A stretch of DNA of 64,000 nucleotides, taken from Candidatus Micrarchaeia archaeon (GTDB lineage: Archaea; Micrarchaeota; Micrarchaeia; Burarchaeales; Fermentimicrarchaeaceae). The stretch lies in NCBI GenBank assembly GCA_038871515.1, contig JAVZHX010000001.1, forward strand, positions 397,638 to 461,637, read 5' to 3'. The translations under genes were made by a program, and so were the position numbers. How positions within the stretch are numbered: position 1 is the first letter of the stretch; each line of letters begins with the position of its first letter. Below, one piece after another: positions 1 through 64,000 of this stretch. Under the pieces are notes generated by a model. That model saw nothing but the letters and a program-made list of their open reading frames with translations, had not been told where the DNA came from and ran no database searches.

Positions 1-225
1 GTTGAGAGAAGAGCAAATGAAATTATAAAGAAGGGTGGGGAGATAAGGACGTGGAGCGATGAGCAAAAGTTAAATTATCGTTACTGGGAGATTGATGGTT
101 TTCCAAAGATGCCGTGCGGTGGAACCCACCCAAAAAGGTTGGAGGAGATTGGTGAAATAATTGTTCAAAGAGGTAAAAAACCGGGTGCTGGGAAGGAGAG
201 GGTGGAGATACTGCTCAGAAACTAA
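1..225 (+). CDS. AlaX-like alanyl-tRNA editing domain protein, C-terminal fragment (5' end outside window)
   Basis: Frame 1 is open from the window edge to TAA at 223-225. The translation ...FPKMPCGGTHPKRLEEIGEIIV... carries the CGGTH zinc motif of the AlaRS/ThrRS second additional (editing) domain. Confidence 0.7.
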   Translation, partial: VERRANEIIKKGGEIRTWSDEQKLNYRYWEIDGFPKMPCGGTHPKRLEEIGEIIVQRGKKPGAGKERVEILLRN

Positions 226-253
226 TAAAAAAGAATGAAGAGAAATTGATGAC

Positions 254-529
254 ATGGATTGGAAGAAATTTGTAAAGCCAGATAAAAGAGTGCTGATGGT
301 TTTCTTAGTCTTAGTTGTATTGTCCGTAGTAATATCAATATTTGTCCGAGGTTCGGCAGGGCACCACCGGGATCAGTGTCTGAAAGAGACGCAGGGTCAT
401 AAGTTGTGTGATTATATTACTGGGTGGGGGTTTCCTTTTATGTGGATTAATATACACACGGATAACGCAGGGTACGAAAGGGATTACTGTAACGATCCAA
501 GTAGATTTTGTGATGTACTTGCATGCTGA
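254..529 (+). CDS. small Cys-rich membrane protein, hypothetical
   Basis: 91-aa ORF with one hydrophobic helix (VLMVFLVLVVLSVVISIFV) and several Cys. No recognisable family. Confidence 0.4.
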   Translation: MDWKKFVKPDKRVLMVFLVLVVLSVVISIFVRGSAGHHRDQCLKETQGHKLCDYITGWGFPFMWINIHTDNAGYERDYCNDPSRFCDVLAC

Positions 530-671
530 TAGGTGTTCAAATGTGTGTACGGGTTATGATGTTTGATCTTGTGAATTTCAGTTTGGATATGATTATTCTG
601 TATCTTGTGGCATTATTGGTTGTGCGCGTTTATGACTATTTGTTCAAAAAGAAAAGTAAGGAAAAGAAGCG

Positions 672-1208
672 TTAGAATTTCTCATAATGAATGATTTCAG
701 TTAATTTTCTTCTTTCTTTAGCTTGTGGTTTCTCATCTGGGTAGCCAACTGCAATTATTCCAATTATTTCATATTTTTCAGGTATTTTGAAAAATTTCTT
801 AAGTTCATTTATTGTTTTTTCAACTGCAAGCGGTCTGTACAGCCAAACGCTTCCCAAACCAAGTGCAGTTGCTGCAAGCAGCATGTTTTCAACAGCAGCT
901 GCTGTGGAAAGTTTGTGGGCTATTTTTTCAGTGTCAGAAAGAGTGATGATAAGAACTGCGTTTTCAATGAATTCTGTATTCTGCTTGTAGAAGCCTGCTG
1001 TGCTTGAAGCTTCGTCGTATATTTCTCTTACTTTTTTCCTTCCTTCGTTGCTGCGCACAATTATGAATTCCCATGGTTGGGTGTTCATTGCAGAAGGAGC
1101 CCACCTGCCAGCCTCAATTATTTTTTCAATTAATTCAAAAGGAACCTCCTTTTTCTTGAATTTTCTTACCATTCTTCTTTCCTTCACAACGGTGAAGAAG
1201 TCAGGCAT
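672..1208 (-). CDS. nitroreductase family protein
   Basis: 178 aa. RRMVRKFKKKEVP...IIEAGRWAPSAMNTQPWEFIIV is the typical NAD(P)H-flavin nitroreductase N-terminal signature. Confidence 0.85.
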   Translation of the reverse strand: MPDFFTVVKERRMVRKFKKKEVPFELIEKIIEAGRWAPSAMNTQPWEFIIVRSNEGRKKVREIYDEASSTAGFYKQNTEFIENAVLIITLSDTEKIAHKLSTAAAVENMLLAATALGLGSVWLYRPLAVEKTINELKKFFKIPEKYEIIGIIAVGYPDEKPQAKERRKLTEIIHYEKF

Positions 1209-1240
1209 GTTTTAATTTTTATATACCTATTTAAATAATT

Positions 1241-1606
1241 ATGAAGCTTCTGGAATGGTTGTTTGGTGTTGTGCTTCACGTTTTTCTTTTTTTCTCCTGG
1301 TGTGTTGGGGTTTGGTTGCAGCTGTATGGGGATTTTTGGAGTGGTGTAACTATTGTGGTGCTTGTGCTTCTTGTTGAGTTAGTGAGGGAGCTGTGGGGGG
1401 TGAGGAGGGTTAAGAAGATGGGGTGGTTGAAGATAGCTGGATGGTGCTTTGGTGCTTTCCTTTCCCTTTTCTTTTTAATTTTCACTGCAGTTATTGCAGT
1501 TGTTTTTGGCAGTAGAACGTGGCATATTCTGCTTTTCAACACTGCGCTTTCCACGCTTGTTTTTCTTTTTGGTTCGGCAGTGATGTTCTGGAGGAGCAGA
1601 AAATGA
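1241..1606 (+). CDS. membrane protein, hypothetical
   Basis: 121 aa with 3-4 hydrophobic segments. Its stop overlaps the next start (ATGA at 1603-1606). Confidence 0.5.
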   Translation: MKLLEWLFGVVLHVFLFFSWCVGVWLQLYGDFWSGVTIVVLVLLVELVRELWGVRRVKKMGWLKIAGWCFGAFLSLFFLIFTAVIAVVFGSRTWHILLFNTALSTLVFLFGSAVMFWRSRK

Positions 1607-2397
1607 AAATAGATGAGAAAATAAGGGCGATTGAGGAGGAGATGGCGAGGACGCAGTATCATAAGGGAACGGAGCACCATTTTGGTAAATTAAAGGCAAA
1701 GCTGGCTCAGCTGAGAAAGATGGCTGCTCAGAAAAGGGGTGGTGGGAAGAGGTTTTCTGTGAGAAAAAGTGGTGATGCAACTGTTGTCTTAATTGGGAGG
1801 GCGTTTGTTGGAAAGTCAAGTTTGTTTAATAGATTAACTGGCGCAAACTCGGAGGTGGGGGACCATCCTTACACAACGCAGAAAGTGATTCCAGGTATTA
1901 TGAGTTACAATGGTGTTCAGATTCAAATTCTTGATACGCCTGCTTTGGAGCTTGCTGAAGGGGAGATACTTTCTTTTGCGTCAATAGCGGATTTGGTTGT
2001 TGTGGTGTGTGAAGCTGGAGAGGATGTGAGCGGAATTGTTGATAAATTAAAGGGCAAGCTGTTGGTTGTTGTTAATAAATGCGATGTGAAAGAAGCTGAA
2101 GGTTTGTGCGTTTCTGCTTTAACGGGGGAGGGAGTGGAGAAGCTGAGGGAGGAAATTTATAATAAGTTGAGGTTGGTTAGGGTGTATATGAAGCCACGGG
2201 GAGGGAGGGTTGATTTCAGCAGGCCGCTTGTTTTAAAAGAGGGTGCAACTGTCAGGGATGTTTGGGAGAAGCTGAGGTTGAAGGGGGAGATGGAGCATGC
2301 AGTTGTTTGGGGGAAGTCTGCAAAGTTTCCTGGGCAGAAGGTGGGAGAGGAGCATGTTCTAAAAGATGGGGATGTGATAACAATTGCGGTGAAGTGA
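1603..2397 (+). CDS. DRG/Obg-family GTP-binding protein with C-terminal TGS domain
   Basis: The internal ATG at 1603 gives MKIDEKIRAIEEEMARTQYHKGTEHHFGKLKAKLAQL (DRG N-terminus). G1 is GRAFVGKS, G4 is NKCD, and the C-terminal TGS-like segment is VLKDGDVITI. Confidence 0.85.
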   Translation: MKIDEKIRAIEEEMARTQYHKGTEHHFGKLKAKLAQLRKMAAQKRGGGKRFSVRKSGDATVVLIGRAFVGKSSLFNRLTGANSEVGDHPYTTQKVIPGIMSYNGVQIQILDTPALELAEGEILSFASIADLVVVVCEAGEDVSGIVDKLKGKLLVVVNKCDVKEAEGLCVSALTGEGVEKLREEIYNKLRLVRVYMKPRGGRVDFSRPLVLKEGATVRDVWEKLRLKGEMEHAVVWGKSAKFPGQKVGEEHVLKDGDVITIAVK

Positions 2398-2819
2398 TGG
2401 TTTCGCTGAAGTATTGGGAGTGGGAGGATGCGGTGCTGAAGGAGAAGTTGAAAGCACTTTCTGTTAAAGAAATTGCAAGGGTTTATTTCAAAAATGAAAC
2501 GCAAGCGTATAGATTTGCTTCTGCGCTGCTGCTTGTGAAAAGAAAAGGTGCGGTTAGGTTGAGGGAGTGCCCGGAGGAGCTGCCCGTTGCAACGTGGAAG
2601 AGGTATTTGGATTTTGGGGTGCAGGTTGGAATTCTGAAGCATGAGGATGAGGTTTATTCATTCACAGATAGATTCACAAAACCATTGAAAAACTTTGGAG
2701 TGTATATTAGGGAGTGGGTGGAGAAAGGAAATCCAAATGAGGATTTGGGGATGATGTTTGCGCTTGCAAGAAGAGAGAAGGAGAAGAAAAGAGGGGGGAG
2801 AGCTATCTCTTCGCCATAG
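2397..2819 (+). CDS. hypothetical protein
   Basis: The ATG at 2397 overlaps the preceding TGA by 1 nt. 140 aa with no recognised motif. The longer ORF from 2262 overlaps the GTPase gene and is not used. Confidence 0.5.
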   Translation: MVSLKYWEWEDAVLKEKLKALSVKEIARVYFKNETQAYRFASALLLVKRKGAVRLRECPEELPVATWKRYLDFGVQVGILKHEDEVYSFTDRFTKPLKNFGVYIREWVEKGNPNEDLGMMFALARREKEKKRGGRAISSP

Positions 2820-3903
2820 CAGCAAGCACCCTTTCCCTTGCAATTGTCATCGCAGCATCTCTTGGTGAAATTGAATCACTCTTGGCTTTTTCAAGTATTA
2901 ATTTAGTATTCCTCTTTATTTTCTCACTGATTAACTGGAAAGCCTGAGCGACGTTTCCTCCAATGTGCTCAGTGTATGAGGAGATAACTCCACCTGCATT
3001 TGCAATTATGTCTGGAACGATGATGACTCCTCTTTCATAAAGCATTCGCTCGCTTCCGGGAGTTGCGGGTATGTTGGCTGCCTCAACAATTATTTTTGCT
3101 TTTATTATGCTCACATCTCTTTCAGTTATAACATCTGGCCTTGCTCCTGGTATCAGTATATCAACAGGCAAGCTGAACAGCTCCTCTGTTGCAAGCTTCT
3201 TTCCAGAAGGATGCTCACAAACTGCTCCCTTCTCCTTTTTTGTTTTCATAAGCTCCTCGTAATCAAGTCCTGCTTCATCATAGATTGCTCCCTTTGAGTC
3301 AGAAACTGCAACAATTTTTGCTCCTTTTTCTGAAAGGAATTTCATTGTGAAAGTTCCAACGTTGCCAAACCCCTCAATTGCAACAGTTGCTCCCTTTAAA
3401 CTTATGCCTGCAAATTCAGCTGCAACTTCTGTTGATTCCGCAACTCCAAAACCGGTTGAGCCTGTTTCATGTGGTATTCCTCCAAGAGAAGCAGGCTTGC
3501 CTGTTGCTGCTTTTGGGTTTCCAACTCCCTCAACGAATGCTCTCATTTCCTCTGCCCCAGTATTCATATCAGGAGCTGCGATGTATTCGTTTGGGCAGAG
3601 CGATTTCAAAGCAGCTCCAAAAGTTCGGAGCATGTATTGCCTGTCACCTTTTGGGTCTCCACGTATTCCGCTTTTCGCTCCTCCAAAAGGAAGCTCCGCA
3701 ATTGCATTCTTCCACGTCATTGCCCTTGCAAGCCTTGCAACTTCCTTAACAGTTACATCTGGCGTTAACCTTATCCCTCCTTTTCCAACTCCTAAAGCAG
3801 TGTTATCTATTACAAGTATTCCCTTCATCCCTGTTTTTGGGTCGTAGGTTACAATTGTTTTCTCTGGGCCGAATTCATCAGTTATTTTATTGTTGTTCTC
3901 CAT
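2803..3903 (-). CDS. Glu/Leu/Phe/Val dehydrogenase family protein (short, 366 aa)
   Basis: Contains GGIRLTPDVTVKEVARLARAMTWKNAIAELPFGGAKSGI (catalytic Lys region) and the Rossmann motif GFGNVG. Confidence 0.9.
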   Translation of the reverse strand: MENNNKITDEFGPEKTIVTYDPKTGMKGILVIDNTALGVGKGGIRLTPDVTVKEVARLARAMTWKNAIAELPFGGAKSGIRGDPKGDRQYMLRTFGAALKSLCPNEYIAAPDMNTGAEEMRAFVEGVGNPKAATGKPASLGGIPHETGSTGFGVAESTEVAAEFAGISLKGATVAIEGFGNVGTFTMKFLSEKGAKIVAVSDSKGAIYDEAGLDYEELMKTKKEKGAVCEHPSGKKLATEELFSLPVDILIPGARPDVITERDVSIIKAKIIVEAANIPATPGSERMLYERGVIIVPDIIANAGGVISSYTEHIGGNVAQAFQLISEKIKRNTKLILEKAKSDSISPRDAAMTIARERVLAAMAKR

Positions 3904-3950
3904 CTGATCGCCTCGGAGAATAAGTTTAAGTTGAGAAAAGAATAAAAAGG

Positions 3951-4394
3951 GTGGGGAGCAATAGGATAGAAGGTGGTTTGGTGAAGCTTCTTGATTTGTT
4001 TGGCAAGAAGGATGTGGGAGAGGAGCTCACAAAAAAGGTTCCTTATGCGATGAAGCTGAGTTTTCATCCTTACAGGTTGAATGCAAATAAAATGGAAAGC
4101 GTGATGTTGATTATTGAGCTGAAAAATCTTAAGGAGGAGCCACTGCTCACCTCAGTTATTGTTAAACTTCCGAAAAATTTGGGGTTTGACCAGACTGCTT
4201 TATCAAGCACAAGAGAGATAAGGCTGGGGGATTTGAAGCCGGGTGAGGAGAAAGTGGTGAGAGTGGATGTGTGGGGCAACCCAAGGACGGATGCAGGAGA
4301 GTATCCAGTTGAAGTGACTGCAATCTGCCATTACAGAAATTACAGCTATGTTTTGAATGCTGAGAAAAAAGAGATAACGCTGAGGGTTGTTTAG
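3951..4394 (+). CDS. hypothetical protein (start uncertain, GTG at 3951)
   Basis: 147-aa ORF predicted to be beta-rich. No family recognised. Confidence 0.45.
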   Translation: MGSNRIEGGLVKLLDLFGKKDVGEELTKKVPYAMKLSFHPYRLNANKMESVMLIIELKNLKEEPLLTSVIVKLPKNLGFDQTALSSTREIRLGDLKPGEEKVVRVDVWGNPRTDAGEYPVEVTAICHYRNYSYVLNAEKKEITLRVV

Positions 4395-4679
4395 TTACTT
4401 CTGCGGTGTTTTTTCCTCCTCAAGCTTCTGCATGAGTTCACTTAGCGAAGTTGCGAGCTGCATTCCTTTTTCAGTGAGTTTTATTTTTTTCAATCTTCCC
4501 TTTGGCTCAACGGTTATAAGGTTGGATTTTTTAAGTTCTTTAAGGAGTTTTACTGTGTGAACGTATGTGGTGCTGCACGCTGAAGCCAGGTTTGATGCAT
4601 ACCACTCCTTTGAAGCGTCCTTGAGCTGAAGGAAGATGCAGAGTGGCTTTTTTCTGAAGATAATTTCTTTCAATCCCAC
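4395..4679 (-). CDS. winged-helix DNA-binding protein (ArsR/MarR-like)
   Basis: 94 aa. The pattern ...WYASNLASACSTTYVHTVKLLKELKKSNLITVEPKGRLKKIKLTEKG is typical of a wHTH. Confidence 0.6.
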   Translation of the reverse strand: MGLKEIIFRKKPLCIFLQLKDASKEWYASNLASACSTTYVHTVKLLKELKKSNLITVEPKGRLKKIKLTEKGMQLATSLSELMQKLEEEKTPQK

Positions 4680-4761
4680 AGGTTTATTATTGAGCTCACT
4701 TCTTAAAAACGTAACCTTTTTAAATAGAAAAGTGAAAAAGTGAAACGTAAGTGGTGATTGG

Positions 4762-5052
4762 ATGACTATGAGGCTCTCTCGGTTATATGGGATGGATATA
4801 TACAGCGATACTGGAAAATACCTGGGAAGGGTTATTGATTTGATACTTGATTTGGAGAAGGGGGAAGTTGTGAGGATGACTATGCAGCCCCTTATGGCGG
4901 TTAGCAGGGAGGAAGCAAGAAGAATACTGAGAGAGGCGAGTGTGCTTTATAAGAATGTTAAATCTGTTGAGGATGTGGTTGTTGTAACGAAAGGAACTGC
5001 TGCTGAGAAGCTTGCTGAACTTCCGGAAGAGGAGATAAGGGGTTATAGGTAA
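4762..5052 (+). CDS. PRC-barrel domain protein
   Basis: LYGMDIYSDTGKYLGRVIDLILDLEKGEV matches the archaeal PRC-barrel pattern. Confidence 0.7.
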   Translation: MTMRLSRLYGMDIYSDTGKYLGRVIDLILDLEKGEVVRMTMQPLMAVSREEARRILREASVLYKNVKSVEDVVVVTKGTAAEKLAELPEEEIRGYR

Positions 5053-5646
5053 TCAACCCAAGTCAGCGTGCAGTTTCTTCAATTCCTCCTCACTTTTCTT
5101 ATATCTCAGCATGAGCTCGTCTATTATTGAGTCTAGGAAAATCATTGTGGAGAGCTCAAAAAGAGTTCCAAGGGGAGTGAGTGGTTCGTGTTCCCCGCTG
5201 AGCTGCCTTGCCTCATAATCCCTTTTTGCTTCCTCTGGGCGCCTTCCTTTTATCTGAACGACAACGTCTGAAAGTTTTCCAATTTCTGAGTTTGGGTCAG
5301 AGGTTATGCTGACAACCTTCACTCCTTTCTCCTTTGCAACTTTTGCTGCAACGACAACTGAAATTGTTCTGCCAGAGCCTGAAACGAGGATGAGTAAATC
5401 GTCTTTTGAGAGCGCAGGGGTGATAACCTCGCCGAGAACGTAAACTGTGAAGCCTAGGTGCATCAGCCGCATGCCGAATGCTTTTGCAACAAGCCCACTT
5501 CTTCCAGCCCCTCCAATAAATATTCTTTTTGCGTTTATTATTGAGTCAATGAACTGATCTATGCTTTTTCTGTCAATTTCCTTCAGCTGCTCTGCTATTT
5601 TTTGGGTGAGCTTTTCCATTCTTTTCTGTATCATTTTATCACTCAA
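5053..5646 (-). CDS. hxlB: 6-phospho-3-hexuloisomerase (SIS domain, RuMP pathway)
   Basis: RIFIGGAGRSGLVAKAFGMRLMHLGFTVYVLGEVITPALSKDDLLILVSGSGRT is the PHI/SIS signature. Confidence 0.85.
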   Translation of the reverse strand: MSDKMIQKRMEKLTQKIAEQLKEIDRKSIDQFIDSIINAKRIFIGGAGRSGLVAKAFGMRLMHLGFTVYVLGEVITPALSKDDLLILVSGSGRTISVVVAAKVAKEKGVKVVSITSDPNSEIGKLSDVVVQIKGRRPEEAKRDYEARQLSGEHEPLTPLGTLFELSTMIFLDSIIDELMLRYKKSEEELKKLHADLG

Positions 5647-5721
5647 TTAGTTTTTGTTGGATGTGTTTATTAACCCATGCGAAGCGCATTGGATATTTAT
5701 ATTTTCTGTCTAATTAATATT

Positions 5722-6579
5722 ATGGAAAAATATCTTCTCGTAAGCCCAAACTGCGCTGATTTATGTGCGCCGAATTTTGAAATAAAAAAGTTCCCTGATG
5801 GAGAGAATTATATTCGCATTCCAGAGGTTGAGAGGCTTGAGGGGAAGGATGTTGTGATTCTGCATAGGTGCTATCCTGAGCAGGATTCGCGTTTGTTTCA
5901 GCTCTTCCATATTTTGGAAGTAGTAACCCCTTTGGCTGCGCGCGTAACAGCAATAGTTCCATATCTTCCATATGCGAGGAAGGATGAGAAAGCTCAAAAA
6001 GGTGAGGTGAAGTCTGCAAGGTTGTTGTGCAAAATGCTTGCAGATGCAGGTGTTGATGAGCTGGTTACGTTTGACTGCCATTTCATACAGGAAGGGGAAG
6101 GGAGAATTAACTACGCTGGGTTGGATATAGATAACCGCTCGCTTGCTCCTGAGCTGCTTGAGTATCTGAAGCCAAAGGTGAGAAATCCTGTTTTCATATC
6201 TCCTGATGTGGGAACTGCGTATATGGTGAAAAAAGTGGGCGGGGTGAGTATGGAGAAGAAGCTAGGTGACTACGTGCAAGGGCCAGTTATATTCAGGCAG
6301 ATAATTGAGGAGAAGCTGGATTTTGATGTGAGCGGGAGGGATGTGGTATTGATAGATGATATGATAATTGCTGGGGAGACAATGATAAGGGCGGCACAGG
6401 TTTGTAAGAAAGGGGGTGCGAAGAGAATTGTGTGCGCTGCTGTTCATGGGTTGCTTGTGAGCTGCGCGTTTGACAAGATACGGGCTGCGGGAGCGAAGGA
6501 AGTTGTTGTCAGCGACAGCATACCTGGGCCTGCGGCAGTTGTGAGCGTTAAGAGAAAGCTGACTGATTATTTACCTTAA
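5722..6579 (+). CDS. prs: ribose-phosphate pyrophosphokinase (PRPP synthetase), paralog 1
   Basis: Contains FPDGENYIRIPE, YLPYARKDE, and the PRPP-binding loop VVLIDDMIIAGETM. Start taken at the internal ATG at 5722. Confidence 0.85.
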   Translation: MEKYLLVSPNCADLCAPNFEIKKFPDGENYIRIPEVERLEGKDVVILHRCYPEQDSRLFQLFHILEVVTPLAARVTAIVPYLPYARKDEKAQKGEVKSARLLCKMLADAGVDELVTFDCHFIQEGEGRINYAGLDIDNRSLAPELLEYLKPKVRNPVFISPDVGTAYMVKKVGGVSMEKKLGDYVQGPVIFRQIIEEKLDFDVSGRDVVLIDDMIIAGETMIRAAQVCKKGGAKRIVCAAVHGLLVSCAFDKIRAAGAKEVVVSDSIPGPAAVVSVKRKLTDYLP

Positions 6580-6619
6580 TATATTTTTTCATTCCAATTA
6601 GTTATGTTGAAGTGGGAGG

Positions 6620-7255
6620 ATGGCTGAGGTTATACCTGCAATATTAGTGAAAAGCAGAGAGGAGTTGCTGGAGCATATAGAGAGGGTTAGGGGAAGTGTT
6701 TCAAAGGTGCATATAGATATGATGGATAATGAGTTTGTCCCAAATAAAACGATTGGGTTGGAAAGCATTGAGGAGTTGCCAAATGGTTTGTCATATGAGT
6801 TTCACTGGATGGTGAAAAACCCTGAGAGGTGGGTTGAAAAAGTGAGAGGGAAACACCTTCATCTGATTCATGTGGAAACAATAAACAAAAGGAGTTGGGA
6901 GGAGTTGAAGGAAATATGCGAAAAGGAAGGTTGCGAACTTGGGCTGGTGCTGAATCCAGAAACAGGAGTGGAGAAGCTTGAGCAGTATGTAAAGGATGTT
7001 TCGCGCGTGCTTGTTATGGCAGTTCATCCTGGTTTTTATGGGCAGAAGTACATGCCAGAAGTTGAGGAGAAAATTCGTGCGCTCCGGGAGAGGTTTCCTG
7101 AGCTGGAAATAGAGGTGGATGGGGGAGTGAACCCAGAAACTGCAAGAAGGGCTTGCGGGGCTGGCGCAAACGTGCTTGCAGCTGCAAGCGCGGTGTATTC
7201 AGCGAAGAACCCAGGAGAAGCAATTGAAAAAATAAGGGCTGCGGGTGGTGAGTGA
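6620..7255 (+). CDS. rpe: ribulose-phosphate 3-epimerase
   Basis: Contains HIDMMDNEFVPN...MAVHPGFYGQKY...EVDGGVN. Confidence 0.9.
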   Translation: MAEVIPAILVKSREELLEHIERVRGSVSKVHIDMMDNEFVPNKTIGLESIEELPNGLSYEFHWMVKNPERWVEKVRGKHLHLIHVETINKRSWEELKEICEKEGCELGLVLNPETGVEKLEQYVKDVSRVLVMAVHPGFYGQKYMPEVEEKIRALRERFPELEIEVDGGVNPETARRACGAGANVLAAASAVYSAKNPGEAIEKIRAAGGE

Positions 7256-8163
7256 TGGTTGAGGATGCGGGAAAGCAGATGCTTCTTGAAGCTGCTCCGC
7301 CAGAGGTTGGGATGAAAAAGGTAACGGATTTGAGAAAGCTGTATTTGATTGCGAATAATATAAGAAAGGATGTTGTGAGAATGCTGCATGAAGCTAAATC
7401 TGGGCATCCTGCTGGTGCGATTGGGCTTGCGGACGTGTTCGCTGCGCTTTATTTCAACGTGCTAAACCATGATCCTAAAAATCCGGAGTGGCCAGGGAGG
7501 GATAGGCTTGTTCTCTCAAACGGGCATGTATGCCCTGTGATGTATGCAGCAATGGCAGAAGCTGGTTACTTTCCAAAGGAGGAGCTTATGACGCTGAGGA
7601 AGCTTGGCTCAAGGTTGCAGGGGCATCCACACAGAGGTTCGTTGCCTGGAGTTGAGAATAGTTCGGGTCCGCTTGGGCAGGGTTTGTCAATAGCTGTTGG
7701 GATGGCGATTGTTGCGAAGAGGGAGAGGAAGAGCTGGAGGGTTTACTGTGTTTGTTCTGATGGGGAGCAGGATGAGGGGCAGACGTGGGAGGCTGTTCTT
7801 CTTGCAGCAAAGTACAAGCTTGGGAATTTGACTGTGATAATGGATAGGAATAATATTCAGATTGATGGGTTCACTGAGGAGGTTCTTCCTCTTGAGCCGC
7901 TTGCTGAAAAATATAGGGCGTTCAACTGGCATGTGATAGAGGTTGATGGGCATAATATAAGGCAGATTATTGATGCGTGCAACGAGGCGAAGAGGGTGAT
8001 TGACAGACCAACGATGATAATTGCGCATACAATTCCTGGCAAGGATGTTTCGTTTATGGAGTTTGTTGCCGATTGGCATGGGAAGCCTCCTGGGGATAAG
8101 GAAGCTACAACTGCGCTTGGTGATTTGGAGGAGGAGGGGAGGTTCTACGGGGGAGAGGAATGA
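7252..8163 (+). CDS. tkt: transketolase, N-terminal subunit
   Basis: Contains SGHPAGAIGLADVFAALYF, LSNGHVCP and SDGEQDEGQTWEA (TPP-binding). The stop overlaps the next start. Confidence 0.9.
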   Translation: MMVEDAGKQMLLEAAPPEVGMKKVTDLRKLYLIANNIRKDVVRMLHEAKSGHPAGAIGLADVFAALYFNVLNHDPKNPEWPGRDRLVLSNGHVCPVMYAAMAEAGYFPKEELMTLRKLGSRLQGHPHRGSLPGVENSSGPLGQGLSIAVGMAIVAKRERKSWRVYCVCSDGEQDEGQTWEAVLLAAKYKLGNLTVIMDRNNIQIDGFTEEVLPLEPLAEKYRAFNWHVIEVDGHNIRQIIDACNEAKRVIDRPTMIIAHTIPGKDVSFMEFVADWHGKPPGDKEATTALGDLEEEGRFYGGEE

Positions 8164-9155
8164 GTTCAAAAATAAATAAAGAGATGGCGTTGATAGAGCC
8201 GATAGATGCGCCACAAGCGAAAAAAACAAGCAGGGAGGGGTTTGGGAAGGCGCTTGTTGAGCTGGGGATGGAAAACCCGAATGTTTGGGTGGTAACTGCA
8301 GACGTTTCAGAGAGCACAATGGCGCATTGGTTTGAGGAGAAGTTTCCAGAGAGGTTTGTTCAGGTTGGGGTTGCCGAGCAGAACCTTGCGGGAGTGGCTG
8401 CGGGAATTGCTTCTTGTGGGAAGGTTGTTTTCATCTCTGCTTACGGTGTTTTCTCTCCTGGGAGAAACTGGGATCAGGTGAGGGTGGCGATATGTTATAA
8501 TGATGTGCCCGTGAAGCTTCATGGCTCACATACTGGGGTGACTGTTGGGCCGGATGGAGCATCTCACCAGGCGCTTGAGGATATTGCGATTACGAGGGTT
8601 CTTCCAAATATGACTGTGGTTGTGCCGGCTGATGCGGAGGAGGCGAGGAAAGCAACAATTGAGGTTGCGAAGTTGAAGGGTGCTGCGTATATAAGGACGT
8701 GCAGGGAGAAGATGCCTGTTTTCACAACTGCGGCAACACCGTTCAAAATAGGAAAGGCGAATGTTTACAGATTTGGTGATGATGTTGCAATTTTTGCGTG
8801 CGGTCCTGTTGTTTATGAATCCATCCTTGCAGCTGAGAAGCTTGAGAGGGAGGGAATTTCGTGCGCTGTTGTTGACTGCCACACAGTGAAACCAATCGAT
8901 GTTGAAGCTGTAGAGTATTGGGCTGGGAAAACGAAGTTTATTGTGAGTGTTGAGGAGCATCAGGTGAGCGGTGGATTGGGGGGAGCAATTGCAGAAGTTT
9001 TGAGCGAGTTCAAGGGTGAGTGTGCGCTCAAGCGCCATGGAATAAGGGATACTTTCTGCGAGTCAGGCACTGCATTGGAGTTATTGAAAAAGTATGGGTT
9101 GGATGCTGATGGAATAGCGCAGTTTGTGCGCGAGAGTTATGAGGTGAGAGAATGA
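8160..9155 (+). CDS. tkt: transketolase, C-terminal subunit
   Basis: Contains [38 protein letters not shown] and the C-terminal [10 protein letters not shown]. Confidence 0.9.
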
Positions 9156-9799
9156 AATTCTTTCTTGATACGGCAAATGTTGAGCAGATAAAAAGAGGGG
9201 TGGAAGCGGGTGTTGTTGATGGGGTTACAACAAACCCAACGCTGATTGCAAAGGAGGGGAGAAGCCAGAAAGAGTTGATAAAGGAGATAGCTGCAATTGT
9301 GAAAGGTCCTATCTCTGTTGAGGGGAATGGGGTTACTTGCGAGGAGCTTGTGAGGGAAGCGGAAGTTTATGCGAAGTGGGCGCCAAACATAGTTGTGAAA
9401 ATTCCTATGACTGAGGAGGGAATTAAAGCGGTGAGAATTCTTGAGAAGAAGGGAATAAGGACGAATGTGACGCTTGTTTTCAGCGCAAGCCAGGCGCTGA
9501 TTGCCGCAAAGGCAGGCGCAAGCTTTGTCTCTCCTTTCATAGGGAGGTTGGATGATAATTCAATGAATGGAATGGAGTTGGTGAGAGAGATAATGCAGAT
9601 TTATAGGAATTATGGGTTTAAGACAGAGGTGATAGTTGCAAGCATACGCCATCCCCTTCATGTGGTTGAGGCAGCAAAAGCAGGTGCGCCAATTGCAACG
9701 ATACCACCAGATGTGCTGGCTAAAATGTGGAATCATCCTTTAACTGATGTTGGAATAAAGAAGTTCAGGGAGGATTTTGCTAAAACAGAAAAGAAATAG
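9152..9799 (+). CDS. tal: transaldolase (short Fsa/TalC type)
   Basis: Contains [13 protein letters not shown]...GVTTNPTL...VVKIPMT...[11 protein letters not shown]. Confidence 0.9.
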
Positions 9800-10672
9800 T
9801 TAAAGAAACTTCTTTATTGATTCTGTTATATCTATTTTTGAAACTGATGTTGGTATTGAGTTGCTCACAATAATTTCCTTTGCGCCAGCTTCTTTTAATT
9901 TTCTCAGCGAGTCGCTTAAAAATAAACCGTGGGAAGCACCGCAGCGAATTGATTTTGCTCCAAGTTTTTTGCATGCTTCAACTGCTTTCAGCATGGTGCT
10001 TCCAGTGCTTATCATATCATCAACAATCACAACGTCTCTTCCTCTTACGTTTAAAGTGAATTCAACTTCTGGTTTTCTGTAGATTGTGCTTCCTCCACTG
10101 TAAGCTCCTCTTCTCTTTTTCATCACTCCTGCATCCTTCTCCTTTGCAACGAGGTAGGATGCGCCCTCGTCTGGCGAGATTATTTTTGGTGAGTGAAGTT
10201 TGTTTTTGAAGTAGGAGAGAATTTGTTTTGAGAGGGAGAGGTTGTTTATTCTCAAACCACCGTAGTTGAAAACTCCTTGTTTTTTCAGAAAGTGGCAGTC
10301 AAAAGTTATCAGCTCGTCGCATCCGCTTGCTTTTATCAGACTGCAAACTATTTCTGAGCTCAAAGCTTCTCCCTTCATAAAAAGCTTATCCTGTCTTGCG
10401 TATGGAAGGTATGGGATGACTGCTTGCACGCGGGAGGCGCCCATTGTTTTTAGAGTTTTCAGTATAAGGAGAAGTTGAATGAGGGATTTATCCTGCTCTG
10501 GGTAGCATCTGTGGAAAAGAAGTATCTGTTTTCCATCAACTTCTTCAGGTATTCTCACGTAATTCTCGCCGTCAGGAAACTGCTTGATTATAATTTTTTG
10601 TGGGGAGGGGAGCTTCTTTGCAAAGTCGTAAGAATTAGGGGTGAGGAGAATTTGCTTCATAGTTATACTCAC
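9800..10672 (-). CDS. prs: ribose-phosphate pyrophosphokinase (PRPP synthetase), paralog 2
   Basis: Contains FPDGENYVRIPE, YLPYARQDK and VVIVDDMISTGSTM. Convergent with tal, with stop codons abutting. Confidence 0.85.
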   Translation of the reverse strand: MSITMKQILLTPNSYDFAKKLPSPQKIIIKQFPDGENYVRIPEEVDGKQILLFHRCYPEQDKSLIQLLLILKTLKTMGASRVQAVIPYLPYARQDKLFMKGEALSSEIVCSLIKASGCDELITFDCHFLKKQGVFNYGGLRINNLSLSKQILSYFKNKLHSPKIISPDEGASYLVAKEKDAGVMKKRRGAYSGGSTIYRKPEVEFTLNVRGRDVVIVDDMISTGSTMLKAVEACKKLGAKSIRCGASHGLFLSDSLRKLKEAGAKEIIVSNSIPTSVSKIDITESIKKFL

Positions 10673-10690
10673 TTTGTTTTAAATAATATT

Positions 10691-10912
10691 TCATTCGCCT
10701 GTTGCTGTCTCGCCAACAAGCTCGTCCCACTCAACCTTTTTTATAACAACTGTTTTCTTCTTTGGGTCGAGTTTTATAACAACTGCATCCTTCTCATTAA
10801 GTGGAAAATTCGGGTTTTTGATTACTTCTGTTGGAAAGTAGATGTGAAGCCCGCTTCCCTGCCTTCTCACCTTGCTGAGGAAATGCTCTTCCTTCTCCAC
10901 TGCTACCACCAA
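10691..10912 (-). CDS. small hypothetical protein (possibly SpoVT/AbrB-like)
   Basis: 73-aa ORF. LHIYFPTEVIKNPNFPLNEKDAVVIKLD weakly resembles a swapped-hairpin barrel. Low support. Confidence 0.35.
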   Translation of the reverse strand: MVVAVEKEEHFLSKVRRQGSGLHIYFPTEVIKNPNFPLNEKDAVVIKLDPKKKTVVIKKVEWDELVGETATGE

Positions 10913-10948
10913 TCTAATTTGGGAGTGGTGTTATATAAAGCTTCGTTT

Positions 10949-11398
10949 CTAAAGCAAAAGCTCTCTTGCCTCAAACGCCATTTCGCAGAAGAAGCAACGG
11001 TATTTTGTTTCCGCGTGGTTTTCCATTTTGAAAATTGTTTCAATGGGTTCAAAGTTAGTTATGCATTGTGGGTTGGGGCATTTGGAAACTCCGTGAAGCT
11101 CCTTTGGAAGCTGAACAATTTTCTTCTCAACAACTTCTGAGTTTTTTATTATATTGAGAGTTGCATTTGGCGCGATTAAAGCTATTTTATTGACTGCTTT
11201 GTCATCAAGTGTTTTCCCTTCAACCTTCACTATGTCTTTCTTTCCAATTTTTTTGCTTGGGACGTTCATCATAAGAGCAACGCGTGCTCCGTAGTTTCTG
11301 TCAATTTTCAGTATTTCCAGAACTTTTAAGCCCAATCCTGCGGGTATGTGGTCAATCACAGTTCCATTCTCAAGTTTTTCAACTACAAGAGGCATCAA
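10949..11398 (-). CDS. pyrI: aspartate carbamoyltransferase regulatory subunit
   Basis: Contains VEKLENGTVIDHIP and the C-terminal zinc domain CPNPQCIT...YRCFFC. Overlaps the pyrB stop. Confidence 0.9.
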   Translation of the reverse strand: MMPLVVEKLENGTVIDHIPAGLGLKVLEILKIDRNYGARVALMMNVPSKKIGKKDIVKVEGKTLDDKAVNKIALIAPNATLNIIKNSEVVEKKIVQLPKELHGVSKCPNPQCITNFEPIETIFKMENHAETKYRCFFCEMAFEARELLL

Positions 11399-12309
11399 AC
11401 CACCATTGTATCCATTATCGCCATTCTCACAGGTATTCCCATTTTTGCTTGCTCGAAGTAATACGCGTGCTTGCTGCTGTCAACCTCTGGGGCTACTTCA
11501 TCAACTTTTGGGAGCGGGTGCAGTATTATCATATCCCCCTTCGCTCCCTTTATTGTTTCCCCAGTTATCCTGAACTCCTTCTGAACTTTCTCCGCTTCAT
11601 ACTGGTCTGAGAAGCGCTCCTTCTGAATTCTGCATAGGTATAAAACATCTGTGTTGGAAAGTTCAATGGTTGATTTCTCTTTAACGTTTGCATTGAATTT
11701 CTTTTTCACTTCCTCTATAACCTCTCTGTTCATCTCAAGCCCTTTTGGCGCAACCAATTCAACGTTTGCTCCGTACATCGCAAGCCCGTAAAGTAAGGAG
11801 CGCATCGTCCTTGCATGCTTTAAATCACCAAGTAAGGTAACATTGAGCCCTTCAATTTTTTTCTTTGCTCTTTTTATTGTGTATAAGTCAAGCAGCGTCT
11901 GCGTTGGGTGCTGGTTTCCTCCGTCACCGCCGTTTATCACTGGGTGCTCGGCAAGCTGGGCAGCGTAGCGTGCTGAGCCCTCTTTTGAGTGTCTTATAAT
12001 TATTAAATCAGAGTAGCCATCAACCATCCTTATTGTGTCTGAGAATGTTTCCCCTTTCACTATGGAGCTTGCCCCAATGTCCTCAAAGCTCAGCACCTTG
12101 GCGCCAAGCCTCATTGCAGCTGATTGAAAAGATAATCTGGTTCTTGTGCTGGGTTCAAAGAAGAGGGTTGCTACAACTTTTCCTTTAAGTGAGTTGAGCT
12201 GCTTTCCGGTTTTCAGCGCTTGCTCCATCTGCGAGGATTTTTTCAAAATCAGGTCAATGTGTTTCTTTTCCAAATCGCGTATAGAAATAAGGTCCTTCAC
12301 AAATTGCAT
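11395..12309 (-). CDS. pyrB: aspartate carbamoyltransferase catalytic subunit
   Basis: Contains FFEPSTRTRLSFQSA, HPTQ and ILHPLP. Confidence 0.95.
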   Translation of the reverse strand: MQFVKDLISIRDLEKKHIDLILKKSSQMEQALKTGKQLNSLKGKVVATLFFEPSTRTRLSFQSAAMRLGAKVLSFEDIGASSIVKGETFSDTIRMVDGYSDLIIIRHSKEGSARYAAQLAEHPVINGGDGGNQHPTQTLLDLYTIKRAKKKIEGLNVTLLGDLKHARTMRSLLYGLAMYGANVELVAPKGLEMNREVIEEVKKKFNANVKEKSTIELSNTDVLYLCRIQKERFSDQYEAEKVQKEFRITGETIKGAKGDMIILHPLPKVDEVAPEVDSSKHAYYFEQAKMGIPVRMAIMDTMVV

Positions 12310-12362
12310 TTAACCCAAGGGAGTTATTTAAAAACTCAAAGTATATAAATTTGTTGGTTTGT

Positions 12363-12968
12363 ATGAGGGGGAAGTTAGTCTGTTTTGAGGGAATTGATGG
12401 GGCTGGGAAGGAGACGCAGGTAAAGCTGTTGCTGAAGTTTCTGAGAGGGAAGGCAGTTGTTTTCAAATATCCGGATGCGAAAAGCGCGTTTGGGAGGGTG
12501 ATTGATGCTTTTCTGAAAAGAAAGGTTGAGCTGAATCCTTTTTCGCAGTTTTTAATATACTTGATGGATATTGCAAAGGATCAGAGGAGAGTTGAGGAGG
12601 AGGTTGCAAGAGGGAGTGTTGTTATACTGAACAGGTATGTTTTCTCAACGGTTGCATATCAGTGCAGCAAGGGAGTTTCTTTCAAGAAAGGAGTTGAGAT
12701 GGTGGAAAGTATGAATCTTTTGAAACCGGATTTGGTTGTTCTGCTTGATGTTTCACCTGAAGTTTCAAGGGAGAGGAAGAGGAGGCAGAAGAGGATGGAT
12801 AGGCATGAGGCAGATGCGGAGTTGTTGGGGAAGGTGAGAGGTAATTATCTGAAGTTGATGAGGAGAAGGTTTCTCGCAAGGAAATGGGTGAGGGTGAATG
12901 CTGAAAGAGAACCTGAAAAGGTGTCTGAGGATGTGAAAGGTTTAATAGTTCAGCTTCTTAAAAAGTAG
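12363..12968 (+). CDS. tmk: thymidylate kinase
   Basis: MRGKLVCFEGIDGAGKETQ P-loop. Start taken at the ATG at 12363. Confidence 0.85.
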   Translation: MRGKLVCFEGIDGAGKETQVKLLLKFLRGKAVVFKYPDAKSAFGRVIDAFLKRKVELNPFSQFLIYLMDIAKDQRRVEEEVARGSVVILNRYVFSTVAYQCSKGVSFKKGVEMVESMNLLKPDLVVLLDVSPEVSRERKRRQKRMDRHEADAELLGKVRGNYLKLMRRRFLARKWVRVNAEREPEKVSEDVKGLIVQLLKK

Positions 12969-12973
12969 TTCTC

Positions 12974-13063
12974 GCTCCAGTCGTCTAGTCCGGTCAAGGA
13001 TCCCGGCCTTTCGTGCTTGCGCGAGGAAAGCCGGCGACCCGGGTTCAAATCCCGGCTGGAGCA
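12974..13063 (+). tRNA. tRNA-Glu(UUC) with a canonical 15-nt intron (13014-13028, position 37/38)
   Basis: Hand-folded cloverleaf: acceptor GCTCCAG/CTGGAGC, anticodon stem CCGGC/GCCGG, loop CTTTCG[intron]A, T arm CCGGG-TTCAAAT-CCCGG, discriminator A. Confidence 0.85.
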
Positions 13064-13086
13064 CTTCTGAAAGAACAATTGCTCCA

Positions 13087-14016
13087 TCATTTTTCTTCTG
13101 CGTTAAAAATGTCATTTCTCACAAAAGTTTTTCCATTGAAAGCAATCGGAATTGCCTCTCCAAACATGTTCTCTGCATGAATGTGCAGATGCGGCTCGGT
13201 TGTTCTTCCCGAGTTGCCTATTCTTCCTAGGGGCTGTCCAGTTGTAATTAACTCTCCTTCAGAAACAAGCAGACTTCCTTTTTTAAAATGACAAATGTGA
13301 ACGCTTACTCCAGAACAATCCAGAATAACATAATTCCCTTCAGGTTCTCTCTCATTTCTTTGCATAATTGGCATATCCTCTGAGAGATTATTTATCTTAG
13401 AAACAACTCCGTTGCATGGTGCGTAAACCATTTCATCAAAAATATAGTAATCATACAAGTTGTCTGAGAGAAGTCCTTTTCCCCTAAATCCAAAAGAATC
13501 TATTTTGATTATGTCATACGCGTATTTCTGTGATTTGGATGTGTGAGTATTTAATGCGGTATTGCTTCCTGCTTGTGAAAAAAAGTATTGGCCTCCTTTA
13601 AAAGGAAATTGAAGTTGCACTGCTTCTATGGGATAGAACTGCGCTCGGAAGCATGTGATAGCAGTTAGCAAAAATAAAACTGCCATTACCAGCAAACAGC
13701 CATAATAAAGGTAATCTTTTATTCCAGCTTTCTTGAATAAAGGAATTGTTTTTGATTTGGTAATCCTTAGTTTTTGAAAGGAATAAATGCTGGCAATCAA
13801 AAACAGTATTGGAAAGATGTATCTTAGATAATAATTGAGTATAGCCCAGGGAAGTAAAAAATAAATCCAAATGAAAAATGAGGCACTGAAAATAAAGCGC
13901 ACAATCCAATCAAATTTTGATTTGTTTTTACCGAAAATTTGCCAGAGGATGAGTAAAAGCGGTAGAAGTAGTGACAGATAAAATTGAGCGAGTTCAAACG
14001 CAGCGGTAAAATTCAT
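13087..14016 (-). CDS. membrane-anchored peptidase M23 (LytM/lysostaphin-type) family protein
   Basis: The N-terminal half is polytopic membrane. The C-terminal GRIGNSGRTTEPHLHIHAE is the M23 HxH zinc motif region. Confidence 0.75.
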   Translation of the reverse strand: MNFTAAFELAQFYLSLLLPLLLILWQIFGKNKSKFDWIVRFIFSASFFIWIYFLLPWAILNYYLRYIFPILFLIASIYSFQKLRITKSKTIPLFKKAGIKDYLYYGCLLVMAVLFLLTAITCFRAQFYPIEAVQLQFPFKGGQYFFSQAGSNTALNTHTSKSQKYAYDIIKIDSFGFRGKGLLSDNLYDYYIFDEMVYAPCNGVVSKINNLSEDMPIMQRNEREPEGNYVILDCSGVSVHICHFKKGSLLVSEGELITTGQPLGRIGNSGRTTEPHLHIHAENMFGEAIPIAFNGKTFVRNDIFNAEEK

Positions 14017-14078
14017 ATCAAATAATAAATCAGAAGAAGGTATAAAAGGGTATGGATTATTGTGGTGTGGGTATAGTT

Positions 14079-14768
14079 TTAGCGGGCAGCTGATGAACTG
14101 GTATGCTCAAAAGTATTGATTAAATCAACCAACTCAGAAAGGTTGTTTATTAAATAATCTGGTTTCTCCTTCTCCAATATTCTTCTTTTCTGCGGTCCTG
14201 TTATCACACAAGCGATTTTCACTCCTGCGTTTTTTGCAAATTGTATATCCGTGATTGTATCTCCAATGTATAGAACTCTGGTTTTGTTGATGCCCATTTT
14301 TTTAATTGTTAATTTCAATGCTTCTGGATGTGGGCGTGGTTTTGTAACATCCTCAAACGCAACTAGAATTGGGAAGTATTTTAAAATTTTGAAGTGCTCA
14401 AGAAGGAGAACTGCTTCCCTTCTCTCCATACCTGTCTGGCAGGCAGTTTTAATTCCTTTTTTGTTTAACTCTTTCAAGCACTCCTCTGCGTAGGGAAGGA
14501 GTTGAAATTTGTTTAAAAACTCATGGGGGTATCTGGCTTCAAACTGCTCGTAGCATTTTTTAATTAATAAGTCAGCATTCTCCTTGCAGAGAGGGGGGAT
14601 GATTTTTCTGAAAATGTTCCGGTGTCCTACTCCAAAGTGAATGAATATTTTTTCATCCGGGGGAGGGGTGAGTTTATTTTCAAGCAGAGTTTGTTTTATT
14701 GCTGAAAGCAGAGCATCCTCAGTTCTTATAAGAGTTCCACCTATGTCAAAGATGCAACCCTGAATCAT
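14079..14768 (-). CDS. HAD-superfamily hydrolase (phosphatase)
   Basis: The ATG at 14768 gives MIQGCIFDIGGTL (DxDxT-like motif I) and the C-terminal YIGDTITDIQFAKNAG (motif IV). The 405-aa ORF extension upstream is a shadow over the opposite-strand gene. Confidence 0.8.
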   Translation of the reverse strand: MIQGCIFDIGGTLIRTEDALLSAIKQTLLENKLTPPPDEKIFIHFGVGHRNIFRKIIPPLCKENADLLIKKCYEQFEARYPHEFLNKFQLLPYAEECLKELNKKGIKTACQTGMERREAVLLLEHFKILKYFPILVAFEDVTKPRPHPEALKLTIKKMGINKTRVLYIGDTITDIQFAKNAGVKIACVITGPQKRRILEKEKPDYLINNLSELVDLINTFEHTSSSAAR

Positions 14769-14822
14769 ATTTTTACTTTTCTTTCGGAAAGTATTAAATT
14801 TTATAATTGGCAATCTGTTATT

Positions 14823-15707
14823 ATGAGGGAGAGGGTTATACAAGAGGTAGCGGAGGTGTTGCTGAACTGCAATTACCTCTCTGTTTTCTGCACAAGCATG
14901 CATAGCTGTTTTGATATACTTGCGAAAAGGGAGAGGGCTCTGCTTGTGAAAGTGCTTGAAAATATAGATGCATTCACAAGACAGCAGGCGGAGGATATGA
15001 GGAAGATTGCGGGTATGTTGGGTGGGGAGGAGTTTCTTGTTGGGGAGAGAAGTAATGAGTATAAGTTGGTGGATGGGGTGCTGTATGAAAGGCATAAGGT
15101 TCCTGCTGGAACTGTTGAGACATTCAGGGGAATTGTGGAGGGGGAGGAGTTGCCCAAAATGAGAAAGAGGAGGGAGTTGCTTGTTGATATCGATGGGGAG
15201 AAGATGGTGAGGAGGAGGGGGGAGATGAAGCTGAGTTTGGAGGAGCTTGCAAGAAAATCTGGGATTTCCAAAGAAACCCTTTACAGGTATGAGCACGGAA
15301 AGATATATGCAAGCGAGGAGAATGCGAGGAGAATTGAGGAGATACTTGGAGTAGAGCTGAGGAGGTTTATCAACCCGTTTGAAAATAAACAGAAGTTTGT
15401 TGCTGAGGAAACACTGATAAGCATGCTTGGTTTTGAAAGTGTGAAAACAAAAACTGCTCCGTTTGATATTGTTGGAAAGGAGAGGAAGCTGCTTTTTGCT
15501 GGGGAGGAGAGAGATAGGAGGACGATGAGGAAAAGAGCAGAGGTTTATGCGGATGTGATGGAGATTTTTGGCTCTGGCTCTTGCTTTATTTTGAATAAAT
15601 ACAAAAAAGATAGTATTGCGGGCATACCTGTTGTGAGGAGGGATGAGATAAGTGAAATTAAGAGGGCGAGGGAGCTGATGAAGCTTATTGAGGAGAGGGG
15701 CGGTTGA
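14823..15707 (+). CDS. archaeal HTH (XRE-type) transcriptional regulatory protein
   Basis: Central MKLSLEELARKSGISKETLYRYEHGK is an HTH_3 motif. The overall layout resembles the conserved archaeal putative HTH-type regulator family. Confidence 0.7.
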   Translation: MRERVIQEVAEVLLNCNYLSVFCTSMHSCFDILAKRERALLVKVLENIDAFTRQQAEDMRKIAGMLGGEEFLVGERSNEYKLVDGVLYERHKVPAGTVETFRGIVEGEELPKMRKRRELLVDIDGEKMVRRRGEMKLSLEELARKSGISKETLYRYEHGKIYASEENARRIEEILGVELRRFINPFENKQKFVAEETLISMLGFESVKTKTAPFDIVGKERKLLFAGEERDRRTMRKRAEVYADVMEIFGSGSCFILNKYKKDSIAGIPVVRRDEISEIKRARELMKLIEERGG

Positions 15708-15784
15708 GTAAAGCTTTTAAATCTGTATGCATATATATACATTAAAAATGCTAGTTATGAAAATCAAATTTGGAGGTGTTTAAC

Positions 15785-17443
15785 ATGGCAGAGGCACAAC
15801 TTGGTGGACAGCCCGTGCTCATCCTTCCAGAGGGAGCAACAAGGTTGTTGGGGAGGGATGCGCAGAGGACGAATATAGCTGTTGCGTATGCGATTGGAAA
15901 TGCAGTTAGAACAACCCTCGGTCCAAGGGGGATGGATAAGATGCTTGTAAGTGAGCTCGGTGACATAGTGATAACAAACGATGGAGCGACGATTCTTGAG
16001 GAGATGAATGTTGAGCATCCTGCAGCGAAAATAATGGTTGAGATAGCGAAAACACAGGATAAGGAAGTTGGGGATGGAACGACAACTGCTGTGATGCTTG
16101 GTGGGGAGCTTTTGAAGAGAGCGGGCGATTTGCTGGATCAGGAGATACACCCGAGCACAATTATAAGAGGGTATAAGAATGCTGCTGGCTTCTGTGAGAA
16201 AATGTTGAATGAGATAAGTTATAAGGTGACGCTTGATGATGTGGATACGCTTGAGAAGATTGCGTCTGTTTCTATGGGCTCAAAAACAGTTGGGTTCGGC
16301 AAGGTGAAGGATAAGCTGGCGAAGCTTGTTGTGAGCGCAGTGAGGCAGGTTGCAGAGAGGAGGGATGGGAAGATAATTGTGGATGATGATTTTATAAAGG
16401 TGGAGAAGAAGGAAGGGGGGGAGATGGATGACACCCAGCTGATAAATGGGGTGCTTGTTGACAAGGAGATAGTTCACCCAGGGATGCCCAAGAAGGTTGA
16501 GAATGCGAAAATTGCATTAATTGACTCTGCTTTGGAGATTGAGAAGACGGAGACGGATGCGAAAATTGAGATTACATCGCCAGAGCAGATGGAGGCGTTC
16601 CTGAAGCAGGAGGAGAAGATGCTGAAGGAGATGGTTGAGAAGATAGCTGCAAGCGGTGCGAATGTTGTTTTCTGCCAGAAGGGAATTGATGATGTAGCTC
16701 AGCACTTCCTTGCGAAGAAGGGAATTGTTGCGGTGAGAAGGGTGAAGAAGAGCGATATGGAGAAGCTTGCGAGGGCAACTGGAGGAAAGGTGGTTACAAG
16801 CTTGGATGATTTGAGCGAGAAGGATTTGGGAGTTGCTGGTTTGGTTGAGGAGAGAAAGATTGCGGGGGAGCAGATGGTTTTTGTTGAGAAGTGCAAGGAT
16901 CCGAAGAGCGTGACAATATTTGTAAGGGCAAGCACTGAGCACGTGGTGAATGAGGGGGAGAGAGCGATTGTTGATGGAATTGGAGCGGTGAGCAGCGCAA
17001 TTGAGGAAGGGGAGTATGTTGCGGGTGGAGGGAGTGTTGAGATGCAGCTGGCGATGGAGCTGAGGAAGTATGCGACAGAGGTTGGTGGAAGGGAGCAGCT
17101 TGCAATACAGGCGTTTGCAGATACGTTGGAGATTGTTCCAAGGACGCTTGCGGAGAGCGCAGGGATGGATCCGATTGACACATTGGTTGAGCTGAGAACG
17201 AGGCACAAGAAAGCGGATGGAAAGGATGTTGGGGTAGATGTATACAACGGCAAGATTGCGGATATGAGGAAGCTTGGCGTGATTGAGCCAACAAAAGTTA
17301 AAAAACAAGCAATTGCAAGCGCAACGGAAGCAGCTGCGATGTTGTTGAGAATAGATGATATGATAAGCGCAAAGCCAAAGACACCTTCAGGAGGTCCGAA
17401 GGGGCCGGGAGGGATGGGGGAGGAGGGAGGGGAGTATGAGTGA
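15785..17443 (+). CDS. ths: thermosome subunit (group II chaperonin)
   Basis: Contains [34 protein letters not shown], and a C-terminal GGMGEEGG tail. Confidence 0.95.
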
Positions 17444-17450
17444 ACTCCCT

Positions 17451-17735
17451 TCACTCAAATTTAATCCCTTTTGTGCCAATTGATTCCCCCATAAGCTCAA
17501 AAAATTTTTTTGTTTCTTCGTTTTTTGTTTTTTCCTTTGCTTTGTCAAGCACTGTGTGGACTGCACACTCAAGTTTTATCCCGTTGTCGTGCAGTTTGTT
17601 TCTCAAAAATTCCACTCCAAGTTTCACCTGCTCATCCATTGGAAGGTGCTTCCATTGCTCTCTTTGCAGTTCAAGTTTTTCAATTATTTCATAGACAATT
17701 CTTTTCGTTTCTTTTCTATTTTCTACTTTCTGCAT
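17451..17735 (-). CDS. hypothetical protein
   Basis: 94-aa charged ORF between the thermosome gene and the suhB-like gene. No family recognised. Confidence 0.4.
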   Translation of the reverse strand: MQKVENRKETKRIVYEIIEKLELQREQWKHLPMDEQVKLGVEFLRNKLHDNGIKLECAVHTVLDKAKEKTKNEETKKFFELMGESIGTKGIKFE

Positions 17736-17739
17736 TTTT

Positions 17740-18489
17740 TCACCTCACGTGTTTTAGAAGCTGTTCTGCGAGGGGTTTGTTTGAAGCAACAATTGTTCTT
17801 TCGTAAATGCTCCATGGCTTTCCTTTGAAGTTCAAAACTTCCCCTCCAGCTTCTTTTATTATAATATACGCGGCTGCTGCATCCCACGGAAGAATGTCGT
17901 TATGAATATATGCCTGAACTCTGTCAAGCGCAACGTAGCACAAACCCAAGCTGGCTGAGCCGAGAATACGAACAGCGCGTGTTGCTGGTATGAGTTTTTT
18001 CACTCTTCTTGCAATCAACTTGCTCCTTTTATGCCCTAAGTCGGTTGCAACGATGCAGTTTATCAATTCTTTTTCACTGCCAACTTTCACTCTCCTTCCA
18101 TTCAAGTACGCCCCTTTTCCTTTTTCAGCATAGATAAACTCGTTGTGAAATGGGTCGTGAACAACTCCTAAAATTGGCTGTTTTTTATAAGCAAGCGCAA
18201 GAGAAACTGAGAAGAAAGGTAAGCCTGCTGCGTAGTTCACTGTTCCATCAACTGGGTCAATAATCCAGAGGTAGTCTGAATCTGAGTTGTGCTTGCCTGT
18301 CTCCTCAGCAAGTATTCCGTGTTTTGGGAAGTTTCTTTTTATTTCTCTTATCACAAGTTTCTCCGCTTCAGTGTCTGCGATGGTTAGTATATCCTGCTTT
18401 GATTTGAAAGTTGTTTTCATTTTTCTCCTGAAGTGCTTCATTATAACTCCTCCTGCTTTCTCTGCTGTTGTCAAAGCAAATTCTATCAT
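17740..18489 (-). CDS. suhB: inositol monophosphatase / fructose-1,6-bisphosphatase family protein
   Basis: Contains ILAEETG, WIIDPVDGTVNY and PWDAAAA. Start at ATG 18489. The longer ORF runs into the tRNA gene. Confidence 0.85.
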   Translation of the reverse strand: MIEFALTTAEKAGGVIMKHFRRKMKTTFKSKQDILTIADTEAEKLVIREIKRNFPKHGILAEETGKHNSDSDYLWIIDPVDGTVNYAAGLPFFSVSLALAYKKQPILGVVHDPFHNEFIYAEKGKGAYLNGRRVKVGSEKELINCIVATDLGHKRSKLIARRVKKLIPATRAVRILGSASLGLCYVALDRVQAYIHNDILPWDAAAAYIIIKEAGGEVLNFKGKPWSIYERTIVASNKPLAEQLLKHVR

Positions 18490-18500
18490 TCTTTCACCAG

Positions 18501-18588
18501 CGGGCCCGGAGGGATTCGAACCCTCAAACCAACTGGTCCGAAGCCTTGCGAGTTGCCTAGTCGCGCTATCCAGTTGCGCCACGGGCCC
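18501..18588 (-). tRNA. probable tRNA-Arg(UCG) with a 13-nt non-canonical insertion (18546-18558, about position 29/30)
   Basis: Acceptor GGGCCCG/CGGGCCC, D arm GCGC-AACTGGATA-GCGC, T arm GAGGG-TTCGAAT-CCCTC. Removing AGGCAACTCGCAA yields anticodon arm ACTGG-CTTCGGA-CCAGT. The variable loop would be 6 nt, so the fold is not fully canonical. Confidence 0.6.
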
Positions 18589-18612
18589 CATAAATTTAGG
18601 GAAGTAGGTTAA

Positions 18613-19323
18613 TTAACTCTTTTTCCTTCCAACCAAGTTTATGTAAATTGCTGATTCTTCTTTTCCATTAATTTCAAGCAAGGAGTTGATTTGTTCCTCT
18701 GAGAAAGCGCCTATTGGGACAGAAGCAAGGTTGAGGGAAGTTGCTTCAAGCAGCAAGTTTTGGCTGATGTGCCCTGCTTCAATGTAAATATATCTTTCTC
18801 CTCTTTCACCATATTTTGCTTTTGTTCTTTCAAAAACAGCGGTGAAGATGAAAACTATTGCGGCATCCCTTACTGGTTGTTGGTTGGAAGCAGCGTAAAG
18901 CTTCTTGCTGAAATCCCCTTCTTTTAGAAGCTCAAGTGAGTGCTCTCTTACGTTGTAGTGGTATATTCCCTTGCTCAAATTTTCAACTCTGTTGACAGCT
19001 AGGTATATCTCTATTGGGTAGAGGGCGCCTGCGCTTGGCGCTGTTCTAAATCCTTTTTCTTTGTCTGTAATTCCTTGTGCTGAAAAGAGCAGTTGGGAGA
19101 GCTCACTGAGAGTTATCTCATCGCTTCCAAATTCCCGTATTGTCCTTCTTTCAGCAAGCGCTTTTTCAAGTGTCATCCCTTGGTAGTTTGGTGGGGGGAG
19201 AGGGAACTTCTGAGCTGAGGGGTAGGTTTTGTATTGCTGTTGAGCCGGCATATTCAGCGAGGTATGAAGGAGCAGCGCTAGAATAAGCAGGAAGAGGAGG
19301 GTTATTGCAAGTATTTTTTCCAT
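18613..19323 (-). CDS. SagB-type dehydrogenase / nitroreductase-fold protein with N-terminal signal anchor
   Basis: Contains RRTIREF...LSELSQLLFSAQGIT...APSAGALYPIEIY, plus an N-terminal hydrophobic segment. Confidence 0.7.
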   Translation of the reverse strand: MEKILAITLLFLLILALLLHTSLNMPAQQQYKTYPSAQKFPLPPPNYQGMTLEKALAERRTIREFGSDEITLSELSQLLFSAQGITDKEKGFRTAPSAGALYPIEIYLAVNRVENLSKGIYHYNVREHSLELLKEGDFSKKLYAASNQQPVRDAAIVFIFTAVFERTKAKYGERGERYIYIEAGHISQNLLLEATSLNLASVPIGAFSEEQINSLLEINGKEESAIYINLVGRKKS

Positions 19324-19346
19324 AAGAATATGTTGTTTATTATTAA

Positions 19347-20231
19347 TTATTTAGTGAGAACCCGCGCTGCATCTTTTTCAACAACCACTGTTAATTCTGC
19401 TTGGGAAACAATCCCCTTTCCGGCGTCTTTTAAAACAGGGTATTGTTTCAACGCGCCAGAGAAAACAAGCTCCCTCAAAGCTGCGTGTAAAAGCAGTTTG
19501 GAGTGAAAATCCTTGTAGAGCCATCTTTCAGCAAACGGAAGTGTTTTGAAGTTTTCTTCAACGTAGTTGAGCAACCTTCTTGATTCCCTCATTCTCACTG
19601 GGAGTGGTTCGAGTAATGAGAAAATTTCAACTTGTGGTGCTTCTGAAACCCTTCCCTCTCCGTTGGTTGCAAATGGCTCTATCGCAAGCACCATTCCCTC
19701 CTGAAGTTGATTTGGGTCTTTGTTTGCAATGTTTGGTATTTCTACTCCTGCGTGCAGGTTGTATTCGCCAAGCGCATGCCCAGTTAGGTTTTCTATTGGT
19801 TTGAAGCCAAACCCCTTTATCGCAACCTCAACCTCTGCTCCAATGTCGCCAAGCTTCGCGCCAGCGTGAATTGAGCAGATTGCTGCATCAAGCGCTTTTT
19901 CGGCTGCTTCAACAAGCTTGCCGTTTTCATTTGATAAGTCAACAGTAAGCGCATTATCACCGATAAAACCATCTATATGAACTCCTATGTCAAGCTTGAC
20001 AATGTCTTTCTCGCCAATTGTTGAAGTTGAATCCTTCTCTGGTGTGAAGTGGGCTGCAATTTCGTTTATTGAGATGTTGGGTGGAAAAGCTGGCTTTGCT
20101 CCCTTCTCCGCAATTTTTCTTTCAGCAGTTTCTGCTATTTCAAGCAGTTTTGCACCTGGTTTGATGAGCTGCTTGCACTCCTGTAGAACTTCAAAAGCAA
20201 TCCTTCCTGCTTTCTCGTATTTTTCAATCAT
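19347..20231 (-). CDS. map: methionine aminopeptidase, type II
   Basis: Contains FPPNISINEIAAHFTP, VKLDIGVHIDGFIGD and GHALGEYNLHAG. Confidence 0.9.
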   Translation of the reverse strand: MIEKYEKAGRIAFEVLQECKQLIKPGAKLLEIAETAERKIAEKGAKPAFPPNISINEIAAHFTPEKDSTSTIGEKDIVKLDIGVHIDGFIGDNALTVDLSNENGKLVEAAEKALDAAICSIHAGAKLGDIGAEVEVAIKGFGFKPIENLTGHALGEYNLHAGVEIPNIANKDPNQLQEGMVLAIEPFATNGEGRVSEAPQVEIFSLLEPLPVRMRESRRLLNYVEENFKTLPFAERWLYKDFHSKLLLHAALRELVFSGALKQYPVLKDAGKGIVSQAELTVVVEKDAARVLTK

Positions 20232-20872
20232 TTTCTCAACTCCTGAAGGATGGGGATGAGCTCCTTTATAGCAGTTATATTGTAGTCCGCGTTGTTTTTC
20301 TTTTTTGAGAGAAGGACAGTGGTTATACCAGCTTCTTTTGCTGGTTCAATGTCTTTCTCAACGCTATCCCCAACCATCACAACATCATGTGGTTGCATTC
20401 TCAGTTTTTTCAAAATAGAAGAGTAGAATTTTTTTGTTTTTTTCGGAGTGACAAAAACATAATGGAATAGGTTATGGAGTCCTAGGCGTATTAGCTTGTC
20501 CCATTGCTTTATCGCCCTTCCCTCAGAAGCAACGCAGATTGTGTAGCCCTGCTCGCGGAGTTGAATAACTGTTTTCGGCACGTCTGGGAAAGGGAAGATG
20601 CTGGCTTTTGTTTGGTGGTATGCGACAACTCCTGCTGCAATTATTTTTGGTTCTGATTTCTTTCCAAGCTCGCGCAGCAGAGCGTTGAAGTGTTTTGGGT
20701 AATTCGGTCCGTATTTGTTTATTATTTTCAGAAGTTTTCTGTAAGCAGCTTCCTCATCAACATCCAAGCCAGCGGCGATCATTGCGTTTAATGCATTCTT
20801 TCTAGCAAGCTCAGCAAATTCAGAGGAGGGAAAAAGTGTGTTGTCAATGTCAAATAATATTGCTTTAACCAT
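20228..20872 (-). CDS. HAD-superfamily hydrolase
   Basis: The ATG at 20872 gives MVKAILFDIDNTL. The C-terminal motif is MVGDSVEKDIEPAKEAG. Overlaps the polB stop by 8 nt. Confidence 0.8.
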   Translation of the reverse strand: MVKAILFDIDNTLFPSSEFAELARKNALNAMIAAGLDVDEEAAYRKLLKIINKYGPNYPKHFNALLRELGKKSEPKIIAAGVVAYHQTKASIFPFPDVPKTVIQLREQGYTICVASEGRAIKQWDKLIRLGLHNLFHYVFVTPKKTKKFYSSILKKLRMQPHDVVMVGDSVEKDIEPAKEAGITTVLLSKKKNNADYNITAIKELIPILQELRK

Positions 20873-23249
20873 GCCAGTCACCCAGAACGGATTGCTTTCC
20901 TCCAAATACCAAATCCTCCTTCTTAACTCCAAGCTCTCGGAGAATTTTTAGAACGGCTGGTATAACCTGATGTTCAATATAGTAAACTGCATCATAGTCT
21001 TTTGCAAGCTCTGCTGGAACTGCTTTTTCAGAGATGCTTGCTCCTTTCTTTGTGATTACGTAGCCAACAAGCGAGCCCTCCTCAACATGTATTCCTGCGC
21101 TGAGCGCTTTCTTCGCAGCCTCAAGCTCAGGGGAGGTAACCTCATATTTTCCGATGCTTTTCTTTAATTGAGTGTATATAACAAGCTCGTCAAGCGGTGT
21201 TCTTCCTTCCCTCAGCTCATTTATTTTATCCCTCACTATTTTCAGGGCTTTCTCCTTGCTTCCTTCCTTGAGAATTGCCTCAAGCACCTGCTGCTGAACT
21301 TTTTTTGCAACTCCCGCCCAGTCCCTTCTCACAAGCTCAAAGCCACGTATTTTTATCCTTCCATCCTCTCCAATTAATGCGTATTTCTTCTTCGCTCCTT
21401 TTGCCTCTGATTTCTTGCTAACGAAAACCCCGCGGGAATAGAACCCTTCAAGCTCAAGCTCCATTTTCTCAGGAAGCTCATTGTTTATTTTTTTCACAAA
21501 TTCAAGCGCATCCTTCTTTGTTTTCTCTCCAAGCAACAGCATTAAAGAATCTGTATCGCCGTATAGAACTTTGAAGCCAGCTTCCTCTGCTTTTCTCATT
21601 GTTTCCTGTATATAGTGCCTTCCCCAAGCAGTTGTGCTCTCGCCGGCTTCTTTGGAATACCAGCGGGAGCGTGGGTAGAGCAGATAGCCATAGAAGGAGT
21701 TTGCAGTTATTTTCAGTGCCTGTTGCTGTGCGTCAAGCTGGATGTATTCCTCTGTCCCTGGCTTCATGGACTTCATCTTTTTCTTAATCTCTGCTCTTTT
21801 TTGCAGAAGCTCCTCAAGCACTTTTGGGATGAGCCCCTTCTTCTTTTTGCAGAAGCGGTGCCCAACTGGTGAAAGATAGGAGTCCTTTCCACAGCAGGAG
21901 CAGTTCAGAGTGAATGGGTCAACGTTGTGCGAGATGATTATAGATGGATATAGGGAGCGGAAGTCAAAAACAGCCAAATTTTCATAGATGCCTGGCTCAG
22001 GCATTTTCACAAACGCTCCAACTGCTGGCGAGGCAGCCCTTGCAGCAATCTCCTCCTCCTTTGGCTGGTTTGGCACAATGATGTTCTCCCAGTGGGCCCT
22101 GTTGATGAGGAGCTGCTCAACAATTGTTCCTGTTGATGAGCCGCAGATGTCAAAGAGGGGAACTTTGGATAGTTTGGAAATTTCAAACTCCATTGGGAGG
22201 AGCTGTTCCGCAAGCTCCTTAACTGCAACAGCATCATTTAATGAATACTCGGCAAGCTCCCCACATTTTTTTTCATCATCCCAGTACTTCCAGATTTCAA
22301 TTTTTGGGATTGATTTTTTGGTTTTTCCAGTAAGCTCGGAGTAAACTTCTGAGAGTGTGAATTGGAATGTTTTTAATGCTCCGATGGTTGCGAGGAAGCG
22401 GATAATGTGAAATAAATCTATGTGAACTCTTCCTGTTATTTTTGCTTTTGTTATTAACCCTCTTCTGTGCAACCTGAAGCTTGAGCCATCCCTCCCAAGC
22501 GAGAGTTGTGTTTTCAAAACAGCTGCCCTCTCCTTCAAGTATGGTAAATCAAACTGGCTGGAGTTGTAGCCGATGAGAATTTCGGTGTTTGTTTCCTTTA
22601 CCAGCTGGCAGAATTTCTCAATCATTTCCTTCTCATCCTTGCAGTGAGTGATGAATGGTTTGTTTATTCTTTTTGTTGTAAAGACACCTGAGGAGGAGTT
22701 GGCGTAGCTTATCATCAGTATTGGGTCCTTGGTGGGGCGAGGGGCTCCTTGTGGGTTGTAGGTTTCGATGTCAAATGCAAGTGTGTTGAATTTCAAGGGA
22801 GTTTCCTGTGTTTTTGTTATTCTTTTTAACTCCTTTCCTTCTCTCTCAAATTTTATTGTTGTTAGTGGGGTGAGCCCTTTGTCTATTATGTATCTTCTTG
22901 TGAATGGGATGTTGTGCTCGTAGGTTGTGCCGAGTTTTTTAACTTCCTCGCGTATAACTGGCACGTGTCTTGGGTGGTTGCAGATTATCTTGAGCAGCTC
23001 CTTTTCCTTCCCAAGAAGAATTTTTCTAACTTTTTCAACTCTTTTTGGCTTGATTGTTTCGTTTTTTTCCTCAACTACGAGCTGTTCAATAGTTTTTTTT
23101 GTTGAGTCAATTTCATCAGCATCCAAATAGAAATACGGCTCAAAGTTGCTGTCGTATATCCTGAAAAATCTTTTTCCTTTGAAAACTAGTGAGATAACCG
23201 GTTTGTTGCCCTTTGTCTTGTAGGTTACGTCAATGAGGATGCCTCTCAT
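20865..23249 (-). CDS. polB: family B DNA polymerase
   Basis: 794 aa. Exo motifs FDIET and YNSSQFDLPYL, polymerase motifs DFRSLYPSII, KITANSFYGY and YGDTDS. No intein. Confidence 0.95.
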   Translation of the reverse strand: MRGILIDVTYKTKGNKPVISLVFKGKRFFRIYDSNFEPYFYLDADEIDSTKKTIEQLVVEEKNETIKPKRVEKVRKILLGKEKELLKIICNHPRHVPVIREEVKKLGTTYEHNIPFTRRYIIDKGLTPLTTIKFEREGKELKRITKTQETPLKFNTLAFDIETYNPQGAPRPTKDPILMISYANSSSGVFTTKRINKPFITHCKDEKEMIEKFCQLVKETNTEILIGYNSSQFDLPYLKERAAVLKTQLSLGRDGSSFRLHRRGLITKAKITGRVHIDLFHIIRFLATIGALKTFQFTLSEVYSELTGKTKKSIPKIEIWKYWDDEKKCGELAEYSLNDAVAVKELAEQLLPMEFEISKLSKVPLFDICGSSTGTIVEQLLINRAHWENIIVPNQPKEEEIAARAASPAVGAFVKMPEPGIYENLAVFDFRSLYPSIIISHNVDPFTLNCSCCGKDSYLSPVGHRFCKKKKGLIPKVLEELLQKRAEIKKKMKSMKPGTEEYIQLDAQQQALKITANSFYGYLLYPRSRWYSKEAGESTTAWGRHYIQETMRKAEEAGFKVLYGDTDSLMLLLGEKTKKDALEFVKKINNELPEKMELELEGFYSRGVFVSKKSEAKGAKKKYALIGEDGRIKIRGFELVRRDWAGVAKKVQQQVLEAILKEGSKEKALKIVRDKINELREGRTPLDELVIYTQLKKSIGKYEVTSPELEAAKKALSAGIHVEEGSLVGYVITKKGASISEKAVPAELAKDYDAVYYIEHQVIPAVLKILRELGVKKEDLVFGGKQSVLGDWHG

Positions 23250-23287
23250 GTTATTGATTTTTTAATCTAACCAATTAAAAACGTATC

Positions 23288-23938
23288 ATGAGGGGAAGGT
23301 TGAATGCTGCAAGGAAAGCGCTGGAGTATGTGAAAGAGGGGATGGTTGTTGGTTTGGGGACGGGCAGAACTGCGGAGTTATTTGTAAAGTTGTTGGGGAG
23401 GAGTGGGAGGAAAGTTATAGGGGTTCCGACTTCAAAAAGAAGCGAGAGGGTTGCTAGAAAGGTTGGGTTGGTTGTGAAGGAGTTGAACGAAGTGGAAAGG
23501 ATTGATTTGGCGGTTGATGGGGCGGATCAGGTTGATAAAAAATTGAATTTGATTAAAGGGTATGGTGGCGCTCTGTTCAGGGAGAAGGTTGTTGATTATG
23601 CGGCAAAAAAGTTTTTGGTTGCTGTTGATGAGAGCAAGTTGAGGGAGGAGCTGGGGGGGTGGGTGCCGTTGGAGGTTGCTCCTTTTGCAGTTGAGCAGGT
23701 GAGAAGGGAGTTGAGAAGAAGGGGAGTTGAGTCAAGGGTGAGGAGGAAGGGGAGGAGAGTGTTTGTGACTGATAATGGTAATTTGATTGTTGATGCTTAT
23801 TTTGAAAAAGTGAAAAAACCGGAGAAGGTGCATGAGATGTTGAAGGGAATCCCTGGGGTGATTGAAACTGGTTTGTTTTTTGGAAAGAAGTGGAAGGTGG
23901 TTGTGGGAAGTGAGAGGGGGGCGAGAGTTTTAGGGTGA
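23288..23938 (+). CDS. rpiA: ribose 5-phosphate isomerase A
   Basis: Contains VVGLGTGRTA, AVDGADQVD and KGYGGALFREK. Confidence 0.85.
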   Translation: MRGRLNAARKALEYVKEGMVVGLGTGRTAELFVKLLGRSGRKVIGVPTSKRSERVARKVGLVVKELNEVERIDLAVDGADQVDKKLNLIKGYGGALFREKVVDYAAKKFLVAVDESKLREELGGWVPLEVAPFAVEQVRRELRRRGVESRVRRKGRRVFVTDNGNLIVDAYFEKVKKPEKVHEMLKGIPGVIETGLFFGKKWKVVVGSERGARVLG

Positions 23939-23942
23939 GGTT

Positions 23943-24443
23943 ATGAGAAAACTTCCTGAGAGTTTAAGAGGTGAGTTGAGAAGGCCGTTTGGGAGAGTTG
24001 TGAACACTGAACAGCTTATCTCTGAGTTGAAAGGAAAAGATGTGTTTCTTGTTTCTGTTGGTGATGAGTGCTCGTATGAGTTGATAAAAAATAATGTGAA
24101 GCCGGATGTTGTGATTTATGATTTGAAAATAAAGAGGAGGGATGTGATTGGTAAAGTAAGGGAGGTGTTGGATGAGTTTGATGAAAAGCCAACAATAGTT
24201 CACAATCCCCCTGGTGTGATAATGGATGAGTTGATTGAAACTGTGAAGGAGATGGTTGAAAGAAGGAGTGGTAAGATGCTTGTGAAAGGGGAGGAGGATT
24301 TGGCTGCGCTTGTTGTGATGATGTATGCTCCAAATGGCGCGGTGGTTGTTTATGGACAGCCAGATGAGGGGGCGGTTCTTGTTGAGATGAATGATGAGGT
24401 AAGGGAGAGAGCGGTAAGGGCGTATGAAAGTATGGAGGAGTGA
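23943..24443 (+). CDS. GTP-dependent dephospho-CoA kinase (archaeal DUF359 family)
   Basis: Contains L..ELRRPFG, SVGDECSYELI, PDVVIYDLKIKR and GEEDLAAL, the pattern of the archaeal DPCK family. Confidence 0.75.
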   Translation: MRKLPESLRGELRRPFGRVVNTEQLISELKGKDVFLVSVGDECSYELIKNNVKPDVVIYDLKIKRRDVIGKVREVLDEFDEKPTIVHNPPGVIMDELIETVKEMVERRSGKMLVKGEEDLAALVVMMYAPNGAVVVYGQPDEGAVLVEMNDEVRERAVRAYESMEE

Positions 24444-24445
24444 GT

Positions 24446-25582
24446 ATGGAGGAGCTGAGGGTTATTAATTTCCTAGATGCGTTCATCGCAAATGCTCTGT
24501 CTGTGCTGATTCCACTTATTCTTATTGCGAGAGGAGTTGATGTTGTTGGGGTTGGTTTTGTTGTTTCTATTTCTCCGGTTGTTTTTGTTGTTTCAAGAAG
24601 TGTTTTTGCTGCTTTGTCAGATCAGAGGGGAGTGAAGGAGTTTTTTGTTCTGAATGGGTTTATGAATGTGGTTGCGGTTGCTGTTTATATGGTTGCGAAT
24701 ACGCCGCTGATGTTTTCTGTTGGAAAGATGTTTGAGGGGGTGAGGAATGGGGCGATATGGGCGGTGAATAGAACTGCGGTGATTTATAAGAAAGGGAAGG
24801 AGAGAGCTGCTGAGGAGATGTCAAAAATTCAAGCAATCAGGACGGCTTCTGCTGCGTTTGGAATTGTGGTGGTTGGTTTATTGTTGCAGAGTTATTCGTT
24901 TGATGTGGCGCTGCTCTTCTTCATTGTACTGAGTTTTGTGCTTCTTGGGGTGAGTTTCTTAACTCAGGGAAGGAGGAAGTCAAAAATTAAGTTTAAGAGG
25001 TTGTTTGAGCAGCTTGATTTCAGAAGCAAAAGTGAAGTTTTGAAGAGGACGAGCCTTGTGCTGGTTTTTCAGTCGGTTGCAACAAACACGTTGCTTTCCT
25101 TGGTTTTTCCTCTTTTTTTGAAGGAGATGGAGTGTGATTATTGGTTGATTGGTTTTGTGATTGCGGTGTATTACTTGGTGAGCGCTGTTGTTGCATTCCT
25201 GCTTTCAAAAAAGAATGTGATATCTCTTTTTGTTTATTTGTGGTTGGGTGCTTTCCTTTTCTTTTTCGGGGCGGTTGTTACTCCGTTTCTGTGGGGAGCG
25301 TGGGCGATTCCTTTTATTCTGTTGATGGGGGTTGGGGATGGAATGAGTATGCCTGTTTGGGAGGTGTTGGTTTTCAATTCATTAAGAAGCAAGAATGATG
25401 TTTCAAGTGATATCGCGCTTGTCCACACACCGCCAAATCTTTTGAATTCGGTTGGTGTTATCGTTGCTGGTTTGTTGATTAAGGTGTTTGGTTATTGGGT
25501 TGTTTTTGTGTTGTGTGGTGTTTTGTTTGTTCTATTTGCTTACTTTTCATCAAAAATCTTGAAGGGTTGTTGGGAGGTTTAA
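24446..25582 (+). CDS. MFS-type transporter
   Basis: About 12 hydrophobic segments with a basic loop in the middle (RRKSKIKFKR). The start could be GTG 24440. Confidence 0.65.
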   Translation: MEELRVINFLDAFIANALSVLIPLILIARGVDVVGVGFVVSISPVVFVVSRSVFAALSDQRGVKEFFVLNGFMNVVAVAVYMVANTPLMFSVGKMFEGVRNGAIWAVNRTAVIYKKGKERAAEEMSKIQAIRTASAAFGIVVVGLLLQSYSFDVALLFFIVLSFVLLGVSFLTQGRRKSKIKFKRLFEQLDFRSKSEVLKRTSLVLVFQSVATNTLLSLVFPLFLKEMECDYWLIGFVIAVYYLVSAVVAFLLSKKNVISLFVYLWLGAFLFFFGAVVTPFLWGAWAIPFILLMGVGDGMSMPVWEVLVFNSLRSKNDVSSDIALVHTPPNLLNSVGVIVAGLLIKVFGYWVVFVLCGVLFVLFAYFSSKILKGCWEV

Positions 25583-25962
25583 GGTTTGTCTGAGTTTTTG
25601 TATTTTTTGTAAAGCTCATTAACTGTTCTTTCATCAATCCTTTTATCAAAATAAGCATGAGGTAGCAATGCGCCGCTGAATGTTTTTGGTATGTGGATGA
25701 GCTCGTGAATTAAAACCTTATCTTTCTCTTCTTCAGGAAGAGAGTCAAAATGCTCTGAGAGAACTTCAATTATGTAGTAGGTTCTGATGTCTAACGCTTT
25801 CTGCCAAATTTTTGGGAGGTTCCAGATGCGGGCGTATGCCTTTGCTTCGGAGCCTTTGGAGCGCATGCAGATTATCCGGAGGGAATTGATGTGTTCTAAA
25901 TTAAGTGTTTGGATTATTTTGTTTACTCTTTCCTGAATGTCTGGAGCGAGCTCAAATTGCAT
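25579..25962 (-). CDS. putative zinc metallopeptidase (HExxH)
   Basis: 127 aa with LIHELIHIP (HExxH). Resembles the small predicted archaeal metallopeptidase family. Confidence 0.55.
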   Translation of the reverse strand: MQFELAPDIQERVNKIIQTLNLEHINSLRIICMRSKGSEAKAYARIWNLPKIWQKALDIRTYYIIEVLSEHFDSLPEEEKDKVLIHELIHIPKTFSGALLPHAYFDKRIDERTVNELYKKYKNSDKP

Positions 25963-25997
25963 GGTTTGTTTTTAGTATGGGGTATAATAAGGTTGTT

Positions 25998-26015
25998 TTG
26001 TAACCATGGTTACAA
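25998..26015. promoter_or_regulatory. 18-bp perfect palindrome TTGTAACCATGGTTACAA
   Basis: Read directly. The core GTAACCATGGTTAC is repeated 160 bp downstream. Confidence 0.9.
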
Positions 26016-26157
26016 AGAAAGGGGGACCCCTTACTTCCACTATTCTACTATTTTTGTGTTGTTTGGTGTTGTTTTTTGTTTTTCTCGTCTGAGTTTTTGT
26101 TAGAAAAATAGGGGAAGTGTGGTTGGAATAGGGGTGGAGTGAAGGTATATATATCTG

Positions 26158-26177
26158 AATGTAACCATGGTTACATT
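26158..26177. promoter_or_regulatory. 20-bp perfect palindrome AATGTAACCATGGTTACATT
   Basis: Read directly. It abuts the ATG at 26178. Confidence 0.9.
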
Positions 26178-26420
26178 ATGTTGTTATATCTATATGATTT
26201 GAAAATAAAAGGGAAAAAACCTTACAACAACCTTAAAAGAAGGTTCTACTACCAACTCAAAAACTCTCCCCTCTCCACAAAACCATGGAAAACAAAATCA
26301 GCAATATTAGTGGAAGATTACCTAGAAGGAGAAGCAGACGCGTTTTTCAAAAAATTTGAGGGTTTTGTGGAGGTATACAAAGCAAAAATTGAATCAATTG
26401 AACAACTTTCAAAACCATAA
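26178..26420 (+). CDS. small hypothetical protein
   Basis: 80 aa from ATG 26178 (MLLYLYDLKIKGKKPYNNLKRRFYYQLK...). The annotated ORF start at 26139 would place the palindrome inside the coding region. Confidence 0.45.
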   Translation: MLLYLYDLKIKGKKPYNNLKRRFYYQLKNSPLSTKPWKTKSAILVEDYLEGEADAFFKKFEGFVEVYKAKIESIEQLSKP

Positions 26421-26479
26421 TACTGGAAGTGCACCCCCACTCAAAAAGAATTAATACCCCAACAAACCAATTCCTACTC

Positions 26480-27313
26480 ATGTACGTCACAAAAAACTAC
26501 CTTAAAACACATCTCAGGAAAAGACTTGTCACCTCCCACAAAGGGCAGAACGGCCGTTTATTGGTTGTGGGAGGAAGCCGTCTCTACTTCGGCTCACCTA
26601 TTCTCGTCTCGCTCGCAGCGTTCAGGACAGGGATTGATTTAGTTTACCTTCTCACCCCAGAATACATCTCAAAACACCTCGCCCCCCAATACCCAGACCT
26701 GATAGTATGGGGTTATGAAGGGGAATACCTAAACGAGAAAGCACTGCCTCTCTTTGAGGAGCTGAAAACAAAAACAGATGCAATGGTTATCGGAAACGGG
26801 CTTACAAAACAACCTGGCGTGCTGAAAACAACAACTAAACTACTTTCAGAATGGGATAAACCCCTTGTGATTGACGCAGATGCTGTTCAACCAAATTTGA
26901 AAACAAACTCCAAACAACTCCTCTACACCCCCCACTCAATTGAACTCTCCCGTCTGACAGGAGTTAAAACACCCGAAAATTTAAAGGAAAGGATAAAATT
27001 GGTTGAAAAAACAGCAAGGGAGCTCTCCGCAACCATCTTGTTGAAAGGAAGGCCGGATATCATATCTGATGGAAAACAGCTTATGTTCAACCACATCCAC
27101 AACCCAGGGATGACTGTTGGAGGAACTGGGGACACCCTCGCAGGAATCGCAGGCGCACTCCTCTCGCAGAGACACACCCCATTTGAATCCGCATGCATGG
27201 CTGCTTACATAAATGGTTTGGCTGGCAACTTAGCAATGAAAAAATACGGCTACTCCTTACTCGCATCCGATTTAATAAATGAGATACCAACAATTATGAA
27301 AAAATTTCAATAA
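26480..27313 (+). CDS. nnrD: ADP-dependent NAD(P)H-hydrate dehydratase (YjeF C-terminal/carbohydrate kinase family)
   Basis: Contains HKGQNGRLLVVGGS, VIDADA and VGGTGDTLAGIAGALL. Confidence 0.8.
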   Translation: MYVTKNYLKTHLRKRLVTSHKGQNGRLLVVGGSRLYFGSPILVSLAAFRTGIDLVYLLTPEYISKHLAPQYPDLIVWGYEGEYLNEKALPLFEELKTKTDAMVIGNGLTKQPGVLKTTTKLLSEWDKPLVIDADAVQPNLKTNSKQLLYTPHSIELSRLTGVKTPENLKERIKLVEKTARELSATILLKGRPDIISDGKQLMFNHIHNPGMTVGGTGDTLAGIAGALLSQRHTPFESACMAAYINGLAGNLAMKKYGYSLLASDLINEIPTIMKKFQ

Positions 27314-27315
27314 AC

Positions 27316-27948
27316 TTAGAAAATCTCCACAACTCCACTCACATCACTGAAAACAAAATCCGGCTCCTCTTTTAACAACCACTCCAACTTATGCGTTCCG
27401 TTACAAACACAACCAGTTATCATACCAGCAGCTCTCCCAGCCTGCACATCCTCCACCCTATCCCCAACATAAATACACTCGTCCGCTCTCCTTCTAACCT
27501 TTTCAAGAGCAACCAACAAACTTTTTGGAGATGGCTTTCTCTCCTCCACATCCTCCCTCACAACAACAACCGAAAAATACTTCCCAATTCCAAACCTCTC
27601 CAAATCCTCCTTTATTCTACTTCCCCTTCCATCACTAACCAACCCAACACCAACCCCCAGCAAACTCAGCTTCTCAAGAGTTGGAACTGTTTGCGGAAAC
27701 AATTTAATTTCCTTCCTCATCTTCTCCCAATACTCCCACCACACCTTCTCAACTCTCTCCACCTCTCTCTCCTCCACCCCCATTTTCAAATACATATTTT
27801 TATGATTCATTGAAAACTCCCTTCTGAAAAACTCCAAACTCATCTCCCCATAACCCAACTCAGAAAAGGTTCTTCGGAAACTTTCGTATGTTATATGCAG
27901 AGAATCCAACAACGTTCCATCATAATCAAAAAACACAAACTTCAGCAT
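27316..27948 (-). CDS. HAD-superfamily hydrolase (phosphoglycolate phosphatase-like)
   Basis: Contains MLKFVFFDYDGTLLDS and YVGDRVEDVQAGRAAG. Confidence 0.8.
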   Translation of the reverse strand: MLKFVFFDYDGTLLDSLHITYESFRRTFSELGYGEMSLEFFRREFSMNHKNMYLKMGVEEREVERVEKVWWEYWEKMRKEIKLFPQTVPTLEKLSLLGVGVGLVSDGRGSRIKEDLERFGIGKYFSVVVVREDVEERKPSPKSLLVALEKVRRRADECIYVGDRVEDVQAGRAAGMITGCVCNGTHKLEWLLKEEPDFVFSDVSGVVEIF

Positions 27949-28004
27949 AATATTCAAACATCACTCTTTAATAACTTCTTTTCTCCAATAAAATTGGTGA
28001 ACTT

Positions 28005-28226
28005 ATGAAGTACAAAGTTGAGATAACCTACAAACCAGGCGTGCTAGACCCTGAAGGAAAATCAACCCTTGATGCATTGAAAACACTCGGCTTTAACGTT
28101 TCCAACGTCCAGAGCATGAAAGCATACATAATTGAATGCAACTACGATGAGAAAAAAATTGATGAGATGTGCAGGAAACTTCTCTCCAACCCAATAATAC
28201 ATAACTATTCAATTCAAAAACTATGA
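28005..28226 (+). CDS. purS: phosphoribosylformylglycinamidine synthase subunit PurS
   Basis: 73 aa with KPGVLDPEGKSTLDALKTLGF. Sits immediately upstream of purL with overlapping stop/start. Confidence 0.85.
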   Translation: MKYKVEITYKPGVLDPEGKSTLDALKTLGFNVSNVQSMKAYIIECNYDEKKIDEMCRKLLSNPIIHNYSIQKL

Positions 28227-30589
28227 GGTGGCGCATGCAGCACAAAGCAGATTTTCCATTCACCCTTTACTTCATAAACCTACGTGACGCTTCAGACGAG
28301 GATTTGAGAAGAATAAACTCCGAAAGAAACCTCTCGCTTTCTTTGGAGGAAATGAGAAGGATAAAGGAGCACTACAAAAAACTTAACAGGGATGCAACAG
28401 ACGTTGAACTGGAGATGATCGCCCAAATCTGGTCCGAGCACTGCTGCCACAAAACTCTCCGCGGAAACTTCATCGATTCAAAAGGAAAAGTAGTTGCAAG
28501 AAAACTTCTGAAAAGCACAATAATGAAAGCAACAGAAAAGCTCAAACTTCCCTGGTGCCTGCTTGTTTTCAAAGATAACGCAGGGATAGTTGACTTTGAT
28601 GGAAAGCACGCGCTTGCTTTCAAAGTTGAAACTCACAACCACCCCTCCGCGCTTGAACCATTTGGAGGAGCATCAACAGGAGTTGGCGGCGTCATCCGCG
28701 ACATTTTGGGCGTTTGGGCTGACCCAATTGCAAACACAGACGTCCTCTGCTTCGCTCCTCTCAACTTTCCGGAAAGCAAACTTCCAAAAGGAGTTAAATC
28801 GCCCCGCTACCTATACAACGGCGTTATCGCTGGCATAGGCTCATACGGAAACAACATGGGAATCCCAACAGTAAACGGCTCAATTCACTTTGATGAAAGC
28901 TACTTGGGAAACCCGCTTGTTTACTGCGGCTGTGTTGGGTTGTTACCTAAAAACAAATTTATCAAAAACACCAAGCCAGGCGACTGCATTCTACTTGTTG
29001 GGGGCAGAACTGGAAAAGACGGAATTCACGGAGTCACCTTTGCATCCGCCGAGCTTTCTGAAACTTCTGAAGAGGTTTCTCGCTCAGCAGTTCAGATAGG
29101 CGACCCAATTGAAGAGGAGAAGCTGAAAAGAGCAATCCTCCGCGTGAGGGATGAGGGGCTTGCAACCGCAATAACCGATTTAGGTGGAGGAGGGGTTTCC
29201 TGCGCTGTCAGCGAGATGGCTGAGCGCTCCGGATGCGGTGCAACCGTTGAGCTTGACAGGGTTCCTTTAAAATACCCAATGAATACCCCCTGGGAGATAT
29301 GGCTCTCCGAATCACAGGAGAGAATGCTTCTCTCAATTCCAGAAAGAAACCTAAAAAGAACCCTTGAAATTTTTGAGGATGAAGACGTTGAGGCAACCGT
29401 TATTGGAAGGTTCAACAACACAAAACAAATTGTCGTTCTCTACAAAGACAAGCCAGTTGCCAATCTCTCAACAAACTTCCTTTACAACCTTCCCTATGCA
29501 ACCACCAAAGTAAAAAAACCAAATCAAAAACTCAGGGAGCCAAACTTCAAACAACCAAAACAACTTGGCAAAATACTACTGCAACTGCTTTCTCTGCCAA
29601 ACACCGCAAGCAAACAATCTGTCATTCACACCTATGACCATGAGGTGAAAGGACACACAGTAATAAAACCACTCCAGGGAGCTTTTCTTGACGGGCCGGG
29701 TGATGCGGCAGTGATAAAACCACTCCCCACCTCCTTCAAAGGATTTGCGCTTTCAAATGGGTTCAACCCAAACTATGGAAAGATAGACTGCTACTGGATG
29801 GCTGCCTCTGCAATTGATGAAGCAGTAAGAAACAACATCGCAGTTGGGGGAAGGAGAATCGCATTGCTTGATAACTTCTGCTGGGGCTCCCCAAAGAAAC
29901 CACAGCTTGCCTACCAACTTCTTGAGGCATGCCGAGCGTGCAGGGATGTTGCGCTTGAGCTCAAAACTCCCTTCATCTCAGGAAAGGACAGCTTATACAA
30001 CGAAACAAATGGAAAGCCAATCACCCCATCACTGCTCATCTCAGCGCTTGGGATCGTGCCTGACGTGAGAAAAGCGGTTACGATGGATGCAAAGCAGCCA
30101 GGCAGCTACATTTACCTGATTGGGGAAACTCACAAGGAACTTGGAGGCTCTTCCTATTACTCCATTTTCAAAAAACTCGGTGCTTCTGTGCCAAAGCTCA
30201 ACCCAAAAAAAGCAAGAAGAATTTTCAACTCACTCACAAAAGCAATTGACAAACAACTCCTCCTCTCCTGCCACGATTTATCTGAGGGTGGTTTGGGAGT
30301 TGCTGCAGCAGAGATGTCCTTCGCAGGCAACATTGGAATGGAAATCAACCTGCAACAACTCAACTCCAAACTGCGAGATGACTACCTCCTCTTCTCAGAA
30401 TCAAACTCCCGCTTCCTTGTAGAAGTTTCATCAAGCAACAGAAACAGATTTGAGAAACTTATGAGAGGAATTCCGTATTTCAGAATTGGAAAAACAACCA
30501 ACTCGGATGAATTCACCGTGATTGGGAATGATGTTTTAATTTCAGAAAAACTTGCCACCTTAAGAAAGGCATGGCAAACTCCGCTGTGA
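28223..30589 (+). CDS. purL: phosphoribosylformylglycinamidine synthase II
   Basis: Contains WSEHCCHKT, VETHNHPSALEPFGGASTGVGGVIRD and GKDSLYNE. Confidence 0.95.
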   Translation: MRWRMQHKADFPFTLYFINLRDASDEDLRRINSERNLSLSLEEMRRIKEHYKKLNRDATDVELEMIAQIWSEHCCHKTLRGNFIDSKGKVVARKLLKSTIMKATEKLKLPWCLLVFKDNAGIVDFDGKHALAFKVETHNHPSALEPFGGASTGVGGVIRDILGVWADPIANTDVLCFAPLNFPESKLPKGVKSPRYLYNGVIAGIGSYGNNMGIPTVNGSIHFDESYLGNPLVYCGCVGLLPKNKFIKNTKPGDCILLVGGRTGKDGIHGVTFASAELSETSEEVSRSAVQIGDPIEEEKLKRAILRVRDEGLATAITDLGGGGVSCAVSEMAERSGCGATVELDRVPLKYPMNTPWEIWLSESQERMLLSIPERNLKRTLEIFEDEDVEATVIGRFNNTKQIVVLYKDKPVANLSTNFLYNLPYATTKVKKPNQKLREPNFKQPKQLGKILLQLLSLPNTASKQSVIHTYDHEVKGHTVIKPLQGAFLDGPGDAAVIKPLPTSFKGFALSNGFNPNYGKIDCYWMAASAIDEAVRNNIAVGGRRIALLDNFCWGSPKKPQLAYQLLEACRACRDVALELKTPFISGKDSLYNETNGKPITPSLLISALGIVPDVRKAVTMDAKQPGSYIYLIGETHKELGGSSYYSIFKKLGASVPKLNPKKARRIFNSLTKAIDKQLLLSCHDLSEGGLGVAAAEMSFAGNIGMEINLQQLNSKLRDDYLLFSESNSRFLVEVSSSNRNRFEKLMRGIPYFRIGKTTNSDEFTVIGNDVLISEKLATLRKAWQTPL

Positions 30590-30593
30590 TTAT

Positions 30594-31397
30594 ATGAGAA
30601 TATGCATAATGAGAGTTGCTGGAACAAACCGCGATTATGACGTATACGAAGTTCTAACTTACCTAGGCGCATCCCCAGATGTTGTTCACATGAATGAATT
30701 CACCAGAGGAAGGAAAAAACTGAGTGACTACGATGCATTCATCTTCCCAGGAGGCTTCTCCTACGGAGACAGAATACGCTCAGGCGCAATCTGGGCAAAG
30801 CAGCTCATCTACAAACTTTCAGCTGACTTCAGAAAAATTGCTGAGGAAGGAACACCAATACTCGGAATATGCAACGGGATGCAGGTGCTTGTTGAGGCTG
30901 GTTTGATACCTGGCTTGAATGGAATAAGCGAATACCCAGAAGCAGCAATGGCAGTCAATGCGTCATCTAAATTTGAGTGCAGGTGGGTTTATTTAAAAAA
31001 CTACTCAAGGGGAAACTGCCTATTCACAAGGGAAATACCAAGAAACACAGTGATAAGAACACCTGTTGCCCACGGAGAAGGACGCTTCCTTCTTCCAAAA
31101 GAAAAGGAGAAAGCAATACTCCGTAAACTTGAGAGAAACGATCAGATTGTTTTCCGCTACTGCGATGAGAAAGGCAACCCAGCCAAAGGGAAATACCCGC
31201 TCAACCCAAACGGCTCCTTCTCAGACATAGCTGGAGTTTGCAACCCTCAGGGCAACGTTTTGGCTTTCATGCCTCACGCAGAGGATGCGTGCTTCTTCTG
31301 GCAGCACCCAGATTGGACAAGGAGGAAACTTAAGTTTGAGACAGACGGAATTCTCCTCTTCAAAAATTTAGTATCTTTCCTCAAACACAAAAAATAA
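30594..31397 (+). CDS. purQ: phosphoribosylformylglycinamidine synthase I (glutamine amidotransferase)
   Basis: Contains FPGGFSYGD, GICNGMQVL and MPHAE. Confidence 0.9.
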   Translation: MRICIMRVAGTNRDYDVYEVLTYLGASPDVVHMNEFTRGRKKLSDYDAFIFPGGFSYGDRIRSGAIWAKQLIYKLSADFRKIAEEGTPILGICNGMQVLVEAGLIPGLNGISEYPEAAMAVNASSKFECRWVYLKNYSRGNCLFTREIPRNTVIRTPVAHGEGRFLLPKEKEKAILRKLERNDQIVFRYCDEKGNPAKGKYPLNPNGSFSDIAGVCNPQGNVLAFMPHAEDACFFWQHPDWTRRKLKFETDGILLFKNLVSFLKHKK

Positions 31398-31435
31398 AAA
31401 AACATTGCAATTATTATTTAATTACTAATTAAGAG

Positions 31436-32809
31436 GTGGTTCTCTTGCCCAAAATACAGGAGATACCCTCTCTTAAAGAATGGGAAAGAGTTGGCTCTCA
31501 CAGCCACATCAAAGGACTTGGAATACAAAATGGTGAAGTCCTTCGTATTGCCTCAGGGCTTGTGGGACAGGTTGAAGCAAGAAAGGCAGCCAGCATAATT
31601 GTTGAGTTAGTGAGAAAAGGAAGGTTTGCCGGCAGAGCAATACTTATGGCAGGACCCATGGGAACTGGTAAAACTGCGCTTGCACTTGCAATCGCAAAGG
31701 AGCTTGGAAGGGATGTGCCATTCGTTCAGATATTTGGCTCTGAAATTTACTCCTCCGAAATCAAGAAAACAGAATTCCTGATGAGAGCTCTCAGAAGAGC
31801 TATTGGAGTCAGAATTCACGAGATGCGCACAATTTATGAAGGCGAGGTAACCTACCTTGACTTTGACATGGTGCCTCATCCATACAACCCATACCAAAAA
31901 ATCCCCAAAAGCGCAACAATAAAACTCAAAACAAAGGACGAGGAGAGGCAATTCAAGGTTGACTCCTCATTTGCCCAAAGTATAATTCAGAATGGAGTTG
32001 AAATTCACGATGTTATTCAGATAGACTCAGAAACAGCCAGAATAGCAGTTATTGGCAAAAGCAAGGATTACAAACCAGATGAAAAGGAAAAAGTTGACTT
32101 AACAAAACAACAGATTGTTGAAGTTCCAAAAGGCAAAGTTCAAAAAGAAAAGGAATTCATCTACACAGTTACCCTTAATGATTTGGACATGGCGCGCGCA
32201 AAGAGAGGAAGCCTCTTCTTCTCCTTTTTCGGTGGAGGGAAGGAGGAGGAGCTCAGCGAGGAGGACAGGGCAGCTGTTGACGAGGAGGTTAAAGCGCTGG
32301 TGAATGAGAAAACAGCAGAGATAATACCGGGAGTTCTATTCATAGACGAAACTCACATGCTTGACGTTGAAGCTTTCTCCTTCCTCAACAGAGCAATTGA
32401 ATCTGAGCTTGCGCCAATAATCATTCTCGCAACAAACAGAGGGATAACAAAAATAAGAGGCACAGAGCTTGAATCACCTCACGGAATTCCAAGAGATATG
32501 CTGGATAGAATGCTGATTATAAACACCTCTCCATACTCAAAAGAGGAAGTCGCCGAGATAATAAAAATAAGATGCAGGGAGGAGAAAGTTCAGCTGAGCA
32601 ACGATGCATTTGAGTATCTAACAAAGATTGGCGTGGAGAAAAGTTTAAGGTATGCAACTCAGCTTCTCGCTCCCGCTTCAGAGCTTGCAGAGAAGGATAA
32701 GAAGGAGACAATAGAGAAGAAGCACATCGAGGTTGCTGAGAAGCTTTTTGTTGACGTTGAAAAATCCATCGAGCACGTTAAAAAGTTCGAGAAGAGCTTT
32801 ATGGCATAA
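31436..32809 (+). CDS. RuvB-like (TIP49/Pontin-Reptin type) AAA+ ATPase
   Basis: HSHIKGLG, Walker A GPMGTGKT, a roughly 220-aa insertion, then Walker B GVLFIDETHMLD and ATNRG. This is the TIP49 domain order. Confidence 0.85.
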   Translation: MVLLPKIQEIPSLKEWERVGSHSHIKGLGIQNGEVLRIASGLVGQVEARKAASIIVELVRKGRFAGRAILMAGPMGTGKTALALAIAKELGRDVPFVQIFGSEIYSSEIKKTEFLMRALRRAIGVRIHEMRTIYEGEVTYLDFDMVPHPYNPYQKIPKSATIKLKTKDEERQFKVDSSFAQSIIQNGVEIHDVIQIDSETARIAVIGKSKDYKPDEKEKVDLTKQQIVEVPKGKVQKEKEFIYTVTLNDLDMARAKRGSLFFSFFGGGKEEELSEEDRAAVDEEVKALVNEKTAEIIPGVLFIDETHMLDVEAFSFLNRAIESELAPIIILATNRGITKIRGTELESPHGIPRDMLDRMLIINTSPYSKEEVAEIIKIRCREEKVQLSNDAFEYLTKIGVEKSLRYATQLLAPASELAEKDKKETIEKKHIEVAEKLFVDVEKSIEHVKKFEKSFMA

Positions 32810-32849
32810 GAAATTAAAACCTCTCTGACGTAATATAACCGCTGGTTCT

Positions 32850-33434
32850 ATGGCTAACGACGGCAAGATTATCGTATCTGTTCACTGCGATGTTATCTGG
32901 CAGGCTGCCCACGTGAAGTTTGTGAGAAGGAGAGGGAGAAGGTATTACGAGGGCAATCTGGATAACGTGGTGTGCGTTGCAGCCGTCCTCCGCTCAGTTA
33001 TGCCACGCGTGAGGGACAGAAAAGTAAAATTTTACTTCACAAATGCAGAGGAAACAACAATGAAAGGAGCAAGAAAAGTTATGAGAAGGGAGGGGAAAGC
33101 CCTCTACGTTGTTGTTGACGTAACCCAAGCAGCACGCAGCTCCGATGTTAATATTGAGTGGATGCAGCACATTAACAGAAAAGCACTAAAAAAGGTTCTC
33201 ACAAGAATCCCAAACCTGAAAGTTGGCTTCAAGACAGGCCACCCAGATGAAACAGCCATTTACGGAACAAAATACCCAACCTTCTCAATCACTCTCCCAC
33301 TGCAGGGAAACATGCACGGCAAATCCAAAGTTTCCTTCTGGAAGGTGAAGCGCTTCGGCTTATCCCTCGTTGAAATTCTAAGAAGGATACGAATGAACTA
33401 CGATAGAATTTGTGAGTTTCAGAAATCAGTATAG
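32850..33434 (+). CDS. hypothetical protein, possibly a minimal M28/M42-like metallopeptidase fold
   Basis: The ordered residues HCD...NLDN...NAEE...VVDV...H resemble co-catalytic metallopeptidase ligands. Weak. Confidence 0.3.
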   Translation: MANDGKIIVSVHCDVIWQAAHVKFVRRRGRRYYEGNLDNVVCVAAVLRSVMPRVRDRKVKFYFTNAEETTMKGARKVMRREGKALYVVVDVTQAARSSDVNIEWMQHINRKALKKVLTRIPNLKVGFKTGHPDETAIYGTKYPTFSITLPLQGNMHGKSKVSFWKVKRFGLSLVEILRRIRMNYDRICEFQKSV

Positions 33435-35783
33435 ATAACCCCAAGTATACAGCATATCGCTATCGCTTATCCACTTCTCCCCAATATCCGTTCTGTAAAA
33501 CATGTTTGGAATAAGAATGTTTTTCACCCTTGAATACGCCTGCTTTCTCGCCTCCTCAACAGTCGTCCCAGAGCCGGTGATTATCAACGCATAGCCTGAC
33601 TGCCCAGCCAACCTCCAGTCATCCTCAACAAGCTTCACATCCCCAAGATGAACCCCATCAAGATTTGGCTTCTTGAAAATTATCGTTGCATCCTCCGAAT
33701 ACCTTTTGAAAGCAGCTGGGTCGCTGAATGGGAAGGGTGGGACTGCAACTACAATACATATCTGAAATCCTTTTTTCGTTTTCAGCTCAGTTGCCTCTCC
33801 TTTTGCAAGCGAGTAAAGAAAATCACTCCACCTGCTCGTCACTCCCTCAATCTGCAAACTTATAGTGGGGTAACCAAAACGCATGGTCCACTCCAATGGA
33901 TATATCCCTCTTGAATTCACAATACAATTCAAATCCACATACCCAACATAATTTGATGCAACAAGTGCTTCCTTCATTTTAAGAAGAGTTTCGTTGAAAA
34001 GCTTGTTTGGGGGGCACCAGAACCCAAGCGTATTGCCACAAAAAACAGGTTTCCCATCCTTCCTGATATACATCACATGATTTGGAACCTCAGCGCAATA
34101 AACCTTTCCGTTGTATGGAATCTCCTTCCAGTCTCTCGCATCCAACCAAGAAACAGTTTTCTGCACCCTCTCAATAATCTCATACTGCAGCTTGTCAGAA
34201 GCAATTATCCTGTCGCCAATTTTCCCCTTTCTTGGTTTTCTTATCTTAATCAACCCCACATGACCAATTTTCAGTAACAGTTCTTGAATATTATCTGCAA
34301 GTTTCTTTGATGTTGTATAAAAAACCCGGTAACCTTTTTTATAATGATACGCATCGCCAAGTGCAAAAGCATCTAGGAAAAGCTTTATCTGTCTAGGAGA
34401 TGCTTCCCTCACATATTCTGGGATCCATTTATCAGAAGCCTTCCCAAACTGCTTCAAGTACCTAGCAAGTTGGGCGCTGTGTATCGCAAACCTATCCTTA
34501 CTAACTACCACTTTGAATGGTAGTTTATTAATTATCCTAAACACACTAGCCCGTGTCCTCTTCTTCGCTTGTGCGATAGTAACAGTATTTCCTGAAGAGC
34601 AGCCTTCGCTTAAATAAAGCCCCAGGAATTCAAGCCAACAATCCATCTTAATTCTCATTTGCTGAAGTTGCACTACGCATTTATGATTCGTTCCTTTAGT
34701 ATAGATGTACTCCGGAAGATAAAAGTATTCTTCCTCAACTCCCTTCCAAATGCCCGTTCTTGGGATTACAAATTTGGTTGTTAACTCCTTTGCTTTAACG
34801 AATCTCCACTTATTTCCACCAGTTCTATAAGTCTCCCCCTCCATCCCAAACATATTATGATCTGGCGTTACTGTCAAAGAAACTGCCCTGTTGGTTATAT
34901 CAATCATCCTTTTATGGTGGTCATACTCTACTATCGCAGTTGGTTTTTGATACTCAATCGCAAAAGTACTAGGATTGAGTGTGCAAATTTCATCGCTGTA
35001 TGAAAGATTCTTGAACAACTTCCAACCCACCTTTGTCAAAACCTCTGTTTTGTCATCGTAACACCCCATCTCGCCACAGTTCGGCCCCAACCCACCTGGA
35101 AACAACTTCTTGTGCTCGAAGTTTATGAATATTGGGTAGACAAAATCCCTCCCATTGAAGAAAACCCCAACTGCAACTTCCACGCCCTGCACAAACTTCT
35201 GTAACTGGAACACGCTAATCTTCTTTGACCAGCTCTTCTTGTAGTGCTCCAAAACATCTATCACATCTTTTCCATCCTCTTCCTGTCCAACAAAAAGTAA
35301 CTCCTTCTCATTCTGAGCTCTTCCACTTGGTTTTATCACATACCTATCCGGATTCTTCTTAACAAACTCTATAGCATCATCAAATCCGATAAAATCCCAA
35401 TGGGGTATCGTGTTCACTCCCGCTTTCTTCAACTCCTCCTGCCCAAACTCCCTATCATCCTCAAGCTTATCAGTATAAACAGAACCGCCAACAACTAACT
35501 TACCTTCCTTTCTTAAATCCTCAGCAATCTGCCCAAAACCGATATCGTCAAAGCAAATTACGTCAGCCCAGTCTTCCCACCCCTTCCAATCCTCGCATTT
35601 TTCAACAAACCCATCACAAACATCCTTCTCAGACTTCTCCTTTATGTAATACTTTACCTCACTTCCCTCCTTCTTCACCTGCCAAGCCAAATCGCCAATC
35701 AAACCCTCGTATGAAACAAAAAGAAACTTCAAAGGCTTCTTCTCCTCCTTTTTCTCTTCAACCTGGTTGTTTGATGGGCTCAT
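33426..35783 (-). CDS. purD: PurD-like ATP-grasp ligase (phosphoribosylamine-glycine ligase family) interrupted by an intein
   Basis: The exteins (441 aa) show the PurD order: LIGDLAWQVKKEG, YVIKPSG, GPNCGEMG|..|T, LEWTMRFGYP, TVEEARKQAY. Confidence 0.75.
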   Translation of the reverse strand: MSPSNNQVEEKKEEKKPLKFLFVSYEGLIGDLAWQVKKEGSEVKYYIKEKSEKDVCDGFVEKCEDWKGWEDWADVICFDDIGFGQIAEDLRKEGKLVVGGSVYTDKLEDDREFGQEELKKAGVNTIPHWDFIGFDDAIEFVKKNPDRYVIKPSGRAQNEKELLFVGQEEDGKDVIDVLEHYKKSWSKKISVFQLQKFVQGVEVAVGVFFNGRDFVYPIFINFEHKKLFPGGLGPNCGEMGCYDDKTEVLTKVGWKLFKNLSYSDEICTLNPSTFAIEYQKPTAIVEYDHHKRMIDITNRAVSLTVTPDHNMFGMEGETYRTGGNKWRFVKAKELTTKFVIPRTGIWKGVEEEYFYLPEYIYTKGTNHKCVVQLQQMRIKMDCWLEFLGLYLSEGCSSGNTVTIAQAKKRTRASVFRIINKLPFKVVVSKDRFAIHSAQLARYLKQFGKASDKWIPEYVREASPRQIKLFLDAFALGDAYHYKKGYRVFYTTSKKLADNIQELLLKIGHVGLIKIRKPRKGKIGDRIIASDKLQYEIIERVQKTVSWLDARDWKEIPYNGKVYCAEVPNHVMYIRKDGKPVFCGNTLGFWCPPNKLFNETLLKMKEALVASNYVGYVDLNCIVNSRGIYPLEWTMRFGYPTISLQIEGVTSRWSDFLYSLAKGEATELKTKKGFQICIVVAVPPFPFSDPAAFKRYSEDATIIFKKPNLDGVHLGDVKLVEDDWRLAGQSGYALIITGSGTTVEEARKQAYSRVKNILIPNMFYRTDIGEKWISDSDMLYTWGYLY
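34032..35063 (-). mobile_element. 344-aa intein with LAGLIDADG homing-endonuclease domain inside the PurD-like gene
   Basis: Begins with Cys (GEMG|CYDDKTEV), has block B TVTPDHN, DOD motifs LEFLGLYLSEGCS and KLFLDAFALGDAY, and ends VFCGN|T. Confidence 0.85.
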
Positions 35784-35819
35784 GAAAAAATTTTGTAAAT
35801 CAGTTGATTATAAGCTTTC

Positions 35820-36380
35820 CTATAAAGGCTCCTCAACTCCAAAAACAATTTTTTTGTAAACAGAGCCAATCTCCTCCCTCGTCATCCTCTCCAACTCCAA
35901 CCTTGCTGCTTTTCCATTAACCTCCGCAATTCTCTTTACCTCCTCCTCACTCAAATTAGAAAAATACTCAACAGCTCCCCTGCGCGCGCCCTCCACGCAC
36001 TTAGCAAACGCAAGCAGCTTCTCACCTTTCTCGCCAACCATCTCAGCCAAACCAAACTTCCACATTATGCTGCTTTTCGCTCTTTCAGTTTCCTCCTCAC
36101 TTCTTGGAGTGCTCAAAGCTTTGAACCACTCCCTTTTGCCCTGCCTCACCAAAGCAAGATAACTCTCCCTCACCTCCCTTTTTAAAAAACCTGTGAATTC
36201 TCTTTCCTCCACTCCCATCTCCTTCAACCTTTTCCCAAAATTAACAAGAACCTCCTTCGGCTTCTCCTCCCACAAAACCATCATGCTCTGCAGCTCAACG
36301 AACGCTTCTTTCATCTTCTCCTGCCGTAGCCTCGCTATTCTCTCACGCATCGGCTCCTTTCTCTCAATTTCCATATTCAT
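35820..36380 (-). CDS. hypothetical protein
   Basis: 186-aa charged, predicted helical ORF. No family recognised. Confidence 0.45.
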   Translation of the reverse strand: MNMEIERKEPMRERIARLRQEKMKEAFVELQSMMVLWEEKPKEVLVNFGKRLKEMGVEEREFTGFLKREVRESYLALVRQGKREWFKALSTPRSEEETERAKSSIMWKFGLAEMVGEKGEKLLAFAKCVEGARRGAVEYFSNLSEEEVKRIAEVNGKAARLELERMTREEIGSVYKKIVFGVEEPL

Positions 36381-36464
36381 AAATTACTTGCTCATTTCAA
36401 TTATTTAAACTCGCTTTCGCAATTATTCGAAACCTTTATAAATAAAAATAGAAAAAGTGAAACC

Positions 36465-37109
36465 TCACTCGAACCCCTTCTTCTTCCCCCACCCCACCGT
36501 ATCCTGCGTCCACTCCAAAATAACGCTCTCCTGCTCCTTTGTTATCAACTTCTTTGCAGTTGCCCTCTTCACAAGAGTGCTTATATCTGTCAGTGGAATC
36601 AGCTCCACCCCCTCCTGCCTGAACCCCTCCTCTGCTTTCGGCATCTGATAAGTGAATATCACAACGCAGTGAGTTGGGTTTGCGCCAGCAGCTCTAACTG
36701 CTCTTGCAGTGTGAAGCGAGCTTCCCCCCTGGCTCACCAAATCCTCAACCACCACCACTCTTGCTCCTTTCTCCAGCTTCCCCTCAATCAAGTTCTGCTT
36801 CCCATGATCCTTCTCCTCCTTCCTCACATAAACCATCGGTTTCTTTATTCTGTCAGCCAGCCATGCCGCATGCGGTATTCCAGAGGATGCAACAGCTGCA
36901 AGGCAATCCACATTCCTCAACCCAATCCTCTCCCTCACAACCTTTTCAAACGCATCAATTACTTCTTCTCTCTCCTTCACGTGCGACATCAGCAATCTAC
37001 AATCCGTGTAGATTGGGCTGAGAATGCCTGACGCGTATCTATATGGTTTTTCCGGGCTCAGCGTCACAGCCCCTATCTCCAAAAGTATATCCGCAATTCT
37101 CTCCTTCAT
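36465..37109 (-). CDS. pyrE: orotate phosphoribosyltransferase
   Basis: Contains SGILSPIYTDCR and the PRPP loop VVVVEDLVSQGGS. Confidence 0.9.
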   Translation of the reverse strand: MKERIADILLEIGAVTLSPEKPYRYASGILSPIYTDCRLLMSHVKEREEVIDAFEKVVRERIGLRNVDCLAAVASSGIPHAAWLADRIKKPMVYVRKEEKDHGKQNLIEGKLEKGARVVVVEDLVSQGGSSLHTARAVRAAGANPTHCVVIFTYQMPKAEEGFRQEGVELIPLTDISTLVKRATAKKLITKEQESVILEWTQDTVGWGKKKGFE

Positions 37110-37110
37110 A

Positions 37111-37905
37111 CTACTCCCTCCAACCATAATATTCATTCAAACTCACCTTCTTCCCATACTTCAACCTTGCGAACCTTCCAAACTCGCTCATTTTTGAAAG
37201 TTTTTTTGATGAGAAAACAGGGCCGTCAGCGCACACCCTGTAACCATCCACCGCACAGCTCCCGCAAACTCCAAAACCACAGTGCATGTATCTTTCTAGG
37301 GAGAGCTGGCACTCCACTTTGTTTTTTCTACAAATCTCAAAAACTTTCTTCAACATCAGCTCAGGGCCGCAGCCATAAACAACATCAACCTCCCCAACCA
37401 CCTCCTCAAGCAAATCAGTTGCAAACCCCTTTCTCCCAAGCGAACCATCATCCGTTGCATACCTCACCTTCCCAACCCTCTCCATCCTTTCCCTGAAAAT
37501 CAGCTTTCTTTTGCTTGAAGCACCCATTATGATAATTGGTTTCCTCTTCGCCAGCTTCTCCGCAAGCGGTGCAAGCGGTGCAACTCCAACTCCACCAGCA
37601 ACTATGCACTGTCTCTCCCCAACAACCTCAAACCCATTCCCATACGGGCCTCTAACCCCAATAAAGCTTCCCTCCCTCAACCTGAAAACTTCCTCTGTGA
37701 ACTTACCTCTCCTCTGCACCGTTATTGCTGCCTGTCCATTCAAATACGAAAGCGCAAATGGTTTCTCATCAACCCCAGGAAGCCAAACCATGACAAACTG
37801 GCCAGGAATTGCACCAGGCACTCCCCTCTCAAAAAACACCGTTCTTACCTCCTCACTCTCCTCCACAACTTTCCTCACTTTATTTGAAACCGGCATCTCA
37901 CTCAT
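37111..37905 (-). CDS. pyrK: dihydroorotate dehydrogenase electron-transfer subunit
   Basis: FAD/NAD fold (GQFVMVWLPG, VAGGVGVAP) and a C-terminal 2Fe-2S Cys cluster CGFGVCGSC...C. Confidence 0.85.
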   Translation of the reverse strand: MSEMPVSNKVRKVVEESEEVRTVFFERGVPGAIPGQFVMVWLPGVDEKPFALSYLNGQAAITVQRRGKFTEEVFRLREGSFIGVRGPYGNGFEVVGERQCIVAGGVGVAPLAPLAEKLAKRKPIIIMGASSKRKLIFRERMERVGKVRYATDDGSLGRKGFATDLLEEVVGEVDVVYGCGPELMLKKVFEICRKNKVECQLSLERYMHCGFGVCGSCAVDGYRVCADGPVFSSKKLSKMSEFGRFARLKYGKKVSLNEYYGWRE

Positions 37906-38809
37906 GCGCAACACCAACCAGCTCCGTCACATTTCTATAGCCATTCTCCTCCATCCAAACTTCCATCTCCTCACAAACTTTTCTGAAAATTTCAATTCCT
38001 CTGTAATAAACACCACTTGCAATTCCAACTGCAGTTGCGCCTGCCTGCATCATCTCAATCGCATCCCTTCCCTCCACAACACCACCCATCCCAAGAATTG
38101 GTATTTCAACTGCCTCATAAATGTCATAAACACATCTTACCGCAATCGGCCTTATTGCAGGACCGGAAATGCCTCCCCTCCCATAACTTAGCACTGGCTT
38201 TCTTACCTCAACGTTAATCACCATCCCAGGGCCAACTGTGTTTATTGCAGATATTGCATCCGCGCCTGCTTCCTCGCATGCCTTTGCAACAGCGCCAATA
38301 TTCAGCGCTTGTGGAGTGAGCTTTGGCATTACAGGAACTCTACCTGCAACATCCTTCACTGCAGAAACAACTTCATAAGCAAGCTTCTCGCTGCAACCAA
38401 AAACCATCCCCTCTGCTTTTGTGTTTGGGCAGGAAACATTCAGCTCAATTGCAGCTGGCTTGTGCTTTGCAACCGCCTCCCCAACCTCTCTGAACTCCTC
38501 AACAGACGCCCCATATATGCTCACAAAAACAGGTGCTTTCACCTCTTTTATTCTTGCAAGCTCCCCCTCCATTTCCTTATAACCAGGTGAGGGTAAGCCA
38601 ACTGCGTTTATCATCCCCCACTCATAAGCAAGCACAGTTGGGTTTCTGTGCCCGCTTCTCTCCCTTGGGCCGATTGACTTAAATGTAACCGCGCCTGCCC
38701 CTTCCTCAACAACTCTTTTCAGCATCTCAACGTTTACTCCCAGAATCCCAGATGAAAGCACAGTTGGGTTCCTCATCCTCGCTCCACAAAACGAGACAGA
38801 CAAATCCAT
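37898..38809 (-). CDS. pyrD: dihydroorotate dehydrogenase catalytic subunit (class 1B)
   Basis: Contains NPTVLSSG, NAVGLPSPG, ELNVSCPN and GGISGPAIRPIA. Start taken at ATG 38809. Confidence 0.9.
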   Translation of the reverse strand: MDLSVSFCGARMRNPTVLSSGILGVNVEMLKRVVEEGAGAVTFKSIGPRERSGHRNPTVLAYEWGMINAVGLPSPGYKEMEGELARIKEVKAPVFVSIYGASVEEFREVGEAVAKHKPAAIELNVSCPNTKAEGMVFGCSEKLAYEVVSAVKDVAGRVPVMPKLTPQALNIGAVAKACEEAGADAISAINTVGPGMVINVEVRKPVLSYGRGGISGPAIRPIAVRCVYDIYEAVEIPILGMGGVVEGRDAIEMMQAGATAVGIASGVYYRGIEIFRKVCEEMEVWMEENGYRNVTELVGVAHE

Positions 38810-38906
38810 CAGTTCACCCTTTAAATTATCAAAAGCAGAAAATAAAAGCCTATTGCAACCCCGTTGATAACCTAGAAGTCTGCTCCGCACCGAAATAGAT
38901 ATAAAT

Positions 38907-38927
38907 AAGATAATTCTTACTTATCTT
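38907..38927. promoter_or_regulatory. inverted repeat AAGATAA-N7-TTATCTT between a TATA-like box and the antitoxin start
   Basis: Read directly. Lies 11 nt upstream of ATG 38938, in the usual position for a TA autoregulatory operator. Confidence 0.4.
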
Positions 38928-38937
38928 ACGTGATTCT

Positions 38938-39210
38938 ATGAACATAGAAATAGTAAAATTATCATCAAAAGGACAGCTGGTTTTACCACTTGCAATAAGA
39001 AAGCACTTCAGAGTTGGCAAGGGAGAAAGGCTGATGATAGTGGAGGAAGGAGGGACAATACTTCTCAAGCCCCTCAAGCAGATGAAACGCGATATTGAAG
39101 AAGAAATTTACCTGCTATCAAGAGCGGCTAAAGGGTGGGCGCAGGTTGAAAAAGGAAAAGCAAAAACAATGCTCAAAGATGAATTCCTGAGAGAGCTGTC
39201 AGCATGGTAA
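38938..39210 (+). CDS. AbrB/SpoVT-family antitoxin
   Basis: MNIEIVKLSSKGQLVLPLAIRKHFRV is the AbrB/MazE swapped-hairpin signature. Overlaps the toxin gene by 7 nt. Confidence 0.8.
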   Translation: MNIEIVKLSSKGQLVLPLAIRKHFRVGKGERLMIVEEGGTILLKPLKQMKRDIEEEIYLLSRAAKGWAQVEKGKAKTMLKDEFLRELSAW

Positions 39211-39455
39211 AGAATATTGTCTTTACAAATAATTTTGAACGCTCAATACGCAAGCTTAAGGATGCAGCACTGAGGGAGCGCATCAAAAAGAAGATTGCTG
39301 AGATTGTTGAGCGACCAGAAACTGGCAAACCACTTAGATTTCAGAGGAAAGGCGAAAGGTCCGTAAAGATTTCTCCATTCAGAATCATCTATGCTCTACA
39401 AGGTGATACGATATACTTCCTGGATTTTGATAAGAGAAACAAAGTCTATCGCTAA
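39204..39455 (+). CDS. RelE/ParE-family toxin
   Basis: 83 aa with F.RSIRKLKD...I..I.E.P..GKPL....G.RSVKISPFRIIY.....IYFLDF..R..VY. Confidence 0.75.
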   Translation: MVKNIVFTNNFERSIRKLKDAALRERIKKKIAEIVERPETGKPLRFQRKGERSVKISPFRIIYALQGDTIYFLDFDKRNKVYR

Positions 39456-39587
39456 TTCTGAATAAAAGAGAAGATATTTTTCTCAAAACTTTTCTAATAC
39501 CAATAGAAAACTTTATAGATAAACTACTAATACCGGGCTATGCTCTCCTCTCAGCTAAACACCGTTTTCTTTGATTATTAATTTTAA

Positions 39588-39630
39588 CTCACGTATGAGC
39601 GAAAAATTTAAAAATATGGCTCACGTATGA
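39588..39630. promoter_or_regulatory. direct repeat CTCACGTATGA (39588-39598 and 39620-39630) flanking an A/T box AAATTTAAAAATA
   Basis: Read directly. Sits immediately upstream of ATG 39637. Confidence 0.4.
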
Positions 39631-39636
39631 ACTACT

Positions 39637-40947
39637 ATGAAGGAAGACGAGATAGCGGAAATTTTACTTGACTGGAATTTTTGGGAAAAGGAGCAACCAG
39701 CAGGAATACCCAGGCCCCTCTATCAAGATACGATAAAGAATTTCCTCAAAACAAACCAGATTATTGTAATCATAGGTGTAAGAAGAAGCGGCAAATCCAC
39801 AATAATGATGCAGACAGCAAAAACGTTAATTGACTCCGGTACTGACCCTCATGACATATTACTGGTCAACTTTGAAGATTACAGATTTTACGAGTTTTCA
39901 CTAAAACTTTTGCAACAAATTTATGATTTCTATCTTGAGAAGATAGCAAAAGGGAAGGATAGATACATTTTTCTCGATGAGGTTCACAACATCAAAGGGT
40001 GGGAGAGGTTTGTTAGGACTCTAGTAGACAAGAAGGAGGCAAAGATAATTGTTTCAGGCTCCAGCTCAAAATTAATGGGCAGGGAGCTCGCCACCCTACT
40101 CACCGGCAGACACATAAACTTGCTCGTCTTCCCACTAACCTTCAAAGAATTCCTGCTCTTTAAAAATCTAAAATTAGACAAAGAGACAGAACGTATAAGC
40201 AGAAGGAGAGAGATAAAAAAACTGCTTGCTGAATTCCTTGGATATGGTTCATTTCCAGAGGTTGTTTTGGCAGATAAGAAAGTAAGATATAAAATGCTCG
40301 TTGATTACATTGAAAGTATAATAAACAAAGACATTGTGACGAGATATAGAATAAAGGAAACGCAAAAGCTCAGAGCATTAGTCAAATTCTATATGACAAA
40401 TATAGCATCGCCAGTAAGCTTCAACAAAATAAAAAACTGGCTATCTCTTCCTTTGAGAACTGTGGAGAGGTTCTCCTACTATCTGGAAGAAGCCTATTTG
40501 GTATATTTCCTGAGAAGATTTTCCTTCAAGGTTAAGAAACAGGAAAAATCAGCGCGGAAGATATATGTTATAGACCAGGGTTTGTCAAACGCATACGGGC
40601 TCAAATTCAGTGCGAATGTTGGCAGAGTAATGGAAAATGTCGTTCTGCTGGAACTGCTTAAGAATGGCGCACAGGTTTATTACTGGAAAAGCCAAACAGG
40701 AAAAGAGGTGGACTTTGTCATTGAAGAAAACTTGAAAGCTAAACAACTCATTCAGATATGCTATGACGTGAGCGATTATAACGTAAAAATTAGAGAGGCG
40801 AGTGCTTTAATAAAAGCTTCTGAGGAGCTGAAATGCAGAAATCTTGTTGTGATCACTTGGGATTATGAATCCGAGGAAAAAATCCAAGGAGTTAAAATAA
40901 AATTTGTTCCTCTCTGGAAATGGCTTCTGGATGTCAAATCAGACTGA
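39637..40947 (+). CDS. COG1373-type ATPase (AAA domain plus DUF4143-like C-terminal domain), copy 1
   Basis: Walker A GVRRSGKST and Walker B IFLDEVHNI. The C-terminal EVDFVI...ITWDYE resembles the nuclease-like DUF4143 end. Confidence 0.75.
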   Translation: MKEDEIAEILLDWNFWEKEQPAGIPRPLYQDTIKNFLKTNQIIVIIGVRRSGKSTIMMQTAKTLIDSGTDPHDILLVNFEDYRFYEFSLKLLQQIYDFYLEKIAKGKDRYIFLDEVHNIKGWERFVRTLVDKKEAKIIVSGSSSKLMGRELATLLTGRHINLLVFPLTFKEFLLFKNLKLDKETERISRRREIKKLLAEFLGYGSFPEVVLADKKVRYKMLVDYIESIINKDIVTRYRIKETQKLRALVKFYMTNIASPVSFNKIKNWLSLPLRTVERFSYYLEEAYLVYFLRRFSFKVKKQEKSARKIYVIDQGLSNAYGLKFSANVGRVMENVVLLELLKNGAQVYYWKSQTGKEVDFVIEENLKAKQLIQICYDVSDYNVKIREASALIKASEELKCRNLVVITWDYESEEKIQGVKIKFVPLWKWLLDVKSD

Positions 40948-40974
40948 TGTTTTTAATTTTAACTCATATATAAA

Positions 40975-41791
40975 CTACTTTTTTGAAATCACCACATACG
41001 CATAATTCCCCTCAATCACCCTATAAACTCTAAGACCTGCTTTCTTAAAAATATCCTCAATTTCACTCTTTCTCCATCTATGAGAGCTGAAAACTTTCTT
41101 CTTATTGGCATACACCGCAATATCATGCGTTTTTTCATCATACGTTATTATCGGTGGGACTCCAAATATCTCAACAACAGGATTCCATATCCAACTTTGA
41201 AAACTATAATCTATAAGCTCAAGATACTTCGCAATATCACAGCCACGTGGCCTAAGATGAGGTGGTATCCTTTTGATAGCCGCACCATCTATTCTCATAT
41301 CCTCCGGTAACTTATAAAGCATCACAACAAACCTATCCTTCTTACTCATAACTTTTCTAACACTCCTTAAAACCCTAACCCTCTCTTTGATTGGAAAGTT
41401 ACCTAGGGTATTAACCAAACAAACAAAGATTTTTGGTATACCCCATCTCCTAACCAACATTTTAGTTTTACTCAAACTTCTAAAATCCTCTTGGATTAGT
41501 ATCACTCGTTTTGAGCATTTCTTTGCAATCCTTCCACAGAACTCCAACATTGGCTTTGAAAAATCTACCCCAACAATAAATGCGACATCCTTAATTCCCC
41601 CAAGCCATTCCAACGCCCTCCCAGGCCCAATTCCCAATTCAACAATAATTTTTTTTATTTTCAGGACGATATCCTTTGATAAATTTCACCAAATATTTCT
41701 CATCAACAATATCCAGTTTCTTCTGATATGCTTCATAAAATGCCTTCGGAGCTTTGCTGGACTTATATAAATCCACCCATTCGTACTCCAC
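40975..41791 (-). pseudogene. class I SAM-dependent methyltransferase, reading frame broken at an A8 run (about 41649-41656), paralog of 48047-48865
   Basis: The GTG at 41791 gives VEYEWVDLYKSSKAPKAFYEAYQKKLDIVDEKYLVKFIKGYRPENKKNYC*. Frame +1 continues IIVELGIGPGRALEW..., collinear with the intact paralog. Confidence 0.7.
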
Positions 41792-41806
41792 AAAACCACT
41801 TCCAAC

Positions 41807-42364
41807 TTACTTCTCAGAAGGTATGCTAACTGGGTCGAATATCCACTTACCCTTCAGCTCAAACGGCCTCATACTCCAAACTTTCTCCACCCACCCCTGC
41901 TTAATCAACTCCTCCCCAAACCGTTGGTATTCATCCAAATCCTGTGTGGTGACAACCAGAAGCAAATCCCATTCAGTTCCCTGGAGGGAGTAGGCCTGTC
42001 TCACTATGTTCACACCAAGTTTCTTCTGGGTTTCTATTATTCTCTCAATTATTTCAGTCCACCCACGTGGATACTCTATCTCAACCCCGACAACAGGAGG
42101 TGATAAATTAGCTTTTATGAAAACAATGAGATACTCATCCCACAGCCTGACTGGGTCGATAATTGCAGAATTTGTTTTTATTATAATCCTACGCCTTTTA
42201 AGAGAAACAATTCTCCTCCGTAATTCATTCAAGCTAATGCCAACTTTTTTACTCAGTTCCATCAACTCAGTCTTGCTAACTTCCCTCTCTTTCACAAGAA
42301 GATTCATTATCCTAAGATCTATTGCATCAATTTTCTCTTTGCTAATCTTTTTATATAACTTCAT
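41807..42364 (-). CDS. Lrp/AsnC-like regulator (HTH plus RAM-like domain with C-terminal extension), cassette copy A
   Basis: IDAIDLRIMNLLVKEREVSKTELMELSKKVGISLNELRRRIVSLKRRRII is an HTH_AsnC pattern. About two-thirds identical by eye to 48870-49469. Confidence 0.7.
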   Translation of the reverse strand: MKLYKKISKEKIDAIDLRIMNLLVKEREVSKTELMELSKKVGISLNELRRRIVSLKRRRIIIKTNSAIIDPVRLWDEYLIVFIKANLSPPVVGVEIEYPRGWTEIIERIIETQKKLGVNIVRQAYSLQGTEWDLLLVVTTQDLDEYQRFGEELIKQGWVEKVWSMRPFELKGKWIFDPVSIPSEK

Positions 42365-42461
42365 AATTCCACAATATTATACTGGGTATTATAAATAAAC
42401 TTTACTTAACATTCGCTACGGGAAACGGAAGAATCCACACCGCATATGTAATGTCAGAACT

Positions 42462-42513
42462 GAGGATTTCTGCTACCTAATCTCATATGGTCTTACTTCC
42501 TCAAAGCTCACAA
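42462..42513. repeat. about 50-nt remnant of the 3' end and flank of the nuclease-like gene
   Basis: 42483-42513 is identical to 47024-47054. The preceding 20 nt match with a few mismatches. Confidence 0.75.
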
Positions 42514-42550
42514 TAATATAATAAAATTCCCCTACTCACAGAAATTTATT

Positions 42551-42985
42551 CTACAGTGGCCTCACCACAACTTTCCGATTATCCAAATTTTTTAACTCTC
42601 CTTCCAACCATTGCTTACCCACTTCTGTCTCTAAGACTTTCTTCACTTCTGACTCAATTTTCTTTCCGTCATAATTCGCATATTCCTTAACCCCCTGAAA
42701 TTTACCTATCTTTATTAGCTCGCCCGTTTTATCAAACTCTGCGCTTAACTTCATCAATACATCTTCTCTTAACCCCCACAATTTACCCTCTCTTCCAACT
42801 ACCTTCATATCAAGTTTCACTCTTTCGTTTAATTTTACCGATACTTGCACTTCCTTCTGGTTGCCATGCTCGTCAATCTCTCTTCCCACAAGAATGCGCT
42901 CTCCTTCAACTAGCCAATGAGGCTGTATGCTGAGACGTACCCCATCTATCACCATCTCTTCACGAATTTTAACCCCACTACCCAA
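42551..42985 (-). CDS. hypothetical protein, cassette copy A (distant paralog of 49630-50085)
   Basis: 144 aa. Shares the C-terminal GKQWL.(G/E)EL.NL..R..V..PL with the 151-aa paralog. Confidence 0.55.
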   Translation of the reverse strand: MGSGVKIREEMVIDGVRLSIQPHWLVEGERILVGREIDEHGNQKEVQVSVKLNERVKLDMKVVGREGKLWGLREDVLMKLSAEFDKTGELIKIGKFQGVKEYANYDGKKIESEVKKVLETEVGKQWLEGELKNLDNRKVVVRPL

Positions 42986-43017
42986 ATCATCACCTTTGGT
43001 TATCTATTGAATTGAAA

Positions 43018-43557
43018 TTAAAGCTGGTAAGGTCTTACTTCCTCAAAGCTCACAACAAAGCTCTTAGGATACCTCTGCACTGACTGCTTCACCTCTTCCC
43101 TCAACTTCCTTAAGGATGCAACAAACAGAACCAGCTCCCTTCCCCTTTTCCTCTTCTCAGCTTCCCTTGCCCTCTCCATCAGTGATTCAATTTCCTTCTC
43201 TGTAACCTCCTCCCCCCACTTCACCTCCCCAACAACAAGGTACTTTGAATTCACTCCCACCGCATCAAAGCAGGCATTTCCCCAAATATTTTTAGCCTCT
43301 CCAAGGGGAGGGACTGCAAACCCTGCATGCACCAGCGCATCCCTCACCCTGTCCTTTGCAAACTTCTGCATTTTCTCCACTTCAATAATCTTTCCACTTT
43401 CCATCAGAACTTCCTGGTAGTTGCCTGTGTACTCCAATGCGCACAGAACCTTTCTTCTGAGGAGAGAAACAGGATCCTCCACCTCCTCGACTACCGCTTG
43501 CCTAACCGGCTCCTCCCTTTTAATCACCTTGCCCAGCATGGCAAGGAGACCCACCAT
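43018..43557 (-). CDS. putative PD-(D/E)xK nuclease-fold protein, copy 1
   Basis: 179 aa. CFDAVGV-x8-LVVGEVKW gives a D...ExK arrangement. Nucleotide-identical to copy 2 over 525 bp. Confidence 0.5.
   Translation of the reverse strand: MVGLLAMLGKVIKREEPVRQAVVEEVEDPVSLLRRKVLCALEYTGNYQEVLMESGKIIEVEKMQKFAKDRVRDALVHAGFAVPPLGEAKNIWGNACFDAVGVNSKYLVVGEVKWGEEVTEKEIESLMERAREAEKRKRGRELVLFVASLRKLREEVKQSVQRYPKSFVVSFEEVRPYQL
43031..43555. repeat. 525-bp perfect direct repeat, copy 1
   Basis: Line-by-line comparison with 47030-47554 (offset 3999) shows no mismatch. Confidence 0.9.
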
Positions 43558-43974
43558 ACCACCTCCGAGAGTTAGTACACTACCCCTTTAAGTTTAGATG
43601 ATCCTCCTTTAAACCACTTCCTTTTTCTATAATTTTTTAAAAAATGTAGACTAATTAACTAATTTTAATCAATCCTAATACATTTTTCTAAATAAAAATT
43701 GCATATTATATGAACAAAATAACTTTAAGGAAGATAGAAACGCTTCTCGCAATTCATATGTTGTAGTCATATTTTCTATAATCTCTCTAAATTAATGATA
43801 TTAAACATTATTTTTAAACAAAATTTAGATATAACTTATACTTATTGCACAACTAGACGAATCTTTCCACCCAACTGCTCAAATTCCATTTTTTACAAAA
43901 CATAAATAAAACATCAACAAAAATACAATGTACTAAAAGAAAAATATTTATATTTTAAGCGCTATATCAAATTT

Positions 43975-45663
43975 ATGGTCGAATTTGATGTGCTTTCTAA
44001 TCTTGTTTTTAGGGAATTATGTATGAACAGCAGAGTGACAATAACCGACATAGCACACAAACTTAACTGCTCCAGAAACGCAGTAAAACGAAGAATAGAC
44101 TTCCTTGGTAATGAGCTGAAGATCAAATATGTAACTGAGTTGGACGAGAGAGAACTTGGGTTTGCATATAACTATATAATCCGGGCTAAACTCAAAAAAC
44201 CCATCGACAAAAACACTCTGCTAAACTATCTCAAACACGATCCAGTTCCACAATTTGCTGCTTTTACAAAAGGGGATTTTGACCTTATAATATACGCAAC
44301 TGCAAAAACACATAACGAGTATTGCGAATGGGAGTATTGGATGCGTTACCTACTGAGAGACCACCTTGAAAATTGGAACAACGCTCACTTCTTAGCTTCC
44401 AGATACGGTTTCTTTCCTCTTCATGAAAATGCTCTAGAAACAATATCCCTACCAACTCCGAGAAAAGAGATATTGCTGTTGTTAAACCGTAACTCACGCA
44501 TTTCGCTAAAAGATTTGGCGAAAAGCACTAAACTAAGTCACCCAACAGCAAGATATCATGTCACCAAGCTAGAGGAGTCAAGAGTTGTAAGGAGATTCAC
44601 CGCAATTGCGAAGAAACCTCCCAAATCTGTCCATTTTTTCGTATTTTGGACATATCGTTTTAATGAGGGGTTTGAAGAGAGGGCGATAAAAGTCAGAAAA
44701 ATCATAAGAGACGAACCAGAGCAGATCACAATGAATAAATGCTCCTTCATAGCGAGCCTAAGTGGCACGGCTGACGAAGTTGCACTTCTCTCCTACGATG
44801 ATATTGAAAGAGGTTATGAAGAGATAAAACTCATCGACAAGATATTCGCACCGGATGAAGTAAAAACAGAGAGCGGAATAATAACACAGGTAATCTATGG
44901 CGAGCTTCCATTCAGAAACACAGATATAAGCAAGCTGTATGATGTTTCATGGCCGATATATAAGCGGGTGGGAAGCACTAAAAAAGAGACTGCAAAAGAA
45001 AAACTCAATGCGCTTGATTATTTAAACGAATTCAATGAGAGATGGGGCAACATAGTCCTACCACAAATTGACTCTTTTCTAAAAAGCAGAAAACCTTACC
45101 TTGATGTTACTCAGTATTTCAAAAACACAAAATCCCGAATTTTTGAGACAAATATAAAGAATGGCAAACACGTATATGCGCTATGTTTCGACGGTGCGAA
45201 AGGAATGGTTGATAAATTTGAGATAACTGAGAAAGGTGGGATACAGAGAGATTCAAATAACAAGTTAATTGTGAAGGTTAATGCCTCTATGGTAGTTATG
45301 GGGTTGCTTGACTTGTTCGTCCCATTCCTCACAACTGATGAAATCCTACCCTTTAACAGAACTCTTGAAAGACCGTATGGGTTGGACCCGAAGAGAGTTA
45401 GAAAAACTGTAACGAAACTTGGCAAAGACCCACGGAAAGATTTGATTTGCTTCTTCATCCAAGACCCCCAAGAAATAGACGAGAAAATCAAACTGTTCCT
45501 GGTGGAGTTCAGGAGGTTGGTTAGTGGCGAGTATTTCAAAAGAGAAAAGGTATCAACCTTCACAAAACCGCCCCACTACAACATAGGTAATGAGGAACTA
45601 TCAAAACTTGTCAAAGAGCTCGTTGAGCAGTACTGCGAACCCACAGCTGGTGTGAAGAGGTGA
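43975..45663 (+). CDS. large protein with two tandem Lrp/AsnC-like units and an unknown C-terminal region of about 230 aa
   Basis: HTH 1 is RELCMNSRVTITDIAHKLNCSRNAVKRRIDFL. HTH 2 is LLLLNRNSRISLKDLAKSTKLSHPTARYHVTKLEESRVV. Each is followed by a RAM-like segment. Confidence 0.6.
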   Translation: MVEFDVLSNLVFRELCMNSRVTITDIAHKLNCSRNAVKRRIDFLGNELKIKYVTELDERELGFAYNYIIRAKLKKPIDKNTLLNYLKHDPVPQFAAFTKGDFDLIIYATAKTHNEYCEWEYWMRYLLRDHLENWNNAHFLASRYGFFPLHENALETISLPTPRKEILLLLNRNSRISLKDLAKSTKLSHPTARYHVTKLEESRVVRRFTAIAKKPPKSVHFFVFWTYRFNEGFEERAIKVRKIIRDEPEQITMNKCSFIASLSGTADEVALLSYDDIERGYEEIKLIDKIFAPDEVKTESGIITQVIYGELPFRNTDISKLYDVSWPIYKRVGSTKKETAKEKLNALDYLNEFNERWGNIVLPQIDSFLKSRKPYLDVTQYFKNTKSRIFETNIKNGKHVYALCFDGAKGMVDKFEITEKGGIQRDSNNKLIVKVNASMVVMGLLDLFVPFLTTDEILPFNRTLERPYGLDPKRVRKTVTKLGKDPRKDLICFFIQDPQEIDEKIKLFLVEFRRLVSGEYFKREKVSTFTKPPHYNIGNEELSKLVKELVEQYCEPTAGVKR

Positions 45664-45722
45664 ACTAAAACTATCTAATGTTAATAGAAAAGTTTATAAA
45701 TAAACTATTCTAATACTAAACT

Positions 45723-46991
45723 ATGTTATTCCACCCGATACTAAAGGAACAGAGGGAGGAGCTTGAGCAAATAGAAAGGGAAGAGAACATCATTGAACGG
45801 GATAAGCATAACGAGGCAAAAAACCTTTTGGAACACCCAAACATTCTTGCAGTTCTTGGAATTCGAAGGTGTGGCAAATCGGTTTTTTCGTATCTGCTTG
45901 CCAAAGACAGCATGGGTTATGTAAACTTTGATGATGAGAGGCTTGCCGGCTTGAAAGGACAGGAGCTTAACAACATCCTCCAATCAATCTACGAGCTTTA
46001 TGGCGATGTGAAATACCTAGTCCTTGACGAGGTTCAGAATGTTGATAACTGGGAGCTCTTTGCTAACCGACTGAGGAGAACCAAGAGGGTTATTCTCACC
46101 GGAAGCAACTCCAAACTACTTTCAGGTGAACTTGCAACACACCTCACTGGAAGATATGTGAGCATCAACCTATTCCCCTTCTCCTTCCAAGAATTTTTAA
46201 GATTTAAACGACACAAGTTGGAGGGGTTTCATACCACAAAGGAAAAAGCAATGCTCCTCACTCTTTTAAGGGAGTATTTGGAAACAGGAGGTCTCCCGGA
46301 AGCATACAAATTTGGCAAATCCATAATCGCGCGCATATATGACGACATAATCACAAAAGATCTTCTCCTGAGGTACAAAATAAAGAGAACCGCTGACCTC
46401 AGGCAGCTTGCAAGATATCTGGTAACAAACTCCGCGGAGGAGTTCACATACGGCAAACTCGCAAAAATTTTTGGGATAAAGCACATTTCAACGGTTTCCA
46501 ATTGGGTTTCATACCTTGAGAATTCCTTCCTTTTATTCAAAATTGACAGGTTTGACTTCAAGCTCAAAAAACAATTCCTCGCCCCCAAGAAAATTTACTG
46601 CGTTGATACTGGAATTATTAATACAGTTGGCTTCAAGTTTTCAGAGGATACGGGAAGGATAATTGAGAATGCAGTTGCTGTGGAACTACAGAGGAGAATA
46701 ACCTCTGCTGAGAGGAAGGAAATTTACTACTGGAAGGATCACCTGCAAAACGAAGTTGATTTTGTGGTGAAGGAGGGAAAAAGGATTACCCAGCTGATTC
46801 AGGTTGCATACGCAACTAAGAGAAATGAAATTAGGAGGAAGGAGCTCACAGCATTGGTGAAGGCAGGCAGAGAGTTAAGGTGCAGAAACCTCCTCGTGAT
46901 TACATGGGACTGCGAGCTTGAGGAGAGAGTTGGCGGATTCAGAGTAAGATTTGTTCCTCTCTGGAAATGGCTTCTTGGAGAGCCCAGATAA
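45723..46991 (+). CDS. COG1373-type ATPase (AAA plus DUF4143-like), copy 2
   Basis: Walker A GIRRCGKS, Walker B LVLDEVQNV, C-terminal EVDFVV...ITWDCE...FVPLWKWLL as in copy 1. Confidence 0.75.
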   Translation: MLFHPILKEQREELEQIEREENIIERDKHNEAKNLLEHPNILAVLGIRRCGKSVFSYLLAKDSMGYVNFDDERLAGLKGQELNNILQSIYELYGDVKYLVLDEVQNVDNWELFANRLRRTKRVILTGSNSKLLSGELATHLTGRYVSINLFPFSFQEFLRFKRHKLEGFHTTKEKAMLLTLLREYLETGGLPEAYKFGKSIIARIYDDIITKDLLLRYKIKRTADLRQLARYLVTNSAEEFTYGKLAKIFGIKHISTVSNWVSYLENSFLLFKIDRFDFKLKKQFLAPKKIYCVDTGIINTVGFKFSEDTGRIIENAVAVELQRRITSAERKEIYYWKDHLQNEVDFVVKEGKRITQLIQVAYATKRNEIRRKELTALVKAGRELRCRNLLVITWDCELEERVGGFRVRFVPLWKWLLGEPR

Positions 46992-47003
46992 TGGTTACCC
47001 CTG

Positions 47004-47594
47004 CTACTGAATTTCATATGGTCTTACTTCCTCAAAGCTCACAACAAAGCTCTTAGGATACCTCTGCACTGACTGCTTCACCTCTTCCCTCAACTTCCTT
47101 AAGGATGCAACAAACAGAACCAGCTCCCTTCCCCTTTTCCTCTTCTCAGCTTCCCTTGCCCTCTCCATCAGTGATTCAATTTCCTTCTCTGTAACCTCCT
47201 CCCCCCACTTCACCTCCCCAACAACAAGGTACTTTGAATTCACTCCCACCGCATCAAAGCAGGCATTTCCCCAAATATTTTTAGCCTCTCCAAGGGGAGG
47301 GACTGCAAACCCTGCATGCACCAGCGCATCCCTCACCCTGTCCTTTGCAAACTTCTGCATTTTCTCCACTTCAATAATCTTTCCACTTTCCATCAGAACT
47401 TCCTGGTAGTTGCCTGTGTACTCCAATGCGCACAGAACCTTTCTTCTGAGGAGAGAAACAGGATCCTCCACCTCCTCGACTACCGCTTGCCTAACCGGCT
47501 CCTCCCTTTTAATCACCTTGCCCAGCATGGCAAGGAGACCCACCGCACCACCTCCAAGCGACCTTTTATTGGCTGACAGATAGAATTTTAGCAA
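47004..47594 (-). CDS. putative PD-(D/E)xK nuclease-fold protein, copy 2 (start uncertain; TTG 47594, GTG 47553 or ATG 47538)
   Basis: Protein is identical to copy 1 apart from the extreme termini. Confidence 0.5.
   Translation of the reverse strand: MLKFYLSANKRSLGGGAVGLLAMLGKVIKREEPVRQAVVEEVEDPVSLLRRKVLCALEYTGNYQEVLMESGKIIEVEKMQKFAKDRVRDALVHAGFAVPPLGEAKNIWGNACFDAVGVNSKYLVVGEVKWGEEVTEKEIESLMERAREAEKRKRGRELVLFVASLRKLREEVKQSVQRYPKSFVVSFEEVRPYEIQ
47030..47554. repeat. 525-bp perfect direct repeat, copy 2
   Basis: Identical to 43031-43555. Confidence 0.9.
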
Positions 47595-47698
47595 AAGGTA
47601 TATATATAACTTTTGTTTTTTTATACACAGTAAAAAATAATTTACAAACCTCTAAAAAACAGCATACAATTTTAAACTTTTAACTATAATTTTTTCTT

Positions 47699-48046
47699 AT
47701 GGGTCGAGCTATTCGTAATAACAAAAATAATAAGTGGTCCCTTATTCACATTATAACAAAACCCCAGAATAAAGCCATAATCCAGCTACTCTCAGATAAA
47801 AAACCAAGAATGCCAGTACAAATTTGTAAAGAATTAAGCAAAAGTTTTCCCAAAGCCACGTTATATCTCGCAATGAAAGAACTAGCTAAGAGAAAGTTTC
47901 TAGTCCCAATGATAATTGAGAACAAAACTAAACCTTGGAGAAGCTTAACAGAAATTTTGGGTTATACTCTGGATGAGGATCTCTACGCAATAATAAAAAC
48001 TTTAGATGAAGTCGATGAAAAAGCTGGGCGCATATCAAATAAATAA
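47699..48046 (+). CDS. winged-helix DNA-binding protein (ArsR-like)
   Basis: 115 aa with NKAIIQLLSDKKPRMPVQICKELSKSFPKATLYLAMKELAKRKFLV. Confidence 0.55.
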   Translation: MGRAIRNNKNNKWSLIHIITKPQNKAIIQLLSDKKPRMPVQICKELSKSFPKATLYLAMKELAKRKFLVPMIIENKTKPWRSLTEILGYTLDEDLYAIIKTLDEVDEKAGRISNK

Positions 48047-48865
48047 CTATTTTTTCGAAACCACAACGTACGCGTAGTCGCCCTCTATTATTCTATCTAT
48101 CTTTAATCCCGCTAGCTTATGCAAATCCTTTATCTCTTTCTTACTCCATCTATGAGAAGCGAAGACCTTTTTATCTCCCACATAGGCAGCTATATCCTGA
48201 CTTACTTCATCATATGTTATTATCGGTGGGCTACCAAATATCTCAACAACTGGATCCCATATCCAATTCTGAAAACTGTAGTCTATAAGCTCAAGATACT
48301 TCATAATATCATAACCACGTGGTCTAAGATGGATGGGTATCCTTTTAATGGCCGTGCTATCTATTTTCATGTCCTGTGGTAACTTATAAAGCATCAAAAC
48401 TATTCTATCTTCATCATTCATCAACATCCTCACTTTTCTTAAGACCCTTAGTCTATCTCTTGGTGGGAAATTACCCAACGTATTCACCAAACAGATAAAA
48501 ATTATTGGATGAACCCTATTTTTAATGAACCTTTTTGTTCTACTCAGATCTCTAAAATCTTCATGAATAAGCACTACCCGTTTAAGATATCTTTTAGCAA
48601 CATTCTTACAGAAATCTAACATATACTTCGAGAAATCTACTCCAATAATTGTGTGGATGTTTTTTATTTTATCTAGCCACTCCAACTCCCTACCTGGCCC
48701 TATTCCAAGATCTACTACAATTTTTTCACTATTTGGATGATAGCTATTTATAAAATCAACCAAATGCCTTTCATCAATAATATCTAATTTCTTCTGGTAA
48801 GCTTTATAAAAAGCTTCGGGAGCTTTAACAGATCTGTACAAGTCTACCCATTCATATTTTTTCAC
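48047..48865 (-). CDS. class I SAM-dependent methyltransferase, cassette copy B (intact)
   Basis: Motif I is VVDLGIGPGRELEW, followed by IGVDFSKYML and LVNTLGNF. No DNA-methyltransferase DPPY/NPPY or PC motif seen. Confidence 0.75.
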   Translation of the reverse strand: MKKYEWVDLYRSVKAPEAFYKAYQKKLDIIDERHLVDFINSYHPNSEKIVVDLGIGPGRELEWLDKIKNIHTIIGVDFSKYMLDFCKNVAKRYLKRVVLIHEDFRDLSRTKRFIKNRVHPIIFICLVNTLGNFPPRDRLRVLRKVRMLMNDEDRIVLMLYKLPQDMKIDSTAIKRIPIHLRPRGYDIMKYLELIDYSFQNWIWDPVVEIFGSPPIITYDEVSQDIAAYVGDKKVFASHRWSKKEIKDLHKLAGLKIDRIIEGDYAYVVVSKK

Positions 48866-48869
48866 AAAA

Positions 48870-49469
48870 TCACTTCAAATGTTTAAGAGGTAACTTAACA
48901 TTTTTAACATACTCCATCGGTGATGGTACTTCAACAGGATCAAAGAACCATTTTCCTTTCAGCTCAAAAGGTCGTATACTCCATATTTTTTCTATCCACC
49001 CCTGTTTAATCAATGTTTCTCCAAATTCCTGGTACTCATTCAAATCCTGCGTAGTAATTATCAAAAGCAGATCCCATTCAGTGCCTTGGAGAGCGTAAGC
49101 CTGTCGTATTATATTTATCCCCAATTCCCGTTCAGTTTCCTTTAGTTTTTCTATAATTTCTGTCCATCCTCTCGGATAGTTTATTTCAACTCCAATAACC
49201 GGTGGAGAAAGATTAGCCTTAACCATTACGATTAAGTATTCATCCCATAATTTGATTGGATCAATAAGTGCAGAATTTGTTTTTAAAATTACACCTTTTT
49301 TACTTAAGATTGAAATCCTATCTTTAACCTCATCCTTATTTATTCTCAATTTTTTTGCTATATCGCTCACTTCTCGATCTGTCAGATCTCTACCTGCTAG
49401 AAGTAATTTAAGTATCCGCAAATCTACTTCATCTAATTTTTCCCGGATTACTTTTTTCCATATACCCAT
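48870..49469 (-). CDS. Lrp/AsnC-like regulator, cassette copy B
   Basis: Contains LDEVDLRILKLLLAGRDLTDREVSDIAKKLRINKDEVKDRISILSKKGVI. The C-terminal domain is nearly identical in pattern to copy A. Start taken at ATG 49469. Confidence 0.7.
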   Translation of the reverse strand: MGIWKKVIREKLDEVDLRILKLLLAGRDLTDREVSDIAKKLRINKDEVKDRISILSKKGVILKTNSALIDPIKLWDEYLIVMVKANLSPPVIGVEINYPRGWTEIIEKLKETERELGINIIRQAYALQGTEWDLLLIITTQDLNEYQEFGETLIKQGWIEKIWSIRPFELKGKWFFDPVEVPSPMEYVKNVKLPLKHLK

Positions 49470-49629
49470 ATTCTCCCATATTTTCTCTCCTTCCAAGTTA
49501 AAAATCTTTTGTTTGTTAACCACACGACTAGCTCCCGAATTCCCGCAAATCACTTAGAGATACCCAACAAACAGATGCATAATTTATAAAGCAAATACAG
49601 TAATCTACCAATAATCATCAACCAACAAC

Positions 49630-50085
49630 TCAACCAAGTGGTTTCGCCACAAACCTTCTTTTTCCTAAATTTTCTAACTCTTCTACTAACCATTGTTTAC
49701 CGATACGACTTTGAATAACTCTCCTCAACTCATCTTCAAGATTTTCCTTATTTGTATATGCTGCGTATTCTCCGATACATTCTGAGCGAATTTTTACCAA
49801 TTTAGCATCTAAATTAAAATCTGCATTAAATTTTACTAATATATCCTCTTTGAATCCACCCCATTTCCTTTCCTTCCCGCTCATCTTCAATTGCCAGTTT
49901 ATCATTTTATCATGCTTCAAAGAAATTTTAGTTTCTTTCACCCCTTCTTCATCCTCTTTCCTACCCACCAACAGAGTCCTGTTCTCCTCTAAACTATGTG
50001 GCTCTTTCTTGAGACTTATTCCAAAAACCATTGCTTCATCTTTTGCCGAAGATTTTCTTAAACCCTGCATACTATTAAATCTCAT
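49630..50085 (-). CDS. hypothetical protein, cassette copy B
   Basis: 151 aa, distant paralog of 42551-42985. Confidence 0.55.
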   Translation of the reverse strand: MRFNSMQGLRKSSAKDEAMVFGISLKKEPHSLEENRTLLVGRKEDEEGVKETKISLKHDKMINWQLKMSGKERKWGGFKEDILVKFNADFNLDAKLVKIRSECIGEYAAYTNKENLEDELRRVIQSRIGKQWLVEELENLGKRRFVAKPLG

Positions 50086-50177
50086 TTTATATATTTAAAA
50101 TAATAAGTCAATTGAAATACCAAAGAAGAAATAGGCAAATTTATTTATATCTCCCAACAATAGTCTAATGAGCTACT

Positions 50178-50537
50178 ATGCCAGAAACAATGGAAAGTGT
50201 TTTGGATGATTTACTAAAAGAGGAGGATATACTAGCAGTAATGCTTGCCAGAAAAAATGAAGTTTCGATAAGACCTTCTCCTGACAAATTTAAGTTAAAA
50301 AACCCCGCGATATTTAATATACTGCAATCGACAATGGACGAATTTTTTACAGTGATAGAGAAATTTTCAGAGCAAGGGTTAGATAAAGTCTATTTTGAAC
50401 TTGGTGATTACGAAGTAATGTTTTTCCTCATATCCGGAGGTACCGCTTTGGTAGCGATAATACCTGCGTTAGCTAATAAAGGTTTACTGGAAGTTGAAAT
50501 GGAAAATGCACGAAGAGCAATCAAGAAAATGATATGA
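50178..50537 (+). CDS. Roadblock/LC7 (MglB-like) domain protein
   Basis: 119 aa. DILAVMLARKNEV...GDYEVMFFLISGGTALVAIIPALANKGLLEVEMENARRAI follows the Roadblock pattern. Confidence 0.55.
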   Translation: MPETMESVLDDLLKEEDILAVMLARKNEVSIRPSPDKFKLKNPAIFNILQSTMDEFFTVIEKFSEQGLDKVYFELGDYEVMFFLISGGTALVAIIPALANKGLLEVEMENARRAIKKMI

Positions 50538-51818
50538 GTGGTCCTTATGGTTTTTGAAACTCTTACAGTAATAAGTCGTAATTTTAATGCATATGAAGCT
50601 GGTGAAGAAATCGGGAGACAGATCATAGAAAAACTTAAAAAAAATCCTACATTTATTCTACTTTTTTCAACAATTCATTATGAAAAATACGGAGGCTTTC
50701 AAAAATTCCTGGATTCTATAAATATGCAATTACCACAAAAAACTCCAATTATAGGTGGTACCGTAGCGGGTTTTATGGATAATACTGGTTGCTATAGTAG
50801 AGGAGCCGTCGCACTTGCCGTTTATTCTAATGAAATTAAAATAGCAGTTGGAGTTGGCCATAACACTAAAAAAAATCCTAAAAAAGCAGCAGAAGAATGC
50901 GCCCAAATGATAAAGCAAAACCTTAACATCAAGGAAAACAATATCGTCTCATTATTATTTACATCTGGACCGACTAAACCAATATTCCCAATCATCGGTA
51001 AAAAATGGGTTATAAAATCCGGCTTAGTTAGCCATTTTTCAGTTCCTTTTTTTGAATTATCAACTCGGATACTCCAATTAGGTTATGGCAGAGAAGAAGA
51101 AGTCTTTCGAGAATTAGTATCTCTGCTCCCCAATTCCTACTTCTTAGGTGCTTCTTGTTCCGATAATAATCAAGTCTTACGCAATTTCCAGTTTTTCAAT
51201 AATTCTGTTTTTACTAACTCAGCAGTCATATTAACAATGTCAACTAAAAACACCCCCACCATCTCTAGTATCCATGGTTTATTACCAACCAATCGTAAAA
51301 TACACATCACAAGAAAAAGTTCCGGAGGACGCATAATATCTAAAATTAATGGAAAATCTGCAACAAGAAAGTATCTGGAGGCGATAGGGTTACCAGAGGA
51401 TATGATAGATGAACAATTACATCGAAAAAGTTTTTTCTATCCTCTTGCATACAAGAATTTAGATGGTAAAATATGCCCCGCCGCAGTTGGAGCTTACCTT
51501 AAGGACTCGTTCTCCTTTTCCTATGGAGTTGAATCTGACGAATTAGAATTAATGGCCTTCTCTGGAAGGAGTATGGCTGAGAATGTAGACTCAATCATAC
51601 AAAACGAAATAAAAAAATCAATCAAATTTCTTTTCGGTGTAATTTGTTGCTCTTGGCTTGAGACGTTGGGAAGCGGGATTTTCAGAATAAATGAAAAGAT
51701 TAGTTCAAGACTGTCAAAGCCTTATCTTTTTATATTCTCTCTTGGAGAAGAAATTTATGCGCCCGGTCAGCATCCCTGTCACCTAAATGAAACTTTTAAT
51801 ACTCTAACTCTAAGCTGA
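50538..51818 (+). CDS. FIST-domain-like sensor protein
   Basis: 426 aa. Contains PTFILLFSTIHY...KTPIIGGTVAGFMDN...GAVALAVYSN and a C-terminal half with repeated G-rich turns. Abuts the Roadblock gene stop. Confidence 0.5.
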   Translation: MVLMVFETLTVISRNFNAYEAGEEIGRQIIEKLKKNPTFILLFSTIHYEKYGGFQKFLDSINMQLPQKTPIIGGTVAGFMDNTGCYSRGAVALAVYSNEIKIAVGVGHNTKKNPKKAAEECAQMIKQNLNIKENNIVSLLFTSGPTKPIFPIIGKKWVIKSGLVSHFSVPFFELSTRILQLGYGREEEVFRELVSLLPNSYFLGASCSDNNQVLRNFQFFNNSVFTNSAVILTMSTKNTPTISSIHGLLPTNRKIHITRKSSGGRIISKINGKSATRKYLEAIGLPEDMIDEQLHRKSFFYPLAYKNLDGKICPAAVGAYLKDSFSFSYGVESDELELMAFSGRSMAENVDSIIQNEIKKSIKFLFGVICCSWLETLGSGIFRINEKISSRLSKPYLFIFSLGEEIYAPGQHPCHLNETFNTLTLS

Positions 51819-52961
51819 CTTCAAAATTTTTTCAGTTAACTCCCAATCTCTTAACAATACCATTTTATCAAATTCCATTGCTGAAAATGAATTAGACATC
51901 AGTCCTAAAAGTAGCAAATACTTTTTTCTTCGTTTTATCCCCATTGCCTTATACACGCAATCCATAATTATTTTAGACTTCTTTATAAATGGAATTTTTT
52001 TATCTACCAATCTCTCATATTCCATTTCCTTGTCAGTCCCTATAATCCTCCCCAATATGGTCCCGCATATAATCGCAGGTATAAAACCTTCAACAAATGG
52101 CTTAATATTTTGATTTGCAGCGTCACCAACTACAAAGAGATTATCATAATTATATCTTGTCTTTGGGTCTCTAAATGGAGCAATTTTACTCTTTTCCACT
52201 ATTCTTATTGAATTCTTTGTTTGGTTCTTCAACCATCTGTTTTTGATTAACTTATCAAAACATTTTTTTAAATTTATATTCGGTGACAAAGAAGCAACAC
52301 CCACATTCGCACTATTTTCGTTTTTAGGAAAAACATAACCAAATGTATTAGGAATGTACCCCCCAAAATAGAATTGTTCTAGATTACTTTCACTTAGATT
52401 CATATTACTCAATTCCCAACTATAAACATTTAAATGTCCATTACTCATTTTGTTACAAACTCCCATTTTTTCAAGAACTAAAGAAGGATATCCATCAGCA
52501 GCAATAAAATACTCCGCTCTAAAACGGCACTTTCCACATTTTTTCCTCACCATTACTTCTTTTATGCCAATTCCTTTCTTGTAGAAAACATCTATTACTT
52601 CAGTATTAGTTAACAAATCAACTCCGGCTTCTTCAGCGTTTTTAGCTAACCACTCCTCCACTTTCCTTCTATCTATTGAGTAACCACTCCACTCTTTGCC
52701 TCTTTTAACAACTTCGATATTATCATATTTAAAACTCAATCCATCTATCCGCCATTCAAGAAACTCTGAAGGAATTTCAAATGGCATACGATCTAAAACA
52801 TAATCACTAACGGCCTCTCCACAACGTACTGGATTCCCAATTTCGTTTTTTTTCTCAATACACAACACTCTTCTACCTCTTTTTGCTACCGTCTTTGCCG
52901 CGCTTAAACCTGCAGGTCCACCACCAACAACAATTACATCATACTTTTCCATCATTACCAC
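51810..52961 (-). CDS. geranylgeranyl reductase family FAD-dependent oxidoreductase
   Basis: Contains YDVIVVGGGPAGLSAAKTVAKRG.RVLCIEKK..IG.PVRCGE and VGDAA. Confidence 0.8.
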   Translation of the reverse strand: MVMMEKYDVIVVGGGPAGLSAAKTVAKRGRRVLCIEKKNEIGNPVRCGEAVSDYVLDRMPFEIPSEFLEWRIDGLSFKYDNIEVVKRGKEWSGYSIDRRKVEEWLAKNAEEAGVDLLTNTEVIDVFYKKGIGIKEVMVRKKCGKCRFRAEYFIAADGYPSLVLEKMGVCNKMSNGHLNVYSWELSNMNLSESNLEQFYFGGYIPNTFGYVFPKNENSANVGVASLSPNINLKKCFDKLIKNRWLKNQTKNSIRIVEKSKIAPFRDPKTRYNYDNLFVVGDAANQNIKPFVEGFIPAIICGTILGRIIGTDKEMEYERLVDKKIPFIKKSKIIMDCVYKAMGIKRRKKYLLLLGLMSNSFSAMEFDKMVLLRDWELTEKILKSA

Positions 52962-54010
52962 CCATACTTATGGGCTAGCTCAAAGGTTTTTGCAAAATTT
53001 TTATATTTTTGGGAATGAGATTCCCCAATTGCCTTTATCATTTCCATCAATTGCCTATTGTTCATTTTCTCAAGTCTTGTAAAAACATGCATATACCATC
53101 TACCATTGTAATTTGAACTCTTCCATTTTGTTTCATACAATGCAGGATTGCCTCGAAGTATAGCCTCGGCAGCATATTTCCCAGCAATCATACCACTTCT
53201 TATACCCCCCTTCGTTATCGGATTTGTCTGAAAAGCAGCATCTCCAATAAACAATACCCTCCCAACATGATACTTATCCATACCCCCATACCCAACAACT
53301 CTAGAATGCCTCTCTAAAATTACTTTTTCCCCCACCTCTTCTTTAACATTAATATTTTTAAATAAAGGGAAGCCTATTTTTGTGGTTTTTCCGTTTGGGA
53401 ATACCCATTTATAATCCCCGCAGTACTTTTGATCGTATATAAATAGTAGAGTCCCATGTCCAACTTCATTTCCAACTACGATAAATTGCGCAAATAGTCT
53501 TTTCAACCCGCCCGAGCTCCCTAGACATTTTCTAATTATTGAGTTAGTACCGTCTGCGGCTATCACATAATCAAACTTCTCCCTCCCCTCTAAAAAACTA
53601 ACAATTGGTTTCTCGTACGGCTTTTCAATTCCAACGACAGTTTTATTCTGAAAATGTCCCCCTAGCCTTTGAAACTTATTAATTACATTATTCAAAAAAC
53701 ATCTTCTATCAATTAGATACCCATCCGTTTTGATATCCAACTTAAACCCACCCGGATAAACATCTCTAATTAAATCTACTTTCTCTATAACTCCATAGGG
53801 TCTTATTGGCTCTAGTTCCTGAAAAGCTTTTTTACTAATTCCCTCTCCACACATTTTATGATACTTCTTATAATGATTCTTCTTAAGTTTCTCTACGAGA
53901 GTTACTACCATCCTTTCATCTTTATCTAAAAATTTTAAGAAAAAAGCAGCACTCACTCCGCTAGGTCCCGCACCGACCACTAATACTCTACATTTTTCCA
54001 TCTCAATCAC
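52955..54010 (-). CDS. geranylgeranyl reductase-like FAD-dependent oxidoreductase, divergent paralog
   Basis: Contains VLVVGAGPSGVSAAFFL, CGEGIS and IGDAAFQTNPITKGGI. Confidence 0.7.
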   Translation of the reverse strand: MIEMEKCRVLVVGAGPSGVSAAFFLKFLDKDERMVVTLVEKLKKNHYKKYHKMCGEGISKKAFQELEPIRPYGVIEKVDLIRDVYPGGFKLDIKTDGYLIDRRCFLNNVINKFQRLGGHFQNKTVVGIEKPYEKPIVSFLEGREKFDYVIAADGTNSIIRKCLGSSGGLKRLFAQFIVVGNEVGHGTLLFIYDQKYCGDYKWVFPNGKTTKIGFPLFKNINVKEEVGEKVILERHSRVVGYGGMDKYHVGRVLFIGDAAFQTNPITKGGIRSGMIAGKYAAEAILRGNPALYETKWKSSNYNGRWYMHVFTRLEKMNNRQLMEMIKAIGESHSQKYKNFAKTFELAHKYGW

Positions 54011-54124
54011 ATTGTTATATACTATAATTCTTAAGAATAAATAAACTTACTAATTATTTAACCCACACAAAATTTTGATAACCAATATATCATAATTTTA
54101 TTTCAAAAATCCCCAACGTACAAA

Positions 54125-54763
54125 TCAATCATCCATCCTCCATATTCCATTTTCTCCTGCCCTCACCTCAATCTGTCTAACAATTATCTCATCCGGCGTA
54201 TCTATCATCAAAAATTCATACTGCGCCCTTATTAATCTATTTGCATACCCCCCAACGATATGATACGCCAAATCAAAAAACATGAATGCCGCAAAGTAAA
54301 TCGGTTCAAACATCCCTCCAAGAACTAAAAGCAACATCACCACTTCCATACTTACTCTGTAATGAAAGAATGTTTTCAGAGTTTTTGAATTTATCAACCC
54401 AAGGTCTGCCCTATTATTTCCCACCTCATCAACAATAGCACCGAAAACAAGCGCAGCTGTGGGAAGCCAGTTTATCACTATATTCCTTGTCAAGAAAAGT
54501 GGAACTGCAAAAGCCAGAATAGCTCCAATGAAAAACGGATTTGTATCTATCTTCCTGGTTATTGCAACCCCCATAATAACAGCAAGAAATATTGAGGATG
54601 CCTGAATATCTGAGCCAATCATATACCCCATTACAACCCCACAAACTAAACCAAGTACAACTGCAACTCTCCTGTCAAACACTCCCTCATCATACACGCA
54701 GTCAATATACTTCAACCCTGCCCCAAGAAAAGCAAAGCTAGCAAGCAAAAACCAATGCTCCAT
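54125..54763 (-). CDS. polytopic membrane protein, hypothetical
   Basis: 6-7 hydrophobic segments. Start taken at ATG 54763. Confidence 0.5.
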   Translation of the reverse strand: MEHWFLLASFAFLGAGLKYIDCVYDEGVFDRRVAVVLGLVCGVVMGYMIGSDIQASSIFLAVIMGVAITRKIDTNPFFIGAILAFAVPLFLTRNIVINWLPTAALVFGAIVDEVGNNRADLGLINSKTLKTFFHYRVSMEVVMLLLVLGGMFEPIYFAAFMFFDLAYHIVGGYANRLIRAQYEFLMIDTPDEIIVRQIEVRAGENGIWRMDD

Positions 54764-54813
54764 ATCACCACATCTGGTCGCAGTTTTTTTATTCACTCCA
54801 AACTATTTATACT

Positions 54814-55263
54814 TTATGCTTTTGTCACCCTAAACCCATTCGTCACTCTCTTCACAAGCTTCTGGAATGCGCGCCCCCTATCCCTCAGCTCAACAAACAG
54901 CTGAGCAGAATTGTCACTTCGTATAATATCAACCACCCTCACCTCCCTTTTCACAGGCGCAATAAGGGTGTCAATATCTGAGAAACGCCCCCTTCCCCCA
55001 CCAGAAACAGTGATCATCCCTATACCCTTCATTATATAAAACTGAATATTCCCTCTCACCACCCTATCAAGTATCCCAACCGCCCTGTCGCACTCACTTT
55101 CCTTCACATAGAACTTCAGCTCATCCTCCTCCACTCCCACTCCATAAACATTTATACCTGCCTTGCCCAACGAGCCAAGCACCTCAATAAGCATCCTGCG
55201 ATTTTTTGGATTTCCCTTAACCACAACATTTGCCAATGGGTGCTTCAGCATTCTCACTTCCAT
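54814..55263 (-). CDS. ACT-domain-like small protein
   Basis: 149 aa with two beta-alpha-beta-beta-alpha-beta-like halves (VLGSLGKAGINVYGV..., FVELRDRGRAFQKL). Moderate support. Confidence 0.45.
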   Translation of the reverse strand: MEVRMLKHPLANVVVKGNPKNRRMLIEVLGSLGKAGINVYGVGVEEDELKFYVKESECDRAVGILDRVVRGNIQFYIMKGIGMITVSGGGRGRFSDIDTLIAPVKREVRVVDIIRSDNSAQLFVELRDRGRAFQKLVKRVTNGFRVTKA

Positions 55264-55355
55264 AACCAGTAATTACGAATAATGAATATTTAAAAACAAC
55301 ATATTCACTGGGAAGTTACCCCTGCAAGAGCTTTATAAGCGCGCCAATAACCATA

Positions 55356-55666
55356 ATGGATGAAAGGAGGAAATGTTTAAATATATCATATGTGATATCA
55401 ATGTGGATATGGGAATGGAGAGGTAAACCTCTCTTCATCTCTGCACATGCGATGGACGAGCTGAAAAAGCTTAACTGGCGTATGGAAAGAGCCCTTGAAA
55501 TCTTGGAAGATGGGCATACTGCACAACAAAGGATGAGAAAAACAAGGGAAAGATGGCCAGATGCCTAAGAATAGGAGGAAAAACCTACAGGGTTGTGGTT
55601 GGCGAATCTTACTCAATTCATTATAAATGTGAATGTTGGGTGCTGGTGCACGTGAAACCGGAGTAG
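55356..55666 (+). pseudogene. DUF4258-like toxin gene disrupted by a frameshift
   Basis: Frame A gives ...FISAHAMDELKKLNWRMERALEILEDG... and stops at 55568. Another frame continues DEKNKGKMARCLRIGGKTYRVVVGES...LVHVKPE* to 55666. Confidence 0.45.
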
Positions 55667-55671
55667 TCAAC

Positions 55672-56004
55672 ATGGTTGGTAGAAAAAAAAGCGAGATGGA
55701 ATGGGAGAAAATGCGCTTCAAATGTCTAGAATGCGGAAGAGAGACAGAACCATTGAAAATAACAAGAGAGGGAATTCCCATAAGGGTTTGGAAATGCCTA
55801 CACTGCAACTTTGCGATAACACACCCAGAGGATGCTGAAAGACTGCTCCTCAAGGAAAAGGGAGTGAGAGCGACTGTTGGGAAGGTGGGCAGCCAAACCA
55901 TAATACGAGTGCCCGCGGTGGTGAGGGAGTACTACCACCTTGACAGAATAAAGAAAATACTGCTCAAGCCAGTCAGCGATAAGAAGCTGGTAATTGAAAT
56001 TTAG
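55672..56004 (+). CDS. zinc-ribbon plus SpoVT/AbrB-like antitoxin candidate
   Basis: Contains CLECG...CLHCN, then ATVGKVGSQTIIRVPAVVREYYHL. Confidence 0.5.
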   Translation: MVGRKKSEMEWEKMRFKCLECGRETEPLKITREGIPIRVWKCLHCNFAITHPEDAERLLLKEKGVRATVGKVGSQTIIRVPAVVREYYHLDRIKKILLKPVSDKKLVIEI

Positions 56005-56018
56005 AGCTCACAAATCTG

Positions 56019-56636
56019 CTATGGTTTTGCCATCCAAACATCAACCCCCCTCACCTTCACCCCCTCTCTCCTGAGCAACCTTTCAACCTCCCGAGAACTC
56101 CTTTGAGGAAAGAGAAGCGAGGCTATCCCTATTCTCAACCCGCCCAATTCCCTCACAAGCCCCTTCTTCTCACTCACGTACCTCCTCCCACCATAACTCT
56201 TCTCACTCCTCTTCCCAAAAAGCAGCCTGTTCACCCTATCCTTCTTCGCCTTCCCAAGCGCTTTCAAATCATATTTTATTATTCTATAAGGCTCCAAACC
56301 TAGCTTTCTCAGAGAAACATCCGGCATCTTACCTGAAATTACCTTTCCCTCCCTGAGAATTGTTTCAAGAAGTTGCCTGTTAACCCCACTCAATTTTGCG
56401 TTTAGGAAAACAACCTCTATGTTCACGTCATACTCTCCCTCCAGCTCCAAAATTCTCTTGGAAACTGCCTCCTGCGCTCTGCCATCATCTAGCACAACAG
56501 CCAAATCCAAATCCGATCTCCTGTCTGCTTCGCCCCTTGCAACCGAGCCGAAGACAATTATGGAGGAAACTCCTCTCAAGCTGCCAACTTTCTTTCTTAT
56601 CTCCTCTACAAGCTCTTTGAACCCCTTCTCAACCAC
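56019..56636 (-). CDS. minimal nucleotidyltransferase (MNT) domain protein with C-terminal extension
   Basis: Contains IIVFGSVARGEADRRSDLDLAVV (GS...DxD). Confidence 0.8.
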   Translation of the reverse strand: MVEKGFKELVEEIRKKVGSLRGVSSIIVFGSVARGEADRRSDLDLAVVLDDGRAQEAVSKRILELEGEYDVNIEVVFLNAKLSGVNRQLLETILREGKVISGKMPDVSLRKLGLEPYRIIKYDLKALGKAKKDRVNRLLFGKRSEKSYGGRRYVSEKKGLVRELGGLRIGIASLLFPQRSSREVERLLRREGVKVRGVDVWMAKP

Positions 56637-56997
56637 CTTTCAACACCTCCAAACACACCTCCTCCAGCTTCTTGAACTCCTTCTCAATTCTCTCCAAGTC
56701 AGCTTGGCTTCCCCTTCCACCATAAACAAATTTCGGCCTTAGCTGATTCTCTATTCTTTGGAAGCTCTCCCATACAACTCTTGTTTTCTCTCCGAATATG
56801 AAATCGTTTTCCTCCAGCATCCTCCTGACAAGCTGGTGCTTGTGTATGTGAACTCTGTTCTTTGCTGCGCATGCTTCCACCAAATGGTAGGCGGCCAGAA
56901 AATATGCTTCTGCTCTTGTTGCACTGAACAGATTTTTACTCTCCGCATCCCTCTTAAATTTCTCATACATCTCCTTGTGGGTTTGCATATCTGCCAA
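56629..56997 (-). CDS. HEPN-domain protein (partner of MNT)
   Basis: 122 aa, helical, with RVHIHKH fitting Rx4-6H. Overlaps the MNT gene by 8 nt. Confidence 0.6.
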   Translation of the reverse strand: MADMQTHKEMYEKFKRDAESKNLFSATRAEAYFLAAYHLVEACAAKNRVHIHKHQLVRRMLEENDFIFGEKTRVVWESFQRIENQLRPKFVYGGRGSQADLERIEKEFKKLEEVCLEVLKGG

Positions 56998-57006
56998 CGA
57001 ATCACC

Positions 57007-57068
57007 TTTCGGCAGATAATCTTACGAAATAGCAGTATATAAGCTTTTCGGCAGACTATCTTACGAAA
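57007..57068. promoter_or_regulatory. 23-nt direct repeat TTTCGGCAGAnnATCTTACGAAA (57007-57029 and 57046-57068) flanking a TATATAA box
   Basis: Read directly, with 2 mismatches between copies. Lies just upstream (minus-strand sense) of the HEPN-MNT operon start at 56997. Confidence 0.55.
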
Positions 57069-57791
57069 CTACTTCTCCACCACAATTCCCTTCGGCCCAA
57101 CCGTAACAGTTCTCGCAAGGAAATCGTGCTTCGTCAACCTCATCTTCTCAACAACAAGCGTTCTCTTCCCAAGCGCCTCTATCTTCGCGAGCTTTATCAC
57201 TCCGTCAACCAAATACTCACACGTTTCCTTTGCGCTCTCAAAAGTTCTCTCCTCATAAATGTAAACAACAGTGCACTTATCCGTCTCCTTCATCCTCCTG
57301 ATAAACCTTGTCGTCAATGCTCTCAGCAGCATATCCTCAGTGATTGGTATGCTTCCCACCTTTTTAATCGCCTCAAATATCTGGTCAGAAACAAACTCCT
57401 CCCTTGTCAGGGGAAGCTTGCTAAGGAATGAGGTGAGGGAGTCAATCACAACTCTTGCTGGTTTATACGTTTTAATATCTGAAACAATCACCCCTTCCAA
57501 ATCAGGCTCCCTTGTTATATCATAGTTTTTGAACTCAACAGGCAAACCCTCAAAATTCCACCCAAACAACTCCGCCTGCTCCTTCAAACTCTCCTCCCCC
57601 TGCGTAAACGAAATATACATCCCTTTATCTTTAAACTGCTTCGCGCCGTTGTAAAGGAACTGCAATCCAAGAATTGTTTTCAAAGTTCCCGGAGAACCCT
57701 TCACAAGCACCGCAGAACCCTCTGGAAAACCACCTTCAATTATCTTATCCAACTCCTCTATGCCAGTTGGAACCCTTTTAATATCCGCCAT
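57069..57791 (-). CDS. KaiC/RecA-superfamily ATPase-like protein with degenerate Walker A
   Basis: Contains TGIEELDKIIEGGFPEGSAVLVKGSPGTLKT (GTLKT instead of GTGKT) and Walker B ARVVIDSLTS. Confidence 0.75.
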   Translation of the reverse strand: MADIKRVPTGIEELDKIIEGGFPEGSAVLVKGSPGTLKTILGLQFLYNGAKQFKDKGMYISFTQGEESLKEQAELFGWNFEGLPVEFKNYDITREPDLEGVIVSDIKTYKPARVVIDSLTSFLSKLPLTREEFVSDQIFEAIKKVGSIPITEDMLLRALTTRFIRRMKETDKCTVVYIYEERTFESAKETCEYLVDGVIKLAKIEALGKRTLVVEKMRLTKHDFLARTVTVGPKGIVVEK

Positions 57792-57833
57792 TACCCCACC
57801 TCATCAATGAGAGAAATTAGTAGAAGAGAGTAT

Positions 57834-58613
57834 TTATAACTTATGCATACCCTCAAGCTTAACCAGTAAATCATTCTTCAACTCCAACCAATCCCTAGGC
57901 CTGTTGTTCAATGGGATGAACGGGTTTGTGAGATTGCGTAGTTTTCTGTAATCCATCTTTCTAACTGCCTGAATAGTCCGCTTTAGAAACTCCCCAACCC
58001 CCTCCTCGCTTCTTTCAGACTCTAACATTTTTTTAATCGCGTTCTCCATCCTGCCGCAGAGAGGTAAAGCGTTATACACATCATACACATCCTTCCCTTC
58101 AGCTCGTGTGCAAAGCGCATGCATCTTCCGTGCAACCAAATCCTCCAAAGAGTAAACATGAAAGCCGCTGACAAGCTGCTGCGTATATGAAGACATCGCT
58201 GCTTTAACTACAACTGGTTTATCAGTTACAATTCTCTTTGCTGCGATATCAACTCGCACATGACCCTCCCCCCCAAGTGGGCTATCATAAGTGCAGTAGA
58301 ACTGGAGTGAACTGCCAACCCTACGAAATTCCACTATTTCATACCCTTCCATTCCTTCAGATAGTTCTCTGCAAAGCCTCTGCACCTCCCCCATGCTCTC
58401 TGTGCCTGAGTCAAAGTCCAAATCATCTGAAAAGCGCTGGAGCTTTCCAAGGTAGACTTTATTCAGGGCAGTCCCTCCTTTAAAAACAATATTCGGTTGT
58501 TGTGCGGTTATCTTGCTCAGCACGTCAAAAACATAGAATTCCTTCACAATAAACTGCAGGGGCAGCCCGTACTTCACTGCCATGTTCCTGCACGCTTCCA
58601 GGTTAATCTCCAC
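57834..58613 (-). CDS. AbiEii/AbiGii-family nucleotidyltransferase toxin (DUF1814)
   Basis: Contains VFKGGTALNKVY....RFSDDLDFD. Confidence 0.8.
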   Translation of the reverse strand: MEINLEACRNMAVKYGLPLQFIVKEFYVFDVLSKITAQQPNIVFKGGTALNKVYLGKLQRFSDDLDFDSGTESMGEVQRLCRELSEGMEGYEIVEFRRVGSSLQFYCTYDSPLGGEGHVRVDIAAKRIVTDKPVVVKAAMSSYTQQLVSGFHVYSLEDLVARKMHALCTRAEGKDVYDVYNALPLCGRMENAIKKMLESERSEEGVGEFLKRTIQAVRKMDYRKLRNLTNPFIPLNNRPRDWLELKNDLLVKLEGMHKL

Positions 58614-58617
58614 CCTC

Positions 58618-59223
58618 TCACCCCCTGATGAAATTTACTACCTTCTCCATTCTCTTGGCGAGTTTGCCTTTTGCAAATTTTTTCACGTAGGTGTTAAACT
58701 CCCTCCACTCCTGTCCCGTAAGTCCCGCCTCCTTATATGTAGCGATAAGCTTATCCATCTCAACAGAATATCTTGGCAGGTAAAGACAATCAAACAGCGT
58801 TTTAGCCCGAGTTGAAATTACATACCCTCCAATTTTAGCAAAGCCAATCGCTTTTTCATCAAGGGCCACAGCTCTGAATTCATACTCCCCAAATCTCTTC
58901 ACTTTTGATGTGCTCGTTGTGACGACAATTAAACTGAACGGCATCTCGGAGATAAGCTTGTGAAGGTACAGGGCGGTGGAGAAACCCAGATAGCCGTTAA
59001 ACGTTGCCTGTGCGCACGCATATGGATCTCTCATCGGTTTGATGGAATAAACCCCTCGCTTTAGACGGATGATTCTGCCAGACTTGTTCAGGCGGCTCAG
59101 GGTAGTTTTCAGTGTGAACGAATCGCTCAGCTTGAGACTTTCCAGGACATCCAGCGTTGCAATTCCATAGGGAGAAGCGGATATTGCATCCAGCACCGCT
59201 TGGCTGATTTTCATACTTGACAT
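58618..59223 (-). CDS. AbiEi-family antitoxin / transcriptional regulator
   Basis: N-terminal wHTH (TLSRLNKSGRIIRLKRGVYS) plus a C-terminal domain, immediately upstream of AbiEii. Confidence 0.7.
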   Translation of the reverse strand: MSSMKISQAVLDAISASPYGIATLDVLESLKLSDSFTLKTTLSRLNKSGRIIRLKRGVYSIKPMRDPYACAQATFNGYLGFSTALYLHKLISEMPFSLIVVTTSTSKVKRFGEYEFRAVALDEKAIGFAKIGGYVISTRAKTLFDCLYLPRYSVEMDKLIATYKEAGLTGQEWREFNTYVKKFAKGKLAKRMEKVVNFIRG

Positions 59224-59573
59224 GTATTAATAAACGAATTGTTTATTATTAAATGTTTCTATAAAGGAGTAAATCCTTCGGTCAGTTCACAAACAACTTC
59301 CCAAAACATTCCATCCCAGTTATAGTAAACCTCTTCACACAACCGACGCATAAATCTATGTTATGTATAATTAACACAAACTAGAAAATAAGTTACTTGC
59401 ATATGACAAAAATTCAATGTTAAAAAGGATATATCCTTTCATCTGAAAGAGAGGAAAAGATAAAAATTGAGGGAAAAGTTATAGAAGTTGTGCCTCTCTT
59501 CAAATTTCTCCTGAACTTTGCACCCAGCTTCAAATGTTAACTTTAAATATACAATTGTTCTATAATAAAGAAC

Positions 59574-60164
59574 ATGTTAGAACTGCTTATTCGGTCGAAA
59601 ACAGAAGTAAAAATACTTGGAGTTGTTCTGTTTGAGAATGAGCTCCACTTGCGGGAGATAGCGAGGAGAGCTGGCGCCAGCCCCTCAGAAACAAAAAAGG
59701 AGCTGGACAACCTTGTGCGCCTTGGCGTCCTGAGGAAGCAGAGGCGGGGCAATCAGCTGCTCTTCGCTGTAAACACCCAATGCCCGTTCCTCAGCGAGCT
59801 CAGGAGTTTTTACATAAAAACAGATGGAGTTGCTGAGCAGCTCAGGAAAACTCTCTCCAAAAAATATGGTGTGAAGTACGCTTTCATTTTCGGCAGCCTG
59901 GCAGCTGGAAGCTTCAGCCAGAAAAGCGATGTTGATATCCTCATAATCGGCAGTATTGATGAAGAGGAAATTGCAAGAGATACCTCTCACCTTCAGAAAA
60001 TAACTGGCAGGGAAATAAACTGGGTGCTTTGGAGCGAAAGAGACTTTGCAAGTAAGTTAAAAGAGAAGGGTTCATTTATTACCTCTGTGCTTAGAGGAAA
60101 GCGCATATGGCTAAAGGGTGATGAAAGTGAATTTGAAAGAATTACTTCAAAAGCGACTGGTTGA
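59574..60164 (+). CDS. wHTH-fused minimal nucleotidyltransferase (MNT)
   Basis: Contains LHLREIARRAGASPSETKKELDNLVRLGVL, then FIFGSLAAGSFSQKSDVDILIIG. Confidence 0.8.
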   Translation: MLELLIRSKTEVKILGVVLFENELHLREIARRAGASPSETKKELDNLVRLGVLRKQRRGNQLLFAVNTQCPFLSELRSFYIKTDGVAEQLRKTLSKKYGVKYAFIFGSLAAGSFSQKSDVDILIIGSIDEEEIARDTSHLQKITGREINWVLWSERDFASKLKEKGSFITSVLRGKRIWLKGDESEFERITSKATG

Positions 60165-60558
60165 AAAGTCCACGCAGGATTTGAAACTATCAGCAAAGTT
60201 CCTGTCAGATGCACACAGAGACATCTCGGCAGCCGAAGATAATTTGAAGACGAAACATCCTGACTGGGCTTTGGCGATTGCATACAATGCAATGCTCTCT
60301 GCAGGAATGGCGCTTATGGCGTATAAGGGTTATCGCACCTTTGCCGAATCGCACCACGTTGCAGTTGTGCAGTTCTGCGCAGCTGTTATGCCTCCAGACT
60401 CGGCAACACTCGTGAGCGTATTCAACCGCTACCGGGTTAGGAGGCATGATGTAATCTACGGAGAGTCCAGCTCTGTTGGAGAGGATGAGGCAAGAAAAGC
60501 TATTGAGAATACAAAGAAGTTTGTTGAGCAAATTGAAAAAATTATAAAAGTCAGTTAA
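60121..60558 (+). CDS. HEPN-domain protein
   Basis: Helical, with RYRVRRH fitting Rx4-6H. Overlaps the upstream MNT gene. Confidence 0.7.
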   Translation: MKVNLKELLQKRLVEKSTQDLKLSAKFLSDAHRDISAAEDNLKTKHPDWALAIAYNAMLSAGMALMAYKGYRTFAESHHVAVVQFCAAVMPPDSATLVSVFNRYRVRRHDVIYGESSSVGEDEARKAIENTKKFVEQIEKIIKVS

Positions 60559-60777
60559 CCACTTTGTTAACAAATACTGGGCTGATTATTTTTCTAATTC
60601 CAGCACATCTTATTGGTGTTATAATTTTTAATCTATCTTCGCTAAAATGGGCAAGAAATTGATGCATAATTATAGGGATATGATAACTTAGCAACTTTAG
60701 AATGTTGTTAATGATAATTTCATAGTATATGTGAGCATTTTTGGATAAAGGTTTAATCTAAATATAACTAAGTATGC

Positions 60778-61026
60778 GTGATGTATATGGATGTGTCTAC
60801 GATAAGGCTACATAGGAAAACCAAATTCGCCCTTGACAGATATAGAGAATACAGGAATGAGAGTTATGATGAAGTTGTGATGAAGCTTGTTAACATAGCC
60901 GACACATGTAAGAAAGAGCCAGAGCTTTCCAAAGAAGCGGTTGAACGAATAGAGAAGGCACGTGAGAGGATACGGGCAGGCAACTTTGTGAGTGAAAGTG
61001 AGGCAAGAAAGAGGCTGGCCCTGTGA
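60778..61026 (+). CDS. ribbon-helix-helix-type antitoxin
   Basis: Contains STIRLHRKTKFALDRYREYRNESYDEVVMKLV. The stop overlaps the downstream degraded toxin start (GTGA). Confidence 0.6.
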   Translation: MMYMDVSTIRLHRKTKFALDRYREYRNESYDEVVMKLVNIADTCKKEPELSKEAVERIEKARERIRAGNFVSESEARKRLAL

Positions 61027-61289
61027 CATACGAGGTGGTTTTCGACAGGAAAGCACTTGAATTTCTAGAAGGCCTGCCGAAGGAGTTGCAGCAGAGGATT
61101 TTCAATAAAATAACTGCTGCAAAGGAGAATCCACTTCACTTCTTTGAGAGGCTGGAGGGCGGCAGGATTACAAGCTGCGTGTAGGCAAATACCGAGTCAT
61201 TGCGGATATCTCACAGCTTGAAAAGGATTGAGGTGACACTCATAGACCACAGGAAAAAGGTTTACGAGAAGTTGCCAAAAGAAAAATGA
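61023..61289 (+). pseudogene. RelE/ParE-family toxin gene with two frame disruptions
   Basis: Frame 1 gives VTYEVVFDRKALEFLEGLPKELQQRIFNKITAAKENPLHFFERLEG. The pieces QDYKLRVGKYRVIADISQLEKD* and IEVTLIDHRKKVYEKLPKEK* lie in other frames. Confidence 0.7.
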
Positions 61290-61499
61290 GAAAGCTGTGA
61301 AGCTGGCTAGGTATGCGAGAAAACTGCAAGCTCAGAAGATATCGGCTAACAGGGTAACTATAATATATCGTGAAGTAATAACTTAACGCATGGCTGATAT
61401 GAAGCTTAGAGAAGGCGAGGTAATCATCAAAAGTGGGTTGCGAAGAAAGATAAGCTCCAGCTAGAAATTATAAACAAAAAAGTGCACGAAATTTAAAAG

Positions 61500-61601
61500 T
61501 AGCGGGGCGTGGATTTGAACCACGGATCTCTGGGTTATGAGCCCAGCGGGCATTACGGTAGCTTCCGAGAAGAAGCTATCTCCATGCTACCCTACCCCGC
61601 T
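61500..61601 (-). tRNA. initiator tRNA-Met(CAU) with an insertion of about 26-28 nt in the D-loop (within 61552-61588)
   Basis: A1:U72 acceptor AGCGGGG/CCCCGCT and anticodon arm CTGGG-CTCATAA-CCCAG with three G:C pairs. T arm is CGTGG-TTCAAAT-CCACG. The D stem GGGT/GCCC encloses 37 nt including a 7-bp hairpin TAGCTTC/GAAGCTA. Confidence 0.8.
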
Positions 61602-61675
61602 TCAATAGTATTTACCTCTCAACCTTTAAAAACTCGTCGATTGTTTCTTCGTTTAATAAAATGAACGATCGTTTT

Positions 61676-62539
61676 TTATATCGAACTGCAACTTAAAACA
61701 CGAACTATTGGCTCCACATTCCACCCTAACTTCAGCTTTTTCATTTTCTTTAAATCAGCCCATAACGCCATGCTGTGCTCTCCTCCGTATTTAACTCTTC
61801 CCTCCCCCTTTCCCTCAAAAACAATGTAAACAGAATGCTTGCTCAAATCACCCTTTCTATACACTTTTGAGCTTGTGCAAAGCAGCTTCATTTTCTTAAT
61901 TTTCAAACCAGTCTCCTCAAAAACCTCCCTCCTCACAGCTTTTTCAGGCGACTCTCCCCACTCCACTCCACCACCAGGAAACTCCCAAACTTTTGGCTCC
62001 CTTCTCTTCAAAACAAGAATTCTTCCTTTTGAATCTCTCACAACTGCGTAAACATTCAACTCCTGCACTCTGCCTCTCATTGAATCAACCTCCTCAATTA
62101 ACTTTTTCATCCTCCTGAACATCTCGCTTCCTCCAAGCAGCTTCTCAATTCTCTCAACCTTTCCTTTCTCGCATACTTTATCAGCATAGCAAACAATTTT
62201 CTCCTCAACTGTTTCAGGAATAAAATCTCTTGCAGGCAACCCCATTCTTCCAGCCTCCTCCCTGCTTATCCCTCCGAGCACATGCCTCTCCGCAATCCTT
62301 GCAACCTCCTCCCCCACCCCCTCCTTTCTTAGAATCTCCCCTCCCAGATAACCATGCTCCAAACTATGGGTTAAACTCCTTCCAACATCATGAAGTAAAG
62401 CCCCTTCCTCAACAAGCTTCAAATCAACCCCCCAACCCCTTCTTTTAACCTCTTTTGCAACCTGAAGGGCAACTCTCCTAACCTTTTTTGAATGCTCAAT
62501 TATGTTTTTTGGCAGTTTGTATTTCAGAAGCAGCTTCAT
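61676..62539 (-). CDS. HD-domain / NUDIX hydrolase fusion protein
   Basis: The N-terminal half has HSKKV...LLHDVGRS...ERHV (HD). The C-terminal half has the Nudix box GGGVEWGESPEKAVRREVFEETGL. Confidence 0.75.
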   Translation of the reverse strand: MKLLLKYKLPKNIIEHSKKVRRVALQVAKEVKRRGWGVDLKLVEEGALLHDVGRSLTHSLEHGYLGGEILRKEGVGEEVARIAERHVLGGISREEAGRMGLPARDFIPETVEEKIVCYADKVCEKGKVERIEKLLGGSEMFRRMKKLIEEVDSMRGRVQELNVYAVVRDSKGRILVLKRREPKVWEFPGGGVEWGESPEKAVRREVFEETGLKIKKMKLLCTSSKVYRKGDLSKHSVYIVFEGKGEGRVKYGGEHSMALWADLKKMKKLKLGWNVEPIVRVLSCSSI

Positions 62540-62560
62540 GCAGAAATTATAAAACAACAC

Positions 62561-63145
62561 TTATTTAGTATTTTTCTTTTCAACAAAAACAAGAGGAGCC
62601 CCGCAGTCAAGGCACTTGAATTTATTTTCAAACGCAACATCAAAAGGAATCATAACCCCTTCCCCTTTCTTGCAGGATTTGCATGTGTAGAACTCAACTG
62701 TCTCCTCAGAAACTGTGCTCGCTGGCACCTCCTTCCTCTGAAGCAGTTTATCCGCTTTATTAAGCGACAACCTCCAGACATACGAATACCAACCGCTCTC
62801 CTTATCCCTGCTCCTCTCGTAAGCAGTTAAACCATATGAATGCAGCTTGTTCAGCACAGCCCTTACCTCGCTCAGCTTTATCTTGCATGCGCTCGCCAAA
62901 TCCTCATCGCTCAGCGGCTCCTCCAACGCCTCTGCAACTGCAAGCGCTTTCTCCCCAGCAATCTGAAGAATCAAATTCCTCACATGCTCGTCTGCAAGTT
63001 TCCTGCTAATCCTGCTCCTTCTTTTCACCTTTCTGGCCGCCTTCCTTACTTTTTTAACAACTCTCATCCTGCGCTTTGCAACAGCCACCTTTTTCCTCAC
63101 AACCTTTCTAGCTCTGGAGCGCGCTCTGCGCTTCTTCATCTTCAT
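62561..63145 (-). CDS. tfe: transcription factor E (TFE/TFIIE-alpha homolog) with highly basic N-terminal extension
   Basis: The wHTH is LSDEDLASACKIKLSEVRAVLNKLHSYGL..YER.RDKESGWYSYVW. The zinc ribbon is CKSC...CLDCG. The first 50 aa or so are mostly K/R. Confidence 0.8.
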   Translation of the reverse strand: MKMKKRRARSRARKVVRKKVAVAKRRMRVVKKVRKAARKVKRRSRISRKLADEHVRNLILQIAGEKALAVAEALEEPLSDEDLASACKIKLSEVRAVLNKLHSYGLTAYERSRDKESGWYSYVWRLSLNKADKLLQRKEVPASTVSEETVEFYTCKSCKKGEGVMIPFDVAFENKFKCLDCGAPLVFVEKKNTK

Positions 63146-63186
63146 GGGCTATATTATGCACGAAAGAATATTTATAACCTTCGCAA

Positions 63187-63693
63187 TTATTCTATTTTCT
63201 TCCCATGCGCCTGTGGCACAACCCTCAGTTTCGCGTTTTCAAACCTTTTTTCAAGCTCCTTTCCCTCAAAATACCTGTCAAGAAAAACAGCCAGCGCAGC
63301 AACCTCTGAGTGTGGCTGGGTTGAAACAGATATGTTATAATCTACGTTTCTATAAACTTCTGGAGGAACCTTCTCAGCCCCAACCACCAAAAGAAGCTTT
63401 TTCTCCTTTCTCAGCTCATCAATTTTTTCATTCAGCGGTTCCCCATACATAGTGAGGTGGACAGTTTTTCCATCCCACTCTCTCAATACTGCTCTCCAAT
63501 CCTTTCTGTATTCCACTTCAAAATTCCCTCCCCACTTCTCAACAACCCCCTTCACACTTCTTATAACTGACTCATCTCTCTCCCCTGAAAGAAAAACCTT
63601 ATCCGCTCCAAGCGCCCTTGCCGCTAAACAGACGTGGGTTGTCACCCTCGCATCCCTTCCAACCCTATGCCCCAACCGAAGAACCGCAATCAT
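63187..63693 (-). CDS. tRNA (cytidine56-2'-O)-methyltransferase aTrm56 (SPOUT)
   Basis: MIAVLRLGHRVGRDARVTTHVCLAARALGADKV matches the aTrm56 N-terminus. Start taken at ATG 63693. Confidence 0.8.
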   Translation of the reverse strand: MIAVLRLGHRVGRDARVTTHVCLAARALGADKVFLSGERDESVIRSVKGVVEKWGGNFEVEYRKDWRAVLREWDGKTVHLTMYGEPLNEKIDELRKEKKLLLVVGAEKVPPEVYRNVDYNISVSTQPHSEVAALAVFLDRYFEGKELEKRFENAKLRVVPQAHGKKIE

Positions 63694-63736
63694 AAACAAC
63701 CTTTTTATTCTCTAACCTATTAAACATATTCCACAT

Positions 63737-63837
63737 GGGCCCGTAGCTCAGCGTGGCAGAGCGGCTGAAAGTTTGCCGAAGCTCTTAACTTCGCTGGCGA
63801 AACCAGTAGGTCGCGCGTTCAAATCGCGCCGGGCCCG
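63737..63837 (+). tRNA. probable tRNA-Lys(CUU) requiring removal of two insertions (63768-63780 and 63790-63803) flanking the anticodon loop
   Basis: Acceptor GGGCCCG/CGGGCCC, D arm GCTC-AGCGTGGCA-GAGC, T arm GCGCG-TTCAAAT-CGCGC. Excising 13 nt and 14 nt gives GCTGG-CTCTTAA-CCAGT plus variable AGGTC, a 74-nt canonical tRNA. Confidence 0.65.
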
Positions 63838-63851
63838 CTTCCGGTGGTTTT

Positions 63852-64000
63852 GTGGAGGTGACATTCCTAGGGACAAGAGGCTGGTATTCCAAAAAAGGGC
63901 AGACTTCCTGCGTGGTTCTTGAAACAAAAGAAGGAAACTACATACTTGACGCAGGGACAGGAATATACTGGGCTGATGAGTTTGTTAACTTTAATAAACC
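63852..64000 (+). CDS. metallo-beta-lactamase-fold protein, N-terminal fragment (3' end outside window)
   Basis: A GTG start gives VEVTFLGTRGWYSKKGQTSCVVLETKEGNYILDAGTG, typical of the MBL/RNase Z-like N-terminus. Open to the window edge. Confidence 0.5.
   Translation, partial: MEVTFLGTRGWYSKKGQTSCVVLETKEGNYILDAGTGIYWADEFVNFNK

Follow-up and report, generated by a model that had tools for sequence, protein, structure and literature searches.

The 64-kb stretch of micrarchaeal DNA analysed here, referred to as the window, carries near position 26.2 kb a compact module that consists of a tiny gene and flanking inverted repeats resembling the origin recognition boxes (ORBs) of archaea. The module is previously undescribed; its features, together with those of the adjoining DNA, are collected in Table 1. 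The nearest named relative of the window organism is Ca. Fermentimicrarchaeum limneticum (PurL 80% identical). To the left of the module lies a putative metallopeptidase gene that is syntenic in two related loci (L002 and L004).

Table 1. Features of the window at and around the switch in strand composition.
Feature	Position	Strand	Remarks
Left arm	1..26200	+	Plus strand G+T-rich for either gene strand; GC skew +0.22, keto 0.58
PF18894 putative metallopeptidase gene	25579..25962	-	127 aa; left neighbour, outside the conserved module
Extra palindrome copy	25997..26016	.	TTTGTAACCATGGTTACAAA, perfect 20-mer; upstream of the metallopeptidase TATA box
IR-L	26021..26042	-	ORB-like; 5'-TAGTGGAAGTAAGGGGTCCCCC, G-run outermost
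T-rich spacer	26042..26107	+	59% T, 73% A+T
Degenerate repeat copies facing IR-L	26109..26139	+	TAGGGGAAGTGTGGTT; GTTGGAATAGGGGTGGAG
TATA-like box of the small gene	26146..26155	+	Putative promoter element, read from sequence
Conserved palindrome	26158..26177	.	AATGTAACCATGGTTACATT, perfect 20-mer; between TATA box and ATG; probable operator
Small gene	26178..26420	+	80 aa; Micrarchaeota-only family; ferredoxin-like (Cas2-like) predicted fold
Right arm	26201..64000	+	Plus strand C+A-rich; GC skew -0.20, keto 0.44
IR-R	26421..26442	+	Degenerate in the window genome (TACTGGAAGTGCACCCCCACTC); begins right after the stop codon

Proteins of the small-gene family are 76–81 residues long. No match was obtained in Pfam at E-values up to 10 for 25 family members or in a sequence search of the PDB with the small protein, and IMG/VR viral contigs yielded no copy of the gene. 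The predicted structure, to which DSSP assigns four strands and two main helices in a ferredoxin-like arrangement, finds its best fold matches in the PDB among Cas2 proteins (2i0x, 4es1 and 4qr0). With TM scores of 0.5–0.6 and E about 0.01, these matches are weak, and the ferredoxin-like fold is a common one. An invariant Asp at the end of the first strand is a further likeness to Cas2, whereas the lack of any Pfam or PDB sequence match, the weakness of the fold resemblance and the absence of cas1 or other cas genes among the Pfam-annotated neighbours of the module set the family apart. Neither Tus nor RTP occurs among the 50 best PDB fold matches.

The repeats around the gene share the consensus TAGTGGAAGTATGGGG, are 16–20 bp long and asymmetric, and form an inverted pair that flanks the gene with the G-runs facing outward. 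The left copy, IR-L, shows 0–2 mismatches in most relatives and 4 in the most divergent ones (L085, L106 and L110), and it lies 49–206 nt upstream of the ATG, or 422 nt upstream in L002. The element varies in sequence, with TAGCGG, TACCGG and TATCGG types. In Fermentimicrarchaeales, a T-rich stretch of 66–90 bp is flanked by a copy on the minus strand and by one to three on the plus strand; the plus-strand copies facing IR-L are clearer at the equivalent place in L002, L090 and L132 than in the window. In other orders the sole plus-strand copy sits past the gene, so that the pair encloses both promoter and gene, and copies of this kind with 0–3 mismatches are found at or after the stop codon in L082, L085, L133, L137, L156 and others. 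The orientation of the repeats relative to the flanks is retained even in loci in which the enclosed gene is flipped. Length and sequence of the T-rich spacer differ among lineages. An Rfam search of the intergenic regions returned no match, and the ten exact repeat matches in IMG/VR viral contigs are read as chance occurrences because all are single copies with neither a second repeat nor the palindrome nearby. An earlier note on this DNA, made from the letters alone, had pointed to inverted TGGAAGTA(A)GGGGT-like elements on either side of a T-rich 66-bp stretch. Both the elements, of which the plus-strand copies are the weaker, and the stretch between them are present as described, and these loosely ORB-like G-run elements, being conserved and tracking the switch described below, turned out to matter most among the features that it listed.

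A second signature of the module is the palindrome GTAAC-N4-GTTAC, which in most family members ends 0–14 nt from the ATG and in L154 lies about 170 nt upstream of it, and which is conserved over a core of 18 bp (ATGTAAC-N4-GTTACAT). The two perfect palindromes previously described in the window are both real, their true extent being slightly longer than the ends then given (20-mers in either case). Their 14-bp core occurs at only these two sites in 64 kb at up to two mismatches, against 0.09 sites expected. The extra copy is shared with a close contig (L086) and is absent from L002, L004 and more distant relatives.

At this module the composition of the plus strand changes over. Cumulative skews computed across the window reach their maxima at 26213 (G-C), 26200 (T-A) and 26201 ((G+T)-(A+C)), and a two-state likelihood analysis of the whole window places the change point at 26202, with a 2-logL support interval of 26183–26217 and a log-likelihood gain of 546. 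Left of position 26150 the GC skew is +0.217 and the keto fraction 0.577; right of it the values are -0.205 and 0.445. The magnitude of the skew matches between the two arms, and G+C content is alike on either side of the switch. The flip holds for either gene orientation at third codon positions: coding-strand GC3/TA3 skews are +0.67/+0.27 for plus-strand and -0.09/-0.19 for minus-strand genes of the left arm, and -0.13/-0.17 and +0.51/+0.11, respectively, in the right arm. The proposed strand-composition flip near 26.2 kb, which ignores gene strand and is completed within 100–200 bp, is confirmed.

Seen in the window alone, the same pattern could also arise where a recent rearrangement, such as a large inversion, has its breakpoint, or at a seam between DNAs of different origin, because a single endpoint gives an equally sharp sign change in 64 kb. 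We give this explanation next to no credence. Relatives whose PurL is only about 80% identical to that of the window have the same switch in the orthologous intergenic region, and it recurs at the module in other orders with different neighbours; the equal skew magnitude and similar G+C content across the switch likewise speak against a junction of unrelated or rearranged DNAs. An inversion breakpoint, which the earlier note had kept as its third option, is ruled out by this conservation of the switch at the module.

Across related genomes, 15 of 18 non-redundant loci that bear the repeats, representing several orders, show a plus-to-minus switch at most a few hundred bp away from the small gene. 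These include loci from Ca. Fermentimicrarchaeum (L002), Ca. Gugararchaeum (L085), CG1_02_47_40 (L082), CG10 (L156) and Anstonellales (L158). None of the seven loci lacking the repeats has the switch (0/7; association of repeats with switch, Fisher p = 2.5e-4). In the window, as in 15 related loci, the cumulative skew peaks at the site, and gene orientation has no bearing on the switch in the window and in 14 related loci. The genes that adjoin the module vary from order to order. PurL loci of more distant Micrarchaeia and other archaea (L049, L066 and L072) have weak skew, and the module is absent from them. Skew amplitude in archaea is on average about 3.4 times below that of bacteria (PMC12999951). 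Across this clade of uncultivated DPANN archaea, the skew is of bacterial strength, independent of gene orientation, and flips within about 200 bp. We conclude that the flip lies at a replication landmark that is fixed in the Micrarchaeota chromosome, either terminus or origin. The suggestion of such a landmark is stronger than could have been known from the window, since 15 of the 18 loci have the switch at this small gene.

Within the module it is the inverted elements, not the palindrome, that track the skew switch. In repeat-bearing loci the inverted pair, with its left copy on the minus strand and its right copy on the plus strand, brackets the change point. The palindrome is also present in loci without a switch: L099, L107/108, L112/113, L123-125 and L127 keep it while having neither flanking repeats nor a skew switch. 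This bears on the idea that the palindrome GTAACCATGGTTAC is the dif site of the chromosome, at which XerA would resolve dimers, so that the switch sits at dif and the site is a terminus of that particular kind. In 9 of 16 loci, no more than about 30 nt separate the palindrome from the likelihood change point. It can be read in an 11-6-11 arrangement as TCTGAATGTAA CCATGG TTACATTATGT, and it has the TAA-N6-TTA inner arms of the P. abyssi dif (ATTGGATATAA TCGGCC TTATATCTAAA), to which it is identical at 13 of 28 positions. Archaeal dif sites are known to occupy skew summits away from xerA (PMC2958812). The module resembles the Xer/dif systems of bacteria, Thermococcales and Methanosphaera stadtmanae in having a palindrome with TAA-N6-TTA arms at the cumulative skew maximum and no xerA adjacent; phmmer with E. 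coli XerD detected no tyrosine recombinase within 10 kb of the module.

A dif function is nonetheless improbable. Conservation covers 18 bp where dif has 28, and the outer arm positions are neither conserved nor complementary, with pairing at 8 or more of 11 positions in only two of 15 loci (the window and L137). The central CCATGG is palindromic in itself and would thus give a recombinase no directionality. In addition, the palindrome always has the TATA box of the small gene on one side and the ATG of that gene on the other, a placement expected of an operator, and further copies occur in the promoters of other genes, both in the window (161 bp away) and in L158 (at -5547). Together with the palindrome-bearing loci that lack repeats and switch, the short core and the extra promoter copies leave the earlier suggestion of a dif/Xer site unsupported. 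The palindrome looks like an operator rather than dif, and the small protein probably binds it and so regulates its own gene.

Replication and other informational genes surround the module. PolB, the RFC large subunit, PCNA and Lhr/XPB helicases are encoded within 10 kb of it in five lineage groups, and its surroundings consist of core informational genes whose synteny is well conserved across orders. In the ancestral order, Trm56, TFIIE-alpha and tRNA-Met lie on one side and a PRC-barrel gene on the other, all pointing toward the module. As the earlier note had stated, neither orc1/cdc6 nor xerA was found in the window: an Orc1 profile and phmmer with E. coli XerD gave no match among all six-frame ORFs of at least 60 aa, and Pfam annotation of about 30 of the ~71 window ORFs included neither orc1/cdc6 nor a tyrosine recombinase. 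Within 10 kb of the module in the related loci so searched, hmmsearch with the Orc1 profile produced nothing above background, and the Pfam gene lists of L082-L085 and L154-L159 contain no orc1/cdc6. A search with the A. pernix ORC1 protein yielded only Thermoprotei among the 120 matches listed, and the 20 of 150 Orc1 clusters that were named belong to Thermoplasmata, Thermoplasmatota and Korarchaeota, with no Micrarchaeota Orc1 among them.

We favour a terminus, with a probability of about 0.48, because G+T-rich strands converge on the site and, by the rule that applies in bacteria, Thermococcales and Forterrea, such strands are leading strands; the direction of the forks is inferred from this rule. 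Excess of G over C and of T over A falls on one and the same strand, and the convergence of these strands produces the cumulative maximum. The combination of G>C and T>A on one strand is the signature expected from C-to-T deamination of the lagging-strand template. A cumulative maximum corresponds to the terminus in bacteria, Thermococcales and M. stadtmanae, in which dif lies at the skew summit (PMC2958812), and in Forterrea, itself a DPANN lineage, the skew-predicted origin adjoins cdc6 (PMC5905446). Under the terminus reading, two forks would converge and fuse inside a segment of about 400 bp that is bounded by the two inverted asymmetric 16–20-bp elements (TAGTGGAAGTATGGGG) and that encodes the ~80-aa protein of predicted Cas2 fold, with GTAAC-N4-GTTAC in its promoter. 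Fusion at this place over evolutionary time would leave the G+T-rich leading strands on both sides aimed at the site. The inverted elements may serve as oppositely oriented fork barriers or as fusion sites, bound either by the small protein or by a winged-helix protein of the Orc1 type. The inward-pointing flanking genes would accordingly be transcribed in the same direction as the converging forks travel.

We know of no site-specific terminus or terminator system in archaea. In the usual view, archaeal termini are diffuse zones in which forks collide, and fork fusion in Sulfolobus is reported to be stochastic. In B. subtilis and E. coli, rtp with IRI/IRII and tus with TerB each combine a gene and an operator-like palindrome with inverted polar sites beside it. 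The module shows a similar layout, in that asymmetric inverted sites bracket the convergence of G+T-rich strands and a small gene with an operator-like promoter palindrome lies beside or between them, although the best fold matches of its protein are Cas2 and other ferredoxin-like proteins. A dedicated, sequence-specific Micrarchaeota termination system, in which the ORB-like pair would act as polar barriers to MCM and the Cas2-fold protein or an Orc1 paralogue recruited to the pair as terminator, is an unlikely elaboration of the terminus reading. Such a fork trap would control its terminator through the promoter palindrome, would have evolved separately from Tus and RTP and, if true, would be the first known in Archaea.

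Against a terminus stands the anatomy of the site, which looks like that of an origin: ORB-resembling inverted repeats lie around an A+T-rich stretch, PolB, RFC-L, PCNA and helicases are near the module in five lineage groups, and the informational genes around it have conserved synteny, a feature more typical of origin-proximal than of terminus-proximal regions. Nor was a convincing dif found at the module, and neither orc1/cdc6 nor a skew switch of opposite sign came to light in the genomes of the lineage. The anatomy could be explained, at odds somewhat short of even, if the module were a replication origin and the TAGTGGAAGTATGGGG elements lineage-specific ORBs for an Orc1/Cdc6 encoded elsewhere. 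Unwinding would then begin in the A+T-rich promoter or spacer between the elements, the T-rich spacer being a candidate unwinding element only in this case, and the embedded small protein would be an origin-associated regulator. Mutational polarity would have to be inverted in this lineage, with C+A-rich leading strands.

Comparison with known archaeal origins cuts both ways. As in the oriC regions of Sulfolobus, Pyrococcus and Methanomassiliicoccales, elements of 16–20 bp with AGTGGAA followed by GGGGT form an inverted pair around an A+T-rich region, G-runs at the outer ends, exactly at the skew switch and with replication genes nearby. AGTGGAA and GGGGT are common to the element and to the archaeal ORB consensus CTTCCAGTGGAAACGAAAGGGGT with a 2-nt gap; shuffling gives p of about 0.009 for this consensus, 0.07 for that of Methanomassiliicoccales and 0.22 for P. 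furiosus ORB1. The minus- and plus-strand copies around the 66–90 bp T-rich stretch in Fermentimicrarchaeales also speak for an origin, as does the tracking of the switch by repeats and not by the palindrome. The elements nevertheless lack the TTCC half of the ORB dyad and have a spacer 2 nt shorter, and the canonical ORB core (TTCCAGTGGAAA, at most one mismatch) does not occur in or beside the module. Three matches to this core in module-bearing loci lie 1.4–4.8 kb from the gene (L105 and L113) and come without the G-string. In most orders, moreover, the pair encloses a gene and not a bare unwinding element. In the lineages searched, neither orc1/cdc6 nor any other initiator gene is found within 10 kb of the module, which counts against an origin, and the rule that an initiator gene (orc1/cdc6 or whiP) adjoins the origin has known archaeal exceptions.

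The skew itself also enters on both sides. A switch as sharp as this one is what an initiation site would give, and there is a precedent for inverted polarity in H. volcanii, where the mapped Ori3 is a local maximum of the cumulative GC skew of third-position and non-coding sites (PMC12999951). Across archaeal chromosomes, GC3 skew is uncorrelated with gene strand bias (PMC12999951). An origin at the cumulative GC-skew maximum would, however, be opposite in polarity to all archaea and bacteria that are strongly skewed and have a known origin, the related DPANN archaeon Forterrea among them, and G>C with T>A on one strand fits exposure of the lagging-strand template. The tRNA-Met and other flanking genes would run head-on into outgoing forks.

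Gene content adds little on the direction of the forks. The excess of genes on the G-rich strand is slight and not significant (about 132 versus 106 by hand tally, ~55%), and the coding sequence directed toward the site (136.8 kb) or away from it (127.8 kb; hand sum over 16 loci with strong skew) is uninformative. The small gene was first noted to keep a constant orientation relative to the skew pattern; this observation was dropped as empty, because a convergent pattern looks the same on its reverse complement.

Whichever reading holds, it would be something new in archaea. As a terminus, the module would be the first archaeal candidate for site-specific termination and would supply a candidate protein together with candidate Ter-like sites. 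An origin would be of a type with no adjacent initiator gene and with inverted mutational polarity, and would change skew-based origin prediction in archaeal metagenome-assembled genomes. As a sequence marker of a replication landmark, the module can help in orienting and checking genome assemblies of Micrarchaeota and in inferring their growth from profiles of coverage. In the complete genome CP058998.1 (1,178,830 bp) it lies at about 942.2 kb.

Over the whole window, cumulative skews peak at 26213 (G-C), 26200 (T-A) and 26201 (keto-amino), and a two-state likelihood analysis places the change point at 26202 (2-logL support 26183-26217), with a GC skew of +0.217 to the left of the site and -0.205 to the right. 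These peaks (26200-26213) bear out the sharp strand-composition switch that the earlier note had described near 26.2 kb, the sign change being found over all sites and third positions alike. The note had also described a third-position bias inverting regardless of gene strand, and coding-strand skews pooled by arm and gene strand do reverse: GC3/TA3 is +0.67/+0.27 for plus-strand and -0.09/-0.19 for minus-strand genes of the left arm, and -0.13/-0.17 and +0.51/+0.11, respectively, in the right arm. These values yield a strand-specific component of about ±0.35 (GC3) and ±0.2 (TA3) that changes sign at the site; the flip is not caused by gene orientation. The GC3 difference between strands in the window, ~0.7, is far above the usual archaeal strength. 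Archaeal cumulative skew amplitudes average ~3.4 times below bacterial ones (PMC12999951), and skew this strong is unusual among archaea. Strong strand-specific skew occurs in several Micrarchaeota orders (the window and the fetched relative loci L002, L082, L085, L110 and L156) and is absent from other orders, being weak in L049, L072 and L116-L125.

By PurL, the window matches Ca. Fermentimicrarchaeum limneticum Sv326 (complete genome CP058998.1, 1,178,830 bp; locus L002) at 80% identity, the other closest relatives being several Micrarchaeota metagenome-assembled genomes. A Logan contig of 74.9 kb (SRR27170999) contains a stretch identical to the window sequence; the window's parent contig measures 541,696 bp. 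L002 and L004 share the window's gene order (MFS, metallopeptidase, the 80-aa gene at the switch, Nnr, HAD, purSLQ), and their cumulative skew maximum falls in the orthologous intergenic region. For the TIP49/RuvB-like AAA+ ATPase gene directly downstream of purQ in the window, tblastn gave no match in L002, L003 or L004, each having a gap at that position. Genomic contexts of the small gene taken from NCBI, ENA, JGI and Logan assemblies place it where GC skew turns from plus to minus, also in loci in which every neighbouring gene differs (left/right skew over 5- or 10-kb flanks, varying between loci: +0.30/-0.26 in L082, CG1_02_47_40; +0.19/-0.20 in L085, Ca. Gugararchaeum; +0.21/-0.15 in L110, a 743-kb contig; +0.22/-0.18 in L156, CG10; +0.14/-0.16 in L158, Anstonellales), and third-position skew by gene strand reverses there in 15 loci. 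The switch is thus real and more general than the window alone shows. Its conservation across lineages rules out both a compositional seam and a recent inversion breakpoint, the note's third option.

The T-rich stretch and inverted G-run elements noted at the switch are both present and belong to a recurrent module. Its left repeat is a minus-strand element of 16-20 bp, with the consensus TAGTGGAAGTATGGGG and often further G/C-run sequence after it, located 49-206 nt ahead of the ATG; the 422 nt in L002 result from a G+C-rich insert of ~250-300 bp between left repeat and promoter, absent from the window and L004 and matching no Rfam family at gathering score. The plus strand bears a second copy, which in most loci is found at the stop codon or follows it by up to ~60 nt (by ~260 nt in L154), so that the G-runs point outward. 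In Fermentimicrarchaeales, the window included, additional plus-strand copies immediately precede the TATA box, and a T-rich spacer of 66-90 bp separates inverted copies; in one sublineage (L004, L095, L097) the spacer is an (AAT)n microsatellite. Of 25 non-redundant loci that have 1.5 kb or more of sequence on each side, 18 bear the element and 15 of these show the switch, versus none of the seven lacking it (Fisher p = 2.5e-4). The three element-bearing loci without a switch come from lineages of 53-54% G+C, and their local skew is weak.

The promoter holds a TATA-like box and then an 18-bp palindrome, ATGTAAC-N4-GTTACAT, whose end is, in most loci, 0-14 nt from the ATG (~170 nt upstream in L154). 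The palindrome pair of the earlier note exists as perfect 20-mers, and the 14-bp core has no further copy in the window (0.09 expected). Located between TATA box and start codon, with extra copies before the window's metallopeptidase gene and a 1302-aa gene in L158, the palindrome behaves, by its placement, like an operator. As a dif (XerA dimer-resolution) site it agrees with P. abyssi dif in TAA-N6-TTA and at 13 of 28 positions, and fails on arm length and uniqueness; with copies in other promoters, the dif/Xer part of the note's proposal is unsupported, while the replication landmark itself stands, conserved at the module. Nor does the palindrome alone mark skew switches in other genomes: in L099, L107/108, L112/113, L123-125 and L127 it is kept, the element is missing and there is no switch. 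It is therefore the repeat pair that marks the landmark, and this ORB-like inverted pair around the small gene defines a conserved Micrarchaeota replication landmark. The L099 homologue (77% identity, no flanking repeats), inside a uniformly C-rich region, may be a second or relocated copy.

Coordinates of features in the window and in relative loci
Feature	Locus	Position	Strand
Palindrome copy before metallopeptidase gene	window	25997-26016	
Promoter palindrome	window	26158-26177	
TIP49/RuvB-like gene	window	31436-32809	+
AAA_14/DUF4143 ATPase genes	window	39637-40947; 45723-46991	+
179-aa ORF	window	43018-43557	-
196-aa ORF	window	47004-47594	-
KaiC-like ATPase gene	window	57069-57791	
AbiEii/AbiEi pair	window	57834-59223	-
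Trm56 and TFIIE-alpha	window	62561-63699	-
G+C-rich insert	L002	3950-4260	
(AAT)n microsatellite, upstream of TATA box	L004	~3838-3880	
Small-gene homologue	L099	6754-6996	
Palindrome copy before 1302-aa gene	L158	-5547	
Small gene	L156, L159	10001-10237 in each	
tRNA-Met	L082	~4770-4850	
tRNA-Met	L105	9744-9819	
tRNA-Met	L139	5536-5612	
tRNA-Met	L154	9581-9655	
tRNA-Met	L159	9712-9788	

We favor a replication terminus, with a probability of roughly 0.48. G>C and T>A are found on the same strand, and these strands converge on the site, a polarity shared with termini of bacteria, Thermococcales and M. stadtmanae, whose dif lies at the skew summit (PMC2958812); the skew-predicted origin of the DPANN archaeon Forterrea adjoins cdc6 (PMC5905446), in agreement with this rule. 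Two more points count for a terminus: no lineage has orc1/cdc6 closer than 10 kb to the module, and in the ancestral gene order Trm56, TFIIE-alpha and tRNA-Met are oriented toward the module from one flank, as is a PRC-barrel gene from the opposite flank. In five loci, a module-facing tRNA-Met lies ~70-210 bp outside the left repeat, after Trm56 and TFIIE-alpha; in the window the latter two are 36 kb away. A replication origin has a little better than one chance in three. For this reading, the repeat resembles archaeal origin recognition boxes, to which the note had loosely likened the layout: it shares AGTGGAA and GGGGT with the ORB consensus CTTCCAGTGGAAACGAAAGGGGT (PMC4153887), has a spacer shorter by 2 nt (shuffle p ~0.009) and lacks the TTCC half-dyad. 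Within 10 kb lie PolB (window lineage, L110), RFC large subunit (L085, L110, L133/L159, L156), PCNA (L158) and Lhr or XPB helicases. Core genes make up the flanks, their synteny kept across orders, and a mapped H. volcanii origin at a third-position and non-coding cumulative skew maximum documents an exception in polarity (PMC12999951). Gene-strand bias is uninformative (~55% of genes on the G-rich strand by hand tally, not significant), and other or mixed explanations share the small remaining probability. Terminus or origin, either would depart from known archaeal replication.

L156 and L159 (the same contig as L133) carry 12 flanking genes in exact mirror order over ±10 kb, with the small gene equally oriented in both locus frames; the ~400-bp segment between the inverted repeats was thus inverted in place in the course of evolution. 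Relative to the flanks, the repeats themselves did not change orientation, which fits a function set by repeat rather than gene orientation. Metagenome contig breaks at the module are commoner than expected: of 44 whole contigs, 5 (L089, L091, L109, L114, L134) have their first base no more than 60 nt ahead of the ATG, versus 0.9 expected, and four more end inside the small gene (L111, L132, L139, L143). Such breaks may reflect structural heterogeneity in populations, with population-level inversion or spacer hypervariability as candidates.

The small protein (76-81 aa) belongs to a family of 186 database proteins, all those with an organism name being from Micrarchaeota, and has no sequence match in Pfam or PDB. 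Its structure, predicted with confidence (pLDDT 90.8), has a ferredoxin-like fold, with Cas2 proteins as best, weak PDB matches (2i0x, probability 0.99, TM 0.56, E = 8e-3); invariant residues include D7, K20, R22-F-Y-Y25, K40-S41, E50, D54 and F56-F57. We infer a small dimeric DNA-binding autoregulator.

Elsewhere in the window, the 179- and 196-aa ORFs match one and the same locus, present as a single copy in relatives, and so are probably paralogues; together with the paralogous AAA_14/DUF4143 ATPase genes they suggest a local duplication. The AbiEii toxin/AbiEi antitoxin pair, a type IV toxin-antitoxin or abortive-infection system, adjoins a KaiC-like ATPase gene.

Follow-up and report, generated by a model that had tools for sequence, protein, structure and literature searches.

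Evidence for a full-length LAGLIDADG intein in the conserved G-rich loop of a PurD-like ATP-grasp ligase

The DNA analyzed here is a 64-kb stretch (hereafter the window), and its nearest homologues point to a hot-spring archaeon of the Micrarchaeota (DPANN) as the probable source. It contains, on the minus strand like all the features of this gene given below, an open reading frame of 785 codons plus stop (33426..35783) composed of an N-extein, an intein and a C-extein. The N-extein (residues 1-240; 35064..35783), delineated by a Pfam GARS_A match (110-247) and by alignment, starts with a short K/E-rich tail, continues through an N domain and covers the larger part of the ATP-grasp (GARS_A) domain; its final residues are GPNCGEMG. 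The intein (344 aa, residues 241-584; 34032..35063) is made of a Hint splicing domain and a nested LAGLIDADG homing endonuclease. The C-extein (residues 585-785 and the stop codon; 33426..34031) carries the LEWT-MRFGYPT segment and the GARS_C domain, and its first residue, Thr585 (codon 34029-34031), is the +1 nucleophile. The native flanks of the intein are therefore ...FPGGLGPNCGEMG on the N side and TLGFWCPPNK... on the C side. The purS, purL and purQ genes lie 2-5 kb away in the opposite orientation; TIP49 and a further ORF separate them from the PurD-like gene. Elsewhere in the window, a search with an HMM of the intein clade retrieved no second copy. As stated in the first-pass annotation, the PolB protein (794 aa, 20865..23249) is free of intein and has only polymerase, exonuclease and RNase_H-superfamily Pfam matches.

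The same annotation had placed a LAGLIDADG intein at this position, with Cys directly after GPNCGEMG, a TPDH sequence (66-69), two dodecapeptide motifs and a terminal VFCGN followed by Thr. All of these are seen in the translation, and the coordinates, the boundaries, the blocks, the LAGLIDADG type and the Thr at +1 could be retained without change. Alignment with 11 intein-free homologues reveals a single clean insertion of 344 columns between an invariant GEMG and an invariant Thr. The host is an ATP-grasp ligase of PurD fold, and the in-frame insertion falls in its G-rich loop (GPNxGEMG|T), which is both flexible and conserved. Once residues 241-584 are removed, the remaining 441 aa align collinearly, at 84-87% identity, with homologues of 438-452 aa that have no intein. 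Similarity searches show that these resemblances are not due to chance. The extein alone matches homologues with E about 1e-266, and the insert alone matches related inteins with E from 1e-105 to 1e-24. GC3 is 40% in the intein versus 50% in the extein. Moreover, an intein-free relative was found in a syntenic locus (L001) having the order PyrD-PyrK-PyrE ... PurD-like, 194-aa ORF, TIP49, PurQ, PurL, PurS. Its PurD-like gene shares 82% nucleotide identity with that of the window over the extein and 69/90 positions around the insertion site, where the coding sequence is uninterrupted (GGTGAGATGGGC|ACCCTGATGTTC, encoding GEMG|T). The possibility that the two extein halves are separate genes in relatives was also considered and rejected: the split seen in one locus (L009, protein P0123) corresponds to a run of N in the scaffold, and the extein-intein junction is in frame.

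Domain searches, also suggested in the first-pass annotation, gave a clear answer for the endonuclease, with a match of Pfam LAGLIDADG_3 (PF14528) to intein residues 226-292 (28.4 bits for a gathering cutoff of 22.5). For the splicing domain, Pfam Intein_splicing (E 1.9e-4, 21.7 bits) remains below its curated cutoff of 35.8, and the score of TIGR01445 is likewise below the curated cutoff. Weak NCBIfam matches (E 1.6e-4 to 1.8e-3) were obtained with four models of large proteins, GyrA_w_intein, DnaB, RpoA'' and RNR; the first contains an intein by its name, and for the three others an intein is assumed because of how long they are and where the match falls. Support for the Hint fold comes from the predicted structure. 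The AF2 model of the intein is compact and confident (pLDDT 96.6, pTM 0.93), and its best Foldseek matches are all full-length inteins, namely TliVMA (7qsu, E 5.6e-20), PhoVMA (7qst), PI-SceI (1vde), PI-TkoII (2cw7) and PI-PfuI (1dq3). Mini-inteins, a hedgehog Hint domain and BIL domains are also found with this model. Despite the sub-threshold sequence models, the prediction thus argues for a Hint domain.

Several database homologues end within the intein at contig ends, which could raise the suspicion that the intein-bearing gene is an assembly chimera. The data at hand make this practically inconceivable. Contig depth is even across the gene (17x), and the exact precursor protein is also encoded on Logan contig SRR27170999_2000. 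Small contigs from a different study that read through the N-terminal (34875-35132) and C-terminal (33998-34148) junctions show 0-1 differences, and it is these contigs that rule the chimera out. In addition, identical in-frame junctions are observed in many independent alleles. One metatranscriptome contig lies inside the intein, at a very low depth that could reflect DNA carry-over.

The residues required for splicing are conserved in the clade to which the intein belongs. Block A (CYDDKTEVLTKVGW; 35022..35063) begins with Cys1, the N-terminal nucleophile, which is found in all 237 complete clade members; in a set of 57 members, C1, T6, T10 and G13 are invariant. Block B (...SLTVTPDHNMF; 34848..34886) contains the TxxH residues Thr66 and His69, the Thr being conserved in 56/57 and 229/237 members and the His in 57/57 and 237/237. 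Block F (YNGKVYCAEVPNHVMY; 34068..34115) includes VYCAEVPNH (residues 321-329), with Cys323 at position F:4 and His329. Among the complete members, F:4 is Cys in 201 and Asp or Ser in 36, and a His is present at the position of His329 in 139/237. Block G (IRKDGKPVFCGN; 34032..34067) ends with VFCGN (residues 340-344). Its terminal Asn344 is found in 237/237 members, and the residue at +1 is always Ser, Cys or Thr (129, 69 and 39 cases, respectively).

The canonical penultimate His is replaced by Gly343. From this substitution, correctly reported in the first-pass annotation, it had been suggested that C-terminal cleavage might be atypical, a view that the comparison does not bear out. Indeed, Gly is the penultimate residue in 230 of the 237 complete clade members. 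In the RDF (gp51) intein of mycobacteriophage Bethlehem, which also has a penultimate Gly, splicing is reported to be complete and to become slower when this Gly is exchanged for His (PMC5050341). Other inteins devoid of the penultimate His are known to splice (PMC5050341, PMC4031507). Being both the norm in the clade and backed by an experimental precedent, Gly343 gives no sign of an impaired C-terminal chemistry.

On the basis of the conserved residues, a class 1 splicing route can be proposed. After translation, Cys1 would undergo an N-S acyl shift assisted by Thr66 and His69 of block B. Transesterification would then move the N-extein onto Thr585, cyclization of Asn344 would free the intein, and an O-N shift would join GEMG to Thr, giving back the 441-aa enzyme. 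Block F (His329, possibly Cys323) would most likely assist Asn cyclization in place of the penultimate His, as put forward in the literature for other inteins lacking this residue.

The nature of residue F:4 deserves consideration. Class 3 inteins are defined by the lack of an N-terminal nucleophile and by the WCT triplet, Trp at B:12, Cys at F:4 and Thr at G:5; in these inteins, the F:4 Cys is the mark of the class and acts as an obligate nucleophile (Tori et al., PMC2807308). The corresponding residues are Met, Cys and Cys here, and B:12 is Met, Leu, Val or Ile and G:5 Cys or Ser throughout the clade. With Cys1 invariant and the block B Thr and His intact, class 3 membership was rejected. 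An improbable variant is that splicing departs from a plain class 1 route, Cys323 serving as an alternative or branch-point nucleophile or as a redox switch. In the latter version, a Cys323-Cys1 disulfide would restrain splicing until reducing conditions are met; disulfide control through Cys1 is known for some other inteins. The prevalence of Cys at F:4, its role in class 3, the presence of Cys or Ser just before the penultimate Gly in 209/237 members and a C-terminal chemistry already off the norm through the loss of the penultimate His would all fit such a variant. However, the invariant Cys1 with an intact block B is the class 1 signature, two of the three WCT positions are occupied by other residues, and the members with Asp or Ser at F:4 indicate that Cys is not obligatory in the clade. 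Moreover, Cys is the second most common F:4 residue among inteins generally (Mills et al., PMC4031507). The class 1 route is therefore retained.

The nested endonuclease domain extends approximately from intein residue 136 to 300 (34164..34658), as judged from the alpha/beta pattern of the AF2 model, from a sequence match with TliVMA in the PDB (143-297) and from Foldseek matches with I-DmoI and I-Tsp061I. Motif 1 (LEFLGLYLSEG, intein residues 144-154; 34602..34634) has Glu153 at the catalytic position, which is E or D in 56/57 clade members, followed by an invariant Gly154. Motif 2 (FLDAFALGDAY, intein residues 229-239; 34347..34379) has Asp237 at the catalytic position, kept in 55/57 members. 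Motifs, PF14528 and the I-DmoI and I-Tsp061I matches agree in predicting a two-motif LAGLIDADG homing endonuclease. The Gly that follows Asp237 is replaced here by Ala238, a residue found in only 2/57 members, and the predicted endonuclease could thus be weakened.

This substitution next to the second endonuclease Asp, the missing penultimate His and the Intein_splicing and TIGR01445 scores under the cutoffs might together evoke an intein decayed beyond splicing, in which case the gene would be a pseudogene or would encode an ATP-grasp protein whose inserted domain is permanent. This appears very unlikely. The splicing nucleophiles and the block B residues are all intact, the 785 codons are open without any stop, the penultimate Gly is normal for the clade, and the AF2 model is confident and compact. 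In addition, an unspliced insert of 344 aa in the active-site loop would very likely be fatal to a protein under extreme purifying selection.

In a functional intein, the endonuclease would presumably cleave alleles lacking the intein where GEMG|T is encoded, and repair would copy the intein in. Homing is suggested by the retention of both catalytic acidic residues and by the scattered distribution of the element: the site is empty in the closest relatives and occupied by related inteins in more distant ones, one of which has a mini-intein. A search of read and contig joints returned no intein-free allele in the same or related samples, so that current homing is at most presumptive.

The intein clade is very large, with 1769 representative clusters at E<=1e-30. 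Inteins 46-65% identical to that of the window occupy the same site in homologues (P0122-P0125, P0127, P0128, P0145, P0186 and P0190) whose exteins are 60-72% identical, and the mini-intein at this site (P0171) belongs to a Nitrososphaera MAG. Members of the clade are also found at at least three other positions in the host family, two proteins having two inteins each, and alleles of this family with an intein, whether at this site or elsewhere, are numerous in public metagenomes. Invasion of the PurD-like family has thus occurred repeatedly and is not a one-off event. Many virus-like host proteins are present among the clade members; among annotated phage inteins, the closest that were found are those of a Lak megaphage (33% identity) and of gp3 in cluster C mycobacteriophages (25%).

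What, then, is the host protein? The first-pass annotation called it a divergent PurD-like ATP-grasp protein, and this description remains adequate. Without its intein, the sequence scores 99.6 bits with the equivalog HMM TIGR00877, below the curated cutoff of 288. In Pfam, GARS_A (44.2 bits) and GARS_C (37.7 bits) pass their cutoffs, and GARS_N gives no match by sequence. The 15 top Foldseek matches of the host model are PurD structures, over the full-length fold (TM 0.58-0.72). The PROSITE pattern PS00184, R-[LF]-G-D-P-E-x-[EQIM], does not match the host segment LEWT-MRFGYPTIS (family consensus LEFT-SRFGYPTIS), where RFGDPE has become RFGYPT and the preceding Mg site ExN has become ExT.

It is possible, if somewhat doubtful, that the extein is a genuine but divergent GAR synthetase (PurD, EC 6.3.4.13), in which case the intein would interrupt de novo purine synthesis. 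All its best sequence and fold matches are PurD proteins, and purS, purL and purQ lie close by in the window as in the syntenic relative. PRPP synthetase and pyrimidine genes are also present in the window, and no second PurD-like gene was detected within the 64 kb or the fetched loci, a span too short to speak for the rest of the genome. Furthermore, complete purine pathways including purD have been reported for some Micrarchaeota orders (PMC12892359). However, in addition to the failed TIGR00877, GARS_N, PS00184 and Mg-site signatures, the phylogenetic distribution argues against this assignment. The family is unusually conserved between the domains, its members from DPANN, Thaumarchaeota, CPR, Omnitrophota and other bacteria being 59-70% identical. 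It is found in CPR bacteria, Woese-, Nano- and Aenigmarchaeota, which mostly lack the purine pathway, as well as in Nitrososphaerales, Acidobacteria, Verrucomicrobiota and Planctomycetota, which have a canonical purD. No pur gene is conserved as a neighbor among the 80 host-family genome loci taken as best matches, whose neighbors were clustered; the neighbors restricted to subsets of these loci encode a SET-domain protein, a class III aminotransferase, M1 and M28 peptidases, an alpha/beta hydrolase and MFS transporters, a set that points to no particular function. Divergent relatives of the family are also located on viral contigs. On these contigs, the neighbors are mostly ORFans by Pfam. 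The extein has no match in PHROGs. Finally, haloarchaeal PurD-like proteins with the same defects were rejected as GAR synthetases by Brown et al. (PMC3261824).

Taken as a whole, these data make it more likely that the host is a paralogue with the PurD fold, perhaps with another substrate, than that it is a canonical GAR synthetase. A fuller reading, with somewhat less than even odds, is that the host is an uncharacterized PurD-fold ligase with a remodeled metal and substrate site (ExT, RFGYPT, GEMG), divergent copies of which are carried by viruses. It would rank among the most slowly evolving proteins common to small-genome archaea and bacteria, and this conservation would make it a repeated target of the intein clade, which would have entered two of its active-site motifs at a minimum of four positions. 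The inteins would then be a signpost to an important uncharacterized enzyme. The protein is routinely annotated purD in DPANN and CPR genomes despite failing the PurD signatures. Should it not be a GAR synthetase, these groups would be less autonomous for purines than metabolic reconstructions counting it as purD make them appear.

Overall, it is highly probable that the segment 241-584 is a genuine intein of full length, presumably spliced by the class 1 mechanism and capable of homing, in a host more likely to be a paralogue than a GAR synthetase. The element follows well-understood intein rules and is not new in kind. In the open-access literature, no report was found of an intein in PurD, phosphoribosylamine-glycine ligase, GAR synthetase or an ATP-grasp protein, which agrees with the earlier remark that PurD is not among the classical intein hosts; the intein thus adds a host family. 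For "PurD-like" proteins in archaea, the study of Brown et al. (2011) was the only one retrieved. The several invaded positions in two active-site motifs are in line with the idea that inteins become established where nucleotide-binding sites are best conserved. With Gly before Asn and Cys at F:4, the clade also offers a natural set for studying how Asn cyclization is helped without His, and might also yield splicing tools that are compact and thermostable.

Comparison with known systems concerns both the host and the intein. Like the canonical PurD enzymes of E. coli (1gso), B. subtilis (2xcl) and A. aeolicus (2yw2), the host has the full-length fold with GARS_A and GARS_C and shares the (D/E)HK(R/K) and GPNTGxMG motifs, but identity is only 16-20%, and RFGYPT, ExT and GEMG stand in place of RFGDPE, ExN and GGMG. 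It resembles by their described defects the haloarchaeal proteins rrnAC0307 and Hlac_1553, which lack GARS_N, the Mg-binding residues and the PS00184 Asp (PMC3261824); no haloarchaeal locus appears among the best 80 genome hits. As for the intein, the archaeal VMA inteins (TliVMA 7qsu/7qss, PhoVMA 7qst), PI-SceI, PI-PfuI and PI-TkoII have the same architecture of Hint domain and two-motif LAGLIDADG endonuclease and are its best fold matches (E 5.6e-20 to 1e-12, TM about 0.6), TliVMA being its only PDB sequence match (E 1.7e-5 over the endonuclease). They too reside in conserved nucleotide-binding enzymes, but in a different host protein, and identity is only 10-18%. The intein ends with Cys-Gly-Asn and has Cys at F:4, whereas His-Asn and Asp are, according to the literature, the usual states in inteins generally. 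By its penultimate Gly, it can be likened to the class 1 gp51 (RDF) intein of Bethlehem; the Chlamydomonas ClpP intein and those of Chen, Benner and Perler (2000) also lack the penultimate His. Finally, the F:4 Cys, the frequent Ser or Thr at +1 and the many virus-like hosts of the clade recall class 3 inteins such as the WCT intein of Bethlehem DnaB. Nevertheless, the clade differs from class 3 in keeping Cys1 together with the Thr and His of block B, and in having Met or Leu rather than Trp at B:12 and Cys or Ser rather than Thr at G:5.

The 785-aa precursor ORF lies on the minus strand (33426..35783), and the inserted segment (34032..35063, minus strand) corresponds exactly to its residues 241-584. 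The segment starts with a Cys immediately after GPNCGEMG and ends with VFCGN, followed by Thr585. In its own numbering, the TPDH motif of block B is found at residues 66-69, the two LAGLIDADG motifs, LEFLGLYLSEG and FLDAFALGDAY, at residues 144-154 and 229-239, and the VYCAEVPNH motif of block F at residues 321-329. The sequence features listed in the first-pass annotation are all located as described there. When residues 241-584 were removed in silico and the remaining 441 residues used as a query, more than 6800 proteins were matched. The best matches (84-87% identity, 438-452 aa), labelled Micrarchaeota, Woesearchaeota or Nanoarchaeota, are collinear and intein-free. When 12 sequences were aligned, the 344 residues appeared as a single clean gap block between an invariant GEMG and an invariant Thr. 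An empty, syntenic allele is also present in L001 (186 kb), the nearest relative represented by a long contig, which shares with the window the gene order PyrD, PyrK, PyrE, PurD-like, 194-aa ORF, TIP49, PurQ, PurL, PurS; the extein DNAs are 82% identical, and 69 of 90 bases match around the insertion site. An assembly artefact is ruled out by the even 17x depth of the contig, which derives from a hot-spring metagenome, and by small contigs of a different study that span both splice junctions with 0-1 differences. One metatranscriptome contig falls within the insert. It had also been envisaged that the extein halves could be two genes in relatives; the only such case (locus L009) is an apparent split caused by a scaffold N-run, with the junction in frame.

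The insert matches the Pfam model LAGLIDADG_3 above its cutoff. NCBIfam gave weak matches to four models of large proteins: GyrA_w_intein, named as intein-containing, and DnaB, RpoA'' and RNR, which are taken to include inteins from model length and match position. An AlphaFold model of the segment, using a 57-sequence alignment, has a pLDDT of 96.6 and a pTM of 0.93. Its top Foldseek matches in the PDB are all full-length, endonuclease-bearing inteins (TliVMA, 7qsu, E 5.6e-20; PhoVMA, PI-SceI, PI-TkoII, PI-PfuI); lower in the ranking come mini-inteins, the Hint domains of hedgehog proteins, BIL domains and stand-alone LAGLIDADG enzymes, I-DmoI among them. These matches support a Hint fold, and those to the sequence models Intein_splicing (E 1.9e-4) and TIGR01445 are sub-threshold. 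Residue conservation was assessed with an HMM built from the clade of related inteins, 237 complete domains being aligned. Cys1, the block B His and the C-terminal Asn are present in 237/237 and the block B Thr in 229/237; the +1 residue is Ser (129), Cys (69) or Thr (39). Both acidic residues at the endonuclease catalytic positions, Glu153 and Asp237, are kept, and Asp237 is followed by Ala instead of Gly, a rare state (2 of 57 clade members). Clean insertion, fold and conserved catalytic residues uphold the initial call of an intein with LAGLIDADG motifs. Judged from sequence and predicted structure, the element is an intein with a putative LAGLIDADG homing endonuclease, displaying every defining feature tested except the penultimate His. 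In kind, it is a normal intein.

The penultimate Gly had been proposed to make the C-terminal cleavage chemistry atypical. This residue is, however, the norm in the clade (57/57 in the first alignment, 230/237 in the larger set), and splicing with it has a precedent. The mycobacteriophage Bethlehem gp51 RDF intein, with a penultimate Gly, splices completely, and a Gly to His change slows its splicing (Kelley et al., 2016; PMC5050341). The same authors point out, citing previous examples from archaea and chloroplasts, that a His located upstream in block F is able to substitute; the window intein has a His in this block, His329, kept in 139 of the 237 clade members. Taken together, the clade-wide Gly and the published splicing argue for a lineage trait with experimental precedent elsewhere, not a defect. 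Position F:4 is a Cys in 201/237 domains. Such a Cys defines class 3 inteins (PMC2807308), and it ranks second among F:4 residues overall (Mills et al.; PMC4031507). Beyond this shared Cys, the window clade departs from class 3: Cys1 is invariant, block B Thr and His are intact, B:12 is Met, Leu, Val or Ile instead of Trp, and G:5 is Cys or Ser instead of Thr. Class 3 membership was rejected on these grounds. Because the rest of the signature is missing and an F:4 Cys is common in inteins generally, the standard class 1 route is favoured and is most likely the one used by the window intein. Splicing through a block F branched intermediate, or under a Cys1-Cys323 redox switch, is an improbable, minority alternative to this class 1 route.

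The clade with a Gly-Asn terminus and an F:4 Cys has very many members: when 1.84 billion representatives were scanned exhaustively with HMMER, 9413 matches with E<=1e-3 were retrieved, 1769 of them with E<=1e-30. An intein-only search found at least nine other host-family clusters with inteins at the GEMG/T site (a slash marks the insertion point). These inteins are 46-65% identical to that of the window, and their exteins only 60-72% identical, the closest exteins (84-87%) being intein-free. At the same site, P0171 (L010:712-2490, a Nitrososphaera sp. MAG) has a 169-aa mini-intein that keeps blocks A, B, F and G, the endonuclease being deleted. Scattered occupied sites, empty sites in the nearest kin and a mini-intein are what a homing cycle usually looks like, and they are indirect evidence of one here. 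The lower GC3 of the intein (40%, against 50% for the extein) is a mild sign of foreign origin. Intein-bearing database copies often end within the intein (P0121, P0127, P0145, P0186, P0190). These are presumed to be contig-end truncations, and they could reflect assembly breaks at places where strains with and without the intein occur together. A Woesearchaeota contig encodes a free-standing 252-aa LAGLIDADG_3 ORF (L005:1103-1861, minus strand) about 6 kb from an intein-free PurD-like gene.

Roughly 24 of the 150 highest-ranking representatives in the exhaustive scan have PurD-like hosts. Further insertion points are GPN/TGEMG (P0207), GPNTG/C (P0326) and the ExN-equivalent motif LE[FWA]T/[CST]R.GYP (P0248, P0249, P0253, P0254, P0314, P0320), and two inteins each are found in P0199 (1123 aa) and P0207 (1152 aa). 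The other hosts are largely virus-like: RpoB-like giant proteins and NrdD-like proteins, by junction motif, C1 peptidases, ThyX, MCM, DNA ligase, prohead protease and a terminase-like protein identified by eye. Prevotella megaphage Lak-A1 carries the nearest annotated phage relative (33% identity). In the open-access literature, survey supplementary tables and InBase aside, no report was found of an intein hosted by PurD or by a PurD-like ligase of the ATP-grasp type, in agreement with the earlier doubt that PurD is a classical intein host. The wider interest lies in the size of this clade and in a conserved PurD-like family entered by inteins at several active-site positions.

This host family is very conserved and probably mis-annotated. 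In GTDB representative genomes (loci L011-L090), it occurs at 59-70% identity in DPANN phyla, Nitrososphaerales, Nitrosopumilales, Bathy-, Mars- and Thermoplasmatota, and in bacteria (CPR/Patescibacteria, Omnitrophota, Acidobacteria, Spirochaetota, Verrucomicrobiota, Planctomycetota). Several bacterial copies are on 100-850 kb contigs, and some bin labels may be wrong. Such conservation across phyla far exceeds what we would expect of canonical PurD. Some of these lineages are not known to synthesise purines de novo, and others carry a canonical purD. In one IMG/VR contig (L116:4001-5800), a viral PurD-like gene is split by an inserted ORF with stop codons on either side. By eye the ORF looks like an HNH/AP2-type endonuclease. 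This further mobile element within the family could be either an intron or a homing endonuclease gene standing on its own.

By the standards of a DPANN-type genome, genes of the pentose-phosphate pathway and of nucleotide synthesis are abundant in the window, with PRPP synthetase (5677-6579, +), a split transketolase (7252-9155, +), aspartate carbamoyltransferase (11395-12309, -), ribose-5-phosphate isomerase (23288-23938, +) and PyrE, PyrK and PyrD (36465-38890, -). A full-length TIP49/RuvBL-type AAA+ ATPase of this DPANN-like archaeon (31436-32809, +; E 3e-137 with Pfam TIP49) is kept in L001. The 194-aa ORF (32850-33434, +), with weak M28/M42/M20 peptidase similarity, is convergent with the PurD-like gene and overlaps its 3' end by 9 nt. 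An M28-like cluster neighbours the host gene in 7/80 genome loci and is no longer top-ranked once ORFs overlapping the target gene are removed. Two paralogous AAA_14 + DUF4143 ATPases (39637-40947 and 45723-46991, both +) lie within 6 kb of one another.

As to the host protein, Pfam detects GARS_A and GARS_C, and all its PDB sequence matches are PurD (E 3e-20 with the single sequence, 1.8e-29 with the family profile). The spliced protein was also modelled with AF2 (pLDDT 74): the first 15 structures matched are PurD, each aligned along the whole model, and other ATP-grasp enzymes come after them. Model confidence is low in the insertion-bearing loop (residues 225-238), which may be flexible. 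A role as genuine GAR synthetase is conceivable, if doubtful. In its favour, purS (73 aa), purL (788 aa) and purQ (267 aa) lie 2-5 kb away on the opposite strand (28005-31397, +), an arrangement kept in L001, and complete purine pathways are reported for some Micrarchaeota orders (PMC12892359). However, the conserved neighbours of the host family in the 80 genome loci compared include no pur gene, and 29 putative viral contigs from IMG/VR (L091-L119) encode relatives, 28-43% identical, that share the variant motifs of the family; on two of these contigs, 9/10 neighbouring ORFs had no Pfam match. Rather than a GAR synthetase, the host is fairly likely to be a PurD paralogue of unknown substrate. 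As noted in the first-pass annotation, the extein is divergent and its substrate uncertain: it scores 99.6 bits with TIGR00877 against a cutoff of 288, and GARS_N was not detected in the domain-model search. Compared with canonical PurD, the ExN metal motif is ExT, RFGDPE (PS00184) is RFGYPT and GGMG is GEMG. On the basis of the same defects, 'extra' haloarchaeal PurD-like proteins were judged not to be GAR synthetases (Brown et al., 2011; PMC3261824).

Follow-up and report, generated by a model that had tools for sequence, protein, structure and literature searches.

A two-gene Lrp-like regulator and methyltransferase unit, conserved across distant archaea, occurs twice in a variable island of a Micrarchaeia genome

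Within a 64-kb window (the whole stretch of 64,000 nucleotides analyzed here) of the genome of Candidatus Micrarchaeia archaeon, genes for a small protein, an Lrp/AsnC-like protein, a class I SAM methyltransferase (MTase), and a nuclease-like protein (nuc) each occur exactly twice (Table 1). This raises the question of which of these genes form a functional unit and what that unit might do. The open reading frames of a preliminary description, made by reading the sequence, were found at or near the positions it gave, except that mtA is not an open frame. Its 817 nt carry an additional A in an A8 run (41649-41656), a +1 change that disrupts the reading frame after 48 codons, just ahead of the SAM motif, and leaves an intact part at 40975-41637. 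The same A-run is present in the short-read assembly of the same sequencing run.

Table 1. Features of copies A and B and their surroundings, in window coordinates.
Feature	Position	Strand	Evidence
smallB, 151-aa protein, function unassigned; optional neighbor	49630..50085	-	ORF
lrpB, 199-aa divergent Lrp/AsnC-type protein	48870..49469	-	profile match to 3i4p
mtB, 272-aa class I SAM methyltransferase, EgtD-like predicted fold	48047..48865	-	Pfam, AF2, Foldseek
Putative wHTH gene, 115 aa, divergent partner of nucB	47699..48046	+	ORF
nucB, predicted PD-(D/E)xK-fold protein	47004..47594	-	repeat with nucA; fold evidence as for nucA
COG1373-type ATPase B, converges on nucB	45723..46991	+	PADLOC PDC-S01
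562-aa protein, divergent partner of nucA	43975..45663	+	Pfam HTH_24, HTH_AsnC-type
nucA, 179-aa predicted PD-(D/E)xK nuclease-fold protein	43018..43557	-	AF2 and Foldseek
smallA, 144-aa paralogue of smallB	42551..42985	-	ORF; aligns with smallB
Orphan remnant of nuc 3' end	42470..42516	-	91% identity to nucB 3' end
lrpA, Lrp-like protein (185 aa), copy A	41807..42364	-	63% identity to lrpB
mtA, frameshifted methyltransferase of copy A	40975..41791	-	66% identity to mtB after frame correction
COG1373-type ATPase A, converges on mtA	39637..40947	+	Pfam AAA_14, DUF4143; PADLOC PDC-S01
MazE/ParE-type toxin-antitoxin pair, last cassette ahead of pyrD	38938..39455	+	ORFs

The conserved core consists of two genes, an Lrp-like gene and a class I MTase gene that follows directly or overlaps it, and this pair is conserved across distant archaea. 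The two genes were paired at all loci where either could be examined, down to ~25% identity in a Nitrosopumilaceae metagenome-assembled genome, with a nuclease-fused variant as the sole exception. Pairs were found in the near clade (L002-L006, L027-L030, and L038-L041) and in a clade at 36-45% identity that comprises L032-L037, L011, and L007/L031, the last with two pairs in tandem. Three lineages farther out are paired as well: in Nitrosopumilaceae locus L025 the genes overlap by 4 nt, and the Lrp-like gene is followed by an MTase of the family in L050 (HMM E = 3e-14) and by a bona fide Methyltransf_33 gene in L051 (53 bits; cut-off, 23). In the window, lrp and MTase are 4-15 nt apart, with mtB starting 4 nt past the lrpB stop codon.

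The Lrp-like protein encoded by lrpB joins a wHTH to a RAM domain and ends in a family-specific, conserved tail, F-D-P-x-x-x-P; its homologues in related loci are also 199 aa long. Pfam HTH_AsnC-type and AsnC_trans_reg matches to lrpB score under the gathering thresholds; the profile built for the family hits the solved structure of a full-length AsnC-family regulator (3i4p; E = 8.6e-6) and returned 36 clusters at E <= 1e-10 from 1.84 billion representatives searched. Throughout the family, members preserve the HTH pattern as well as the G-x-x-D and K motifs, and the C-terminal extension remarked on earlier is indeed a family trait, with P178 and P182 present in 97% of 32 members. Upstream of both lrpA and lrpB lies a conserved TATA-like box of the gene's own; no conserved palindrome was seen in this upstream region.

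For the MTase, mtB scores above the Pfam cut-offs for Methyltransf_33 (28.0 bits; cut-off, 23) and Methyltransf_25 (34.6 bits; cut-off, 27). A Foldseek search with its AF2 model (pLDDT 84.4; pTM 0.85) ranked EgtD first (E = 5e-13; TM 0.58-0.65), followed by CypM, CcbJ, and AzeJ. Because the model best matches EgtD, CypM, and CcbJ, the MTase resembles amino-acid and peptide N-methyltransferases rather than DNA methylases; the nearest enzymes by predicted fold act on the α-amino group of amino acids or peptides, which they methylate. No DNA-methylase motif could be read in the MTase sequence, and the initial view that this is not a restriction-modification MTase holds.

We propose, with a probability of roughly 45%, that the most likely function of the repeated unit is that of a two-gene operon in which a ligand-sensing Lrp-type regulator controls an N-methyltransferase. 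The Lrp-like protein would bind near its own promoter, its RAM domain would sense an amino-acid-like ligand, and co-expression of the MTase would thereby be controlled. The MTase, in turn, may N-methylate a small substrate, either of amino-acid type or a peptide. Outside this functional unit, as neighbors, lie the small protein, nuc with its predicted PD-(D/E)xK fold, and the COG1373 ATPases.

An alternative hypothesis, to which we give a limited chance, is that the Lrp-like protein serves less as a transcription factor than as an obligate partner of the MTase in a stoichiometric complex, either as a substrate-presenting or allosteric subunit or as the target of methylation. Siroheme decarboxylase AhbA/B and NirD are known examples of Lrp-fold proteins that work as subunits of enzymes, and structures of this type (4ch7 and 4czd) are among the weak matches of the family profile. 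A tight partnership would also be consistent with start and stop codons that, in most lineages, overlap or lie almost side by side; with the retention of W102, P178, and P182, which are additional to the canonical Lrp motifs, in 94-97% of members across deep divergence; and with tandem-double, FHA-fused, and Mrr-fused versions within the family. Against this, the wHTH retains its AsnC-type pattern, and its conservation is on a par with that of the RAM part (0.42 versus 0.45), and no Lrp-MTase fusion occurs among the 150 best family matches.

A second alternative, which we regard as doubtful, is the defense or conflict module originally suggested. In such a module, the Lrp-like protein would be the infection sensor, the target of the MTase would be a nucleic acid or metabolite, and the effectors would be the nuclease, the ATPases, or both. 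That suggestion drew on the neighborhood alone and is not supported by the present analysis. The neighborhood is, as first described, an island with toxin-antitoxin and Abi genes; it is variable and low in GC and holds AbiE, MNT/HEPN, ParE/MazE, and two PDC-S01 ATPases. A defense role would also fit the patchy distribution of the pair and its two copies here, the position of copy A within an array of horizontally inserted cassettes, the KAP P-loop NTPase encoded by the next gene beside the pair in L051, and a family member (P0076) that is fused to an Mrr_cat domain and lies on a contig with a phage tail-tube gene. However, the same hotspot also bears metabolic-looking cargo (V4R paralogues and a PALP enzyme), a search of IMG/VR found no relatives, and the predicted fold and motifs of the MTase are those of small-molecule or peptide methyltransferases. 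The small protein, nuc, and lrpA have no match among the PADLOC models; lrpB has only weak matches (E ~1e-3) to HTH-bearing CRISPR-associated regulator models (Csa3/CasR/CARF), and the MTase has only a partial mad2 match (E = 2.6e-11) over residues 34-168, the SAM-binding half.

The proposed effectors also speak against such a module. Both ATPases are convergent neighbors of the two copies, as first described; they share AAA_14 and DUF4143 domains (E = 2e-36 and 1.5e-27 in ATPase A) and are 38% identical to each other. They are missing from syntenic relatives, and the supposed link to the cassette is not supported; with matches to PADLOC PDC-S01 at E = 2.3e-122 (A) and 8.8e-107 (B), they are self-contained, independent defense candidates. 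For nuc, the PD-(D/E)xK assignment is upheld as a prediction: the AF2 model, built from a 30-sequence alignment (pLDDT 74.8; pTM 0.71), has an α-β-β-β-α-β core, and its top Foldseek matches are Cdn1, MspJI, Hjc, NucS/EndoMS, and Nt.BspD6I (probability 0.9-1.0; E = 4e-3 to 0.05), with viral PD-(D/E)xK and Mrr proteins also matching. The D...E-x-K motif is conserved, with D73, D98, E111, and K113 invariant in a five-sequence alignment (A3) and the E nearly invariant in the 30-sequence alignment (A6). Yet nuc is a lineage-wide conserved gene and not a component of the cassette to which it had been linked: unlike restriction nucleases, it is conserved in >30 clusters at 54-72% identity and also occurs without the Lrp-MTase pair. 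The wHTH gene, which has a single weak NCBIfam match, is conserved beside nuc in L002-L005 and L038-L043, even at loci without the pair.

How did two copies come to lie in one island? Copies A and B are 66% identical in the MTase (mtA after frame correction) and 63% in the Lrp-like protein, which agrees with the two-thirds first estimated by eye, and their common DNA is 70% identical across 1,260 nt. Copy A is 63-69% identical to copy B and, about equally, to B orthologues of other populations (64-68% for lrpA against B-type orthologues), which are 75-86% alike among themselves. This equidistance bears out the reading of an old unit rather than a recent duplication. Related populations share the order FIST, AF0774-like, (small), lrp, MTase, wHTH, nuc, ..., pyrD, and it is largely shown that copy B is the resident syntenic copy and copy A an older divergent one, situated in a stack of cassettes whose point of entry was the nuc 3' end and which includes the PDC-S01 ATPases, the small gene, and the toxin-antitoxin (TA) pair. 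An att-like junction of such an insertion is marked by the orphan nuc remnant between smallA and lrpA, overlooked at first: 47 nt that read ...SFEEVRPYEIR-stop and correspond to the nucB 3' end at 47001-47047. Its 25-nt core occurs three times in the window against zero expected, and equivalent remnants are found in L038-41, L043, and L044. The promoter-proximal end of ATPase B is common to ATPase A and the ATPase cassette of L044. On an identical Logan contig, the TA pair matches Pfam ParE_toxin and MazE_antitoxin (weak), and the same pair precedes pyrD in L005 and L043. The Lrp-MTase pair recurs in variable, TA-rich regions.

It is improbable that the tandem arrangement is an assembly artifact, in which two strains, or an episomal 3,989-bp nuc-ATPase-562aa unit, were joined via the 542-bp nuc repeat (43028-43569 and 47017-47558). 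Short-read contigs of the same run end within repeats, at 42512 and 47515; therefore, the physical linkage of A and B rests on the 541-kb assembly alone. The stretch between the nuc copies also assembles apart as a 3,518-nt contig, and wHTH/nuc (L002 type) and 562aa/nuc (L045 type) are alternatives in other populations. The 562-aa protein, with two Lrp/AsnC-type HTH modules (HTH_24 and HTH_AsnC-type, two stretches each) and a long C-terminal region, is 85% identical to a 563-aa protein placed likewise beside nuc in L045/L046. Nevertheless, the nuc copies, thought to be 100% identical, differ at 4 positions (99.3% identity), and each is bordered on either side by sequence of its own. Two of these mismatches turn the ATG of copy A into GCG in copy B, where translation probably starts at GTG 47543 or TTG 47594. 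There is a single FIST flank and a single pyrD flank, an ATPase cassette is independently enclosed by two copies of nuc in L044, and L007 carries its two pairs in tandem. Even an artifact would leave the identity of the gene pair unaffected.

The small gene had been counted as the third member of a three-gene core. The co-occurrence of Lrp-like protein and MTase stood; the small protein is an optional neighbor outside the core, and its position varies. It matches nothing in Pfam, NCBIfam, PADLOC, or PDB, and a PHROGs scan of three versions gave a single marginal match, to smallA (E = 0.008). The two small proteins, said to share only a C-terminal motif, are 38% identical in an alignment that covers them from end to end (E = 3e-31), and smallB is 63% identical to its homologues in L002-L004. 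It is very improbable that the three-gene reading applies even within this clade, with the small protein as substrate or accessory of the MTase (e.g., in CypM-type N-terminal methylation): the gene does lie directly upstream of lrp in both copies here and in L002-L004, and the peptide N-terminal MTase CypM is among the best structural matches, but the gene is missing from L005/L006 and all distant-clade loci, is placed after nuc and parted from the pair by wHTH and nuc in L038-L041, forms its own transcription unit across a promoter-bearing gap of 160-186 nt (160 nt with a TATA-like box between smallB and lrpB), and behaves like a cassette in its own right, with a copy of the nuc 3' end on each side, in a nuc-small-remnant order that is also seen in L038-L041.

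The likeness of the proposed N-methyltransferase of the two-gene operon to EgtD is at the level of fold only: identity is 10-14%, the NCBIfam egtD model scores 27 against a cut-off of 291, and no EgtB-type partner gene lies near the MTase. In EgtD, Asn166 binds the α-amine of the substrate (PMC8593015). An N-T-(L/I)-G-N motif after strand 4, common to these MTases and the bona fide Methyltransf_33 neighbors, may be the counterpart of the Asn166 region.

Two families of genes, encoding an Lrp-like protein and a class I methyltransferase (MTase), form the conserved core of the element found twice in the window. The preliminary description had proposed a three-gene defense cassette (small protein, Lrp-like regulator and MTase) accompanied by a nuclease and ATPases. 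All of its open reading frames are present, and the window holds exactly two copies each of the small-protein, Lrp-like, MTase and nuclease-like (nuc) genes, here called copies A and B. Its estimate that the copies are about two-thirds identical agrees with BLASTP (66% for the MTases, 63% for the Lrp-like proteins), and the Lrp-MTase segments are 70% identical over 1,260 nt of DNA. Copy A lies about as far from copy B as from the orthologs of B (63 to 69% identity), which are themselves 75 to 86% alike; copy A is therefore an old paralog or xenolog rather than a recent duplicate. The proposed age of the unit stands, but its conserved core is two genes and not three. Other details required correction. 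The small proteins, thought to be alike only at a C-terminal motif, align over their full length (38% identity; E = 3e-31), and the nuc copies, described as 100% identical, are 99.3% identical, with 4 mismatches in 542 shared bp, two of which change the ATG of nucA to GCG in nucB. The MTase gene of copy A (mtA) spans 817 nt that are not an open frame, as an extra A (+1) in a run of eight throws the gene out of frame 48 codons in, immediately ahead of the SAM-binding motif. The short-read assembly of the same sequencing run carries the same A8 sequence. The remainder of mtA, past the single extra A, has no stop codons, and mtB has a run of six A at the matching position. The frameshift may reflect inactivation in the very recent past, a site prone to slippage that switches the gene on and off, or an error at the read level. 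The original finding is real but was over-interpreted.

A word-based search of 5.8 billion proteins returned 8 matches to the MTase and 7 to the Lrp-like protein, and a full HMMER search of 1.84 billion representatives with the Lrp-like profile recovered 36 clusters (counted at 50% identity) at E ≤ 1e-10. In every recovered locus but one with examinable neighbors, the MTase gene directly follows or overlaps the Lrp-like gene, so this part of the proposed three-gene co-occurrence held, while the small protein proved not to be constant. The arrangement is found in near-clade loci and is kept in a clade of 36 to 45% identity (L007/L031, with two tandem pairs, L032 to L037, and L011; L numbers denote related loci or contigs). 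In a Nitrosopumilaceae MAG, the pair persists at 25% identity with genes overlapping by 4 nt, and the MTase bears an N-terminal zinc ribbon. A family MTase follows the Lrp-like gene in L050 (HMM E = 3e-14), in L051 the gene that overlaps it encodes a bona fide Pfam Methyltransf_33 protein (53 bits; cut-off, 23), and a bona fide Methyltransf_33 gene lies next door to the pair in L005. The sole member without an MTase neighbor is a fusion to Mrr_cat (P0076), on a contig with a phage tail-tube gene. Because L007 also carries two tandem pairs, duplication of the pair is recurrent and not peculiar to the window. Among the matches listed, a scan of GTDB representative genomes with MTase patterns gave only remote MTases plus L011 and L025. 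IMG/VR viral contigs yielded no relatives of either the Lrp-like protein or nuc.

Several variations on this architecture were observed. P0076 has its Mrr_cat nuclease domain N-terminal to the Lrp-like part, P0085 is a subfamily member fused to a C-terminal FHA domain, and P0046 and P0050 are tandem doubles of the Lrp-like protein in one polypeptide. A UbiE-type methyltransferase gene lies between the two pairs of L007, which are followed by a LAGLIDADG-like gene and RtcB. In L051, a KAP-family P-loop NTPase gene begins 3 nt after the Methyltransf_33 gene, and the three genes could be an operon.

In copy B and L002 to L004, the small gene precedes the Lrp-like gene; in L038 to L041 and copy A, it lies downstream of nuc; L005/L006 and all distant loci lack it. 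A gap of 160 to 186 nt with a conserved TATA-like box separates it from the Lrp-like gene. Searches of Pfam (E ≤ 10), NCBIfam, PADLOC and PHROGs returned nothing meaningful for the small protein, and a profile search of PDB sequences was empty.

The MTase alignment contains generic class I motifs, DLGIGPG and then N-T-L-G-N-F after strand 4. Pfam PF10017 (Methyltransf_33) matches mtB at 28.0 bits and the C-terminal part of mtA at 25.8 (cut-off, 23), covering profile positions 57 to 175 of 304 only, and Methyltransf_25 scores higher. With an AF2 model of the MTase (pLDDT 84.4), Foldseek ranked chains of EgtD, the histidine N-alpha-methyltransferase of ergothioneine synthesis, 1 to 10 (E = 5e-13 to 1.5e-11; TM = 0.58 to 0.65), followed by CypM, CcbJ and AzeJ. 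The predicted structure has the overall EgtD-like fold, including the substrate domain. EgtD, CypM and CcbJ methylate amino-acid or peptide nitrogens, while AzeJ cyclizes SAM to azetidine-2-carboxylate. The N-T-(L/I)-G-N motif shared by the MTases may correspond to EgtD Asn166, which binds the substrate alpha-amine (PMC8593015); this is a lead only. A phmmer search of PDB with the Methyltransf_33 protein of L051 found nothing. As the preliminary description had held, the MTase is not of the restriction-modification type: the alignment contains no (D/N/S)PP(Y/F/W) or PC motif, and the nearest structures are small-molecule and peptide MTases. A restriction-modification system of MTase, C-protein-like wHTH and nuclease was rejected because DNA-methylase motifs are lacking and wHTH-nuc occurs without any MTase.

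The family profile of the Lrp-like protein aligns over query residues 13 to 163 with the solved full-length AsnC-family protein 3i4p (E = 8.6e-6), placing a RAM domain contiguous with the HTH, and its HTH aligns to more than 15 solved Lrp/AsnC proteins (E = 1e-5 to 1e-3). Single-domain scores are lower: PF13404 (HTH) gives 23.2 bits for lrpA and 16.9 for lrpB against a cut-off of 27, and PF01037 alone and the NCBIfam models also fall below their cut-offs. K84 and the G129-x-x-x-D133 motif are kept in 97 to 100% of 32 members. The conserved C-terminal extension noted earlier was borne out; across those members the subfamily-specific W102, P178 and P182, like the canonical motifs, are 94 to 100% conserved. 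We found no Pfam or NCBIfam family for this subfamily and no paper in a brief literature search, which also yielded nothing relevant on an Lrp-methyltransferase pair or Methyltransf_33 in archaea.

The gene pairing, the fold assignments and the locus history are observed, and DNA binding, the ligand and the substrate are inferred. We tentatively propose, at a probability of roughly 0.45, that an Lrp-type regulator would sense a ligand and be transcribed from its own promoter, and that a translationally coupled EgtD-fold N-methyltransferase would act on an amino-acid-like or peptide substrate. Aligned regions upstream of the Lrp-like gene contain only the TATA-like box, with no conserved operator-like palindrome evident. 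Alternatively, the Lrp-like protein could be a physical partner or substrate of the MTase. The wHTH and RAM parts of the family are about equally conserved, and we consider this alternative doubtful, though the strongest of those weighed here.

A defense or conflict module, as first proposed, is slightly less probable still. It is the neighborhood, and only the neighborhood, that suggests it (TA and Abi genes, PDC-S01, the KAP NTPase of L051 and the Mrr fusion). Against it, PADLOC-DB 2.0 has no model matching the small protein, nuc or lrpA; lrpB matches only the HTH parts of Csa3, CasR and CARF models (E about 1e-3); and the MTase match to mad2 is partial, covering the SAM-binding half (residues 34 to 168; E = 2.6e-11). 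By PADLOC, only the neighboring COG1373-type ATPases match, both over their full length to PDC-S01 (E = 1e-122 for A and 1e-107 for B), a candidate single-gene defense system in which an ATPase is fused to a PD-(D/E)xK domain. PDC-S01 is common in Archaea, and its antiviral role is not yet validated (PMC12988326). The ATPases are stand-alone candidates absent from syntenic relatives, and not components of the cassette. Upstream of the three ATPase genes of this type, two in the window and one in L044, about 45 nt are conserved as CATAGTTTAGTATTAGATAGTTT-TATA-box-AAGTTTTCTAT, even with a protein identity of only 38% (BLASTP, A against B). This stretch may mark the end of a cassette or a regulatory site that the genes share.

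The history of the locus can be read from related contigs, where the order is FIST, AF0774-like, (small), lrp, MTase, opposite-strand wHTH and nuc, then the pyrD end, with a 65-aa gene or a TA pair between nuc and pyrD-pyrK-pyrE. This is precisely where copy B sits. Between nucB and the TA/pyrD end, the window has about 8 kb that contain ATPase B, a 562-aa protein gene, nucA, smallA, a nuc remnant, lrpA, the frameshifted mtA and ATPase A; GC content in the island is 0.34 to 0.42, below that of the flanks. The PyrD protein of the window shares a cluster (90% identity or more) with an NCBI protein from "Candidatus Micrarchaeia archaeon", and one nuc homolog is annotated "Candidatus Micrarchaeota archaeon", which makes a DPANN (Micrarchaeota) MAG the probable source. 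The same hotspot holds ten V4R paralogs and a PALP enzyme gene, then wHTH-nuc, in L042/L043, and only a 563-aa protein gene divergent from nuc in L045/L046. In L042, the ten tandem V4R genes, between FIST and wHTH-nuc, are interrupted by the PALP (pyridoxal-phosphate) gene.

Positions of features in the window and in related loci
Feature	Contig or locus	Position	Remark
Orphan copy of nuc 3' end, 47 nt	window	42470-42516	between smallA and lrpA; unmentioned in the preliminary description
nuc 3'-end copies (last 25-47 nt)	window	42470-42516, 43028-43058, 47001-47047	
nuc 3'-end copy	L038	about 6747	
nuc 3'-end copy	L043	about 4503	
nuc 3'-end copies	L044	about 301, 976, 2349, 5608	
Conserved ATPase upstream stretch	window	39485-39533, 45667-45716	
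Conserved ATPase upstream stretch	L044	2299-2345	
ATPase A; ATPase B	window	39637-40947; 45723-46991	COG1373 type
mtA	window	40975-41791	minus strand
A8 run in mtA	window	41649-41656	
nucA; nucB	window	43018-43557; 47004-47594	
562-aa protein gene	window	43975-45663 (+)	divergent from nucA
wHTH gene	window	47699-48046 (+)	divergent from nucB
Short-read contig ends	window	42512; 47515	contigs L047; L001
tRNAs (ARAGORN)	window	12974-13064, 18500-18588, 63750-63836	
563-aa protein gene	L045	5477-7168	
V4R array with PALP gene	L042	1572-7487	
Two tandem Lrp-MTase pairs and following genes	L007	166-3114	
Mrr_cat fusion P0076	L048	2778-3770	
Methyltransf_33 and KAP NTPase region	L051	1125-3535	

The window has three occurrences of the 25-nt core of the nuc remnant, where none would be expected. 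Orphan nuc ends, which read ...SFEEVRPY plus 2 or 3 residues that vary, were seen behind inserted cassettes in a number of independent loci. They trail smallA in the window, the small gene in L038 to L041 and a ParE/MazE pair in L043; L044 has one behind a ParE/MazE pair and another behind a COG1373 ATPase, and a second full copy of nuc closes that locus. Which residues come after RPY changes with the adjoining cassette, and this places the crossover near ...AGACC. The window and L044 share the promoter-proximal end of their ATPase cassettes, and the copy A pair lies directly after the remnant, within the cassette array. We read this as repeated, putatively site-specific insertion at the nuc 3' end, which would have built the array between nuc and pyrD. 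No integrase domain was found among the called genes of the loci.

The nuclease-like protein itself is predicted to have a PD-(D/E)xK fold, as first suggested, since its AF2 model (30-sequence alignment; pLDDT 74.8) has an alpha-beta-beta-beta-alpha-beta core. The top Foldseek matches in PDB and viral (BFVD) structures are all PD-(D/E)xK proteins (Cdn1, MspJI, Hjc, NucS and Mrr types), with modest E values (4e-3 to 5e-2). D98, E111 and K113 (nucA numbering) do not vary across the five sequences of alignment A3; among the 30 of alignment A6, D and K are again invariant and E nearly so. Pfam (E ≤ 10), NCBIfam, PHROG and PDB searches gave no sequence match to a named family such as Hjc, NucS or Mrr_cat. 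Rather than a cassette member, nuc is a conserved lineage gene, with more than 30 clusters at 54 to 72% identity, and it also occurs without the pair. A joint profile of nuc, the small protein and the wHTH returned nuc relatives only, among the 30 matches listed. The 562-aa protein contains two Lrp/AsnC-type HTH modules and a C-terminal region of about 350 aa without family matches, and has no similarity to the wHTH. It is 85% identical to the 563-aa protein of L045/L046, is more conserved between populations than nuc, and is always encoded divergently from a nuc gene.

We speculate that nuc anchors, and possibly catalyzes, an integron-like capture of cassettes in Micrarchaeota, with the Lrp-MTase pair as mobile, conflict-related cargo and not a housekeeping regulator-enzyme operon. 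Promoter-bearing cassettes (PDC-S01 ATPases, ParE/MazE pairs, the small gene and probably the copy A pair) would recombine into the last 25 to 45 nt or so of nuc and accumulate between nuc and pyrD, and the pair might sense a metabolite and methylate that metabolite or a peptide during infection. We hold this account as a whole to be improbable, a shade more so than a defense module.

An assembly chimera, which would touch the tandem arrangement only, is unlikely, and less probable than cassette capture. Logan short-read contigs from the same run end inside a 31-nt repeat (L047) and inside the 542-bp nuc repeat (L001), and a 3,989-bp unit between the nuc copies (nuc, ATPase B and the 562-aa gene) assembles alone as a 3.5-kb contig; this unit may be circular or strain-variable. 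Given these contig ends and the separate contig, the A-B tandem linkage awaits confirmation from reads. Least credible is the small protein, absent or displaced in other loci and so no part of the conserved unit, as the substrate of the MTase, which we regard as very improbable. Elsewhere in the window, ARAGORN called three tRNAs of 87 to 91 nt, one a tRNA-Ser with the unusual anticodon ACT; these lengths suggest introns or miscalls.

Two things are new here: an Lrp subfamily of its own, linked across archaeal phyla to an EgtD-like methyltransferase, and the location of the pair in a cassette hotspot anchored on a PD-(D/E)xK gene. The pairing spans DPANN archaea to a Nitrosopumilaceae MAG, and its stability recommends it as a place to look for a new N-methylated metabolite, or for a new complex of regulator and enzyme, among little-studied archaea. 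The proposed defense cassette loses three false components (small protein, nuclease and ATPases). Should cassettes turn out to enter at the nuc 3' end as a rule, this would be a new means by which DPANN genomes capture genes.

Integrons are reported in Archaea (PMC9668308). The arrays described here resemble those of integrons, and also integrative elements that rebuild the 3' end of the gene they target: short promoter-bearing cassettes are stacked at a single anchor gene, and copies of one sequence of about 25 to 45 nt bound every cassette. In contrast to integrons, no IntI was seen, and what is repeated is the 3' coding end of a PD-(D/E)xK gene and not an attC hairpin. With Hjc, Hje and NucS/EndoMS, nuc shares the predicted core fold and the D...E-x-K triad (24 to 28% identity to Archaeoglobus fulgidus Hjc over about 90 aligned residues), but compared with these small nucleases it adds a long N-terminal helix and its 3' end is a recurrent insertion site.

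EgtD is the best structural match to the MTase, over about 275 to 315 columns, but the MTase is only 10 to 14% identical and about 50 residues shorter. The NCBIfam equivalog TIGR03438 scores 27.2 bits against a cut-off of 290.9, and none of the loci had an EgtB-type gene call (FGE-sulfatase or DinB), nor was EgtB, EgtC or EgtE seen near the pair; this low score and the lack of ergothioneine gene context argue against orthology. CypM and CcbJ, peptide N-terminal and amino-acid N-methyltransferases of natural-product pathways, are of similar size and close in structure (E about 2e-11; TM = 0.55 to 0.65), but no biosynthetic cluster, precursor peptide or tailoring enzymes surround the pair. Genes for Lrp/AsnC regulators often adjoin the enzyme gene that they control, and as a regulator-enzyme operon the Lrp-MTase pair is of a known kind. 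Like 3i4p, Pyrococcus FL11/PH1519, LrpA and LysM, the Lrp-like family has a probable AsnC-type wHTH followed by a RAM domain (beta-alpha-beta-beta-alpha-beta) and retains the canonical K and G-x-x-D motifs. It differs from them in about 20 extra residues inserted in the RAM domain, in a conserved C-terminal F-D-P-x-x-x-P tail of 20 to 35 residues, and in its strict coupling to one type of enzyme gene across phyla.
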